From positions 496,001 to 560,000 of the forward strand of contig OZ218962.1 in the NCBI GenBank assembly GCA_965112735.1: a stretch of DNA of 64,000 nt, given 5' to 3'. Below the pieces are notes generated by a model, which had not been told where the DNA came from, made no database searches, and worked only from the letters and a program-made list of their open reading frames with translations. This document shows positions 1 through 64,000 of this stretch, piece after piece (position 1 is the stretch's first letter; each line of letters begins with the position of its first letter). The position numbers and the translations under genes are program-made. The DNA comes from Phaeosaccion multiseriatum (Eukaryota > Protista > Ochrophyta, other classes).

Positions 1-342
1 AACTGAGGGGGTAAGGGGAGGGCATTTGTACAGTGGTGTCAGGAGGTGCCTCATAGGTGTCTCAGGAGGAAAGTCAATAGGTGTCAGGTGATGGGTTGGA
101 GGGCATCAATCACTCGTATCAGGTGTCTCATGTTAGGGCCTTCCACCCCTTCCCGCGTGTGCCCATCCACCCGCGTTGCTGCCTTACCCCCACCCCCACT
201 CACTCACGCCCTCCCGTCCTCCCTTCTTGTCGGCCACAGCTGACCTTCCTAGTGGGGTGCGTGCGCACGAACGCGGAGCACCAACCCGGCCACCGCAGGG
301 GAGACAGGGGGCGGACTATGCCCGGTGCGAGAGCATCAGTAT

Positions 343-373
<31 letters not shown>

Positions 374-1273
374 AGCAGCAACAGCAGCTTCGCGGCGGTA
401 CTCGTCTTCTACTTCCTCCTCTTCTGCTTCTCGATCACGGCAGCAGCCCCCCCAGAGAGCTACCACCACCACTCACAGATCGACAACCAATACGCGCAGC
501 AGCAACAGCGGCCACAACAAGAGCAGCTCCACATCCGTGCAAGCTCGAACAGTGAGAGGTAGGACAGAGACAGAGACACAAGAGAGAGAGCGCGCACTTC
601 ACCTTTGCTTGACGTGGCTAATGTGAATGGATCGTCGTGGGAAGTTGTCTTTGTTTTTAGAAATGCATCGTAGATTCCCCTCCCCCACTCCCCCCCTTCC
701 CCTTTACTCCACTTGTTTGTGATTGATGACCCATCCGCTCCTGTATTCGTCGTCTCATCTATACCTACTTACTCGCTTCATTCATTGCTTGACTGTGTGC
801 CCCGCGCTCACTTCACAGGACGAAGAAGCTCGGAGATCGTGCGGCCGTCGGCCATCGCGGATCGCAGCAGAGGGTTCACTCCGCGGAGCCACTCCCCCAT
901 GCAACGGGCGTCGGCAAGGGCGGGTGCGGCCCACTATCCCGTGCATTCCCCCTCTTCATCGGTAGGTAGCTCGAGCGCTACTAGCGCCACCATCAGTTGT
1001 GGTAGGAGGAGGAGAAGGACAGAGGCAGCAGGCGGTGGAACAGGTGGTGGGGGAGTTGGTGATACAGCAGCAGGAGGAGGAGGAGTGATGCAGACGAGGA
1101 GAAGCAGAGTCGGGAGCGGCGGCAGCTCCGTCGGGAGTGGTAGCAGTTCCGTCAGTGGGGGCGACAGGTGGGAGAAGGCTGCGAGAAAGGGAGCAGTTGG
1201 TGATACACGTGGCCGCCCTTCCTCTATTCAGCGCCCTACGCCCACTAAGAGGCAGGGAGGATTACCGGATTAG
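1..1273 (+). CDS. 3' part of an unknown low-complexity (S/R/G-rich) protein gene; exons <1-10, 240-558, 819-1273
   Basis: GG|GTAAGG donor at 11, pyrimidine tract and CAG acceptor at 239, G|GTAGGA donor at 559, CACAG acceptor at 818. Phases join in frame (TEG|LTFLVGC...VR|GRRSSEI...GLPD*). No recognisable domain. Confidence 0.5.
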
Positions 1274-1580
1274 CAGCGCAATACATGTGAAAGCTACACC
1301 TACACACTGTAATGGGTAATAGAATAATAGAGGCAAGACGTACCCCCCTCCGAGAGGAAGAAGAGAGTGCGGCACGATGAAACTCACAACTGGCACCCAT
1401 TCGTAATGAACTGCCACTGGAAACTGACCCTCGTCAGCAGGGACAGAATCAGGGACACCAAAGACAACACAGAGAGAGACAAAGAGAGCACAGAGAGAGA
1501 GAGATGAACTAAGCATATATAGATACAAAGAGAGCGAGAGCGCGTGGAAAGACAAAGAGGGAGAGAGGAGAGAGAAAACG

Positions 1581-3065
1581 ATGTTTGTGTCGGCTGCACG
1601 AGGTTTGTTCCGCCGCCCTGCAGCAGCTGCCTACATTCCCTCGGGAAGGGCTCTGTCCACCGCAGCAGCGCCCAAAGTGGTCGTCTTCGGAGGCAACGGT
1701 TTCGTCGGGCAGCGCGCAGTGAGGTGGGTATGACCCCGCTTGGTCCCTTGTTCCCCCAGCCTCTTCTCACTCTGCTCTTGGCCTCCCTCCAAAAGGTACC
1801 TCTTAAACAAAGGGTGCAGCGTGGTGAGCATCAACAGGTCAGGCCAGCCCAGCGGGAAGGGGGGGGTAGACGGCTGGACAAAGCACCCCAACCTCCAATG
1901 GGTAGCCGCTGATGTATTCGAGCCAGAGACATACGCCAGTGAGCTAACTGGGGCTTCAGGTGCAATTCACGCCATCGGAGCATTCGGCAACAACGACTTC
2001 ATGGAGAAGATCTGTGGAGACAGCTGTGTGGAGGCCGTGGCTGCTGCTCATGAGGCAAAGGTGAGGTACATGGAGGTTTTGGGGTGTTGAGAGAGAGAGA
2101 CACAACAAAGAGACAAACCAGAGAGAGACGGATAGGAAGAGGAGGAGGAGAGAGGCGCACCAAAAGGGAGTCTAGTACGAGCGCTTCCGAGTCAAAGCAG
2201 CGTTCGTGGTTACCTCGTTTCCGCGCGTCTCTCTCCCTGTCTCTCTTGTCGTCGTTCTCTCGCCCTCTTTCTATCTCAGTCCTCCTCCTTCTCTCCCTCT
2301 GTCTGTGTGTGTCTGTCTCTCGTCTCATATGTCTCTCTCCCTGTTTCTCCCTCTGACGCTCTCAATCACTCACGTACACACGCGCAGATCAAGGATTTTG
2401 CCTTCATTTCGGCTGTGGGGTTGAAGAAGGACGGAGAGACTCCCCTCCCCGGGGGGCTGCTCAAGGGGTGAGTGACTCCGACAATGAGCAGCTGAGAGGG
2501 GCAGAGAGGGTCGAGAGCGGTGGGGCGGTGTGCTCAGGCCCGCGGCGCGGGGAGTAGTGAGACGAGGGAGAGGCAGAGTGAGACAGCCCTCGAATTAAGG
2601 CAAAGGACAGTCACAACTTTTGATCCCTTCTTGGCCTCTCTACTGCACATCGTGACTCTCTCTTTCTCTCTCTCTTCCCCTTCCCCCAAAACCCCAACCC
2701 AAACTCTTCTTCCAAAAAGGTACTTTAAGGGCAAGCACAAGGCCGAGGCGGCAGTCATGAACACCTTCGGCCCCGTGCACGGCACCTGCCTGCGCTGCTC
2801 CGGCGTATACGGCGACAGAGAGGTGGGCAGGGGCATCTCGCTTCCTCTCGGACTCGTCATGCGGCCAATGGAAGTGCTGCTGTCCCACGCGCCCTTCAGC
2901 GTGCTGACCGGAGCGAGTGGCGGCCTACTCTCCCCGCCCATCAGCGCGGAGTCGGTGGGCAAGGTAGCGGGGCTAGCAGCGATGGGGAAGCTCCCGCAGA
3001 CGGGCGTGCTGGATTTGGATGACGTTAAGCGCCTGGCCGCCGAGGAGGAGAAGGAGGAGCGGTGA
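1581..3065 (+). CDS. Atypical SDR / NAD(P)-binding epimerase family protein, Coq11 (YLR290C)/NDUFA9-like, probably mitochondrial; exons 1581-1723, 1796-2060, 2388-2467, 2720-3065
   Basis: R/A/S-rich N-terminal presequence, Rossmann motif KVVVFGGNGFVG, VSINRSG, FAFISA, catalytic-type YFKGKHKAE, and SPPISAESVG. Three GT-AG introns with consistent phase. Confidence 0.8.
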
Positions 3066-4459
3066 TGGGTGTCAGGTGTCAGGTGTATTGGTGTGTTGGG
3101 GTAGGCGTGTGGGTGTCGGGACTGGACTGCGAGGGACCGCCACCCCCATGCCTGGGGTTAGCGAGCTGGGGCTTTCGAGAGCTGGACAAACAAGGAGGGC
3201 GGGCGGGGGTGGGTCCTCTTCGTTTGGAGGCCGGTGGGCGGCAGGGAGGGCTGGGAAGGACTGGATGGTTAGACAGGAGACAAGGGGCAAGAGCAAGAGC
3301 AGCGAGGAAGGGTGACTCGTGACACCCGGGCTCGAGGCGGCCGAGCCCGCAGAACCCGCTGTAGCTGAGGAGGAGGTGCGAGGACGTGTGTGGCGGTGTG
3401 TGCTCTCCCTCCCTCCCTGTGGCCCCCCTGTTGCCATTCCTCTACTTGGTCTGTATATATATGTATCTCACAGGGTCGGTCAGTGTGGGGAGAGGGGGAC
3501 GGACGGACGGACGGACGGAGGGAGGGAGGGAGGGAGGCACACGCTGCTTCCTTCATTGCTTAGGTTGCGCCTTTTTTCACGTACGCGCGTGGTAGAGGGC
3601 GATGCCATCGACTGCCATCGACTGCCATCGACTGCTACAGTGCCATGAGACAGGCGCAGAGAGGGAGTAAGTCTCCGTCTATTGTCCACTTGGCAGGCAG
3701 AAATTTTGATCATTATTTTATATATTTTTTTATACTGAAGTAGAAGAGAAAAACTTCCTCAGGAGTGAGTGGTTGCGCGCGTGAGCGAGTGGGAATTCAT
3801 GAGTCCGTGGTGCGTGGGTGGGTATGTGCGTGTGTGCGTGAGAGTGAGTAGGTGTGTGCGTGCGTGCGTGCGTGCGTGCGTGCGTGTGTGCGTGAGTGTG
3901 TGGGTAAGTCAAATCCAATACACTAACTGCATCCATAGCTTCCCTTGGTCACGCTTGTCACCCGCCCGATCACCCCAGAGTCTCCTAGCTGCTTGTCGCC
4001 GTCTCCGGCAACCAACCAAGCCCAGCACAGAGCGGCACCTCCTCTCGGTGATGCCTCCATGGATTCCGAAGCTGAGCAGTGACCCAGACGGACGGACGAA
4101 GCATCATATTGAGGGGTCTGCGCGTGGTGAATCTAATGCGGAGAGTGGGATGCCACTGCTGGAGAGGCCCGGAGGCATGCAGAGCGAGACGTTGGAGGGC
4201 ATGGCCGAGGAAATGCGCTGACCCAGAGGGCTGTGTCTGAGAGAGGTGCGAGGGCAGAAGCACGAGTAGCGAGGACGAAGCATCGTTCGCAAGAGGATTG
4301 AGGGCGCGCGCGTGAGCGTGGTGGCGGGAGAGCACCCAGCGTCGCGAGCTGTGAGAAGAAGGCGGTGCTCCTTTCAGGGCGAGGGGCGCTCGGAACGGAG
4401 TCTAGCAGTGGAGCGCCGTGAGGCATCCTCCAGGGCAAGGAGGGAGACGGGGTGAGGTG

Positions 4460-4800
4460 TATATTGGAGCTTATGAGCTCAGAGTAAGATGAGAGAAGTG
4501 GGGGGGGTGGATCCAAAGAAGGGGGGTGAAGCTCGACTGCTTTGAGGCGCACGCGCACACACACATAAAAGGTAGTGAGGTTAGGGACGTGACGTTGCTC
4601 TCGCGCATTGATAACACAGAAAAGCAGCGTGTCATCATCAGAGAGTGCGGGTTACGCTCTGTATTGAGGCTACAAGCGCTCCGTACTCCGTGCTGTTGAG
4701 GGTGCTGTGAGCCACAAGGGCGCCCTACAGATCGGAGTGTGAGTATAAGTTTGTTGGCGCCCCCCCCTCGGGGAATCTCTAGCTGCCAGGAGAGAGAAGT
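4460..4800 (+). repeat. Duplicated upstream (promoter-region) block of the ankyrin unit; other copies at ~9131-9450, ~12174-12500, ~16477-16790
   Basis: Shared sequence from ATTGGAGCT(T/C)ATGAGCTC through CTACAGATCGGAGTGTGAGT is visible in all four copies. Confidence 0.85.
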
Positions 4801-4912
4801 TGTTGTTTTCAGTAGCAAGCGCGATGGTGGCGGCGCAGCGTGAATACCGTCCCTGAGGGCCTCCTGCTGCTAGCCCTGCTACAGGCTTTCTTTCGTCTCT
4901 CGCCGCGCCAGC

Positions 4913-7900
4913 ATGGCCCAGAGCAGCGCAGGACCCCCCCCTCGAGTGAGCGGAGAGGTACGTTTATAGAAGGGAGGGCGGAGCGGAGACAGCTACTATT
5001 GGAAGCGCTTGGTATCGCCGCACTGTTTGTTGAACCGGAGTGTATTCGACGTTGGCAATGCGCGTTATCTTCCCTCTGCCGCATCTTCTCCACTCCATCC
5101 CTGTGGCTGGCAAAGGGCTCGCCCTTAAGCGGGTCTCCTCCCGAGAGCAGTGACTCACCACCCCTCTGGTTTTACGGTCTTTTTGCCTTCCCTGATTCTC
5201 TCCTTCTTCGGCCGATACAAGGCCACGCGCCTCTACAGGGCCATCACTGGGGGGGAAAGCATCAAGAATGTCAAGCGAGCCATCAGCGCCCTCGTCGCTG
5301 AAGAGGGGGGAAGGAAGGCTTGCCTCGACGCCGCGATTGGTGCTGAGGGGTACACTCCAATGACAGCAGCGGCGTTGGGGGGTAGAGCAGACATTGTGGG
5401 GCTTCTATTGGGGGAAGGGGCATCTCCAAACCACGAAGCGATGACTTCTGACGATTGCACACCATTGATAGGGGCTTGCGCACGTGGCCATCTGAACGTC
5501 GTGCAGATACTGATTGAGGCCGGTGCGGATTTGGATCAACCAATTGATAAAGGGACGGCCATGGCTGCAGCTTCAGTCGATGGGCACACAGAAGTCGTCA
5601 GAGCTTTGATCGCGGGGGGCGCCGATGTGAATCGAGCCACGAACAACGGAACTACACCTCTGAGCTTAGCTTCACGGGGCAATTATGAGGGGATTGTGAG
5701 GCTCCTTCTTGCGGCCAATGCGAATGTGAACAAGGCCGCCAACGACGGAAGTACACCACTGGTAATGGCGTCGGTGTACGGTCATGAGGAGGTGGTGAAA
5801 CTGCTCCTCGCGGCCAATGCGAATGTGAACAAGGCCACCAACGACGGAAGTACACCACTGGTGATGGCGTCACTGGACGGTCATGAGGAGGTGGCAAAGT
5901 TGCTTCTTGCCAGCAACGCAGATGTGAACCAACTGAGAAACAGCGGAGCTTCGCCACTTCTTCTGGCTAGCGACAAAGGGCATACAGGGATAGCGAGGCG
6001 GCTACTCGCAGCTGGTGCCGAAGTTGATCCTGTGAGTGCTATGGGAATAACACCTCTCATGGCGGCCGCGCGGCAGGGACACAGTGAGGTATTACGTGAG
6101 CTCATCTCAGCAGGGGCAGACGTGGATACTCATGGCCCGGAGGGCATTACTGCTCTCATATTTGCAGTGGTTAGCGGACACGCTGAGGTGCTGCGTGAGC
6201 TCGTATCGGCAGCGGCAGACTTGGATCGACATGACAACCTCGGCCGTACTGCTCTGCACTACGCTGCCCGCGCCGGACATGGGCATGCCCTGCACATCCT
6301 GCTCACGGCCGGGGCTGAGGTGGATGCAGCCAATGATATGGGGACTACTGCGCTCATATTGGCTGCGCTTAATGGAAACGCTGAGGTGCTGCGTGAGCTC
6401 ATCTCAGCAGGGGCAGACGTGGATCGACATGACGCGGAGGGGGATACTGCTCTGCACTACGCTGCTGAAGCCGGACATGGGCATGCCCTGCACATCCTGC
6501 TCAAGGCCGGGGCTGAGGTGGATGCAGCCAATGATAAGGGGACTACTGCTCTCATGGAGGCAGCGCAACATGGACACACCGAGGTGCTGCGTGAGCTCCT
6601 ATCGGCAGGGGCAGACGTGGATCGACGTGACGCGGAGGGGGATACTGCTCTGCGCTACGCTGCTAGCGCCGGACATGGGCATGCCCTGCACATCCTGCTC
6701 ACGGCCGGGGCTGAGGTGGATGCGGCCAATGATAAGGGGGGTACTGCTCTCATGACGGCAGCACACCACGGACACGCTGAGGTGTTGCTTGAGCTCCTAT
6801 CGGCAGGGGCAGACGTGGATCGACATGACGCGGAGGGGTTTACTGCTCTCATGATGGCCACAGAGAGGGGATACGCTGAGGCTCGGTGTGAGCTCGTATC
6901 GGCAGGGGCAGACGTGGATCGACATGACGCGGAGGGGGATATTGCTCTGCGCTACGCTGCTGAAGCCGGACATGGGCATGCCCTGAACATCCTGCTCACG
7001 GCCGGGGCTGAGGTGGATGCAGCCAATGATGAGGGGACTACTGCTCTCATGATGGCAGCGCAACATGGACACACCGAGGTGCTGCGTCAGCTCCTATCGG
7101 CAGGGGCAGACGTGGATCGACGTGACGCGGAGGGGGATACTGCTCTGCACTACGCTGCTGAAGTCGGACATGGGCATGCCCTGCACATCCTGCTAGAGGC
7201 CAGGGCTGCGGTGGATGCAGCCAATGATAAGGGGCTTACTGCTCTCATGATGGCAGCGGGCCGTGGACACGCTGAGGTGATGCGTGAGCTCGTGTCGGCA
7301 GGAGCAGACGTGGATCGACATGACGCGAAGGGGGATACTGCTCTGCGCTACGCTGCTGAAGCCGGACATGGGCATGCCCTGCACATCCTGCTCACGGCCG
7401 GGGCTGAGGTGGATGCAGCCAATGATATGGGGACTACTGCTCTCATGGAGGCAGCGCAACATGGACACGCTGAGGTGCTGCGTCAGCTCCTATCGGCAGG
7501 GGCAGACGTGGACCGACGTGACGCGGAGGGGGATACTGCTCTCATGATGGCAGCGATTAATGGATACGCTGAGGCTCTGCGTGAGCTCCTATCGGCAGGG
7601 GCAGACGTTGATCGACATGACGTGAACGAGACTACTGCTCTGCACTACGCTGCTAGAGTCGGACATGGGCATGCCCTGCACATCCTGCTCACGGCCGGGG
7701 CTGAGGTGGATATCGAGGATGACATCGGAAGAACTCCCCTCCTCTACGCAGCATACCACAATCGTGGAGGGGCGATGCACGAGCTTCTCTGCGCAGGGGC
7801 GTCTGTGGGCAAGGCTCTGACTGCTGCTCGAGAGCTTGGTGTCCTGCGAGAGGTCCGTGATCGTCTTCTGATGGCAGACAAGCGATGCTTTGACTCCCAG

Positions 7901-8062
7901 AGCCCTGCGGACATTATGCGGACGTGCGACTCGACCTTCGGCAAGGAGAGGGGCCTACCGCCGCAGGAGAGGGGAGTGTCTTCCGTCAATGTGCTGGAAG
8001 TGGCTGCAGGCATGCGTGGAGCCGACGACGCTTCCAGGTGGGCGAAGCAAGACACGCATTGA
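4913..8062 (+). CDS. Ankyrin-repeat protein, array copy 1 (~961 aa, 25 ANK repeats plus conserved C-terminal tail); exons 4913-4957, 5222-8062
   Basis: Exon 1 MAQSSAGPPPRVSGE|GTACGT; branch-like TGACTCAC at ~5151, pyrimidine tract, AAG acceptor at 5221; exon 2 is in frame with the long ANK ORF (GxTA/PLxxAAxxGH repeats). Confidence 0.88.
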
Positions 8063-8908
8063 AAAGGGGAGAGAGATCACGGCCTCGAAGCGAGCGAGGA
8101 GGGGGGTGTGGGGGGGGGGGGGGTTGGAGTGCACACTCGCCAGTGGGACTGTGGATGCAAGCGTCGGATGGAATAGATTAGTTGGAGCACCAGCCACGGA
8201 CAGGCGGGCAGCGACACAGACAGATGGAAGTGTGGAGAAGGTGGCGGAATGAGAACGAGGCCAGCGATGGAGCAGCAGCACGGCACGACGGGGGAAGGTG
8301 GGATGGCACTGTGTGGCTAAAGAGAGTGCACCACAGGGCAAGGAGAGACAAGCGCATCGAACGCCTTCGCATTCACCGCAGCCGACGGGGGGAGCAGCAG
8401 CCCTCTTTACTGCAGCTGGTGGTACTTGGTGTAGCCAAAGGGAACGGAGGATAGCATGGTGTGGGGTACACGGGAAAGGGAGAAAGAAGCCAACCCGTTT
8501 GATGAGGGAGTGGCTTAGATGTGCAGGCATCGGCAGGGCGGGATGCAGCCGCACTCTCGGCAAGAGAAAGCGGCCGTGGGTAGTACATGAAGCAGGGGAG
8601 AGGGAGAGCAATGTTTAGTATGCATGGTGTGAGAGGGTAGTAGAGGGTGCGAAAAGGTGGCCCCGCGTGAGCTCTGCCCACCAGGCATCGGGGACGATAA
8701 ATGTACTCACTGTCAGGGTACTTTGCTGGCAATTTAGCCCCCACCCCACTCTCGCAGCGCGTCCGCTATGAAAGAAGGAACCAACTCCCTTGGCAACTCA
8801 TCCACACCCTCTTTCTCGACTCTGTGTGCCTTCGAGGCCTGCATCCTCCATCCGAGGGCTCGTCATCCACAAGAGAGACAAGGCCGGAGTTTGAGTATAC
8901 ATTTCTTG
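8063..8908 (+). repeat. Duplicated downstream block of the ankyrin unit; near-complete copy at ~11134-11958, short remnants after copies 4 and 5
   Basis: Direct sequence similarity ending at GGAGTTTGAGTATACATTTCTTGG in both copies. Confidence 0.85.
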
Positions 8909-9564
8909 GGGAGGGGGGGGGGGGGGGATGGCTCGGGGAGGAGGTGGAGGGTGCACCCACTCTATGGCAATGATATAGTGTCTCTGCGTTTTACTTTTCT
9001 CCCCCAATGTCGACTCCATCGATGCTAAATGTCGAGCTGCCCTCCACTTCCCTACTCGTGCCTCATCAAGCGCAATCACTAGGTTAGGCGGCCTGCGCAG
9101 ACGTCCTCTCCTCCTGTCTTGTCACTGCCCTATTGGAGCTTATGAGCTCGGGGTAAGATGAGTGTAGTTGAGGGGGAGGGAAATAAAGAAGGGGTGTGAA
9201 GCTCGACTGCTGTGAGGCGCACGCGCACACACACGAAAGGTAGTTAGGTTAGGGACGTGACGTTGCTCTCGCGCATCGATAATACAGAAAAGCAGCGTGT
9301 CATCATCAGAGAGTGCGGGTTGCGTACTCCGTGTTGTTGAGGGTGCTGTGAGTCACAAGGACGCCCTACAGATCGGAGTGTGAGTACAAGTTTGTTGGCA
9401 CCAGCCCCCTCCGCCCCCGGGGGAATCTCTAGCTGCCGGGAGAGAGAAGGTGGAGTTGTTTCAGCAGCAAGCGCGATGGTGGCGGTGCAGAGTGAATACC
9501 GTCTCTGAGGGCCTCTTGCGGCCAGCCCTGCTACAGGCTTTCTTTCGTCTCTCGGTGCGCCAGC

Positions 9565-11133
9565 ATGGCCCAGAGCAGCGGAGGACCCCCCCCTCGAGTG
9601 AGCGGAGAGGTACGTTTATAGAAGGGAGGGCGGAGACGGGGCAGCTACCATTGAAAGCGCTTGGTATCGCCGCACTGTTTGTCGAACCGGAGTGCATTCG
9701 ACGACTTTGGCAATGTGCGTCATCTTCCTTCTACCGCTTCTTCTCCACTCCATCCCTCTGGCTGGGAAAGGGCTCGCACTTAAGCGGCTCGCCTCCCGAG
9801 AGCAGTGACTCACCGCCCCTCTAAATCCCCAACCTTTTCCTCCCCCCTCGCTCTCTCCTCTCTCGGCTGACACAAGGCCAAGCGCCTCTATGACTCCATC
9901 AGCGGGAGGAAGACTATCAAGAACGTCAAACGAGCCATCAGCGCCCTTGTCGCCAAAGAGGGGGGAAGGAAGGCTTGCCTCGACGCCCCGATTTGTGCTG
10001 ACGGGCACACTCCAATGACTGCAGCGGCGACGATGGGTAGAGCAGACATCGTGGGGCTTCTATTGGGGGAAGGAGCATCTCCAAACCACAAAGCGGTGAC
10101 TCCTAACATCGTCACACCATTGATGGGGGCTTGTTCATGTGGCCATCTGAACGTCGTGCAGATACTGATGGAGGCCGGTGCTGATTTAGACCAAGCAGGT
10201 GACATGGGGACGGCCTTGAGTGTGGCCTCAGCCGATGGTCACACAGAAGTCGTCAGAGCTTTGATCGCGGGGGGCGCCGATGTGAATCGAGCCAACAACG
10301 ACGGGGCTACACCTCTGTTTACGGCGTCACTGTACGGTCATGAGGAGGTGGCGAAGTTGTTTCTTGCCAGCAACGCAGATGTGAACCACCTGAGCAGCGC
10401 CGGAGCTTCGTCACTTCATGTGGCCAGCAGCCGAGGGCATGCAGGGATAGCGAGGCGGCTACTCGCAGCTGGTGCCGAGGTGCATGCAGCTGATGATGAC
10501 GGAATGACACCTCTCATGGTGGCCGCGGGGCTGGGACACAGTGGGGTATTACGTGAGCTCATCTCAGCAGGGGCAGACGTGGATCGACATGACGCGGAGG
10601 GGACTACTGCTCTCATGGCGGCAGCGCAACACGGACACGCTGACGTGCTGCGTGATCTCGTATCGGCAGGGGTGGATGTGGGCCGAACTGACAACCACGG
10701 CCTTACTGCTCTGCACTATGCTGCGAGGGACGGACATGGGCTTATGCTGCACCTCCTGCTCGGGGCGCGGGCTGAGGTGGATAGCGAGGATGACATCGGA
10801 AGAACTCCCCTCCTCTTCGCAGCACACAAGAATCATGGAGGGGCGATGTACGAGCTTCTCTGCGCAGGGGCGTCTGTGGGCAAGGCTCTGACTGCTGCTC
10901 GAGAGTTCGGTGTCCTGCAAGAGGTCCGTGATCGTCTTCTGATGGCAGACAAGCGATGCTTTGACTCCCAAAGCCCTGCGGATATGATGCGGACGTGCGA
11001 CTCGACCTTCGGCAAGGAGAGGGGCCTACCGCCGCAGGAGAGGGGCGTGTCTTCCGACAACGTGCTGGAAGTGGCCGCAGGCATGCGCGGAGCCGACGAC
11101 GCTTTCTGGCGAGCAAAGCAAGACACGCAGTGA
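9565..11133 (+). CDS. Ankyrin-repeat protein, array copy 2 (~433 aa, 9 ANK repeats); exons 9565-9609, 9877-11133
   Basis: Same exon 1 (MAQSSGGPPPRVSGE|GTACGT) and same acceptor (CACAAG|GCC) as copy 1; open frame into the ORF at 10015. Confidence 0.85.
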
Positions 11134-12016
11134 AAAGGGGAGAGCAATCATGGCATAGAAGCGAGCGAGGAGGGGGATGTGGGGGGGGGGGGTTGGAGTG
11201 CACACTCGCCAGTGGGACTGTGAGTGCAAGCGTCGGATCGAAGAGATTAGTTGGAGCACCAGTCATGGACAGGCGAGCAGCGACACAGACAGACGGAAGT
11301 GAGGATGGCGGAATGAGAATGAGGCCAGTGATGGAGCAGCAGCACGGCACGACGGGGGAAGGTGGGATGGCACTGTGTGGCTAAGGAAAGGGGAGCGCAG
11401 GGCCAGGAAGGGCGAGCGCATCAAACGCCTTCGCATTCACCGCAGCCGACTGGGGGGGGCAGCGGCTCTCTTCCCTGCAGCTGGTGGCACTTGGTGCAGC
11501 AAAAGGGTACGGAGGATAGCATGGTGTGGGGTATCCAGAAGCCAACCCGTTTGATGAGGGAGTGGCTTTGATGTGCAGGCATCGGCAGGGCGGGATGCAG
11601 CCGCACTCCCGGCAAGAGAAAGCGGCCGTGGGTAGTACATGAAGCAGGGAGAGGGAGAGGAATGTTCGGTATGCATGGTGTGAGAGGATAGCAGAGGGTG
11701 CGGAAAGTTGGCTCCGCGTGAGCTCTGCCCACCAGGCATCGGGGACGATAAATGTACTCACTGTCAGGGTACTTTGCTGGCAATTTAGCCCCCACCCCTA
11801 CTCTCGCAGCGCGTCCGCTATGAAAGAAGGAACCAACTCCCTTGACAACTCATTCACCCTCTTTTTCGACTCTGTGTGCCTTCGTAGCCTGCATCCTCCA
11901 CCCGAGGGCTGTCATCCACAAGAGAGACAAGGCCGGAGTTTGAGTATACATTTCTTGGCATAGGAAGTTGCCGCGCTCCGGGCGGGTGGAGCGGGAGTGG
12001 CATGGCTCGGGAGGGT

Positions 12017-12071
<55 letters not shown>

Positions 12072-12618
12072 ATATAGCTGCCCTGCCTGCGCTAGCTTCC
12101 CTAAATCTTAGAAGGGAAGAGGGGCAGCAACACACAAGACAGGCTCGTCTCTCCTCCTGTCTTGTCACTGCCCTATTGGAGCTCATGAGCTCGGAGTAGG
12201 ATGAATGTATTTGAGGGGGCGGATCCAAAGAAGGGGGGTGAAGCTCGACTGCTTTGAGGCGCAGGTAGTTAGGTTAGGGACGTGATGTTGCTCTCTCGCA
12301 CGGGTACAATGGATAATACAGAAAAGCAGAGTGTCATTTTCATGAGAGTGCGGGTTGCGCTCTGCATTGAGGCTACAAGCGCTCCGTACTCCGTGTTGTT
12401 GAGGGTGCTGTGAGCCACAAGGGCGCCCTACAGATCGGAGTGTGAGTATAAGTTTATTGGCACCCCCCCGGGGGAATCTCTAGCTGCCAGGAGAGAGAAA
12501 GTGGCGTTGTTTCAGTAGCAACAAGCGCGATGGTGGCGGTGCAGAGTGAATACCGTCCCTGAGGGCCTCCCGCTGCTAGCCCTGCCACAGGCTTTCTTTC
12601 GTCTCTCGGTGCGCCAGC

Positions 12619-13258
12619 ATGGCCCAGAGCAGCGGAGGACCCCCCCCTCGAGTGAGCGGAGAAGGTATGTTTACAGAAGGGAGGGCGGAGCGGAGGCAGC
12701 TTCTATTGGAAGCGCTTGGTATCGCCGCACTGTTTGTTGAACCGGAGTGCATTCGAAGACTTTGGCAATCGGTGTTATCTTCCCTCTGCCGCTTCTTCTC
12801 CGTTCCATCCCCCTTGGCTGGCAAAGGGCTCGCTCTTAAGCGGCTCGCCTCCCGAGAGCAGTGACTCACCGCCCCTCTGGTGCTCCGGCTCTTCAACCCC
12901 CCCTCGCTCTCTCCTTCCTCGGCCGACCCAAGGCCACGCGCCTCTATGACGCCATCCGCGGGAGGAAGACTATCAAGAACGTCAAACTAGCCATCAGCGC
13001 CCTTGTCGCCAAAGAGGGGGGAAGGAAGGCTTGCCTTGACGCCGCGATTTGTGCCGACGGGCACACCCCAATGACAGCAGCGGCGATGAAGGGTAGAGCA
13101 GACATCGTGGGGCTTCTATTGGGGGAAGGGGTATCTCCAAACCTCAAAGCGATTACTCCTGAGGTCCGATTTGAGCGTTGTGCAGATACTGATGGTGGCC
13201 GGTGCTGATTTCGATCAAAGCAACGATTGGCACGGGGACGGCCTTGAGTGCAGCTTCA
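12619..13258 (+). pseudogene. Ankyrin-repeat array copy 3, pseudogene
   Basis: An extra A before the exon 1 donor (GAGAAG|GTATGT) shifts the phase; deletion/frameshift in repeat 2; homology stops at ~13258 within repeat 3. Confidence 0.8.
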
Positions 13259-14118
13259 CTGTAGCTCCTGAAAGGACACTTCGAGCTGCCCAGCACTCGG
13301 CTGACAATTTATCCCTCAAGTGTTCTCAAGGGTTTCACATCTCGTGGTCTGCTGGTCGCACACGCTCCTCCCTCTCCTCACCATTTTTGAGGTGAAAACT
13401 GCTGCCATCAGTGTTTCCATCTCGCCTCACCCCTTCTGCTCCACAGCACCTGCAATCGCACTCTTAGCTGCTCAACGTCGACTTCCATATGTGGGTCTCA
13501 GTCTTCTCAAAGCCATTCCTCCCTCATGGGCTCTTGCTCGCACACGCTCTTCCCCCACTCCCCCCTTGTTTGAGGCCCAAATTCCCGCCAAAGCAACGGA
13601 CATTTCAGCTCCACATGTTAGCCCACTATCTCCTAAGACCGCACTCCCAGCTTCTCATCGGCTATTTGACTACATAATCCGTATTAAGCCCGAAGATCAT
13701 CACTTCTTGTGTGAGCTACGCCTCTCTCTTTCTCCCTTGTTCAGGGGCAAAGATCTCGTCAACATATCAGCACATTTCACCTCCTAAATCGCTCTATACA
13801 GACGCAACAATCAGACTTTAAGCTGCTCAACATCTACAATTCTGTCTATACCTCAGATCTCCCGAAGAGCTTCGCCTGTGGTGCTCTGTAGCGTGCGTAG
13901 TGCCTCTTTTCCTGAGCCCACTCCAAATGTGGATTCTACTGACATCCAGGGCGGTTAATTGACACACAAGGGCGGGCCGGGCGGCCCCCTCTCCATCTGC
14001 CTCTTTCCCTGCTGCTCTCTAAGAGCGCGGAGAACGTTCCTCTTTCTAACACTTCTCCCCCACAGGGCGGCTCGTGGATCATCCCCCGCCCGGCCTCGGG
14101 GCGGCTGGTGCCTCCATC

Positions 14119-15789
14119 ATGCAGAGCCCAACCTTCAGCAGAGAGGTAAGCCACAGCCCTTTGTATGGCCATGCCTTCTGTTCCGGGGCCGAAGTGGTCC
14201 GACGCTGAACCGCGTTGCCTTCCCTCGGTGGAAATGTTATATTTCTCACACACCCCTTCCCATCGCCGTGACTTGCGTTGCCGGCCTCCCTTCGTCTCCC
14301 CTTGATCTTCGCTGGAGGGCAAAGGTCTCTGCTACAAGCGGGTCGCCTCCCAAGAGCAGTGACTCACCACCCCTCTTGTTTTCCACCCTTTTTGCCCCCC
14401 CTCGCTCTCTCCTCCCTCGGCCGACACAAGGCCACGCGCCTCCACGACGCCATCCTCGGGAGGAAGACTATCAAGGACGTCAAACTGGCCATGAGCGCCC
14501 TTGTCGCTAAAGAGGGGGGAAGGAAGGCTTGCCTTGACGCCGCGATATGTGCTGACGGGTACAACCCAATGACTGTAGCGGCGTTGGGGGGTAGAGCAGA
14601 CGTTGTGGGGCTGCTATTGGGGGAAGGGGCATCTCCAAACCACGAAGTGATGATGACTCCTGACGATTGCACACCATTGATAGGGGCTTGCGTATGTGGC
14701 CATCTGAACGTCGTGCAGATACTGATCGAGGCCGGTGCGGATTTGGATCAACCTTTTGGCGCAGGGACGGCCATGGTTGCAGCTACATCCTATGGGCACA
14801 CAGAAGTCGTCAGGGCTTTGATCGCGGGGGGCGCCAATGTGAATCGAGCGAGGAACGACGGAGCTACACCTCTGATCTTCGCTTCACAGGCCAATTATGA
14901 GGGGGTTGTGAGGCTCCTTCTTGCGGCCAATGCGAATGTGAACTTGGCCACCGACGACGGAAGTACACCACTGCTATTGGCGTCGAAGTACGGTCATGAG
15001 GAGGTGGCGAAGTTGCTTCTTGCCAGCAACGCGGATGTGAACCAACTGAGAAACGACGGAGCTTCACCACTTCTTTTGGCCAGCAACCAAGGGAATGCAG
15101 AGATAGCGAGGCGACTACTTGCAGCTGGTGCCGAAGTTGATCCTGTGAGTGCTATGGGAATAACACCTCTCCTGTCGGCAGCGCACTGTGGACACGCTGA
15201 GGTATTACGTGTGCTCATCTCAGCAGGGGCAGACGTGGACCGACATGACGCGGAGGGGGGTACTGCTCTCATGGTGGCAGCGGATAAGGGACACGGTGAG
15301 GTTCTGCGTCAGCTCGTATCGGCAGCGGCAGACGTGGATGGACGTGACAACCTCGGCCTTACTGCTCTGCACTACGCCGCGAGGGGCGGACATGGGCTTA
15401 TGCTGCACCTCCTGCTAGAGGCGGGGGCTGAGATGGACAGCGAGGATGACATCGGAAGACCTCCCCTCCTCTTCGCAGGATACGAGAATCATGGAGGGGC
15501 GATGCACGAGCTTCTCTGCGCAGGGGCGTCTGTGGGCAAGGCTCTGACTGCTGCTCGAGAGCGTGACGTCCTGCAAGAGGTCCGTGATCGTCTTCTCATG
15601 GCAGACAAGCGGTACTTTGACTCGCAAAGCCCTGCGGACATTATGCGGACGTGCGACTTGGCCTTCGGCAAGGAGAGGGGCCTACCGCCGCAAGAGACGG
15701 GCGTGTCTTTCGAGACCATGCTGGAAGTGGCCGCAGGCATGCGCGGAGCCGACGACGATTCCAGGTGGGCGAAGCAAGACACGCATTGA
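14119..15789 (+). CDS. Ankyrin-repeat protein, array copy 4 (~461 aa, 10 ANK repeats); exons 14119-14145, 14431-15789
   Basis: Alternative exon 1 MQSPTFSRE|GTAAGC, same acceptor CACAAG|GCC, intact ANK ORF and conserved tail. Confidence 0.85.
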
Positions 15790-16965
15790 AAAGGGGAGAG
15801 AGATCACACGGCCTCGAAGCGAGCGAGGAGGGGGGGAGGGTTACTTGTTGTGGCAGGAGGGTATGGGGCGGTGCCCCAGCCAGGGATGCAGCAGCAGCGG
15901 CAGCAACAATTACACCGACTACGACAGCAGCAGCTACATCAGCGTGAGCACCAGCAGCACGAACAATCTGGGCAGGGGCAGAATGCGTCATATCAGGCCA
16001 TGAAGAGCGGTATAGCGGCGACAGGAGCAGGGACAGGGAGCGAGTTTTCGCTTGGGATGGGCGGCAGCAGCTTTGCAGGAGGAGGAGGGGGAGGAAGAGG
16101 GGAAAGGGCATCAATATGGGGGGGGGGGAGGGAGCCTCTAAAGTGGGGTGCCACTGCTGGAGAGGCCCGGAGGCATGCAGAGCGAGACGTGGGAGGGCGT
16201 GGCCGAGGAAATGCGCTGAAGCAGAGGGCTGTATCTGAGAGAGGTGCGAGGGCAGAAGCACGAGTAGCGAGGACGAAACGTCATGAGCAAGCGGATTGAG
16301 GGGCGTGAGCGTGGTGGCGGGAGAGCACCCAGCGTCGCGAGCTGTGAGAAGAAGGCGGTGCGTGCTCTTTTCAGGGCGCGGTGTCTGCCATCGGAACGGA
16401 GTCTAGCAGTGCAGCGCCGTGAGGCACACTGAGGAGGGAGGAGGGAGGAAGGAGGACGGAGAGGGGGGGAGGTGTACATTGGAGCTTATGAGCTCGGGGT
16501 AAGATGAGAGAAGTAGGGCGGAGCGGATCCAAAGGAGGGGGGTGCAGCTCGATTGTTCTGAGGCGCATGCGCACGCACACGTAAAAGGTAGTAAGGTTAG
16601 GGAGTGTTTTTGAGGACGGGTACAATGGATAACACAGAAAAGCAGCGTGTCATCATCATGAGTGTGGGGGTTATGCTCTGCATTGAGGCTACAAGCGCTC
16701 CGTAGTAATCCGTGTTTTTTTCTCGAGGCGTCCTGCTCTACAGATCGGAGTGTGAGTGTAAGTTTGTTGGCACTAGCTCCCCCCCCCCCTTCAACCCCCT
16801 GACACTGCTACCACATTTAGCAGATAGCACACCGTCTAACTACACGATTCTTTCCCTGCTGCTCTCTATAGCGCGGAGAGCTTTCCTCTTTTTTACGCTT
16901 CTCCCCCCACAGGGCGGCTCGTGGATCATCCCCCGCCCGGCCTCGGGGCGGCTGTTGCCTCCATC

Positions 16966-18659
16966 ATGCAGAGCCCAACCTTCACCAGAGAGGTAAGCCC
17001 CTTTGTATGGCCATACCTTCTGTTCCGGGGCCGAATTGGTCCGACGCTGAACGGCTTGGCCTTCTCTCGGTGAATGTAAGACTTCTCCCCCCTTCCCATC
17101 GCCGTGACTTGCTTTTGAACTTCTCACTCTGCCGACCTCCCTTCGTCTCTCTCCCCTTGATCTTCGCGGGAGGGCAAAGGTTTCTGCTATAAGCGGGTCG
17201 CCTCCCAAGAGCAGTGACTCACCACCCCTCTTGTTTTCCACCCTTTTTGCCCTCCCTCGCTCTCTCCTCCCTCGGCCGACACAAGGCCACGCGCCTCCAC
17301 GACGCCATCCTCGGGAGGAAGACTATCAAGGACGTCAAACTGGCCATCAGCGCCCTTGTCGCTAAAGAGGGGGGAAGGAAGGCTTGCCTTGACGCCGCGA
17401 TTTGTGCTGACGGGTACAACCCAATGACTGTAGCGGCGTTGGTGGGTAGAGCAGATGTTGTGGAGCTTCTATGGGCGGAAGGGGCATCTCCAAACCACGA
17501 AGTGATGATGACTTCTGACGATTGCACACCATTGGTAGGGGCTTGCATGCATGGCCATCTGAACGTCGTACAGATACTGATTGAGGCCCGTGCGGATTTG
17601 GATCAACCAATTGGCGCAGGGACGGCCTTGAGTGCAGCTTCGACCTATGGGCACACAGAAGTCGTCAGAGCCTTGATCGCGGGAGGCGCCAATGTGGACA
17701 AGGGCGACGACGACGGATATACACCTCTGATCTTCGCTTCACAGGGCAATTATGACGGGGTTGTGAGGCTCCTTCTTGCGGCCAATGCGAATGTGAACAA
17801 GGCCACCAACGACGGATATACACCACTGGCAATGGCGTCGAAGTACGGCCATGAGGAGGTGGTGAAGTTGCTTCTTGCCAGCAACGCAGATGTGAGCCAA
17901 CTGAGAAACGACGGAGTTTCGCCACTTCATATGGCTAGTGGCACGGGGAATACGGGGATTGCGAGGCGACTACTCGCAGCTGGTGCCGAAGTTGATCCTG
18001 TGAATGCTTTAGGAGTAACACCTCTCATGATGGCCGCACACCACGGACACGCTGAGGTGCTGCGTGAGCTCGTATCGGCAGGGGCAGATTTTGATCGACA
18101 TGACGCGCAGGGGTTGACTGCTCTCATGGCGGCAGCGAATGGTGGACATGGGCTCCTGCACATCTTGCTCAAGGCCGGGGCTGAGGTGGATATTGAGGAT
18201 GACATCGGAAGAACTCCCCTCCTGATCGCAGCATACCACAATCATGAAGGGGCGATGCACGAGCTTCTCTGCGCAGGGGCGTCTGTGGGCAAGGCTCTGA
18301 CTGCTGCTCGAGATCCTGACGTCCTGCAAAAGGTCCGTGATCGTCTTCTGATGGCAGACAAGGGATACTTTGACTCGCAAAGCCCTGCGGACATTATGCG
18401 GACGTGCGACTCGACGTTCGGCAAGGAGAGGGGCCTACCGCCGCAGGAGAGGGGCGTGTCTTCCGAGACCATGCTGGAAGTGGCCGCAGGCATGCGCGGA
18501 GCCGACGACGACTCAAGGTGGGCGAAGCACGAAACGCATTGCAAATGGGAGAAAGATCACGGCCTCGAAGCGAGCGAGGAGGGGTGTGTGGGTGGGGGGG
18601 GGGGTGGAGTGCACACTCGCCGGTGGGACTGTGACTGGAGAAAGGAGGCAGGAGATTGA
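16966..18659 (+). CDS. Ankyrin-repeat protein, array copy 5 (~466 aa, 9 ANK repeats; family stop codon TGA changed to TGC, extending the C-terminus); exons 16966-16992, 17286-18659
   Basis: Exon 1 MQSPTFTRE|GTAAGC; intact ANK ORF; CAT TGC AAA where copies 1 and 4 have CAT TGA AAA. Confidence 0.83.
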
Positions 18660-19307
18660 CCCGCCTTCTCTGCTCAAAGCCTCACAAATACTCTACATAA
18701 ATTGCAAGTTCAGATAATAACATAAGACGGAAAATGACAAAAAATAATCAGCCGCTTCGGTGAAGCGCCGCCCCCAACCACTTGACGACATAAGCCTCGC
18801 CCCTCTCGCCCCTCTCTCCCTCTCGTCCCTGGGGTCAGAAGAAGGAAGGCAACCGACAAAAAGAAAAAGAACAGAAGAAGCCTTTCACAACCAACAAGTG
18901 TTGGCTCGTGTGCGCTTGCTTGTGCTTTTTGCTTACTTTGCACACGAGGCAACGCTCTCCGTTGAGCTCATTCCTCATTTGTCGCCTGTCTTCCTCCTTC
19001 TGAACCCCCCCCCCCCCCCCCCACCTCCTTCGTCGACGTCATCATACCCCCGTAACGAAGCCATTGGCTTCCTCTTCTCTGTCGTCCATGAGACAACCCA
19101 GAAGGGCCACGAAACTATCGTGACCAACAAACTGCCTGTGAAGGACAAGACCAGCTAGTGACTTGACTCATGCGTTCCCAGAGAGTTGAATTGGGAGTGG
19201 CGAACAGGACAGGAGAGGACGGAGCTAATGGGCAGGATAAAAGCATTCAAGGGGGTAGCAGTTAGCTCACAGCAGGTGGCCCAGTCACCCCAGCACCCAC
19301 TGACTTA

Positions 19308-22300
19308 CTAATCGCCCCCGTTCCAGTCAAAGAGCCCCTTCACCATGTCCTCCATAAACGACATGAAATCCTTCATGCCCACCGGGGAAGAGCTGTCCTC
19401 CCCCGCTTGCTGCCGCCGTCGAAGCTGTAACGCCCTCTCCTCTGCCGCCATACGCTCGATATCCTCCTCTCGCCGCCCTTGCCCCTTCTCCTGCCCTCCC
19501 CCTCGTCTCTTGCTCGCAGCAGCTTGCGCCAAAGCCAGACGCCTCTTGCGATAGTTTTGCTCTGCAAAGGAAGGGATGGATGGGTGTGTGGGGTGCGTTG
19601 GGTACAGTGAGTTGGGGTTGGATTGGATTGGGTTCTATTGGGTTGGGTTGGGTTGGGTGGGGTGGTGAGAGAGTGTAAGGCAGCTTGTGATGTGAAGGTG
19701 GGAAAAGGGGGAGGTAAAAGAGGCACACACATGTATGCCAGAGGACGTGCGAAGCGCCAGAGAGAGGACGAGCCTTCGAAATGAGGAGAAGGGCATAGGA
19801 GAGAGAGGAAAGCCTTCGGAGACAGGAGAGAGCCTGCTGCTACGGTTACATGCGTCTGAAAGACCCGACCTCGAGGGGTGCAGTCCCGGATACTCAACAC
19901 AAGCCACACGACACTCTCACGACACACTTTGTGCAACGATGCACACGCCGCCAACTCACCCGAGGCGTAGGCGACGACGAGGCCTCCGTGGTGGGGCAGG
20001 GGCACCTTCTCCACCGCCCCGCCGGAGAAGCCCGCCACCTTGCACATGGCAGCAATCTCCGTCAGAGAGTACGCCCCGCCTTCCTTCGCCAGGACCTGCA
20101 GGCGTTGGTGATACAGCCGTAGTAGCAGCAGCAGAGCATGTTGTGAGTAGACCACAGACGCGTGTTGTCGTGAGGTGGTATAATGCACAAGTGGAGCACA
20201 GGAGAGCATTGAACGGACTGACTGACTGAGGCATTGACTATTGTCTTCCTCATTGCATCACTACATCACTCACTCACTCACTCACTCACTCACCAGCTGT
20301 GTAGTGTCCAGCAGCACTCCTCTCTGGCATCGATTCTCGTCAGCAACCTGCGGCAGCATTCGCGACACATTAGCGGCAGCAGTAGCAGCAGGTCCCCGAG
20401 AGGGCAGGAATGAACAAACGAAGCACGCGTATACTGTGATTAGTCTCAGAAGCAGCGTATGAGCGAGGCAAGCACGACAGCGGAGGACTGGGGGTGGGTC
20501 GGGGTGGTTAGCTGTCTCCTCTCCCCTCTCCCCTCCTCCCCCCCCCCCCCCGTTCTCACCGATCTCTCGTACACATAGACGGCGCCATCCTCGTTGAGTG
20601 TACTCCTCAGCCTCCTCAGCGTCGCCACCCCGTCATTCCTGCCCATCCGGTGAACCACATCTTGCAGCAACACAGCGTCATAGTACCCCTTCCCCTTGAG
20701 CTGCTCCTTACTCTTTCCTCTCGTCACATCCCCGGCAAGCCCCGTCCACGTGCTGACTTTCCCCCTCCCTCTAGGGGCGCTGGCGGTTCCACCCGCCTCG
20801 TCCTTGTTGTTGTCCGGGTGGGTGAGGACGGTGAGGCCTGCGCTTTGAGCGTTGTGAGAGGCCACGTCGAGCACCTCGGGATTGTCCATTGCCGTTACGG
20901 ACACCCCCTGGGGGGAGAAGGACAGTAAGGCAATGGGAGAATGACAACAAGGAAACAGGGCAAGCATGAGTGTGCGTGTGCGTGTGTGTGTGTGTGCGTG
21001 TGTGTGTACGCTCCTCTGTCACCCCAGCGTGCCAATGGGGTCTCGCCCACGCGCGTACCCACGCACCCACGCACCCACGCACCCACGCACCCACCCACCC
21101 ATGCACCCACGCACGCACTCACGTCAAGGAGCTTGGCCACGCTGATGCCGAACTGACCGTGGCTCGCCCGTGCGTCGAGAACAGCGGCGCCAACCTGTGA
21201 GGCGAGGCCAGGCACCACCAGACACCAAACACCAGGTACAAAAGCATCGGCCCAGCCCAGGGATACGGAAGGCAAGTGTAGTGTGTGTGCGTGCGTGAGA
21301 GAGAGAGAGAGAGGGAGAGAGAAAGGACAAAGGCATGGGTTGGAGCCTTCAAAGCAGGATCGACTGGGGATCGATCCACTACACACTGAAACCTCAACTT
21401 TGAAAGTTGTAGGTGGCTTGTAGCTTACCTTGGGCACCCCCTCCATGGTGGAGAGCGTCCTGTCCAGTGCCATCTGAGCGAGCATGGGGCCGCTCGTCTG
21501 CGCTACGAGGTCTCCAAAGGCTTGAGCACACTTCACCTGACAAGAGGAGGAGGAAGATGGCAGTGGATGGAGGAAGAGGAGGAGGAGGAGGAAGAGGAGG
21601 AGGAGGAGGAGGAGGAGGAGGTGGTGGTGGATGGTGGATGGGAGTGGACGAATGGAGGAGGGGGAGGAGGAGGAGAGAGGGGACTGATAAGAGAGGCGGA
21701 GGGCTCTCCAATCCTCCCCCCCCCCTCGCCCCTCCCCCCCCCCCTCAATCTCACCCATATGCCCGGCGCCATGGCGGTGATGGGCCTGAGTGCCGCCCCT
21801 GTGTGCGCCGCTCCCATGAGGTCTGTCAGCAGGCGGCTGGAGTACTCCTCCGATGTATACCAGTCTGAGCACGCACGCACACACACACACACACACATAT
21901 ACACATCGGCATCAGGGCGAGGCAGGGCAGGGGAGGAGGAGGGCGGTGGAGGTGAGAACCACAGCGTTTCCCGGGCCGGAAGAAGAAGACGAAGAAGAGA
22001 GGGGACAAGAAGCGCCCGCAACCCGCCCCGCTTTGACCTCGGCCTCTCGGCCTCTCGCAACACTCACCGACGACATTGCCCATATACCTGGGGCTATCTT
22101 TGCTGAGGAAAGCGGCGCTGCTGGGCGAGAGATGATATCGCGGTAGGGGCGTGAGTGCCGCTGTCGCCACAGCTCCCACTGCCCCCGCTGCAGCCACCAC
22201 CACCGCCGCTGCTTCCCCTTCGACGTCCCTCTCGCCGCTGCTGCTGTCGCTGCTGCTGCTGTCGCTGCTGCTGCTGCTTCCACTGCCGCTACTACGGCCA

Positions 22301-24196
22301 TCTGTGAATGTGCTACTCCTGCTGGTGCTGGTGGTGCTGATGCCCGTGTTGGTGCTACTGCCTGGGTTGCCGACGTCATCCGGGTGCTGAGAGGAAGACC
22401 ACGCCTGCTCCACCGACTGAGACGCCTGCATATGGAGGCGTATGGGCAGAAGCCACCGAGTAGAGGCATATGGGTAGCAGCCACCGTCCATCCATCCATC
22501 CCGACGACAGGCGGCAAGGAGGCAGACGGGTAAGGGGAGCAGGCAGCCATACTTGAGACTTACTTGATTTCATTTCCCCTCACTTCGCCAAAGGACCACC
22601 GGGCAGAGGACCTGGCATGGCTGCTCACTGCCGCTCCACACCGATCAACAAACCAAAGATGAGCGAAGTCGAGTCTTCAAATCTCTCGTCCATATCTTGC
22701 CAACCCTCAACCCAAAGAGGAGTTTGAGTGTCAGTCAGTCAGTCATACACACCTTTTGGATGGGCTGCACGATTTTTGTCATAGTGGCACTCTTGGGAGT
22801 GGCCTTGTCGAGGTAGCCCAAAGCCACGAGGGAGTCCAGCAAGGTACGGCTGCCTCTGACGGAGAGGGAGCAGAGCTGCGCTATGCGGGCCGCAGTGGCG
22901 CCTGTACTGGGGTTGAAACCGTCAGTGCGCTTGAGGATACTTCCCGTCTTTTGGACCGTGTTGGCGCGTTGGATTTGGGTGAAGATCTGTTGGGGATTAG
23001 CGGGGGAGGGAGGGGAGAAGAAAAGAGAGGTGGGGGAGCGAGGAGGATGGGGAGGAGGGGGTGAGGGGGATGCAGGGGAGGAGGAGGGGGGGGAGGAGCC
23101 AAGTCGCTACTCAGCACAAAGGCCGATACCTTGTTGTAGGCAAGGAGGCAAACAGAGGGTCTGAGGAAGGGAGGGAGGGAAGGAGGGAAGGAAAGAAGGA
23201 GGGAAGCAAGGAAGAACGGAGGATGGAGGACGGAAGGAAAGAAAGGAAGCAAGGAAGAAAGGACCTGGGAGGAACTTCCAGCGTACGTACATCAAACCCG
23301 ACGGCGGCTTTGAGCACAGCGGCGGCCTCCAAGCCGCTGAGGTCGTGCATGAGCCGCGCTGGAGATAGAGCAGAGAGCTCAGACGCCTCATCTTCGGCCT
23401 CCTTAGCTTCTCTCTCTCTCTCTCGATCAGCTTGCCTCCTCCTGTGAGTGGTTACCGCGCGGCCGAGGAAGGTGGAGAGGACAACGCCGGCCACGAAGAA
23501 AGTGGTGCGACGCTCGAGCAGGCCTCGCACGCCCATCGCCAACGCCTCCCAGAGCCGCGCCGAGGAGGAGGAGACGGAGGAGAAGGAGGAGGAGAAGGAG
23601 GAGAAGGAGGAGGAGAAGCCGCCGGGGTCGACGCTGAAGCCGAGGAGCAACAGCTGGGGACGACAGACGAGGGGGAGTGGGGCGGGGAGAGCGAGGATCG
23701 CCGAGTCGTGGTTGTCGGGTCGCTGCTTCTTCCGAAGAGGGATGCTTCTATCCCTGAGCTGCTGCCCCAAAGTCGAGACTGCCCTGGAGACTCTGCTGCT
23801 CCTACTCCTGCCGCGGCCGCCGCTGCTGCTGCTGTTGATGCTACTGGTGGTGGTGGTGTTCGGCTCCACTCGAAGCCAGCTGTTTCTTTTGCTCCTTTGA
23901 GATCCCAAGCCCCTCCTTCCTCTTACAACGCTCACGCCATGGCCACACGCCTTTGCTGCCTTCACTGAAGATACTGCCACTCCAGACGGGGCCAAGCGCC
24001 AACTCTGACCTCTTCCTCCTGCTTTTTGAGCACCCACACCCCTCACAGGTCGGGCACCACCGGCACGAAAGCCCCCAGCAGCTCTGGAGAAGATGCCACC
24101 GCCTATTTGCAGCAGCTGAGCCGGCTCCAGGAGGAGCATGAAGAGTAGCAAGGAGGGAGGGAGGGAGGCGGCGTCCCTCTTCCTCGATCGTCCCAT
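19308..24196 (-). CDS. Class I SAM-dependent O-methyltransferase (Methyltransf_2 plus dimerisation-domain type), multi-exon, probably plastid-targeted
   Basis: AAVLKAAVGFD|IF, RTLLDSLVALGYL, YHLSPSSAAFL...SPRYMG, VLDARASHGQFG, VTAMDNPEVLDVA, YDAVLLQDVVH, LRRLRSTLNEDG, GGAYSLTEI. The N-terminus has a hydrophobic signal followed by an S/R-rich transit-like region. Confidence 0.72.
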
Positions 24197-26233
24197 GGCC
24201 AGCGGGGCAGAGGGAAAGCTTTTCCCTTTACTTGTATCTACCACTCACCCCCAGCCCCTGGAGAGACAAAGCCGATTTATCTTGCACTGAAGGTGGAGCA
24301 CTTAGGCCCGTAGCGCACACGCACTGAGTAGCCCACCACCTCGTGTCTAGACGTGCTACTGGGGGGTCGGCGTACAGGGGGGGGTGAAGAAGGAGGAGGG
24401 TGAGGGAGAAGAGGAGGGAGACAGACTGAGAATGGCCAGGGGGGGAAGCGCAAAAAGGGCGGTGATCAATGCGACTAGCGGCATGCATTCACATTGCCAC
24501 CTCCCGCAAACTCACTGCTCGGACGTACTTTGAAAGAAAAGCAGAGTCTGGCTCGCCGCATGTCACAGGACCGCACGCATCGACGGGGTCTATAGCAGGC
24601 ACCTCGTTGGGTGACTGGGGCAACCTTGGTGACATGATAGAAAAAGGGGGATTAGTCGAAGGCTTTTCTTCGCACTGAGTGGCACCTACACAAATCAGGG
24701 ACTTCGCGTTTTCAATGTATTTGTTGTCTTTCTTCTTCATCCCTCACGCTCACGTTCCTTTCACACAAAGAGTCGGGTTTTCGTTTGAGAGAGGGATGAG
24801 ATATGAGAAGAGCCAACGCTCTGCTTACCAAGCTGCAACAATGCGTTGAAGGCCTTGCCCCAATATTCCACAGCAGACCTCTCTTTTTTTGGGTCGAGAG
24901 CTTTGGTTTGTTGGATTGAGTAACTTCAAGGAACCTTGAAGTGCCATCCTTGATATCTGTGAGTCCAGATGTCGAACATGCAAAGGAAAAAAAAATTCCT
25001 TCTTCCTTCTCTCTTTCCCCCTCCCTTACACACAATCCACCAGCCAAGCACGTACAAGGAACAGAGGGATTATAACAAGCAAAGCGCAAGATGAATCTGG
25101 GAATGGGCGTCGTGAAAAGGGTAAGCATCTTATCCCTTCCGAAACCCTTCCCCACCTTGATCCTTGTTCCGAGTTCTGCCTGTATCCTTCTTCTGACCAG
25201 CTTCACTTGGATCTGTCCTCGTGCCCCTCTCCTGCCTCTCTCTATTCCCTCCTCCTCATTATCCCTGTCATTGCGCTGCACTCTCTTGTTCCCTCCCTCC
25301 CAAAGCTTGGAAGGATGGGCGGGAGAGGCAAACGGTTGGGGCGGGGCAGGAGGAAGCATGGACATGGGCATGGGCACGCCCCGGCACATGGAGGGCAGCA
25401 AGCACACGCACACAACGGCGCTCATCAGGGTGGGGGTAGGAAGGTAAGGTGCCACTGCTGCTGGTGCTGCTGCTGGATGGGAAGGGGGTGGGTGAAGAAT
25501 CGACTAAGGCGAGGGGGAGTTCCCCGCTGCCTCCCCTTACTGCGCTCATAGGGAATGACATGTATCACGGACAGAAGATCTTTTGCGACGGGGATGGGCT
25601 TGGCCAGAGGGTGTGCGTGGCCGTCGTCAGGTGCGGCCCCGAACCCCCTTCACGGGGGAGCGAGGGCGGCGTGAGCTGTGCAACCGGCAGAAGGCGCCAC
25701 TGGAGGGATGCCTAATTTAAAGACCCTACGTGGCCTTAACCCGATTCTCGAGTCTTTTTGCGCCGGACCCCTTCTTAAGCACCTGCTGCCTCCCTCCCCT
25801 CTCCATATCTGCTGCCCTCCGCTGCCATCTATCCTCAGCCGCGTGTGCGCAGGGGGAGGAACCCCGTGATGGGACCCTTGCGGAGGGTCATGATGAGGCT
25901 CCTAAAGATGCGTTAGTAAGGCGCTTAGATGAGGCTCTCCATAGTAGGGCATGGCAGTTGGTGATGCAGCACAGCAAGGAGAGGAGAGCTGAGCCAGGCA
26001 GAGGTCACAGCAGAGCACAGTAGAGGGCAGTAGAGGGCAGCAAAGCACAGCAGGGGAGAGTCGAGGAATGCGAAGCAGGGATCGTTTGGAGAGCAAGGAC
26101 AGAGCTGCAGCTGAACGAGGCGAAATTCATGGGCAAGAGTGGGCTGCAGACGAGAGACAAGAGAGAGTGCGAAAGGACCAGGTGATTTGTGGGGGTGAGT
26201 GGCAGCGGCGCACCATCGTCGCGAGGGGACAGA

Positions 26234-26268
<35 letters not shown>

Positions 26269-26272
26269 CGAA

Positions 26273-26310
<38 letters not shown>

Positions 26311-26888
26311 AGAGGGAGAAAGGGAGGGAGAGACACAGCGAAGACAGAGAGAGATGAGGAGGAGAGAGAGTCCTGCCGGTCCTCTTGTGGGACAGGTTGT
26401 TCGTGTTGGGTTGTGTTTGTACATAGTGGTCGAATGTCAAGGGAGGAAACGGTGTAGGGCTCATATCACAAGGGAAGGAAGGGCGGAAGGTTTATCTTGT
26501 CGCTCCCTACCCAGGGTTCCTATCCACGGGTCCTACGCAAGGGTTGTCTCCTTTCCCACAGCACCTTGGTGTTACAGAGAGAAGAGGGAAGCGCGTCCGC
26601 CCCTCACGTGCGTGAGCGTTTTTGGACTCACACACACACACAACACAGGCAATGCAAGAGAAATGACGCTTACGAAGGATAAAATGAAAGTGTGTTTTTA
26701 AATTAAAAATTAAAATGTAAGGCCAAGAGAGCAGAAGCGATAGCAAAGTATGTCACAAGTAGGTGAGCCCCTTGCTGTCCACCCCTTTGTACACTCACAG
26801 GCATTTTTTTTTTCTAATCTAGAGTATACTGTATTAATTTTAAAAAAAACCCATGATCATCATCATCAGAGTACGCGGTGTGCCTTCG

Positions 26889-27335
26889 TCATACTCTGCA
26901 GTCAGCGGGGACGTGAAATACGAAGGAGTGGGTGGTGTAGCGATACGGGTTGTTACAGGGGAGAATATCCCCCCCCCCCTCTGCCTTTCGCTTCGCGTAG
27001 AGCCTCTGACAGTGCTCTGCATCCAGCGTCCGCTCCACCACCCTCACTCGTACCCTTCCATCCATTGCCATCCTCCTCACCAACACCACGGTGGAGGAGC
27101 GTGTTGCAGTGAGAGGGCTGCCCACACAGTCGCCTTGCTCGTGAGGCAGTACGTGTACCCGAGAGAGTGGTTCTTCGTACGGTGCCGTCAGCGCGTCGTC
27201 GCCAGGCCCGTTTAGAGCACAGGGCGAGGAGTCTGCGAGGACATGGAAAAGCTTGCGCAGGAGCCCCTCTTCCTCTTCATCTTCTTCTTGGTCTTGGTCT
27301 TCTTGTCGTTCGTCTGGTGCCTCCTTCACCTCCTC

Positions 27336-27366
<31 letters not shown>

Positions 27367-29874
27367 AGCAGCAGCTTCCGTTCTTGCCTTTCTCTCTTCT
27401 CCTCGAAGACACCGCCTTCGACCAAGGCCTGGAGTATGAGCGAGGTGGGGGGGGCGAGGAGGACGCCGCGTGAGAAATCGATCTCTTGATGGACAACCTT
27501 TGGTTCATTGCTGGCTGAGCAGATATGAGCATGGGTAGGTTTAATCAACTCAAACTGAAACCTTAGACGTGCCTGCAGGAAGGCGCCCTTGCCGTGGAGG
27601 AGCTTCTCCCAGGGGGTGTCTAGGCCGGCGTTGCAGAGGCCGAATACCCCGGGGGGCAGACGCGTCTTGCTGTTGTTGCGCACCAGGTACAGCCCTGCAG
27701 CAGGCAGCAGGCAGGCATATGGACAGGCAGGCAATGGGCAGGCAGCAGTGAGCAGGCATATAGGCATACAGGCAGGGAGAAAGGGAGGCAGGCAGGGAGA
27801 CAGGGAGGGAGGGAGGCAGGCAGGCAGACAGACAGAGAGTGAGGGAGGAGATACCGCGGAGGTAAGGTACTTCCTCTGCGTCGAACTCTGGGCTCTGGGC
27901 TCTGCTCTCGGTATAAGGAATGAAAGTCTCCCTTGGCTCGAGACATTAGAGAGAGCCCACCCTCCTCCTCCTCCTCCTCCTCCCCTCCTGCCCCAGCAGA
28001 GGCATCTCTCGTCTTCGTCTTCCTCTCTTCCTTCCTTCCTTCATTCCTTCCCTCCCTCCCTCCCTCCCTCCCTCCTTGCCTCTTCCCTCTTCCCTATCCT
28101 ACCTGAAAAGATGTCCCCCACAAGGAGATTGAAACCGTCATATTCGTGCCCCGCCCGCGCCACGCTCTCCGCGTAGGCCTCTGCCACGCCCCCGGAAGAC
28201 GGGCGCAGAGCAACCCCGGGGGGCTGGTGGCGTTGAGTAGCCCCGGAGAGTTCTCCGCAGCAGTTCTCCTCCTCTTCCTCCTCGTCCTCCTCCTCCTCCT
28301 CCTCCTCTCCTCCTGCCATTGCTTGTGCCTCAGCGGCTTTAAGAAAGTCGAGCACGAGATTTCCACGGCTCTTATACAATCTCAACTTGCATTTCATGGC
28401 CCTGCGCACCCACCACGCCCCCCATGCCGCCAACCCTAGGGTGGAGGCCACGACGGCGTTGCGAAGGGCTACTCTCGACGTCAATGTCAATGCCGATGAA
28501 AACATCGATTTCGACATCCCCTCCCCTCCTCCTCCTCCTCCTCCTCCTCCTCCTCCTCCTCCTCCTCCTCCTTCCGCTTGCTGTTGCCCCTGACCGCGAG
28601 ACAGTACCAAGAGCGCGCCTACGCCCCCCCAGCCCGCCATAAGGGCTCCACCGAACGCGATTCGTCGCCGAATATAGCTGGGTGGGGCAGAGGGGGACGG
28701 AGGGAGGGGAGCTGGGTTGGTGACTGCGTGTGTGGTCGTGTTGGTTGGATATGCGCATGCGCACACGAACCGTGACATTGCTATCACTCGAACTCGCTCT
28801 GAAGAGTGAATAGTAATTGAAGTAAAAGCCACAAGCCGATCCGCAGGAGAAGCTGTTAATGGCGTCATACGCACACACGCACCTCCATTGGACAGTGGGG
28901 TTTCTCTGGTTGGTGAGCACGCTGAGAGCGCCGATCTTGCTCACTCCCAACCATGTGCCTCCACCCATCATATCCCTGCCTGAGAGAGGGAGGAGAGAGG
29001 ACACACAGAGAGAGAGAGGGGGAGAGAGAGAAGAGAGACAGAGAGGTAGAGAGAGAGGGATAGAGAGGGACAGACGATAGGACAAAGGAGGTGCGACAAG
29101 ACGATGAGGGAGGACCCGGTAAGGGGGAGAAGAGAGGAAGAGGACGCACAGCAAGAGCAGGCACGAGCGTTCATCGTGGCCCAGGTGTAGCCCAGAGTCT
29201 TAGATATTCGGTTGGTGGGTGGGTAAACTTCTACGCGAGCACCGAAAGACATTGAACAAAGTATTTCCCTCGTACCTGCCAGGACGTTCGGAAGCCCCTC
29301 GGCTTCCCAGAAGTGGGCCGCTTCGCTTGGTCGAGCGATGGCCTCGTCTCTGTTCGATGCCAGAATAAGAGCGTATCTGGAGATTCCATTCAGAAAGATA
29401 CGGGGGTAAGGGAGCGAAGTGGGCAGTGCAAGCGGAGGGAGAGGGAAGGCGGGGGAGGGCAGGGATCTCGACAGAGTGTAAGAGAGGAGAGAGAGAGAGA
29501 GGGGGGGGGGGGGAGTGGAGGGAAGAGGGAGAGGGGGGGGGAAGATGGACGGAGAGAGAAGGGGGGGGGAAGAGAAGGAGAGAGGGAGAGAGAGATAGAG
29601 AGGACATCGAGGAAGAAAGAGGGAAAGGGGGAGAGAGAGAGAGAGGGAGGGAGAGAGAGATAGAGAGAGAGAGAGAGAGCGAGAGAGAGAGCGAGAGCGA
29701 GACGGAGAGAGAGAGGGAGAGAGAGAAAGAGCAACAAAGCGAAAGATCCACCTACTTGCTGCTCAAAGGCATAGCGTTGGCCCTCTCATCCGGGCCAGAG
29801 CACCGCTGCTGGCCCTTGCTCTGGCATCCATCATCACTTTCCGGGATGCCGTTGAAGAGGAAGAGGATGCACAT
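26889..29874 (-). CDS. TANGO2: TANGO2 / NRDE-family protein, multi-exon
   Basis: MCILFL start, LILASNRDE, GRDMMGGGTWLGVS, LTN, SRGNLVLDFL, YDGFNLLVGD, GVFGLCNAGLDTPWEK, and TRSSTVVLV...ERT are all hallmark NRDE motifs. Confidence 0.85.
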
Positions 29875-30144
29875 AACCAAGAATACTGCCCCTCCTACAG
29901 CGTCTAGTTTGGATATGTTTTCTATGAGAAGGCACAACAAACATAACAGGTGGAAAACAGGTGGACAATCGAAAAAGAACTCTTCTCTTTATACCCTCCG
30001 CGCCGCCCTCGTGCAAAAGTGCAAAAGATAAATGACAGAAAATTTCAGTTTTCGGTCTCACAGTTTCATCGATCATCCTAGGCCCTAAAAGTAACGAGAG
30101 AGAGACTTACTTTACTTACCCACGCCGGCAGGAAGAGGCTCCTT

Positions 30145-31445
30145 ATGGTGCGAGGCCGGCGGGAAGAGCTGCAGGGAAGCCCCCAGGTCGTCCCGGAGGC
30201 GGTGAGCCTCGCCCTGAACAAGAAGCTCCCTGACGATATTTGGCTTGCGAGGTGGCAGAAAAGAGGAGTGGCCCGAGGGGACAGGCGCAGGAAGCTCTCG
30301 CCGCCTCCTCCTGGACAGGATGTACCGCAGGAAGGAGGAGGGGGAGGGGCATCCTCCTTGTCGTCCGTCAGCCCCTACTTGATCGCTGCAGAGGAGGCCC
30401 TGAGTGGTCTGTCCCGACTCAATCGGAGCAGCAGTCTAGGAAGTGCTGCACCAGGGAAGGGTGCCCATCCTCGGCGCCGAAAGCGCGTTCGGGCGAGGGT
30501 AGAGGGGCGCTCCAACAACGAGAATGTCTTCGTGTTCAAACCATCCAATCCTCGAGCTTGGGTCTTGGCCGAGGATGAGGAAAGAGACAACACGTCCCTG
30601 CGGCTACGACGGGATCATGAGGAGGAGGACAACATGGTGCTGAACGGCCTCACTTCTGCCGAGGTGTGGGAGCAGCAGCACCCCAGCAGCCCGCAGCAAC
30701 CCCGGCCCTGTCTTCCCGGCCTCCAAGGAGCTAAGGCAGGCGCTGGGGGGGCTGCTACTGGTACAGAGGAGGGCAGCAGCGCGGCCCCACACCAGCAGCA
30801 GCCGCAGCATCATGTTGCTAACGACGAGGAGGGAAGCGTCGACAGCAGTCTCGACGGTTTGCAAGACAACCCCACAAAAAAGGCTGGTGGTGGCGGGGGC
30901 GGGGGGAGCGGCAGCAGGCCACGCGGTACAATCGACTCGAAAGTGCTTGAGGAGAAGAAGATGCTGCTGCCGTACATGGACCAGCTCGCCTACATCGAGC
31001 TCAGTCTGCAGGAGCGGGGCAACCCCAGCGCCGCCGCTCTGGCTGTGGAGAACGAGCAGGCGCGGCTCTCGGTAAGTAGAGAGACTGGAACTGGAACTGA
31101 GACTGATTTGCAATGGAAAGGGGCGAGACTGAATTTGAGACGATGTGTGCCCACCGGCACCTTGAACCATAGGCCTTTGCTACTCCGACTAGCACATAAT
31201 ATCGCCAACCTGTTGAAAAGGCCTTCCCTTACGGTCCATTTCAGGGCGTGACTGAATGACCTCAAGAAGAGAGGAAACCCTCTCACTCACGAAGTCACTG
31301 ACTCACACCGTTGCTGTACTGCCATCTAACACAGGTGCAAGCCTTCCAAGAGACGTACTTCTTCAAGGAGGGCCTGGCGTTGGCCAAGCTTGGCCGCAGG
31401 GGACGCAGGAACATGGACGAGTACCTCGGCAGGGGCAAGAGGAAG

Positions 31446-31488
<43 letters not shown>

Positions 31489-34400
31489 GGCAGCAGCAGC
31501 AGCAACAGGGGCAGCAGTTGTTGGCACCGCAGCAACAGGAGGGCGGGATGGGGCCGGCGAGAGCCGTCTCTGTAGCCGCCCACGTAGCGGGTGACGGGGC
31601 TGCGGTACTGCTGCCCGGCGGGCCCAGCCCTAAGCGCCTCAAGCCTCTACACTCCCCGAGGGCCGGTAGCAGCTGTAGGGAGGGAAGCAGTAGTGTGGGC
31701 CGACAATTGCCTGTGCCCGAACAGCTCGGGGGGGGCAGGTTCAGCGGGGCTCCTCTCGCGGCATCAGGAGGAGAGGCAGGAGGAAGAGGGGGGGGCGGAG
31801 AGGGAGAGGGAGAGGAAGGGGCAGGATCCATGGGCAGCGGCAGGGGGGGGCTAAAGCGCCCTCGTCCTTCCTCTTCGTCCTCCTCCACCTCTTCTGCGCC
31901 ATTTGCAACTGTGCGACCCCAGCAGCAACAGCAGCAGCAGCAGTTGGTGATACAGCAGAGGCTCATCTCGAATACACCACCGTCTTCTCTCTTTGGCAGC
32001 GGCGGCGAAGGAGGGCAAAGGCCCATGGCCGAGAACGTCAAGTCTCCTGCCGAATCACCAACTCCTATACCACCACCATCCGCCCCCCGCAGCGCGACTG
32101 GCTGCAAGCTCGTCCGACGCTACGCAAGCTTCTGCCTCTTGGCCGGCATCGACGAGAACAACGTGAGCCTCTACTTCCAACCCCAGTCCCAGCAGCAGTT
32201 GGTGGTACAGCAGCGGCCAGACTTGACATCAGGTAGTGTCAGCGGTAGTGTCAGGACGGGCAGTGTCGTTACTGGCGGCGGCAGTACGAGTGTCAGGACC
32301 GGCCCTCCTGGCAGGCCCATGACCTGGCTGCTGAGGATGATGGAAGTGGCGTGCGACCGGGCGTGGGAGGCGGAGGAGAGCACCGCAGAGGGAGGCATCA
32401 CAGCAGGTGCGCGTATGTGTGTGTGTGTGCGCGTGTGTGTGCGTGTGTGTGCGTGTGTGTGCGTGTGTGTGTGTTTTGCTAGGGAGAGGGCGGCAGAACT
32501 TCACAGCCTAACTTCCAAACTACTCTTATCTTAACGACGTACTTCGAAGTACTTCGTAGTACTGACTTGTGCCCTGACTTCACTGACTTACACTCCAGAG
32601 CGTGCCCTAGCTCGGGCCCGTCAGCGCGCAGCAGCAAAGCAACGCAAGGCTGTGGGGGCCGAAGACGTGTACTTGCTTGAAGCAGCTGCAGACGCTGATG
32701 CAGACCTCAGAGGGGTGGGCAAGGTGGAGCAGAGGAGAACCAGGGCCAGGGCCATGAAGAGGTGGGTTACATCACTCTTTCTCTCTCCCAGTCTCTCTGT
32801 CTCTGCGTTTGTCTCTGTCTCATTGCCTCTCTACGTGTCTCACCGTACCTCTCCCCTCTCTCTCTCTCTCCGTATGTCTCACCTTATCTCCCCCCCCCCC
32901 CCCTCTGCCTGTCTCTGTCTCTATCTGTCTCTCTCTCCCTTTCTCTCTCCTCTCTCTCTCTCTGTCTCTCCTCCCTTTCTCTCTCTCTCTCTCTCCCCCT
33001 TTCTCTATCCTTTGTCTCTCTCTCTCCCTCTCTCCCTCTCTCTCTCTCTCCCCCCCCCTTTCTCTCTCCTTTGTCTCTCTGTTTCTCTTACACACGCACC
33101 CCCCCCCCCCCCCCCATATTCCTCTGCTCTCTTGCAGTGGAGCCGGATGGGGTCTGTCAGCCTCGACTGCCAAGGCGGGGACGGTGGAGCAAAGCATTGT
33201 CCGCTTGCCTCAGGTGAGGAGGAAGATCGCCAGTCTCTGTCAGTCATTCACGCAGTCAGTTAGTCAGTCAGTCAGTCAGTCAGTCAGTCAGTCAGTTAGT
33301 CAGTCAGTCAGTCAGTCAGTCAGTCAGTCAGTCAGTCAGTCAGTCAGTCAGTCAGTCAGTCAGTCAGTCAGTCAGTCAGTCAGTCAGTCAGTCAGTCAGT
33401 CAGTCAGTCAGTCAGTCAGTCAGTCAGTCAGTCAGTCAGTCAGTCAGTCAGTCAGTCAGTCAGTCAGTCAGTCAGTCAGTCAGTCAGTCAGTCAGTCAGT
33501 CAGTCAGTCAGTCAGTTAGTCAGTCAGTCAGTCAGTCAGTCAGTCAGTCAGTCAGTCAGTCAGTCAGTCAGTCAGTCAGTCAGTCAGTCAGTCAGTCAGT
33601 CAGTCAGTCAGTCAGTCAGGCAGTCAGTCAGTCAGTCAGTCAGTCAGTCAGTCAGTCAGTCAGTCAGTCAGTCAGTCAGTCAGTCAGTCAGTCAGTCAGT
33701 CAGTCAGTCAGTTAGTCAAGTTAGTCAGTCAGTCAGTCAGTTAGTCAGTCAGTCTGTTAGTCAGTCAGTCAGTCAGTCAGGCAGTGAGTCAGTCAGTCAG
33801 TCAGTCAACCAACCAGTCAGTCCTTCAGTCAACCCACCCAATACCCCACCCACCCAACCACCCTCCCCCTCACCCCCTCGCACTCTCCTATACAGCCCAA
33901 ACAATAACAGATCACTACCTAACATTACATAACATTACCTAACATTCCATGACAAGACCTATCATAAATTTACATTGCCAAACCATACCTAACATTATGT
34001 AAGGTGCTATATGACCTACTGGAGAAGACCTACGGTGTCCCTTCCATTGTCCGCCGAGCTTGTATGGACTTTATCTCCCTCCTCGACTCGCACGAGGGCG
34101 ACCCCTCCTACCCCGAGCTGGCCTGCTTCAGTCTGCTGCTCAGGGAGATCTACTCCGATCAGGTAGGTGTGAGGGGTGTGAGGGTGGGAGGGTGAGATGA
34201 GTAGCTGTTGTGTCCTGTTGTCGTCTCGAATCGTACACTGTTGGCCAAGGATAGGTGAATATTGGTCAATTTCGGAGGGGACTTAGTCACCTAGCTAACG
34301 CAGTGGTGAGCGTGCCTGATTATCTCTCCTTCTGTAGTGATTGCCTTTAACCTTCCAAAGCATTGGGGTCTCTTTGACTGTCTCTGTCATCTGCTGGTAT

Positions 34401-36000
34401 GCTGGTGGCAGTTCATTCAGCTGAAACTAGAACTGAAATGGACAACGTCGAACTCAAAAACTGAAACTGAAAATGAACCAGGCGCTGGCGGTGTACCTGC
34501 TCGCAAGGGCGACGGCGCAAGAGCTCCTCGGACTGAAGCTTCAGTACCTCAGGGACAGGAGGCCCAAGGGGGGGCGCGGAGGAGGTGAGGGGGCTGAGGG
34601 TTGGGGTTGACTGGTTGGTTGGTTGGTTGGTTGCCTTCTGGGCTTGGCTTAGCTTGCTTGCTCTGCTTGCTTGCCTCCTCCTCCCCCTTCTCGTTCTTTT
34701 TCTCCTGTGTCCACCCACCCACCCACCCACCCACCCACCCACCCATCCACCCACCCACCCATCCAACCACCCACCCATCCAACCACCCACTCACCCACCC
34801 ACCCACCCACCCACTCCACTTTCCCACTCCCCACCCCCACCGCCCAATCTCCCTCACTCAGGAAACGGCGTGCTGTGGTCAGAGAAGAGGCTCCCGATAG
34901 AGCGAGCGGTGCTTCTTCGCCCCCACCTCAGACTGGGGGAGAGCGCGAGTGTGGTGTACATGTCAGAGGAGGCAACGGCTCTTGTGTTGGGGGTGTTTAT
35001 GAGGGGACTGAGTGCAGAGAAGAATGCTCTCAATGTAAAGTATGTGCTCGAGGAGCTGCTAGGGCCATCGGGAGGAGGAGGAGGAGGAGGAGGGGGGGGA
35101 GGAGGAGGAGGGGAAGGTGAAGGAGGAAGTGGTGATGATGGTGATGGTATCTGCTCTCCCTGGCAAGTGTGTGTCGTAAAGGACCATCGCGGTGACGAGG
35201 CAGAGGGGCGATACGTGTCTCTCCCCGCCCTTCTGGACGCGATGGCAGCTCACGTTCACAAGACACCTGACGACATTCTGGCGGCCGTCAAGAAGAGTAA
35301 AGGGAGTGGTAAGGGGTGTCAGGACGGCGCTGAGACCGGAGAGGACGAATTGGGCCTACTGGACAGGCTGAGTAAGACCATCGAAGTCGGACGGGAGAAG
35401 GTCAGGCTCGAGAGGAGGGTGGAGGGGGAGGCGAGAAGAACAGCCGCCTTACAGAAAGAGGTGGGCAAGTTGGAGAAGCGCCTGGCCACGCTGAGGCGGC
35501 GGGCGGAGGAAGAGGAGCGGGCGAGCAGGCGAGCGGGAGGAGGGGGGGGAGGAGGTAGCACTAAGTCAAAGAGGGCAGTTGGTGCTACGGCAAGCGGGGC
35601 AAGCAACTCCATCAAGGCTCTGGAGGCGATGGCAGCGGATGGCGCGCTCTCCGCGCAGATACAGCTTAAAAAGGCGGCGCTCGGGCGACAGATGGCAGTG
35701 GAGGTGCAACTGAGGAGCGATATCAACGGGGCAGAGCGACGCGTGGCCGCCACCTGGAAGGACATCATGGGGGAGGGGCCTTCAGCAGCAGCTGCTGCTA
35801 CTGCTGCTGTACCACCAACTGCTGACGATGCTTCTGTTGCCATAGTTGGTGAAGGCGAGTCTGTGGGCGAGGGAGAGGGGGAGAGAGAGGCCGAGGGGGG
35901 TGGCAGTGATGCGGCGGAGCAAGGCGATACAGCAGTTGGTCATACAGCAGGTGAAGGAGGAGGGGGGGGCAGCGACGAGAAGGAGAAGCCAAAGAAACAA

Positions 36001-36039
<39 letters not shown>

Positions 36040-39000
36040 AAGAGGGCGGAAGAGCTCGGTTCAAGCCTTGTCCTGCCTGGCTGTCCCTCCCTTCTGCCTC
36101 TATCCTTCGGCTGCCATCTGGCCCTTGCCAGCCTTACTCTGTGGACAGATCGGATCCGAGCCACATTCGAGGCCTCCAAGGAGGTGTGTGTGTGTATGTG
36201 CGTGCGTGCGTGCGTGCGTTCGTGTGTGTGCGTGTGTGTGTGCGTGTGTGTGTGTGTGTGCGTGCGCGCGCGTGTGTATCTGCGAGTGCGTCTGTGTCTA
36301 CGTTCGTGTATCTACGTGTGCATGCGTGTGTGTGTGTGTGTGTGTGTGTGCGTGTGCCTGTGCGTGGGTGTGTGCGTGTGCGTGGGTGTGTGCATGTGCG
36401 TGTGTTTGTGCGTGTGCGTGTGCGTGTGCGTGTGCGTGTGTGGTGTGCGCGTGTGTGTGTGCGTGTGCGTGTGTGTGCGTGTGCGTGTACGTGCGCGTAT
36501 GCGTGTGTGCGTGCGCTTGTGCGTGGGCTCTTGTGACTCACTCCTGCGTGCATTGCGTGAATGTGTGTGTGTGTGTGTGCGTGCGTGTACCCCACCATAG
36601 GTGGAGAAGATCGAGTGGGCCGCCTCCCTGGAGGGGCTACAGGAAGAGAGCTGCCTACTCGTACAGAGGCACTACCGCAGATGGGTACAAGACAAGAGGG
36701 CTATTAAGGCTGCGAAAGAGGAGGCAGACAGGAGGAGAGAGGAGAGGAGGAGGAGACGCAACCACCACATGGCGGAACGGTGAGTGGAGGGGGTTGTGGA
36801 GTGTCGTGGATGGGGAGGGGATGGCAGTGGATGGGGAACCGTACCCTAAGACTATTTACTCTCCTTGTTTGCTTATGGACCGTCAACTACCACTGCTTGC
36901 CGAATCACCAACTGCTCAGGGAGAGGCAACTCACCGCCTTGCTGCTAGTGGAGAGAAGGAGGAGGGCCGAAAAGGAGCGGCTGGAGGACAGAGAGGTGAG
37001 GATGGAGGGTAGTGCGTCGGGAGGGGAGGAGCTAGATGGCAATGGATGGGGAGGGCAGGGGATAGATGGCAGTGGATGGGGAGGGGTGTTTTATTGACTT
37101 ACAGGAATCGACCTAAGAATTACGTATGTGTGGATGGGGAGGGGAGGGGGGGATGGCACTGGATGGGGAGGGGAAGAGAAAGGAAGGGTGTGCCCGTCTG
37201 CTGTATGCTGTCCACAACACGCACGCACACGCACGCACACGCATGCACACGAACCCACGCACCCTGCTAGCTCATCACCATCCATCTCCCCTCCTATCTC
37301 TCTCCCCCTTTATTTACTCTATCATCTATTTGCTCTCTCGTTTCTTTTCATGCGCTCACTTGCACTTGTCGTGACATATCCCGACAGGAAAACATCATGA
37401 AGGAAGCCGTCCGGAGAGAGGCCGAGCGGCGCTTCAAGCTCTCGGCCCACCGCCGCACACGCCCTCTTCTCTTCCACTGGCGCAGAGAGGTGCTCGTGGG
37501 TCAGATGGTTCGCCGTCACTCGATCGAGCTGCGGCGTGTGGTTCTCCAGCAGTGGGGCTGCGTCGCCAAGCGGAGCATCCGAGAGAACCGGGCGGCGACC
37601 GTTCTCCAGCGGCGTGTGAGGGAGTGGCTGCTGTGCAGGCAGGCCAAGGCTCTGAGGATGCGCCTCCAGGAGAGGGGGGGGAGGTTTAAAGACTTCATGG
37701 AGAAAGCTGCGGGTGAGAGGAGGAAAGGGGGGGGAGGGATGGCAGTGGATGGCAGTGGATGGCAGTGGACAGCACTGGATGGCGCAGGGGATGGGGAGGG
37801 GAGAGAGGGAGACAAAGACTGGCAGAGAGAGGGAGAGGGAGAGGAAGAAGGAGAGAGGTGGGGGGAGGGGGGGGAGGGAGAGGGAGAGGGAGAAGCGGGC
37901 TAGTGCTGCGCTCTTTGAATTCATCCCTCCCTCCCTCCCTCCCTCCCTCCCCTTCTTTCTCTCTTCCTCCCCTCAGGCAAGTACCAACGCCTTCTCTTGT
38001 CCTCCTGGCGGCGATACACCAAACGCTCCCTCCGCATTACACAAATGGCAAACACTCACCGCCTCTCCATCCTCTCTGAGCGCCTCTCTCAATGGCGACT
38101 GTGGACTACCAACATTCGCGAGAGGAAGGAGGCGGCAGCGTGGGTGGTGCAGAGGCCTGCGAGGGCTTTCGTAGCGCGACTCAGGGTACACAGGAAGAGA
38201 AAAGCGCAGGTGCGTGGGTGGGTGTATCTCTCTCTCTCTGTGTGTGTTTGTGTGTGTGTGTGCAGTGTGTGCGCGTAAGTGCGTGTGTGTCTGTGTGCGT
38301 GCGTGTGCGTGTGTGTCTAGAGAGTGTGTGGATGTGTGTGTGTGAGAGCATGTGCGTGCGTGCGTGCATGCCTGCATGAGTGGTGGGGGTCTTTTCGCAA
38401 CGTACACACAGAAGCCACGGAGCGGAGCATGTAGATATGTTGATGATTCACGCCACCTGAAATGTCGAAGTGTAGAGCAGCGTGACGAACCGAATGAATC
38501 GCTGCTCCATCTCTCTACATATGCCCATACTCCCGTGTATGTACCCCCCCCTCCCCCCCCATCCACTGCCATCCCCCCTTCCCTCTGTGTACAGGCGGCT
38601 GTGCTTGTGCTGCAGCGGCGTCTGAGAGTGGTGGCGGTCCGCCAGAAAATGCTCGTGTCCAGGGATGCGTGGAGGGGCAAGATGGAGAGAAGAGACGCTC
38701 TCGTGAAGAAGATGTGAGTGAGTCGGAGTGGGCCTAGGTCCCTATCCTCCCTTCCATCCCTCACTGCCTCCCTCCCTCCCTCCCTCCCTCCCTCCCTCCC
38801 TCCCTCCCTCCCTCCCTCCCTCCCTCCCTCCCTCCCTCCCTCCCTCCCTCCCTCCCTCCCTCCCTCCCTCCCTCCCTCCCTCCCTCCCTCCCTCCCTCCC
38901 TCCCTCCCTCCCTCCCTCCCTCCCTCCCTCCCTCCCTCCCTCCCTCCCTCCCTCCCTCTCCCTCCCTCCCTCCCTCCCTCCCTCCCTCCCTCCCTCATCC

Positions 39001-40950
39001 CCCAGCCACGAGCGCACTCTCCGTCTTGTACTGGAGGGGTGGCGTAGAGAGAAAGGGCACTTACGTCGAGTCAAGTCCTTCGCTGCCAAGCTTGACCTGA
39101 GGCATGAGGAGAACGTGCAGAGGAAGGTGGGTGGGGACGGCAGTGGATGCGGATGAGGAAGGAAGGAAGGGAGGGAGAGAGGGAGGGAGAGAGGGAGGGA
39201 GGGATGGAGGAAGAGAGGGAGGGAGAGAGGGAGGGAGGGAGGGAGGGAGGGAGGGAGGGAGGAGAAGATGAGAGAGGATTGGTTTTGGGGTGGGGGACGG
39301 TGGTCCGCGGCGTATGTGGGGTGTAAAGGTGGTGGGGTATGGGGTATAGGGTATGAGGTGTGTGGGATGACCTATGGGGTAGAGGGCGCATGTGCGTGTA
39401 CTCACTCGGCAGGGTGCTGTCTATCCTTCCTGTGTCCAACATCTGTGCTCAACAAAGGCTTGACACTTGCTGGGCAATTGCTTGACAAAGGCTTGACAAA
39501 GGCTTGACAAAGGCTTGACAAAGGCTTGACGAAGGCGTGATAAACAGGATGTGTCCAGCAGTAGCTAACACCCTACTCCTCCCACTTCGTCAGGCCCTAC
39601 TGGCGTGGCGTCATGAGGTTGCCGATATACTGTCGAAGCGATCGGCACAGGAGAGGCAGAAGCAGGAGGAGAACAGGCGTTTCAATCACGCCGCCACCTC
39701 CATTCAGAAGGTAAATAAAGGTGGGGGGAGAGGGAGTCACGAGAGCCAGGAGGGCACAGAAACTAACCTAAACAAGTGCAGAGACCACACTACACAAGTC
39801 GTCGCAGAAGCTTGTTGTCGTGGCAGGGCCACCACAGGAAGGAGTCACAGAATCCACAGCACCGGAGAACCACATCGCGCAGCCCTTCTCCAGTGCACCT
39901 GCGCTGCTGTACTTGGCTTTTCGTTGACTTCTCTCTCTCTCTCTCTCTCTCTCCCCTTTCTCTCTTCTCTCTGTGATAAAGGTGTGGAGGGGCCACTTTG
40001 CAGGCTACGCATTCGGGAGGGAACTCTTGCGCGTCCGAGCTGCCGTGCACATTCAGGCCGTCTACAGAGGTAAGGAGCGTACATTGGGTACATTATATAT
40101 AGGGTATATGATATATAGGGATATGATAGATAGGGTATATGATAGATAAGGTATATGATAGGGGCCATAGGTATGTAGGGCAGGGGGTATTTTACGGTAT
40201 GGAGAAGCAAGCCCGTCCGTGGAGGTGAGGAGGGCCCCTCTCGATCACCTCACCGCATCACCACACCACCACACCATCTGTATCATCACCACATCATTTG
40301 TACCACCAACTGACCTACATGCATCCTCTTCACCACCTCACCAAATCATCATCCTCGCTCCAATTGCACACAGGACACCTCGTGCGTATGCACACACTCG
40401 GAGCGGCGGTTCTTTTCCACTCCGCCGCTATCATCCAGGTGAATTACGAAAGGGTACTTTGGCTATATATATATATATGTATATAATATATATATATATA
40501 TATATATACTATATATATATATGTTAGTCACTGACCTCACATACCAACATACCAAGTCACTGAATAACCTACAACAGTCATTTAGTCGCTTTACCACCAA
40601 GTCACTGAATACCGTACTGTTCCACACCGTAGGCCATGGTACGAGGATACGCGGTGCGGAAACGTTACACACTCTACTTCGTCGAGGCCGCCCTCACCTT
40701 CTCCAGGACCAATCAGTACAACAGACTGCTGCACCTGCTGGAGCTCTGGCCGGACGTGGTACACGAGGTGGATGAGGACGGGAGTAACTTGCTGCATCAC
40801 GCGTGCAAGGTAGGTGTGTTGGTCATACAGGCGTGTGTGTGTGTGCGTGTGTGTGGGGGGGGAGGATGAGGATGGGAATAATTTGCTGCATCACGCCAGT
40901 AAGGTGGGTATGTTGGTGATACAGGGATGTGTGTATATTTGTATATTTGC

Positions 40951-41005
<55 letters not shown>

Positions 41006-44000
41006 CGTGTGTGTTTTCGTGTGTGTGTGCGTGGCCCCGAGAGGAGGCGAGCAGTTCTCCCTTGAGCTCCTCCTCCTGCTCCTCCTCCTCCTCCTCCTGC
41101 TACTGCTGCTGCTGCTACTGCTGCTGCTACTGCTGCATAGTGCCAATCCCTTAACATGCCCGTACACCTCCTCCACCACCCCACCCTGCCCCGCCCGGAG
41201 CGTGTCAATATCCATAGCCTCGATATAAATCGAGACCAATAGACTGAAACTGAAACTGAAACTTCAGCTGCAACTGAGCTCTTTCCCCCCTCTTTCTCCA
41301 CCACCACCTGAACCCCACCCACCTACCCACCCACGTCTACCCACCCACCCACCCACATCTACCCACCCACACACACAGGGCTCTGCCAAGCGCACACTCA
41401 AACTGTGTCTCCGCTACGGCATGGACCCCAACGCGTACTCCTCGCAAGGCAAGACCCCCCTCCACATGGCGGTACAGAGTCCCAAGCCCCTCGTCAGAGG
41501 AGAGTGCGTGCTCTACTTACTCCAACACGGAGCCGATGTCGAGCTTCCCGACTACGAAGGAGCTTGTCCGGTCCTCCTTGCGGCTCGTACAGGGCACGGA
41601 GATGTGTTAAAGCCCTTGCTTGAGGCAGGGGCGCGCATCGACCCTCGGGATGATAGCGGTGCGACCCCTCTTTTTGTGGCGGTGTACGAAGAGTTTGATG
41701 TAACCGTCGAGTTGCTGCTGCGCTATGGCGCCGACAGCGGGGAGAGGGGCGGAGGGGGCGCTACGGCCTTGCATGTGGCGTGCGGGAATGGTGAGTGCAT
41801 TACGAGTTGCTTTTGCGTTTCGGGGAGTGTGAGTGTGTGGGAAAGTCTCCCATTCTACCTCTCCCTCTCCCTTTCCCTCTCCCTCTCCCTCTCCCTCTCC
41901 CTCTCCCTCTCCCTCTCCCTCTCCCTCTCCCTCTCCCTCTCCCTCTCCCTCTCCCTCTCCCTCTCCCTCTCCCTCTCCCTCTCCCTCTCCCTCTCCCTCT
42001 CCCTCTCCCTCTCCCTCTCCCTCTCCCTCTCCCTCTCCCTCTCCCTCTCCCTCTCCCTCTCCCTCTCCCTCTCCCTCTCCCTCTCCCTCTCCCTCTCCCT
42101 CTCCCTCTCCCTCTCCCTCTCCCTCTCCCTCTCCCTCTCCCTCTCCCTCTCCCTCTCCCTCTCCCTCTCCCTCTCCCTCTCCCTCTCCCTCTCCCTCTCC
42201 CTCTCCCTCTCCCTCTCCCTCTCCCTCTCCCTCTCCCTCTCCCTCTCCCTCTCCCTCTCCCTCTCCCTCTCCCTCTCCCTCTCCCTCTCCCTCTCCCTCT
42301 TCCTCTCCCTCTCCCTCTCCCTCTCCCTCTCCCTCCCCCCCCCCCTCCTCATCCACCATAACACAAACTAACACAAAACCCTTTCCACCCTCTCCTCTCA
42401 ACAAAAGGCTTCCGCGATATTGCCGACGTGCTTCTGCGCTACTCTGCCGATCACGAGGCTTTGGACGACGATGGCCTTACCCCCTTACATTACGCCATCA
42501 ACTCAGACAACGGCGATCTATGCGATCTCCTTGTGGGCTATGGGGCGGAGGTGAGTGCGATTGCTTGTGACAGGGGCTTGTTTGCTTGTGACAGGGGCTT
42601 GTTTGCATGTGACAGGGCTTGCTTGCTTGTGACAGGGCTGATTGCTTCCGATTGGGCTTGTTTACTTACGATTCGTCGGATCGATCGTATGTTGCCATGC
42701 CATACTGGTGCTTATTCACCTAACATAACCCTTCCTTACGTACCCGTTCATCCATCCATCCATCCATCCACTGCCATCCTTCAGGTGAACCAGCAGGACA
42801 ACAAGGGCCGTGCTGCCCTGCACATCGCGGCCGAAGAGTCCAAGCTCAACGCGTTGGAGGAGCTCCTCGGCCATCCGGTGAGGCAGGGGGATGGATGGCA
42901 GCGGATGGATGGCAGGGGATGGATGGCAGCGGATGGATGGCAGCGGATGGATGGCAGCGGATGCATGGCAGGGGATGGATGGATAGCAGGGTAGTGTAGG
43001 AGGGCAGTGTGTGAGTGAGTTTCAGTGGCGGATAATTAGAGTGAGTTTCAGTGTCAGTCAGCTCGGCGGGAGGCGCTAGTCCCTCAGTCAATCAGGCAGC
43101 CGCACTTTCGCATCCCCTCCCTGCAAGCATAGATGGGGTTCACGTCACGATCCGAACTGCCAACCACCCAACCAATCAACCCACCCTACCAATCAACCAA
43201 CCAAACCACCCACCCAACCAACCAACCAACCAACCAACCAACCAACCAACCAACCAACCAAACAGGTGGACGTGAACGTCCGAGACGAGTTCGGCGAAAC
43301 GGCTCTGCACAACGCCGCCTACGCCGGCAACACACCGGCTGTGCTGCTCCTGCTTGGGGGGGGTGCTGACCCCAACCTGCAAAACGAGCAGGGGGATACG
43401 GTTGCGCATATCGCAGCGAGGCTTGGAAAGCTCGACATGATGCAGGCACTCATTGACTACGAGGTGAGGAAGGCGTATGGGCAGGCATATGGGGAGGGTA
43501 GAGGTGTATGGGCAGGGGAGACGTGGGGATGGCAGTGCATGGGCAGGGCAGAAGTGGTACCCTCAATCATCAATTACTCACTCCATCCCTCACTCTCACA
43601 TATTCAGCCAGCCAACCAACCAACCCACCCACCTACAAATGTACCCACCTGCCCACCCACCCGCCCACCCACCCATCCATCCATCCATCCATCCATCCAT
43701 CCATCCATCCATCCATCCACCCCCCTCCCTCAGGCCAACATCGGTCGGCGTAACTGGGAGGAGCGTACCGCCTTCGGAGAGGCCAGGATGGGGAATCACG
43801 TACCTGTTGTTGAGCTCCTGAGCAAGACGTTCGCACCGCATCAGCTTGACGAGAACCACGAGGCCAACGCTGAGGTAGGAAGGGGGGGGGGGGTGGCAGT
43901 GGGCGAGGGTATGGGGGGGACAGGGAGACGAAGGTGGATAAACAGAGGGTGAGGGAGAGGGAAAGGTGGTTGTACTACTCTCTCAGACTTCGCTCGTTGC

Positions 44001-46491
44001 CCCCTCCCTCCCTCCCTCCCCTCCCCTCCCCTCCCTTCCCTCCTCCCTCCCTCCCTCCCTCCCTCCCTCCCTCCCTCCCTCCCTCCCTCCCTCCCTCCCT
44101 CCCTCCCTCCCTCCCTCCCTCCCTCCCTCCCTCCCTCCCTCCCTCCCTCCCTCCCTCCCTCCCTCCCTCCCTCCCTCCCTCCCTCCCTCCCTCCCTCCCT
44201 CCCCTCCCCTCCCTTCCCTCCCTCCCTCCCTCCCTCCCTCCCTCCCTCCCTCCCTCCCTCCCTCCCTCCCTCCCTCCCTCCCTCCCTCCCTCCCTCCCTC
44301 CCTCCCTCCCTCCCTCCCTCCCTCCCTCCCTCCCTCCCTCCCTCCCTCCCTCCCTCCCTCCCTCCCTCCCTCCCTCCCTCCCTCCCTCCCTCCCTCCCTC
44401 CCTCCCTCCCTCCCTCCCTCCCTCCCTCCCTCCCTCCCTCCCTCCCTCCCTCCCTCCCCTCCCCTCCCTCCCTCCCTCCCTCCCTCCCTCCCTCCCTCCC
44501 TCCCTCCCTCCCCAGAGTGAGAACTGGGACGCGCAACTCCAGGCGTCGTCCTCTGCGTGGGAGCAGCGCTGGGACGCCTCCAAACAGGCATGGTACTACT
44601 TCAACTCACAGACGGGAGAGAGCAGCGCGAAGGCTCCTTTCCAGGCGAGGACGGAGGATGTGGAGAGACTCAGGGAGAAGGCGGACATTGCCTATCGCAA
44701 GAAGGTGTGTGACGTAAGATTACATATATGCCTGTGTGTCAGGTATCATGCACCACTGATCTTTTTCTCCCTCCCAAATCTCGTGTGAAGCTTTCTCCAA
44801 GCCGCTCTCCCCCTCCTCCCCCCTCACCCCCCCCTCCCCCCCTTCCACTTTCCGCCTTCCCGCAGGTCCGCCCCGTCAACTCCGCGTCCCTTTTGGGCAC
44901 CTCAGACTACGTTGAGTACTTTAATACCGAGAACGAGGTAAGATACGTCCACACCAACATGAACTACTCTTACGTAATCTGACGTATCTTTACTTAAGGT
45001 CCCTTTTACTGTCCTTCTATTGTAACCCCCCTACTGTCTCCAAGGAAATCCTCGGCCTGCGAGCGCAGCACAACGCGGCCGTGCGTCTGCAGAACTTGTG
45101 GAGGAGACGCCGGGCTGTCAAGGTGTGTAGTCGAGGCAGTCAGATAGAGGCATACAGGCAGTCTGATAGAGGCATACAGGCAGTCTGATAGAGGCATACA
45201 GGCAGTCAGATAGAGGCATACATGCAGTCAGATAGAGGCATACAGGCAGTCTGATAGAGGCATACAGGCAGTCAGATCGAGGCATACAGGCAGTCAGATA
45301 GGGGCATACAGTTAGTCAGATAGAGGCATACAGGCAGTCAGATAGAGGCATACAGGCAGTCAGATAGAGGCATACAGGCAGTCAGATAGAGGCATACATG
45401 CAGTCAGATAGAGGCATACATGCAGTCAGATAGGGGCATACAGGTAGTCAGAGGCATACAGGCCGTCAGATAGAGGCACACAGGCAGTCAGATACAGGCA
45501 TACATGCAGTCAGATAGAGGCATACATGCAGTCAGATAGAGGCATACATGCAGTCAGATAGAGGCATACAGGCAGTCAGATAGAGGCATACAGGCAGTCA
45601 GATACAGGCATACAGGCAGTCAGATAGAGGCATACAGGCAGTCAGATAGAGGCATACATGTAGTCAGATACAGGCATACAGGCAGTCAGATAGAGGCATA
45701 CATGCAGTCAGATAGAGGCATAGGCAGTCAGATAGAGGCATACAGGCAGTCAGATAGAGGCATACATGCAGTCAGATAGAAGCATACATGCAGTCAGATA
45801 GAGGCATACATGCAGTCAGATAGCATACATGCAGTCAGATAGAGGCATACAGGCAGTCAGATAGAGGCATACAGGCAGTCAGATAGAGGCATACAGGCAG
45901 TCAGATAGAGGCATACAGGCAGACAGCCAGTCAGGTAGTCTGATAGAGGCATACAGGCAGACAGCCAGTCAGGTAGAGGTTTTGTGTGTGTGGGTTTGTG
46001 TTCGTCTCGATGGCAGTAGATGCTCGATTGATCACACCCTCCTCTCTCCTGCACTTGACTCCCCTCCCCTCCCCTCCCCTCCTCTGCCCTCCCCTCCTAT
46101 CCCTTACCCTCCACAGACCACCACACAGCTCCAACGCGAGGCCTCAGCCGCCGCTGTGCTCGGCAGAGCCGCTCGTCGATGGCTCGGCTATAGACGGAGG
46201 GAGCACATTCGGGCCTGCGAGGGGGCAGCGAGAGTGATCCAGAGGGCCTATCGCTGCGCCAACTCTCGCTACATGTACAAAACCTTCGTCAGAGAGCATA
46301 TTCACTCCAAGGCCCAGCAGGTAAGGGAGGGAGGGGGGGGAGGGGGGGTGGGGTGTGGCAGTGGATGGCAGTGGATGAGGGCAGTCGATTCTTTCTCTTT
46401 CCACCCCCGTCCGGTCCCCTTACGCTCCATATGCCCGGAAGGATCCCCAGAAAAAAATGACACTGGCCCTGCCCATACGCTTCCACATCAT

Positions 46492-46547
<56 letters not shown>

Positions 46548-49500
46548 CCTCTCCCTCTCTTGCCCATATGCCTGCCTCTGTCCTCTTGTGTCTCGCCAAA
46601 CGAGCAGGTGACGCTGGCCCGGCTGCTGTCCCGTGTGTGGCGCGGCTATCACTACGGCCGCAAGCCTCGGCGCCGACTCCTTGCTCTCCGAGCTTACGCG
46701 TGGTGGGGGGAGGAGGAGTGGGGTAAGGCGCTCGACGCCTCCTCCACCTTGGGCCCGCTGCGCTCCTTCACCTACCCTGTGAAGCCCAAGTCTACGCAGC
46801 ACGATGGTGTTGTGAAGGGAGGTGTGAATGGTGTGAATGGTGGTGCCAACGGTAGTGTTAATGGTGTTCGTGCGGTTGTATCACCAACTGCTGCTGCGGC
46901 TGTGGCCATGTGCAACGAGTACGTGCTGTACGGCTCTGTGGATGTAAAGTTTTACCACCACGTTGGGGAAGCAGGAGCAGCGGGGGAGGAGGCCTCTTGC
47001 TTCTCTTGGCAGCAGCCCGACGAGTGGTTCTACAGCGACATCACAAATGCCAAGGAGGAGGCTCACCGCAGACGCCACGGGTACACTCGATCGGTGCGTG
47101 TTGTCAAAGGGACAGGCAGTCGAGCGTAGGCGCCAGTGAGAGTTTCAGTAGGACAGGCGTCAGTGAGAGTTTCAGTGGGACAGGCGCCAGTGAGAGTTTC
47201 CGTTCGATCGCGCTGGCTTGATTGGCAAGAGAGAGTTGCAGGTCCACGAAAATTAAAGCTGACACCTGCGCTTCCCCCTCTCCCCTCCCCATCCACTGCC
47301 ATCCCCCTTCCACATCCACTGGCATCTCTCCTTGTACCCCCCCTGTAGGAGCTGTGGGCGGCGTCAACGATTCAGTCCCGCTGGAGGAGGAAGCTTGCAA
47401 GAGAGGCCCTCCACCACATTCTCAAGGCACAGCGCATCTGCAAGAGTGCGGAGACCACGTATCTCGAGCGGCCTGATGATCTACGCCACCTCATCAATTA
47501 CATACTCTTCCTGCACGTCATTCGCAAGGACTACGCCAGGTGAGGGGGGGTAAGGGGTGAGGGGTGTCAGGACAGGGGGGTAAGGGGTGAGGGGGGGCTG
47601 TAACTTCTCTCTCTGTCTTCCGCCCCAGAGCTGAAACCAACCTATCTGCCCACCCCTCTCTAAAACTGCTCTCCATCTCTCCCTGACCGCCCCTCTGAAA
47701 CTGCTCTCTCTGTCCTCCCCTTTCTGAAACTGCTCTCTCTCTCCCCACCCGTCGCTGAAACTGCTCTCTCTCTCTCTCTCTGCCCACCCCTCTCTGAAAC
47801 TGCTCCGTCCCTCTCTCTGCTTACCCCCTGTCCTCTTCCCCATCCCCACAGAGTGCGCATGCTCTACGCCCAAGCTCTCTCGGAGATGACTCGCAAGGGC
47901 CCCGATGTGGAGCTGTTGTTATACGCATACGCCATCTTCAGCATGGCCACTGGAGAGGAGGATACTGAGAGCGTCATGTCGTATGTAGCACGGGCCCGTG
48001 TGGCGCAGAAGGAGGGCAAGGCAAGGGCCGACACCAAGCCAAGACACTTTGCACTCGCCGAGGTGCGGCAGTTGGTGATACAGGGGGAGGGGAGGGGAGG
48101 GGAGGGAAGGGGAGGGAGGGAGGCAGGGAGGGAGGGAGAGAGGGAGGGAGGGAGGGAGGGAGGGAGGGAGGGAGGGAGGGAGGGAGGGAGGGAGGGAGGG
48201 AGGGAGGGAGGGAGGGAGGGAGGGAGGGAGGGAGGGAGGGAGGGAGGGAGGGAGGGAGGGAGGGAGGGAGGGAGGGAGGGAGGGAGGGAGGGAGGGAGGG
48301 AGAGAGTAGCGAGGTATGTACTGAAAAGGAAAGGAATTCGTGCCGCGCATTCCTACCACGGGTTCTCTTGCCCCCTTTTCCTTCTTTGTGTGTGTACGCA
48401 ATTTTCTCTTATCGCACTTTTCTTCCCTTCTCCCTCCCCCCCCTACCCAGGCCGGCTTCTTCCGCTACGCAGCGTTCAACATCAAGGACGGTCACAGTTG
48501 GCACAACTATGCCCTCTGTCGCTACCTCGTATATGGTGACTACAGCACCGCTCTCAATTGCTTCGTTCAAGCCATCGAAGCCAGCCCCAACGATCAGAGG
48601 ATACAGGTGAGAGGTGGATGGCAGTGGATGGGGGGGCAGGGAGGGGCTGGCTTTGGATGGAGGGGCAGCGTCGGATGCGCTTCAGCGCCTCGGGTTCTCC
48701 CTTCGCTGACCCTTTTTCCTTTCTCCCCTCCTCCTGCCCTCCATCAACCAACCAACCAAACAACCTCAACTCACAGGACAACTTCTCTATAATGTGCGAG
48801 ATGGAACCTGCTCAGTCGGGGTACCCTGCCCGCTCCGCCTTCGACATCCTCACTGCGTACAACCACGACACCACTCAGCAGGAGCGGAAGATGGCCAAGC
48901 TTAGAGAGGAGGTGTTCTTGGCCAGTCCGAAGGCGCAATGGGCAGTGAGAAGGTGAGGGGGGGCGGTTGGTGGTACGCAGTGGGGGTTGTTCGCTGTCAG
49001 TTGGAAGTACAGTTTGTGGTGCAGTTGGTGGTACACGGCCAGCACTGAGTGTTGGGTGTTGAGCGTTTGGGTCTTTGGGTGCTTGGGTGTCTGGGCGTTG
49101 ACTAGGTAGGATCTGGTGTCAGTCGGTGGTGGTCGGTGACGGGGGGGAGGAGGAGGAGGAGGAGGAGGAAGAGGAGGAGGAGGAGGAGGAGGAGGAGGAG
49201 GAGGAGGAGGAGGAGGAGGAGGAGGAGGAGGAGGAGGAGGAGGAGGAGGAGGAGGAGGAGGAGGAGGAGGAGGAGGAGGAGGAGGAGGAGGAGGAGGAGG
49301 AGGAGGAGGAGGAGGAGGAGGAGGAGGAGGAGGAGGAGGAGGAGGAGGAGGAGGAGGAGGAGGAGGAGGAGGAGGAGGAGGAGGAGGAGGAGGAGGAGGA
49401 GGAGGAGGAGGAGGAGGAGGAGGAGGAGGAGGAGGAGGAGGAGGAGGAGGAGGAGGAGGAGGAGGAGGAGGAGGAGGAGGAGGAGGAGGAGGAGGAGGAG

Positions 49501-50049
49501 GAGGAGGAGGAGGAGGAGGAGGAGGAGGAGGAGGAGGAGGAGGAGGAGGAGGAGGAGGAGGAGGAGGAGGAGGAGGAGGAGGAGGAGGAGGAGGAGGAGG
49601 AGGAGGAGGAGGAGGAGGAGGAGGAGGAGGAGGAGGAGGAGGAGGAGGAGGAGGAGGAGGAGGAGGAGGAGGAGGAGGAGGAGGAGGAGGAGGAGGAGGA
49701 GGAGGAGGAGGAGGAGGAGGAGGAGGAGGAGGAGGAGGAGGAGGAGGAGGAGGAGGAGGAGGAGGAGGAGGAGGAGGAGGAGGAGGAGGAGGAGGAGGAG
49801 GAGGAGGAGGAGGAGGAGGAGGAGGAGGAGGAGGAGGAGGAGGAGGAGGAGGAGGAGGAGGAGGAGGAGGAGGAGGAGGAGGAGGAGGAGGAGGAGGAGG
49901 AGGAGGAGGAGGAGGAGGAGGAGGAGGAGGAGGAGGAGGAGGAGGAGGAGGAGGAGGAGGAGGTGGAGAAGAAAGGGGGTGGGAGGGAGTGCATGGGAGT
50001 AGTGAGTAGAACAAGAGAAGGGACTGCAGCGAGCCGCATATACACACAT

Positions 50050-50101
<52 letters not shown>

Positions 50102-52004
50102 GGACGCACGCACACACACACACACACGTACACACGCACACACGCGCACGCACTCACACGCACAAGGATGCACACATACCCGAACCCACCCACGCGCACC
50201 CGCACGCACCTCACCCCCCTATTGGTCGGTCGGTCCGTCTCACTCACCCTCCCCTTCCCCCCATCCACTGCCACCCCATCCCATCCACTGCCATCCCAGA
50301 GTGGAGCGGGCTTGGCAGCAGCGTAAAAAGTACCAAGTCGGCTTGTATGGAGCCTACCTGGGGGCCAAAGCACTGCTACTCAGAGAGGAGCAGGAGCACC
50401 GTCTCGACGCGGAGACCGATGGCCAGGCGCTTCGTAGTAAGGGGTGGGATGGAGTAGGGGCTCTTGTGAAGAAGGGGATGCTGAGAAACACGCTGCAGAT
50501 GGCGACGGCAGTGGAGGACCAACCCCTTGCTATTGTCGAGGTGAGGGGAGGCGAGGAGGGAAGGAAGGAGGCGGGTAGGGTTATGTGTCATGCCTTACCG
50601 TTTGTGTTGGACTGACCCTGACCCTGACCCTGACCCTGACCCCGACCCTGACCCTGGCCCTGACCCTGACCCTGACCCTGACCCTGACCCTGGCCCTGAC
50701 CCTGACCCTGACCCTGACCCTGACCCTGACCGTGACCCTGACCCCTGACCCTGACCCTGACCCTGACCCTGACCCTGACCCTGACCCTGACCCTGACCCT
50801 GACCCTGACCCTGACCCTGACCCTGACCCTGACCCTGACCCTGACCCTGACCCTGACCCTGACCCTGACCCTGACCCTGACCCTGACCCTGACCCTGACC
50901 CTGACCCTGACCCTGACCCTGACCCTGACCCTGACCCTGACCGTGACCCTGACCCTGACCCTGACCGTGACCCTGACCCTGACCCTGGCCCTGGCCCTGA
51001 CCCTGACCCTGGCCCTCTTCCTCTTCCCCTTCCGCTTCACCTTCCCCCTACCCTGAGCACAGAGTGCGGGGGTGGAGGCTGATGAATGGGAGGAGCTGTA
51101 CACTGAAGATGGCACCCCTTACTACTACAATGCGGAAACCGAGGAGACCACGTGGGAGGTACCGCTACACACGGGGGAGAAGGTGCTTGCACTCACGGCC
51201 ACGGCCGAGGGCCAGGAGGAGGCTGAGGAGGAGGAGGCTGAGGAGGAGGAGGCGAGGGGGGGGGGGCAGCTGGCGGCGCTTCCTCCAGAGTGGGAGGAGG
51301 TGACCCAATCGCAGGAGGAGGGTGGATTGACGTTTTACTTTAATTCTTCGACGGGAGAAAGCGTTTGGGAGCGGCCGGAGGAGGAGCCTTTGCCAGAGCA
51401 TTGGGAGAGCGTGACGGAGGAGGGTGAGGATGGAGCGACGATCACGTACTACTACAACGCGCTGACGGAACAGTCCGTATGGGAGAGGCCGAGAGTTGGT
51501 GTACCCGATGGAGAAGGAGGAGGAGGAGGAGGAGGAGGGGACGGAGGAGAAGAAGGAGGAGGAGGAGGAGGAGGAGGAGGGGGAGGAGAAGGAGAGAGAG
51601 GAGAAGGGGGGGGAGAAGAAAGAGAGGGAGGAGAAGGAGAAGCAGAAGGAGGAGACGGAGGAGGAGGGCGGTGGGAGGGAGGAGGAAGAGAAGAGGAAGA
51701 TGTGGACGGCGACATGGGAGAGACGGATGCTGCTGAGGCGGGTGAGGAGACTGCTGCTGAAGCTTACGATGCTTCGAATCCCCATGATGGTGCGGCTCTC
51801 CCTCCCGAGTGGGAGGAGGTGCTTCAGGCGGGAGAGAGTGGGGAAGCTGACCTGGTCTACTTCTACAACAGTGTGACCGGAGAAAGCGTGTGGGATCGGC
51901 CTGCCTGGCCTTCTGCTCGTGTGCTGCCGTCGGATGGGGCGTTGGTGAGTGACGCCGTGGCTCAAGCACAAGCCCAGGCCCAGCAGCCGCAAGCACCGTC
52001 CTAG
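30145..52004 (+). CDS. Giant ~33-exon protein (roughly 3,000 aa): disordered N-terminus, coiled coil, Sfi1-like W repeats, IQ motifs, ankyrin repeats, WW, more IQ, TPR-like helices, four C-terminal WW domains
   Basis: Successive GT-AG exons join in phase from 30145 to 52004. IQ motifs (AATSIQK|VWRG, HIQAVYR|G, IIQ|AMVRG, VIQRAYR, TIQSRWR); ANK at 40771-43870; WW at ~44565 and 51085-51905; TPR-like SWHNYA...[15 protein letters not shown]. Confidence 0.72.
33240..33830 (+). repeat. (CAGT)n microsatellite, intronic
   Basis: Directly visible. Confidence 0.97.
36184..36590 (+). repeat. (GT)n/(GTGC)n degenerate microsatellite filling an intron
   Basis: Directly visible. Confidence 0.9.
38767..38995 (+). 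repeat. (CCCT)n microsatellite, intronic
   Basis: Directly visible. Confidence 0.97.
39480..39536 (+). repeat. 11-bp tandem repeat (CTTGACAAAGG) x5, intronic
   Basis: Directly visible. Confidence 0.9.
41858..42334 (+). repeat. (CTCTCC)n microsatellite, intronic
   Basis: Directly visible. Confidence 0.97.
44003..44510 (+). repeat. (CCCT)n microsatellite, intronic
   Basis: Directly visible. Confidence 0.97.
45134..45978 (+). repeat. 22-bp minisatellite (GGCAGTCAGATAGAGGCATACA)n, intronic
   Basis: Head-to-tail units with point variants and no spacers. Confidence 0.95.
48110..48300 (+). repeat. (GGGA)n microsatellite, intronic
   Basis: Directly visible. Confidence 0.95.
49147..49962 (+). repeat. 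(GAG)n trinucleotide tract of ~0.8 kb, almost uninterrupted, intronic
   Basis: Directly visible; lies between donor AG|GTGAGG (~48952) and acceptor CCCAG (~50299). Confidence 0.97.
50612..51012 (+). repeat. (CCCTGA)n = (TCAGGG)n telomere-variant-like tract, intronic
   Basis: Directly visible. Confidence 0.95.
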
Positions 52005-52413
52005 ACTAGCTAGTAGACTAGCTAGCTACGCCCTCTGAAGAAATGAAAGAACCGAAACGACTTTCTTGTCCCTGACGTGTGTGTGCGCAAGGGGAGTGGG
52101 GGGGGGGATTTGATTTGGGTTTCAGTTGTAGGACCCATAAATTTCAGTTTCACCTCACACTCACACTTTCAGTTTCTTAGGCGATTCTTTTTGGGCGAAA
52201 AGAGACAAAAGGAAAAAAAAGAAAAAGTGCGCCAGAGGAAGAGAAGCTCTTGAGGGAGCAGCAGGCTATACTTGTAATAGAGCTGGAAGGATGGGTGGAG
52301 TTACCGCAATGGGAGTCGCAGAGGGAGCTCTGGAAGCGTGCAATCGGCAGCCGCCCGTGTGAGAAGAAAATTTATCCGGTGCTTCCACAACGGTGAACAG
52401 ACCACAACTGCAC

Positions 52414-54090
52414 ATGGAGCCGTGCTGGAGCACCGGGTGCTCCAAGTACGCATTGTGTAGGAGCTGCATGTATCGCATGCAGCAGCTGGTCCAGCTGGGC
52501 CTCGCTGCGGGCTCAAATTATGATCACCGAGGCGAGCAGCAGTCCGAGGAGCACAACCTGGTTCACAGAACAAGGAGCCCGTGGACAAGAGGCGCTGGTG
52601 GTAGGGTTTGTCTTGTTCCTCCTCCTCCTCTACCTCCGCCTTCTGCTTCTACTTCGCTTAGCAGTATGCCTCACTATCCTGCGCAACAGCCGCACTCGCG
52701 GCAGTGGATGGCATGTGAGCCAGAGAGGAACCCATCCCCCCCATCTGAGGACGAGGACGACGAGATCATCGATGTGGTTGGCACGGGCTGCAACAGCCCA
52801 GGACTTGGGCGTGACCATGCTGTATCACCAGCTGCTCGTGCTGCGGTGCCTGTGCCGCTGCCAGCGCCCTTGGCGGTGCCAGTCCCAGTCACTGGCTACA
52901 GCCCTGGATATGCACAGTACAACAACAGCAGCCGTCGGACGGGCACCACCCAAAGCTTCCCGCCATCCATAGCTGCTGTTGCTTCTCGGGGTCATAGCCG
53001 CCGGACGGGTACCATCCAAGGCTTCCCGCAATCAACAGCTGCGGTTGCTGGTCCGGCCAATGATACCAACAACAGCAGCAGCACCAGCAGCACCAGCAGC
53101 AGCACCAGTAGCAGCACGAGCAGGAGACACACTTGTGGGCTCTTTCTTGCGGCTGATGAGGATGTGAAAAATGAGGCCAGCAGCGCTAGCAACGCCAGCA
53201 ATGCCAGCAAGCGCAAGAGGCCCATCAGTCCAGAGGGAATGGACCTCGAGCCTCCTACCCTTGGAGCCGCCCTCGGAGAAGGAGGAGGGGACGGGGGGGG
53301 GAAGGAAGAGAAGGAGACGACAGTGAACAAGACAGCGACGATGCGCAGGCTAAAAAGGCTCCCTCACGCACCCATGGCGCGACTGCTACTCGGCCAGGCA
53401 CTCTTCGTACGACAGCAGCAAGAGGGACAGGGGTGCCATACCCTGTCATCCCCGTAGCTGTTCCGGTTGGCGTTAGGGCTAGGGCTAGGGCTAGCCGTGG
53501 GCGTGCGTTCCATAGCACCAGCAGGAGCAGTAGCAGTAGCAGCAGCAGCAGCAGCAGCGAGGGAAGGGGGGTGCACCATGGTGTGAATCACCAACTCGTG
53601 GAGAGTTTTCAGGGAGGAGGCGGTATGCTGCCTGCCGACGGAAGAAGCGGCCACCCCAGCATGAGCAGCAACAGCACCAGCAGCGGCAGCAGCAGGAACA
53701 GTCGCGGCAAGGCTGCGGCAGCAGCCGCAGCAGGAGCGAAAGGAGGACGAGGAAGAGGAGGAGGAGGAGGAGGAGGAGGAGGAGTCAAGTTGACAGCAGG
53801 TAGTGCACCAAGAAAGGCGCCACAGCGGCTCGCCAAGCGCAAGGCCAATGGCCAACCGCGTAATCGTCATCTGTGCTCCCACAAGGGCTGCTCCAACGTG
53901 GTCATCTCCAAAGGGGTGTGCAATACACACGGGGCGCCGAGGTCGCTCAAGCGAAGGTTGGCGAGCGAACGTTACGCCGTTTCCAGGGGATATGCCTTGG
54001 GCAAGAACGCCTGGAACGGTCCAACCGCCGCCAATTCGATGCCCAAGTCGTTGGCACGGACGGCCAAGGGCAAGAGGGAGAGGGAGAAGG

Positions 54091-54132
<42 letters not shown>

Positions 54133-55409
54133 CATCAGCAGCAGCCGCGGCAGACGGCCATAGCCACCACTTGCTTTTGTTGAGGAGGCGCGGGTCTAAC
54201 CAGGTGCACCCCTTGTGCGTCGTTGAGGGCTGCAAGAGCCCTGCCACCGGGTAAGTCAGTGAGTGCGTGCGGTGAGAGTGGGGGGAGTCAGCGTGCGGCA
54301 ACACGTTCGGTTCTTTCTGCCTTGCTTGTCCTGACGGGGGTTGCATGCTACTCCCTTAACGCCCTTCGTCTTACTCTGCTCCTCTCATGAGGGCTTCGCC
54401 TCCTTTCTCGGCCTCAATATTAAGTCCCTCCCTCCCTCCCTCCCTCCCTCCCTCCCTCTCTCCCTCCCTCCCTCCCTCCCTCCCTCCCCCCCTCCCGTCC
54501 TCCCTCCCTTCCTCCCTCCCTCCCACCATCCCCTCCCTCCCTCCCTCCCTCCCTTCCTCCCTCCCTCCCTCCCTCCCTCCTTCCTTCCCTTCCTCCCTCC
54601 CTCCCTCCCTCCCTCCCTCCTTCCTTCCCTTCCTCCCTCCCTCCCTCCCTCCTTCCCTCCCTCCCTCCCTCCCTCCCTCTCTCCCTCCTTCCCTCCTTCC
54701 CTCCCTCCCTCCCTCCCTTGACAAATCCCAGCGGAGGGCTCTGCACTGAACACAGTGCGCCCAAACGGGCTCCGAGCCAACGGCCCCGGAGCCGCCCCAC
54801 AGCCCCGCAAAGACAGCCAGAACAGCGACAACTAAGGAAACGAAAGCAGCAACAACAGCGATTAGAAGGGGAGGAGGAGGAGGTGGTGGTGGTGGAGGAG
54901 GAGGAGGAGGGGGGGAGGAGGAGGAGGAGGAGGTAGTGGAGGAGGAGGAGGAGGTGGTGGAGGAGGAGGAGGAGGAGGAGGAGGAGGAGGAAGAGGGGGA
55001 GGAATCAAGGGAGGAGGAGGGCTTGCTGTCTTCTCTCCACTTGCAAGTAGGACACGAAATTCAGCTTCCCCTGGAGGCCTGGGCGGTGCTAGACCCTACC
55101 GCATGGAGGGACGGTAGGAGAGGCGGCGAGACGTGGAAGGGTGTGGTGGTGAACGAGTCTCTCAGTGAGGCGAGGCTCCTTCCCTACTACGCCGTGACGG
55201 TGCCTAAAGAGAACCCACAGCGGCGCAGTCAGGCACGCACCGACGTGTTGACCGCGTTTATGCATGCCTCTCGGGTGGCCTTTAACAACCAGCAGCCGCT
55301 GGAGGAGGAGGAGCTGTGGGCGGGTCTAGCGGATCGGGTGGTGGTGGTGAGGGAGGATTGGGAGGCGGGAAGGGAGGTGCTGCGGCAACTGGCCAAGTCG
55401 GGATGTTAG
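52414..55409 (+). CDS. Protein with WRKY19-like C-x4-C-x9-C-x2-H zinc fingers; two apparent single-base frameshifts (assembly error or pseudogene); start uncertain
   Basis: CSHKGCSNVVISKGVCNTHG and CVVEGCKSPATG|GGLCTEH (intron 54251-54731); frames break at G runs near 53431 and 54910. Confidence 0.55.
54426..54718 (+). repeat. (CCCT)n-rich microsatellite, intronic
   Basis: Directly visible. Confidence 0.9.
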
Positions 55410-56229
55410 TAAAGCATGAAGCACCAACTGGCCAAGCCACTCAGCAGGAGGTAGGAGGTCTGAGGATACTGGACGACCAACTCGCCAAGCCGCTCGGTAT
55501 GAGGGTACGTGCTGTACGACCAACTCGTGAAGCCACGTTGGGAAGGTACGATACTGAAGCGCCAAGCACCGAGTCGAGAGAGTATCAAACAACCAACTGG
55601 CCCAGGCTCATCGGGAGGGGAGGGGAGGGGAGGAGATGGTACCGACCGGCTGAGGCAAAAGCATCGGATAGGGTAAGGGTAGGTACTCAAAGGAGGCAGA
55701 GCTAGGTAAAAGCACCCTCTATATTGAGAGGAAGGGGGGGGGGGGTTCAGTCCCAAGTGTACTGACCGACTGGTGTAAATTAAGAGACTATTATCGGCAC
55801 CCCCCAGAGCCAGAGAGATAAAGAGAAAGTAAAAAAAGAGAAGAAGAAGAAAAAAAAGTAATAATAAAAAATAAAAAAGGAAAAAATAGAGAGAGGGAAG
55901 GGTAAGGTGTATGTACGATGTATTTTACCAATCAACCCACCGTACGGTGTTGACAATTGTGTTGCTCGCCCTGTCCCCCCCCCCCACTGCTCCCTGCCCT
56001 TCCCTCGGCGTAGTAAGGCAGTAAGCGGGCCTTGACAGAACTACTCGTCACCACCATGCGCTAGCAGAGAGAGGCCTCTCGGTCTCGGTCTCCACGTCTG
56101 CTGCTGCTGCCACTGTATGCTGTAACCGCTGGTGCTCTCCGCTCCTGCTCTGTTTGAGGCCTCAGAGGCCGTAGAGTCAAGTATCGCGCATTCACCTGAA
56201 GCGAAGCCAAGAGCCCATATTTGCCCTCC

Positions 56230-58964
56230 TTACCCTCCTTTACCACTAGCGCCCCCTATCCCGGCCTCTTCTCCCCCCTCTTCCTGCTCCTTCTCCTCTT
56301 CCTCCTCCTCCTCCTCCTCCTCCTCCCCCTCCTCCTCCTCCTCCTCCTCCTCGCCCTCCCCCTGCCCCTCCTTCCCCTCCTTCCCCCCCTGTGAAGACTG
56401 CCGCCGCTGCCGCTCGTGCCGGTGCTTCCGTGTACCACCAACTGCTGCAACTGGCGCTGCAGCTGCTGGCCCCTTACGTGGAGTCCCGTTGGCGTTGACA
56501 TACTCCCACCTTGGCTTCTTGGACTTCTTGCCTGAGGCTGAAGTCCGAGGGGCCCCGTGCTTGTTACAGACTCCGCCACTTCATGTGTTCGGGATAAGGG
56601 GAAGAGGAAGGGGGGGAGGGCGAAGGGAAGAAATGGGGAGGGATTGAAGAGGGAGATAGAGGGGGGGGGTGGGGGGGGGGGCAAACGCAAGCGCAATTGC
56701 AATTGCCAGTAGGAGTGAGAAAGGAGCAAGCGAAGAGAGAGCTCAAAGGAGTCGACCGATGCAGAGTACGCACGCAAGCACGCACACAGAGCTTGGGTCG
56801 ATGGAAGGAGAGTAGAGAGAGAGCATCAAGCAAGCACTGACACGTGCAAGAACGTAGCAAGCAGTAGCACGTACAAGCAGGGAGCGAAGCAAGTCCACGC
56901 AAACAACCCAACCCAGCCCAGCCCGTAACGATGCAGACAGACGGTAGAGGCAACACAAGACAGTGAGGGGGGGGGCTACTCATTGCCCTTGGCGGCTTGC
57001 ACGCAGGCCAAGGGAGGGACTCTCCCAACCTACTCAACCCACTCAATCACTCACGTGATGGCAACATTTTGGCAGCCCTCGGCGGAGCAGTAAAACCGCT
57101 GACGCGAACCCTTCTTGTTGTTGGCTGCTGCGGACACTGGGGTCGCCCCTCCGCCTGACTGCGCCACGACAGCAGCGGCCGCCGCCTTTGCTTTCGCCGC
57201 CCGAGGCTTACACTCCGTTGTGGCGGCACTACCGACTGCCTCCTCCTCCTCATCCTCTTCCTCCTCCTCCTCCTCCTCTTCCTCCTCCTCTTCTTCTTCC
57301 TCCTCCTCCTCCGTAGAACCACTCCCTGCACTAGAGGCGCCCCTCTTTCTCTTGCTGCTACGACTCTTTCCGCTACTTTTGCCGCCGCTGCCCCCTCTAC
57401 CGCTGCTGCTTCCACTGCGAGCTTTGCTGGCGATCAAACTGCTGCTGCTGGTGCTGCCTCTGCTGGCGTTGCCTCTGCTGGCGCTGCCTCTGCTGCCGCT
57501 GCTTTTCTCTCCACGCTGCTCTTTCGTCGTGCCCTTGGTCTTCCTCTTGCTGCTCCTCGCCGCAGCGACGCCTCCTCCTCGCGACTTCTTGCCTGCCCTT
57601 GACCTCGGAGCTCCGTGCTTATTGCACACCCCCTTGCTAATGGCGACGTTCGTGCAGCCCTCGCCAGAGCACATGACTCGCTTCTTGGTCGATCTGTGCA
57701 CCCCCCTACTCGCAGCCGCCGCCTCGCCCTCCGCGTCCCCCTCATCCTCACCTTCACCCTCCTCTTCCTCGTCCTCTTCACTCCCCTCTTCTTCTTCCTC
57801 CTCCTCCTCTTCACCGTCACTATCAGCCTCGCCTTCGCCCCCTGTGACTTCAGCAGCATCGCTCTCGTCTTCGCCCGCTCCTCCACTGCCATCCTCGCTC
57901 CCTTCCTGCACCGTCTCCACCCTTGCCTTCGGCTTCCCGGGAAGAGCCTCCAGGATCCGACCACTGCGTCTACTGTACCTGTTCCGCGCATCGTCCGCCT
58001 CTTCCTTTTGTTGCTTCTCCTTCTCCTCCTTCGCCTCCTCCCCCTCCTCCTCCTCCTCCTCCTCCTTCTCCTTCTCCCCCCCCTCCTCCTCCTCCTCATC
58101 CTCCTCCTCCTCCTCCTCCTCCTCCTCCTCCTCCTCCTCTTTCTCCTCCCCATCCTGCGGCTTCTTGTCCTCCTTCTCGTCCTGTTGCTCCTCCTGCTGC
58201 TGCTGCTGCTGCTGCTGCAAGGCCTTCTCTTCTTCCTCCTCCTGCTGCTTCTCGTCAGAGCGGTCCCGGCCAGAATGAATGCCTTCGGAATCCGACCCCG
58301 AGGGCAACGGCCCAATGACACAGAAACCGTTAGTGCTCGCCCTGGCACCGACCACTCCCGACGGCAAGGGTAAGGGCAAGGGCAAGCCATGCCTCATCTG
58401 CAGCCCTCCGGCGCTGTTGCTGTTGCCGTCATTGTCGCTGACGTGAGGAGAGGGCGACGCAGCGGCGGCCTGGTGTGCTGGCATAGGATGATGATCCTTC
58501 TCCTCCTCCTTCCCGTCCTCCACCTCCATCATGTCCCCCCTCCCCCCGGATCCCCCGGCTGCTGCGTCATTGACTGTCATGCTGGAGTCGCTGTCACTGG
58601 CCTCGGAGTCACTAAAGTCGATGCCAACGTCGACTCCGCCGGGGGCGGTAGCACTGACTTCAGCCCCGTGCTCCATTCGCAGCCCCGGTGCCGGGCGCGG
58701 CGACTCCCCCACCCTGCTGTTGAGCTCTACTGCTGCCGCTGCAGCTGCCGCCGCTATGCTCTCTCTCTCGCTCCCACGCCATGCAGGCTCCTTCACCAAG
58801 CCCACCTGCGCTCTCGCGTACTTCCCCACAGGCACGAACCGCGCAGTAGGTTGGGGATGGGCCTGCATTCGGGCTCCCCTGCCGTACGCCCCGCCCCCCG
58901 CATATCTGCCCCCACTGGTGCCCCCATAGCCGTAGCCGTAGTAGTCACTGCCCTCCCTAGACAT
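56230..58964 (-). CDS. Acidic low-complexity protein with two WRKY19-like C-x4-C-x9-C-x2-H zinc fingers; intron ~56580-57055; 3' end uncertain
   Basis: CSGEGCTNVAISKGVCNKHG and CSAEGCQNVAIT|GGVCNKHG; long open exon from MSREGSDYY. Confidence 0.7.
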
Positions 58965-59543
58965 ACTCGAGCCCTGCCCATCCAACGTGTTCTTTATTTC
59001 TGTGCTTCCCTAGCACACATCCGACTCGCGGGAGCGTGGAAGGGAGCGTACCTAGACAGTTGATGAGAGGGGGTTTGAAAAGGGGAGAAGAGAATAGGCC
59101 CGGGGAGATGGGGATGGGAAGATGCAGCCCGAACAGCGTCGGCAGAGCCCACCTAAGCCACACACCTCTGGGTCGCCCCTGTGGTCGGAATCTACGCGTA
59201 TTGCCCTCACACCAACTCACACCAACTCAGTCCGCAGAAGGGGATGGAAGGGAGGAAGAATGCTCCTTACGTAAGGAATGGATCCATCTTACGTAATGCC
59301 AAATTGTTCTCCTGGAACTTCGATCTTCTCTATTTTTTGACCCGTCATTCCCTGTACTCAACCCCTGATACACTATCCGCTATCCGCTATCGGCCGGCGG
59401 CCGATAGCGCGCAATCGAGAATGTGGGCGATAGTGTATCGAGTTTTGCAAGCCTGCACTATCCTTACTTGTAGCGTTTTCATTGTTGTGGCCGTAATTGC
59501 TTTGTATGTCTATCCATCGATCGCCCTCAGTGTTTGAGGGTCA

Positions 59544-59809
59544 TCAGTCCAAGCCCGCGAAGATGGTGGAGATGACGTGATTGGACACCAGAAAGCCCTC
59601 GGGGTCCGTCAATCTCAGCGTGTGTCCGTCGTCCTCCGCCAGGCCTCCATCCACGGCCTCCCTCGCCGCCTCCCGCACCCTCCTCACTGCCGCCTTGCCG
59701 TGGCGGGCTGTGAGGGCGGTGAGATTGACGCCGTCGGAGAGACGCAGGCCGAGCATGATACCGTCCAGCAGCTGCGACAGCGTGTGTGGGGCACAGCGGT
59801 AGGCGCACG

Positions 59810-59865
<56 letters not shown>

Positions 59866-59913
59866 ACGGGAACAGAGAAGGCACGCACACGTGGGCATAG
59901 TCACACACACACA

Positions 59914-59977
<64 letters not shown>

Positions 59978-60929
59978 ACACACACACACACACATACATA
60001 CACAGGGCACGCCGCACGGAGTGCATTCACGGGGGGGGGGGAGGGGAAATGGCGTAAGATGGGAGCCGTCCGTGCCCGTCAGTCAGTGAGAGCGGGAAGG
60101 TGATACACGCGGAGGGAAGGGGGTATTCCCTCTTCCTTCCTTCCTTCTCCCCTCCCCTCTCTCCCCCCTCACACTCTGCTGCAAGTTCCTCACTCGGTCT
60201 CTCTTCTCGCTCTGAGCTCGAACAAAACCATTTGATGACGAACGAAACCAAGAAAGACTGCCCCTCGGTCTCAGCACTCAAACCTGCCCACCTCCACCCC
60301 TGTTGGTCAACAGCCCACATCTACTGCGTCCCACACTCACCACCTCCACTCACCTCCTCCTGCATACTCTCCGTGGTGTCGCGCATCTCCCTCCTCTCCT
60401 CCTCCCTCTCTTCGTCCCGCTCCGCACCACCCTCCCCCCCCTCTCCCTCCCCCTCCCACTCCTCACACGCCGCCCTCCTCCACCCCACCTCCTCCAGCTC
60501 TCCCACCCACTTTGAGTAAGCATCGAGCTTGGTGGGTCTGGCAAAGCGCCGGCCCTCGATAAAGCTCGTCGCCCCGTTGCCAAAGGCGAAGAAGGGCTTC
60601 CCCTCCCAGTACACTCGGTTGTGCTGGCTGTGGAGGCCCGGCTTGCCGTAGTTGGAGATTTCGTAGTGATCGTACCCTGCGCGTCTCAAAACTCTGTTCG
60701 CCACACGTGAGGAGGAAGAAGAAGAAGAAGAGGAGAAGGAGGAGGGAGAGGGAGCCCCACCACCGGCACACGCACACCGCACGCACGCGTGAATACATGC
60801 ACAGCACGAGCAGCATTGGCAAAAGCGAGCAGCATGACGTCAATGTGAAGCAAGAAGGCAGGCATATGGGCAGGCAGGAGCATGGTCATCGGTGGTGAGC
60901 CCATCGCCAGAAGGGAGGCACTGGACTTT

Positions 60930-60961
<32 letters not shown>

Positions 60962-63176
60962 CCTCCACCCACACACGTACACACAAACACACTCACTCCC
61001 TCACACACACACACGCACGCGTATAGGCACGTACCCACTGGCCTGGCGGTACATGTCAGCAGTGAACTTGTCCGATGGCAGGGGGTGCACCCCGGGAGCG
61101 TACCAGTGGCCAAACGCGGTGCCCTCCTCCACCTGCAGTGGAGGTCGTACAGTTTCAGTTTCAGCTTCCGTTTTTGTTTCAAGGCTCGAAGCCAGGGCCC
61201 GTTTGGATCCTCCTGACTCTTCAGACGCTGCTCCTTTGGAGTAGGCACAGAAGCTGCGATATCGACTCAAGTTATTGTGTTCGATATTTGATGAGGTCAC
61301 ATACACTGAAAACTGAAAACTGAAGGTTCAAATCATACACCTTAACCAACCGATGAGATGTCGAGCCGACGAGCAATATCGATGTATAAGAGCGCTTTCT
61401 ATATCGAATATCGAATCTCGTTTCCTTGTGTATCCCCACCAACCTGGAGGTCGTACACAGACACATGTCCCGCCCCTGCGTCTACTGCCTCTGTGAGCGA
61501 GTGGTCCCACTGCTTCATCGTCTGCTCGGGCAGTCCGCTGGGGAGAGGGGAGAATGGCGGGGGGGGGAGGGGTGAGGGGAAGGAGGGGGACAAAGCGGAG
61601 GAGGAGGAGGTCGATACCTGATGAGATCAATACTGAAGTTATCAAAGCCCGTCTTGTGCATAAGCTCCACAGCCTTGTACACGTCGCTCAGGGAGTGCGC
61701 TCTGCCCGCCGCAGTCAGCAGCGCAGCGTCGAAGCTCTGCACACCCATGCTCACCTAAGGTAGTCAGCGATGGCGGTGGATGGGAGGGGAGGTACCGAAG
61801 AAGCATAGTAGAGTCACAAAAAGAAGGGAAGGAGAATAGTGAGCCTTTCCTCTCTCCTCCCTCACTTCCCTCCCTCGCTCGCTCCCTCCCTTCCTCTGTC
61901 CCTCATTCCCGTCCTTCTCTACCTCCCTCCCTCCCTCGCTCGCTCGTTCCCTCCCTCCCTCTCCACCCACTGCCATCCCCCAGCCACTCACCCTTGTGAG
62001 GCCCAGGTCAAGGAAGCGTAGTAGCTTGTCCTCGTCGAATGTGCCCGGATCCATCTCCATACACACCTCCGCCCCCTCCGCTACCACACCCCCCAGGTCT
62101 GTCTTCAAGGCATGCATCACCTTGGCTAGGAGGGCCGGAGGGATGAGGGAAGGGGTGCCGCCCCCGAAGAAGATCTGCGTTTGTGTGTCATTTATTCGTT
62201 CGTTCCGCGGGAGACGATGGCAGCCGACGGGCGAGCGCAGGAGGAGTCAGTGTGTAGGGGGCGAGGGAGGGTGTAAGGGTAAGCGTAAGGTGTCATGTCA
62301 GGGCCACGAATGGATTGGGGAGAAGGGGAGGGAAAGCGGCACTCCTCCTCTTCACTTGTTAGTCTTGTATGCTAGCCCCACCGAGGAGGAGCAGCCCCCT
62401 CATGATTATAAACAGAAAAAAAGGTCGGGAGAGAGGGGTAAGCAGACATAATCCTCAGCCCCCCTCCCCATCTCCGAGCCGTCCGATCTCACCCCCCACC
62501 ACCCCCCCACCTACCGTCTGGAGTTGGTTGGAGGCAGGCAAGACGTGAGGGTACACTGTGTCTCTTGTGGCTCGGATTTCCCTTAGCACATCGGCGATAT
62601 AAGGCTGTGCATTGGCCTCCGCCATCTTGGGACTGTCGCCTATGACCTTGGGGTTGGAGAGAGAGGGGAGAGAGAGGGAGGGGGGGGGGGAGGGGGGATG
62701 TGATAGACATGGAGAGGGGATAAAACAGAGAGGGTGAGGGGGCTCCGAGTTAAAGGGTTTAGTGTCGAGGGGAACAGGATGCCATGGCAGAGGGACCAAC
62801 ATCCACCACCAACCTTGATGGGAAAGTCGCAGTAGAAGCACCGGCGACGGCAGAAGGGCATGTGAAGATACACGCTCCTCGCTATAGACGACGGAGGCGA
62901 GCTCCCCCCCGCCCTGCCCGACTCCTCGCCGCCGGAAGTTGGGGAAAGGATAAGGGAAGAGCCAGTCGCAGGAGAGGAGGCACCGCTGCTGCTGCTGCTG
63001 CTGCTGCTGCTGCGCCCCGGCCTCAGAATGGGAGAGTCGGATTTGCTCTCCCTGCTGCCCCCTGTCACACTCGGAGGGAGAAGGATCTGTAGTGCCGATG
63101 CGAGTCCTCCCCCTCTTCCTCCCCCTCCAAAGCGGAGGCTGAGGGACAGGCAGAAGAGATACAGCCGCCATTGCAT
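59544..63176 (-). CDS. hemW: Radical SAM heme chaperone HemW / RSAD1-like protein, multi-exon, organelle-targeted
   Basis: SVYLHMPFCRRRCFYCDF (CxxxCxxC), IFFGGGTPS, EMDPGT, SMGVQSFD, SIDLI|SGLPEQT, HVSVYDLQ|VEEGT, YEISNY, the HemW-type HNRVYW motif, and C-terminal MLGLRLSDG...LRLTDPEGFLVSN. Confidence 0.88.
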
Positions 63177-63362
63177 TTGGTTTTTTCCTTTATTGTCTCT
63201 CCCTCTCCTTCTTGGATTCTACCTCGCCATTTGATCGCCATTTGTTCCTCGTTATTTTTTTTTACTTCTGCCTGGCCTTGTCGCTGTCGTTCTTCTGATT
63301 AGCTAAACTCCACCTCCCCAGGCTCTCAGGGCCACATTGTCTCGCCGCCTCTGCGTGCCACA

Positions 63363-64000
63363 ATGTCTCGCCCCGCTGTGGAGCTTTCACCTTTGCCGAG
63401 CGCTACGTCCGGTTGGGGGGGCATTCCCGCCGGTAGCTTTCGCAGCAGCAAAGGCAGAGAGGAGGAGAAGCAGGGGGGGGCAGGGCCAGCAGGAGCTGAG
63501 AATTGGGACCGTGGGAGCGAGGGCGTCAGAGGTAGCAGCAAAAGCGGATATCCGGGGGAAGACTGTCGTGGGAGGCGCTTCGAGGACTTGGAGACCGATG
63601 ACGACTCGTTGATGGAGGCCGAGAAGCGGACGGATCGGGACTCGCGACCACCCCCCGTCCTAAGCCCCAACGCTTCAGGAGGGCCAGACACGGGGATACA
63701 GCGGTATCAGCAGAGTAACGAGAATGGGCAGCCGCGGCCGGCTCCTATGGACTGCAGCAGCAGCAACAGCGACGACCTTCAAATGTCCTCAGGCAGGCTG
63801 CTGCCCTGCGCCTCCACCATCTTGAATGGAGACTCCGCCCATCCTCAGCGCTCTCCTACTGCACGGGCAACCCGCACCTCGGCCGCTAAGCGGCAGCGAG
63901 CCAGCCCCTACAACGAGGGCCGCTCCCTCGCCGGGTACACCAAGGACAGACCGAGGGATGCCCGCACGCCAGCGCCACTCCGAAAGGCTCAAAGAGAATC
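63363..64000 (+). CDS. 5' part of an unknown gene (disordered N-terminus), divergent from hemW
   Basis: ATG at 63363 opens a frame (MSRPAVELSPLPS...) with no stop before the window end. It is absent from the ORF track because it is incomplete. Confidence 0.55.
   Translation, partial: MSRPAVELSPLPSATSGWGGIPAGSFRSSKGREEEKQGGAGPAGAENWDRGSEGVRGSSKSGYPGEDCRGRRFEDLETDDDSLMEAEKRTDRDSRPPPVLSPNASGGPDTGIQRYQQSNENGQPRPAPMDCSSSNSDDLQMSSGRLLPCASTILNGDSAHPQRSPTARATRTSAAKRQRASPYNEGRSLAGYTKDRPRDARTPAPLRKAQRE

Follow-up and report, generated by a model that had tools for sequence, protein, structure and literature searches.

Which process maintains, side by side in one tandem array of ankyrin genes, a shared framework and a set of positions that differ sharply from one paralog to the next? 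The array lies on the plus strand at positions 4913-18659 of the window, i.e. of the whole 64,000-nt stretch of DNA that was analysed, and consists of five tandem paralogs, namely four intact two-exon genes (g1, g2, g4 and g5) and one truncated pseudogene (g3; Table 1). The intact genes encode predicted proteins of 961, 433, 461 and 466 aa with 25, 9, 10 and 9 ankyrin (ANK) repeats, and these repeat numbers match those given in a preliminary description of the locus, which had proposed a birth-and-death family of cytosolic pathogen or virus sensors that vary at the surface randomised in DARPins. The gene structure, as inferred from sequence alone, begins with a short, conserved exon 1, which is separated from a long exon 2 by an intron of 264-293 nt with GT...AG borders, and the exon 1 ATG and the 5' splice site are conserved across g1, g2 and g3. 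Reading the putative intron as read-through coding sequence with a hydrophobic N-terminus is excluded by in-frame stops upstream of the acceptor in g1, g2, g3 and g5, in case of g2 a TGA three codons before it.

Table 1. Positions of the array features in the window.
Feature	Position	Strand	Remarks
5' part, direct copies	starts near 5086, 9741, 12797, 14295, 17150		five copies
3' tail region	7675, 10746, 15402, 18155		four copies
g1 exon 1	4913..4957	+	15 codons, ATG...GAG/GTACGT; inferred model
g1 intron 1	4958..5221	+	264 nt; polypyrimidine tract, then CAAG/ acceptor
g1 exon 2	5222..8062	+	39-aa N-cap, 25 ANK repeats, 81-aa tail, stop
g1 internal expanded array, repeats 10-24	6233..7717	+	mostly alternating type A and type B repeats
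g2 exon 1	9565..9609	+	predicted
g2 exon 2	9877..11133	+	9 ANK repeats; without NYEG repeat
g3 dead 5' fragment	12619..13258	+	truncated in repeat 3
g4 exon 1	14119..14145	+	9 codons, ...GAG/GTAAGC; predicted
g4 exon 2	14431..15789	+	10 ANK repeats and tail
g5 exon 1	16966..16992	+	predicted
g5 exon 2	17286..18659	+	9 ANK repeats, one a 32-aa fusion of type B and type A
81-aa C-terminal tail	g1 7817..8059; others 10888-11130, 15544-15786, 18297-18539	+	conserved
Intronic element core	5143..5167; others 9798-9822, 12854-12878, 14352-14376, 17207-17231	+	five copies

Birth-and-death evolution of the array, as suggested earlier, is supported by the tandem duplication, by the changes in repeat number and by the death of g3, in which 1 nt is inserted in exon 1, 32 nt are missing from repeat 2 and another 4 nt are inserted, and whose homology to the paralogs stops near 13258. 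The intergenic spacers are 1.2-1.5 kb long and indel-rich where compared, and all indels in the intact coding sequences are multiples of 3 nt, i.e. 99-nt repeats, a 3-nt linker codon and an in-frame repeat fusion. The internal array of g1 shows TRF periods of 99, 198, 297 and 495 nt with matches of 86-91%, 198 and 495 nt being higher-order periods, and its 66-aa A+B units share a mean identity of 82% (range 74-91%); the short paralogs have no such repeats. In g5, the family stop has changed from TGA to TGC at 18540-18542, which results in a 40-aa extension.

By Pfam, all ORFs of the array are ankyrin-only, with Ank_2/Ank E-values of 1e-51 to 1e-159 in the four intact genes, and a total of 53 repeats is in a 33-residue register. 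No NACHT, NB-ARC or other non-ANK domain was detected by Pfam in the array ORFs, and the P-loop motif GxxxxGK[ST] does not occur in the six frames of window positions 1-19500, which agrees with the earlier remark that a NOD/GTPase domain is lacking. The claimed absence of a signal peptide and of a transmembrane segment was borne out by a hydropathy scan, in which the N-termini of the array proteins are hydrophilic and the maximal KD(19) values of 1.29-1.66 always fall inside ANK helices. An AlphaFold2 model of g4, which was based on a 46-sequence alignment and replaced a single-sequence model with a pLDDT of 59.5, has a pLDDT of 88 (93-99 within repeats). Each repeat contains a helix pair in this model (helix 1 spanning positions 7-14, helix 2 spanning 17-25), and together the repeats make up a single continuous ANK solenoid. 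The top structural match in Foldseek is AnkB R13-24 (TM 0.78/0.85, rmsd 2.5 A). With g5 as the query, a search for whole-protein homologs yielded nothing but generic ANK proteins of at most 43% identity and no near-identical entry, and the source proteome therefore lies outside the database searched.

The C-terminal tail is 84-90% identical among the paralogs at the amino acid level, with a dN/dS of 0.27-0.65, and its C-terminal half is modelled at a pLDDT below 50. A word-indexed search found no homolog of this tail, the single match of a HMMER profile among 1.84e9 representatives is spurious (a 12-fold repeat artefact), and scans with back-translated patterns gave nothing real in JGI metagenomes, IMG/VR and GTDB genomes. 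The copies of the intronic element differ by 0-1 mismatch where 0 chance matches are expected, 37 of 41 columns are invariant, and a search of metagenome contigs with the conserved 24-mer of the intron gave 0 matches. As to the surroundings, Rfam families, tRNAs and telomere-type arrays were not found in the window, and the neighbouring ORF at 2520-3065, which we take by eye to be NAD(P)-binding-like, has no Pfam hit and no database match; other neighbouring ORFs have fragmentary Pfam hits only.

The variable motifs quoted in the preliminary description are letter-exact, i.e. ACAR/ACSC/ACVC/ACMH in repeat 2, LLLASDK/LHVASSR/LLLASNQ/LHMASGT in the "ASPL" repeat and LMAAARQ/LMVAAGL/LLSAAHC/LMMAAHH in the repeat thereafter. 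Codon pairs differ in 62% of cases at such hot positions versus 24% elsewhere, and the multi-base replacements said to be frequent at the variable sites indeed make up 38% of the differing codon pairs at hot positions versus 22% elsewhere. Calling the scaffold "nearly identical" was an overstatement, as the DNA identity of the paralogs is 85-88% and dN amounts to 0.08-0.12 in the framework and 0.05-0.11 in the tail. Per-position pN is 0.51 at position 13, 0.48 at 14, 0.35 at 5, 0.34 at 10 and 0.29 at 9, with a pooled pS of 0.169, and does not exceed 0.10 at positions 6-8, 11, 12, 15, 16 and 18-31. The hot sites comprise the beta-turn (1-5 and 32) together with a single face of helix 1 (9, 10, 13 and 14), and they are likewise variable among the internal repeats of g1. 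Five of the six DARPin positions (2, 3, 5, 13, 14 and 33) are hot, with a pN of 0.25-0.51, and only 92 of 1,107,568 six-position subsets match the nonsynonymous load of this set (enrichment p = 8e-5). The proposed equation of the variable sites with the concave face of DARPins holds for the beta-turn and the helix 1 face, but position 33 is not hot (pN 0.154) and positions 1, 9, 10 and 32, which are outside the DARPin set, are additionally hot. The data support an assignment of the variable positions to the canonical binding face of ANK repeats. As ANK repeats in general are most variable at these same positions (PMC1261162), this location alone is not special, and only the rate relative to silent sites is.

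Selection tests were applied to the four sequences from this one window. The pairwise dN/dS tests among them are independent of any tree. At the six DARPin positions, which were pre-specified, pairwise NG86 estimates gave a dN of 0.28-0.66 versus a dS of 0.13-0.35; the framework has a dN/dS of 0.33-0.65, and coding dS between the paralogs is 0.16-0.27. The bootstrapped ratio of surface dN to whole-gene dS is 1.7-3.4, with a lower bound above 1 in five of six pairs, the g4-g5 pair being marginal (1.72, bootstrap 0.93-2.87). The surface dN also lies above the non-coding divergence within a subfamily, which amounts to 0.085-0.17 for introns or flanks. In a fixed-class GY94 model, omega is 3.85 for the surface, 0.76 for the framework and 0.56 for non-ANK regions (2dlnL=72.6 against omega=1), and a comparison of M1a with M2a gave 2dlnL=91.9, a class of 12% of the sites having an omega of 9.6, and 31 high-posterior sites, mostly at positions 14, 13, 5, 2, 9, 1, 3 and 10, but the likelihoods of the fixed-class and M0/M1a/M2a models come from our own implementation, with p-values that are indicative only, and codon-model p-values are unreliable since recombination among paralogs inflates the likelihood ratios of site models. 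Two outcomes that the preliminary description had named as speaking against its reading, a dN/dS of 1 or below at the variable sites and a variation spread evenly over the fold, were both absent, as the surface values exceed 1 by either approach and pN is concentrated at the beta-turn and the helix 1 face. Diversifying selection on the binding face is supported, and purifying selection (omega < 1) acts on framework, N-cap and tail.

CpG hypermutability was rejected as an explanation of the hot codons, as CpG transitions make up 5-15% of the hot differences versus 19-23% elsewhere; ts/tv is lower at hot sites than elsewhere. The four long copies are not pseudogenes or neutral sequences, as the simulated joint chance of retaining the ORFs despite the divergence is about 3e-6 to 4e-4 and omega is below 1 in framework and tail.

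A neutral reading would be that the surface is unconstrained, with an omega of about 1, and that conversion resets framework and silent differences, so that dS is underestimated. The paralogs are indeed mosaics of similarity blocks, a sign that inter-paralog conversion does happen, the framework omega is fairly high (0.33-0.76), and the same positions are the most variable ones in all ANK repeats (see above). However, hot codons alternate with cold ones at intervals of 3-20 nt, and a conversion tract therefore cannot skip codons 1-5, 9, 10, 13 and 14 unless selection removes the copies that lose hot codons; in blocks in which the framework differs by 1/69 nt, many hot codons are still different. 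In case of g1 and g2, the unconverted yardsticks, i.e. the intron divergence K of 0.174 and the flank divergence of 0.094-0.096, are far below the surface dN of 0.60, which is 3-6 times as high (intron K is 0.085 for g4-g5), and the ORFs are kept open. We consider such an artefact very unlikely. Alternatively, the hot codons could have been diversified by a mutational mechanism, such as short templated conversion from a genome-wide family reservoir. Such a mechanism would fit to the clustering of multi-nucleotide replacements at the adjacent codons 13-14 and 1-3 and to an identical helix-1 15-mer that occurs in both g5 repeat 7 and g1 repeat 15, two repeats that are not homologous. The distinct N-terminal repeats, however, have no donor in the window, and for them templating from its other repeats was rejected. 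Moreover, donors would have to share the framework exactly and yet carry other hot codons, which merely describes the family pattern once more and would still need selection. We know of no such germline mechanism for ANK genes, and it would be quite surprising if it were the cause.

The array thus probably represents a lineage-specific tandem family of soluble intracellular ankyrin-only proteins with paralog-specific binding on a constant scaffold. In the array, the groove residues (1-5, 32 and 9/10/13/14) are replaced several times faster than silent sites, a pattern like that of recognition proteins in an arms race, whereas helix 2, the loops, the helical N-terminal cap and the 81-aa tail are under purifying selection. 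Diversity arises from tandem duplication, loss (g3), in-frame gain or loss of 99-nt repeats and inter-paralog conversion, the latter homogenising the framework while groove codons stay different. The variable groove may recognise fast-evolving ligands, and the invariant tail, which appears to be partly helical and partly disordered, may tie all paralogs to a single partner or location that they have in common. The setting would most likely be a conflict inside the cell, with a recognition or neutralisation of proteins of pathogens, viruses or selfish elements, and if so, the family would correspond to the hypervariable ANK, TPR and WD domains that fungal NLRs carry, but without a NOD.

What alternatives exist for this setting? 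Selfish elements, allorecognition and host-directed effectors would all be expected to leave an identical evolutionary signature, and since there is no partner domain either, the role of a "cytosolic pathogen or virus sensor", which the preliminary description had inferred, is neither supported nor refuted. The same molecular behaviour could serve self/non-self or mating recognition, the suppression of selfish elements or meiotic drivers, or variable substrate receptors that feed a common machine, e.g. a ubiquitin ligase, via the tail. A constant, purified tail next to a variable groove resembles adaptor architectures, a signalling or NOD domain is lacking, and allorecognition genes are found among the fungal hypervariable repeat proteins (PMC4986451). 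Yet Pfam gave no hit to F-box, PRANC, SOCS-box or other adaptor motifs at E<=0.01, the tail is an orphan, and the window shows no tie between the array and mating-type or drive loci, and we regard a non-pathogen conflict as possible but rather unlikely. As to effectors, fast-evolving tandem arrays that encode ANK-only proteins are a typical trait of intracellular bacteria and large DNA viruses, and the organism might accordingly be a parasite or symbiont whose ANK effectors diversify against host targets. This is highly improbable, as the hydropathy scan revealed no signal peptide or other recognisable export signal, the introns are of spliceosomal type, GC and GC3 of the genes are equal to the values of the eukaryotic DNA around them, and no relative was found in viral, metagenome and prokaryote collections.

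Within the preferred reading of a paralog-specific binding family, the stand-alone ANK solenoids could constitute a germline, intracellular repertoire of "natural DARPins" of a protist or alga, in which the paralogs differ in their pathogen, virus or selfish-element targets and all have an output via a new, orphan 81-aa module, without NOD, GTPase, TIR or kinase, but this far-reaching form of the idea is doubtful. Hypervariable surfaces on repeat scaffolds are a hallmark of plant and fungal NLRs, lamprey VLRs and brown-algal ROCO and NB-ARC-TPR genes, and those recognition systems also carry signalling or anchoring parts, whereas the ankyrin array has ANK repeats and an orphan constant tail only. 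If the array is a recognition repertoire, the tail would be an undescribed output module, the proteins would be naturally selected ANK binders with variable positions beyond the DARPin design (9, 10, 1 and 32), and the locus would be a compact, testable case of how duplication, repeat slippage, conversion and selection create specificity. If it is not immune, the array still marks a strong intracellular evolutionary conflict.

Among known systems, the membrane-binding domain of Ankyrin-B/R gives the best structural superposition and the best PDB sequence match, and it has an elongated groove that binds extended peptides, but the ankyrins are conserved multi-domain adaptors with 24 repeats and an identity of only about 28-30% to the fast-evolving, ANK-only array proteins. 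Poxvirus ANK/PRANC proteins and metazoan ASB (ANK-SOCS box) proteins consist of an ANK domain and a short C-terminal adaptor box. The array proteins share with them the variable ANK recognition domain that is followed by a short conserved C-terminal module, whereas their tail carries no such box signal and has no detectable homolog.

Parallels in terms of diversification exist in fungal NLR ANK domains (PMC4986451), which also vary in repeat number and show reshuffling or concerted evolution of near-identical repeats, and which g1 repeats 10-24 resemble closely in this respect. Their high internal conservation is defined as more than 85% identity over at least 100 aa (PMC4986451), and the corresponding values in g1 are a mean of 82% (range 74-91%) for the 66-aa A+B units and 86-91% at the DNA level for the higher-order units; positive selection at concave-face positions of the repeats was found in the array as well. 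In contrast to the fungal proteins, the array genes lack NACHT, NB-ARC and N-terminal effector domains, their first ~8 N-terminal repeats are individually distinct and not internally conserved, their diversity is spread over tandem paralogs, and they have the orphan conserved tail; nor does the genome look fungal, with its long microsatellites, introns of 264-293 nt and low gene density. The LRR-ROCO and NB-ARC-TPR candidate receptors of Ectocarpus (Zambounis et al. 2012, PMC3341825; PMC11378527) are likewise protist/algal repeat proteins whose fast-evolving repeats and clustered duplication have led to their proposal as immune receptors, but they carry a GTPase or NB-ARC domain and shuffle one-repeat exons, whereas the array genes have all repeats in one exon and no NTPase. 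DARPins, finally, which stem from combinatorial libraries (Binz et al. 2003/2004, summarised in PMC1261162), are among the best sequence and fold matches to the array proteins and share with them a constant consensus-like framework, capping repeats and variation at positions 2, 3, 5, 13 and 14. They differ in that position 33 is not hypervariable in the array while 1, 9, 10 and 32 are, and in that the 9-25 array repeats (vs 2-3 internal repeats in DARPins) are not identical modules, and the origin of the array is a natural one, by duplication, conversion and selection.

The array encodes a constant ankyrin (ANK) solenoid with a hypervariable groove, followed by a constant tail. Self-comparison of the window resolves five tandem units on the + strand (g1 to g5), of which the 5' part is present in five copies and the 3' tail in four. 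DNA identity between the paralogs is 85-88%, and their similarity reaches ~450 nt upstream in g1, g2 and g3 and ~850 nt downstream in g1 and g2. What g4/g5 have in common with g1-g3 is limited to exon 2, the final ~110 nt of the intron before it and ~45-90 nt past the stop codon, so that the family falls into two subfamilies that differ in their 5' ends. A non-coding segment of ~550 nt upstream of g1 recurs between g4 and g5 with 85% identity (93% across the first 160 nt), and array building thus was more than a simple unit-by-unit duplication.

Alignment of the five 5' regions supports a two-exon gene model. The predicted exon 1 is short, starts with a conserved ATG, and has 15 codons in g1 and g2, ending GAG/GTACGT (slash, splice site), or 9 codons in g4 and g5, ending GAG/GTAAGC. 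The intron of 264-293 nt contains a conserved element with CTCAC, a polypyrimidine tract and a CAAG acceptor, after which exon 2 starts in phase 0. Read-through coding of the intron is excluded by in-frame TAA codons upstream in g1, g2, g3 and g5, and in g2 additionally by an in-frame TGA three codons ahead of the acceptor. The 39 codons from the acceptor to the first ATG within exon 2 are free of stops in all five copies, with a dN/dS of about 0.3-0.6, and must therefore be coding, which requires the upstream ATG. The predicted proteins of g1, g2, g4 and g5 have 961, 433, 461 and 466 residues, and the gene models give the 25, 9, 10 and 9 repeats counted in the preliminary description, in a strict 33-residue register. 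That description also held that NOD/GTPase domains, signal peptides and transmembrane segments are lacking, which agrees with our searches: Pfam finds ANK families alone, the array proteins have neither a hydrophobic N-terminus nor a TM-like segment, and no frame of positions 1-19500 contains a P-loop motif.

The copy that had been regarded as dead, g3, indeed has an exon 1 disrupted by a 1-nt insertion, lacks 32 nt of repeat 2 and carries another insertion of 4 nt, and its homology stops near 13258. In g5, the family stop is lost (TGA to TGC at 18540-18542) and the frame runs 40 codons on; this extension, which includes a glycine run, corresponds to 3' flanking sequence of the other copies. 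In addition, g5 contains a 32-residue fusion of two repeats, g2 is without one repeat, and repeats 10-24 of g1 form an expanded block of two mostly alternating repeat classes, types A and B, with higher-order periods of 198 and 495 nt (86-91% identity). All indels in the intact coding sequences are multiples of 3 nt, namely whole 99-nt repeats, one linker codon and the in-frame repeat fusion. Decay of the four long copies is ruled out: in simulations at a neutral divergence of 5-8% per lineage, the probability that all four reading frames jointly stay open was about 4e-4 to 3e-6.

An AlphaFold2 model of g4 exon 2, based on a 46-sequence alignment, has a mean pLDDT of 88 and reaches 93-99 over the repeats, with helix 1 at repeat positions 7-14, helix 2 at 17-25, and capping helices at the N-terminus. 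The first ~27 tail residues are modelled as two more helices on the last repeat, and the final ~45 residues have a pLDDT <50. The i, i+1, i+4, i+5 spacing of positions 9, 10, 13 and 14 places them on one face of helix 1, and the hairpin loop holds positions 1-5 and 32. Together, this loop and this face constitute the canonical concave ANK groove (PMC1261162, PMC4986451). The best Foldseek superpositions are AnkB repeats 13-24 (TM 0.78/0.85, rmsd 2.5 A) and AnkR D34, with DARPins among the top matches, and a PDB sequence search is consistent with this result.

All motifs that had been quoted for the variable repeats are present as written. Across ANK repeats generally, variation is highest at positions 2, 3, 5, 13, 14 and 33, which are those randomised in DARPins, and also at 32 and 17 (PMC1261162). 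The location of the variation alone is therefore expected, and the discriminating test is the rate of change relative to neutral sites. With repeats aligned by positional homology and Nei-Gojobori counting, the six pre-specified DARPin positions gave in the six gene pairs a surface dN of 0.28-0.66 versus a dS of 0.13-0.35, with a framework dN/dS of 0.33-0.65. The ratio of surface dN to whole-gene dS is 1.7-3.4, and the bootstrap lower bound exceeds 1 in five of the six pairs, g4-g5 being marginal (0.93-2.87). Independent neutral yardsticks are in line with dS, with an intron K of 0.174 for g1-g2 and 0.085 for g4-g5 and a divergence of 0.094-0.096 in the g1-g2 flanks. Against a pooled pS of 0.169, pN is 0.51 at position 13, 0.48 at 14, 0.35 at 5, 0.34 at 10, 0.29 at 9, 0.27 at 3, 0.25 at 2, 0.23 at 1 and 0.20 at 32; position 33 is not elevated (0.154), and positions 6-8, 11, 12, 15, 16 and 18-31 are at <=0.10. 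The internal repeats of g1 have identical hot positions, with a type A surface dN of 0.61 versus a framework dS of 0.06. Codon likelihoods from our own GY94 implementation gave an omega of 3.85 for the surface, 0.76 for the framework, and 0.56 for N-cap and tail. A surface omega of 1 is disfavoured by 2dlnL = 72.6, and M2a, which assigns 12% of sites an omega of 9.6, is preferred over M1a by 2dlnL = 91.9, both with p-values that are not trustworthy under gene conversion. Of the 31 high-posterior M2a sites, 29 are inside repeats, mostly at positions 14, 13, 5, 2, 9, 1, 3 and 10. With surface dN above dS, intron K and flank divergence, the evolutionary part of the earlier interpretation is supported on the basis of four sequences.

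Gene conversion has to be considered, as the paralogs are mosaics whose closest pair differs by block: g4-g5 are closest in the N-cap, g1-g2 in both repeat 1 and the TPLMAA repeat, g1-g4 in repeat 2, and g2-g4 in the type A repeat. This shifting indicates active conversion, which is why the site-model p-values cannot be relied on, but the mosaicism strengthens the qualitative case for selection on groove codons. Multi-base replacements in near-identical DNA, as first described, are evident where the framework differs at 1 of 69 nt while hot codons differ, often by 2-3 bases. As hot and cold codons alternate every few nucleotides and a conversion tract is unable to skip, either copies that lost distinct groove residues were removed, or changes were fixed very fast. 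CpG mutability fails to account for the hot codons, and so does templating from elsewhere in the window, except for identity by descent and the internal array of g1. Copies gained by duplication or lost, slippage of repeats and gene conversion, all under diversifying selection, have created the diversity.

The 81-residue tail is 84-90% identical between paralogs (dN/dS 0.27-0.65), with no Pfam domain and no homolog in any search. The strongest conservation of the whole unit is non-coding and resides in an intronic element of ~41 nt (from 5127 in g1), whereas the remainder of the putative intron 1 is unalignable between the subfamilies. The element contains a possible branch point and TGACTCA, which we take to be a bZIP/AP-1-type site.

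Functionally, each paralog may bind a different fast-evolving ligand via its groove, and the tail would couple all paralogs to a single partner or location, for which an intracellular evolutionary conflict would be the most economical setting. A pathogen or virus sensor is a plausible candidate role, though less likely than not. Allorecognition, selfish-element control, variable substrate adaptors and, with lower probability, host-directed effectors are not distinguishable here from a sensor.

Positions of features in the window
Feature	Positions	Strand	Remarks
5' part of array units, starts	~5086, 9741, 12797, 14295, 17150	+	five copies; self-comparison
Intronic element, 25-mer core	5143-5167, 9798-9822, 12854-12878, 14352-14376, 17207-17231		0-1 mismatch in five of five copies, dead g3 included
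Recurring non-coding segment	4144-4685, 16142-16704		
g5 extension	18540-18659	+	
ORF fragments upstream of array	1734-2087, 2520-3065	+	look NAD(P)-binding-type by eye
ORF fragments downstream of array	19373-21018	-	look methyltransferase-like by eye
TANGO2 ORF fragment	26889-27767	-	Pfam E 6e-9, model positions 133-175
Second ankyrin-repeat gene	41334-43950	+	multi-exon
Radical-SAM gene exons	60324-63189	-	weak Pfam Radical_SAM (E 1.7e-4) for 61767-62246
(GGA)274	49146-49968		pure satellite
(GTCA)148	33239-33831		pure satellite
(CCCT)126	44002-44512		pure satellite
(TCTCCC)82	41854-42347		pure satellite; inside or adjoining second ankyrin gene
22-mer x36	45134-45926		pure satellite
(CTGACC)67	50612-51016		pure satellite

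The surrounding DNA is eukaryotic, with ~59% G+C, very many long microsatellites and few long ORFs, so that genes must be split by introns; exceptionally long pure micro- and minisatellites make up a sizeable fraction of it. Across the window, CpG (obs/exp 0.62) and TpA (0.63) are depleted and AG/CT is over-represented (1.33); cytosine methylation in the source genome would fit the low CpG. No tRNA or Rfam match was found in the window, no Pfam match at E<=0.01 in the scanned array-flanking ORFs, and nothing with the fragment 2520-3065 as database query. A collection of 5.8 billion proteins contains no close relatives of the ANK proteins and the neighbouring ORF. The second ankyrin-repeat gene is unrelated to the array and shares roughly 30-36% identity with its proteins. 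The TANGO2 fragment probably is one exon of a TANGO2-family gene, and the radical-SAM gene is read as HemW/RSAD1-like from motifs recognised by eye (FFGGGTPS..., ...GYDHYEISNYGKPG...).

In the literature that we searched, no ANK-only tandem family with such a signature is described. The closest known behaviour is that of fungal NLR ANK domains, in which the number of highly conserved repeats varies and positive selection acts on the inner helices and the hairpin (PMC4986451), but the array proteins do not belong to this group, as NACHT or NB-ARC is absent according to Pfam and the P-loop motif scan. The likeness to DARPin libraries is good but inexact, since in the array position 33 is cold and positions 1, 9, 10 and 32 are hot. 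Adaptors that combine ANK repeats with a C-terminal box (PRANC, SOCS) have the architecture in common with the array, but not the motif. The brown-algal ROCO and NB-ARC-TPR candidate receptors follow an analogous logic, but with other domains and by means of exon shuffling (PMC3341825, PMC11378527).
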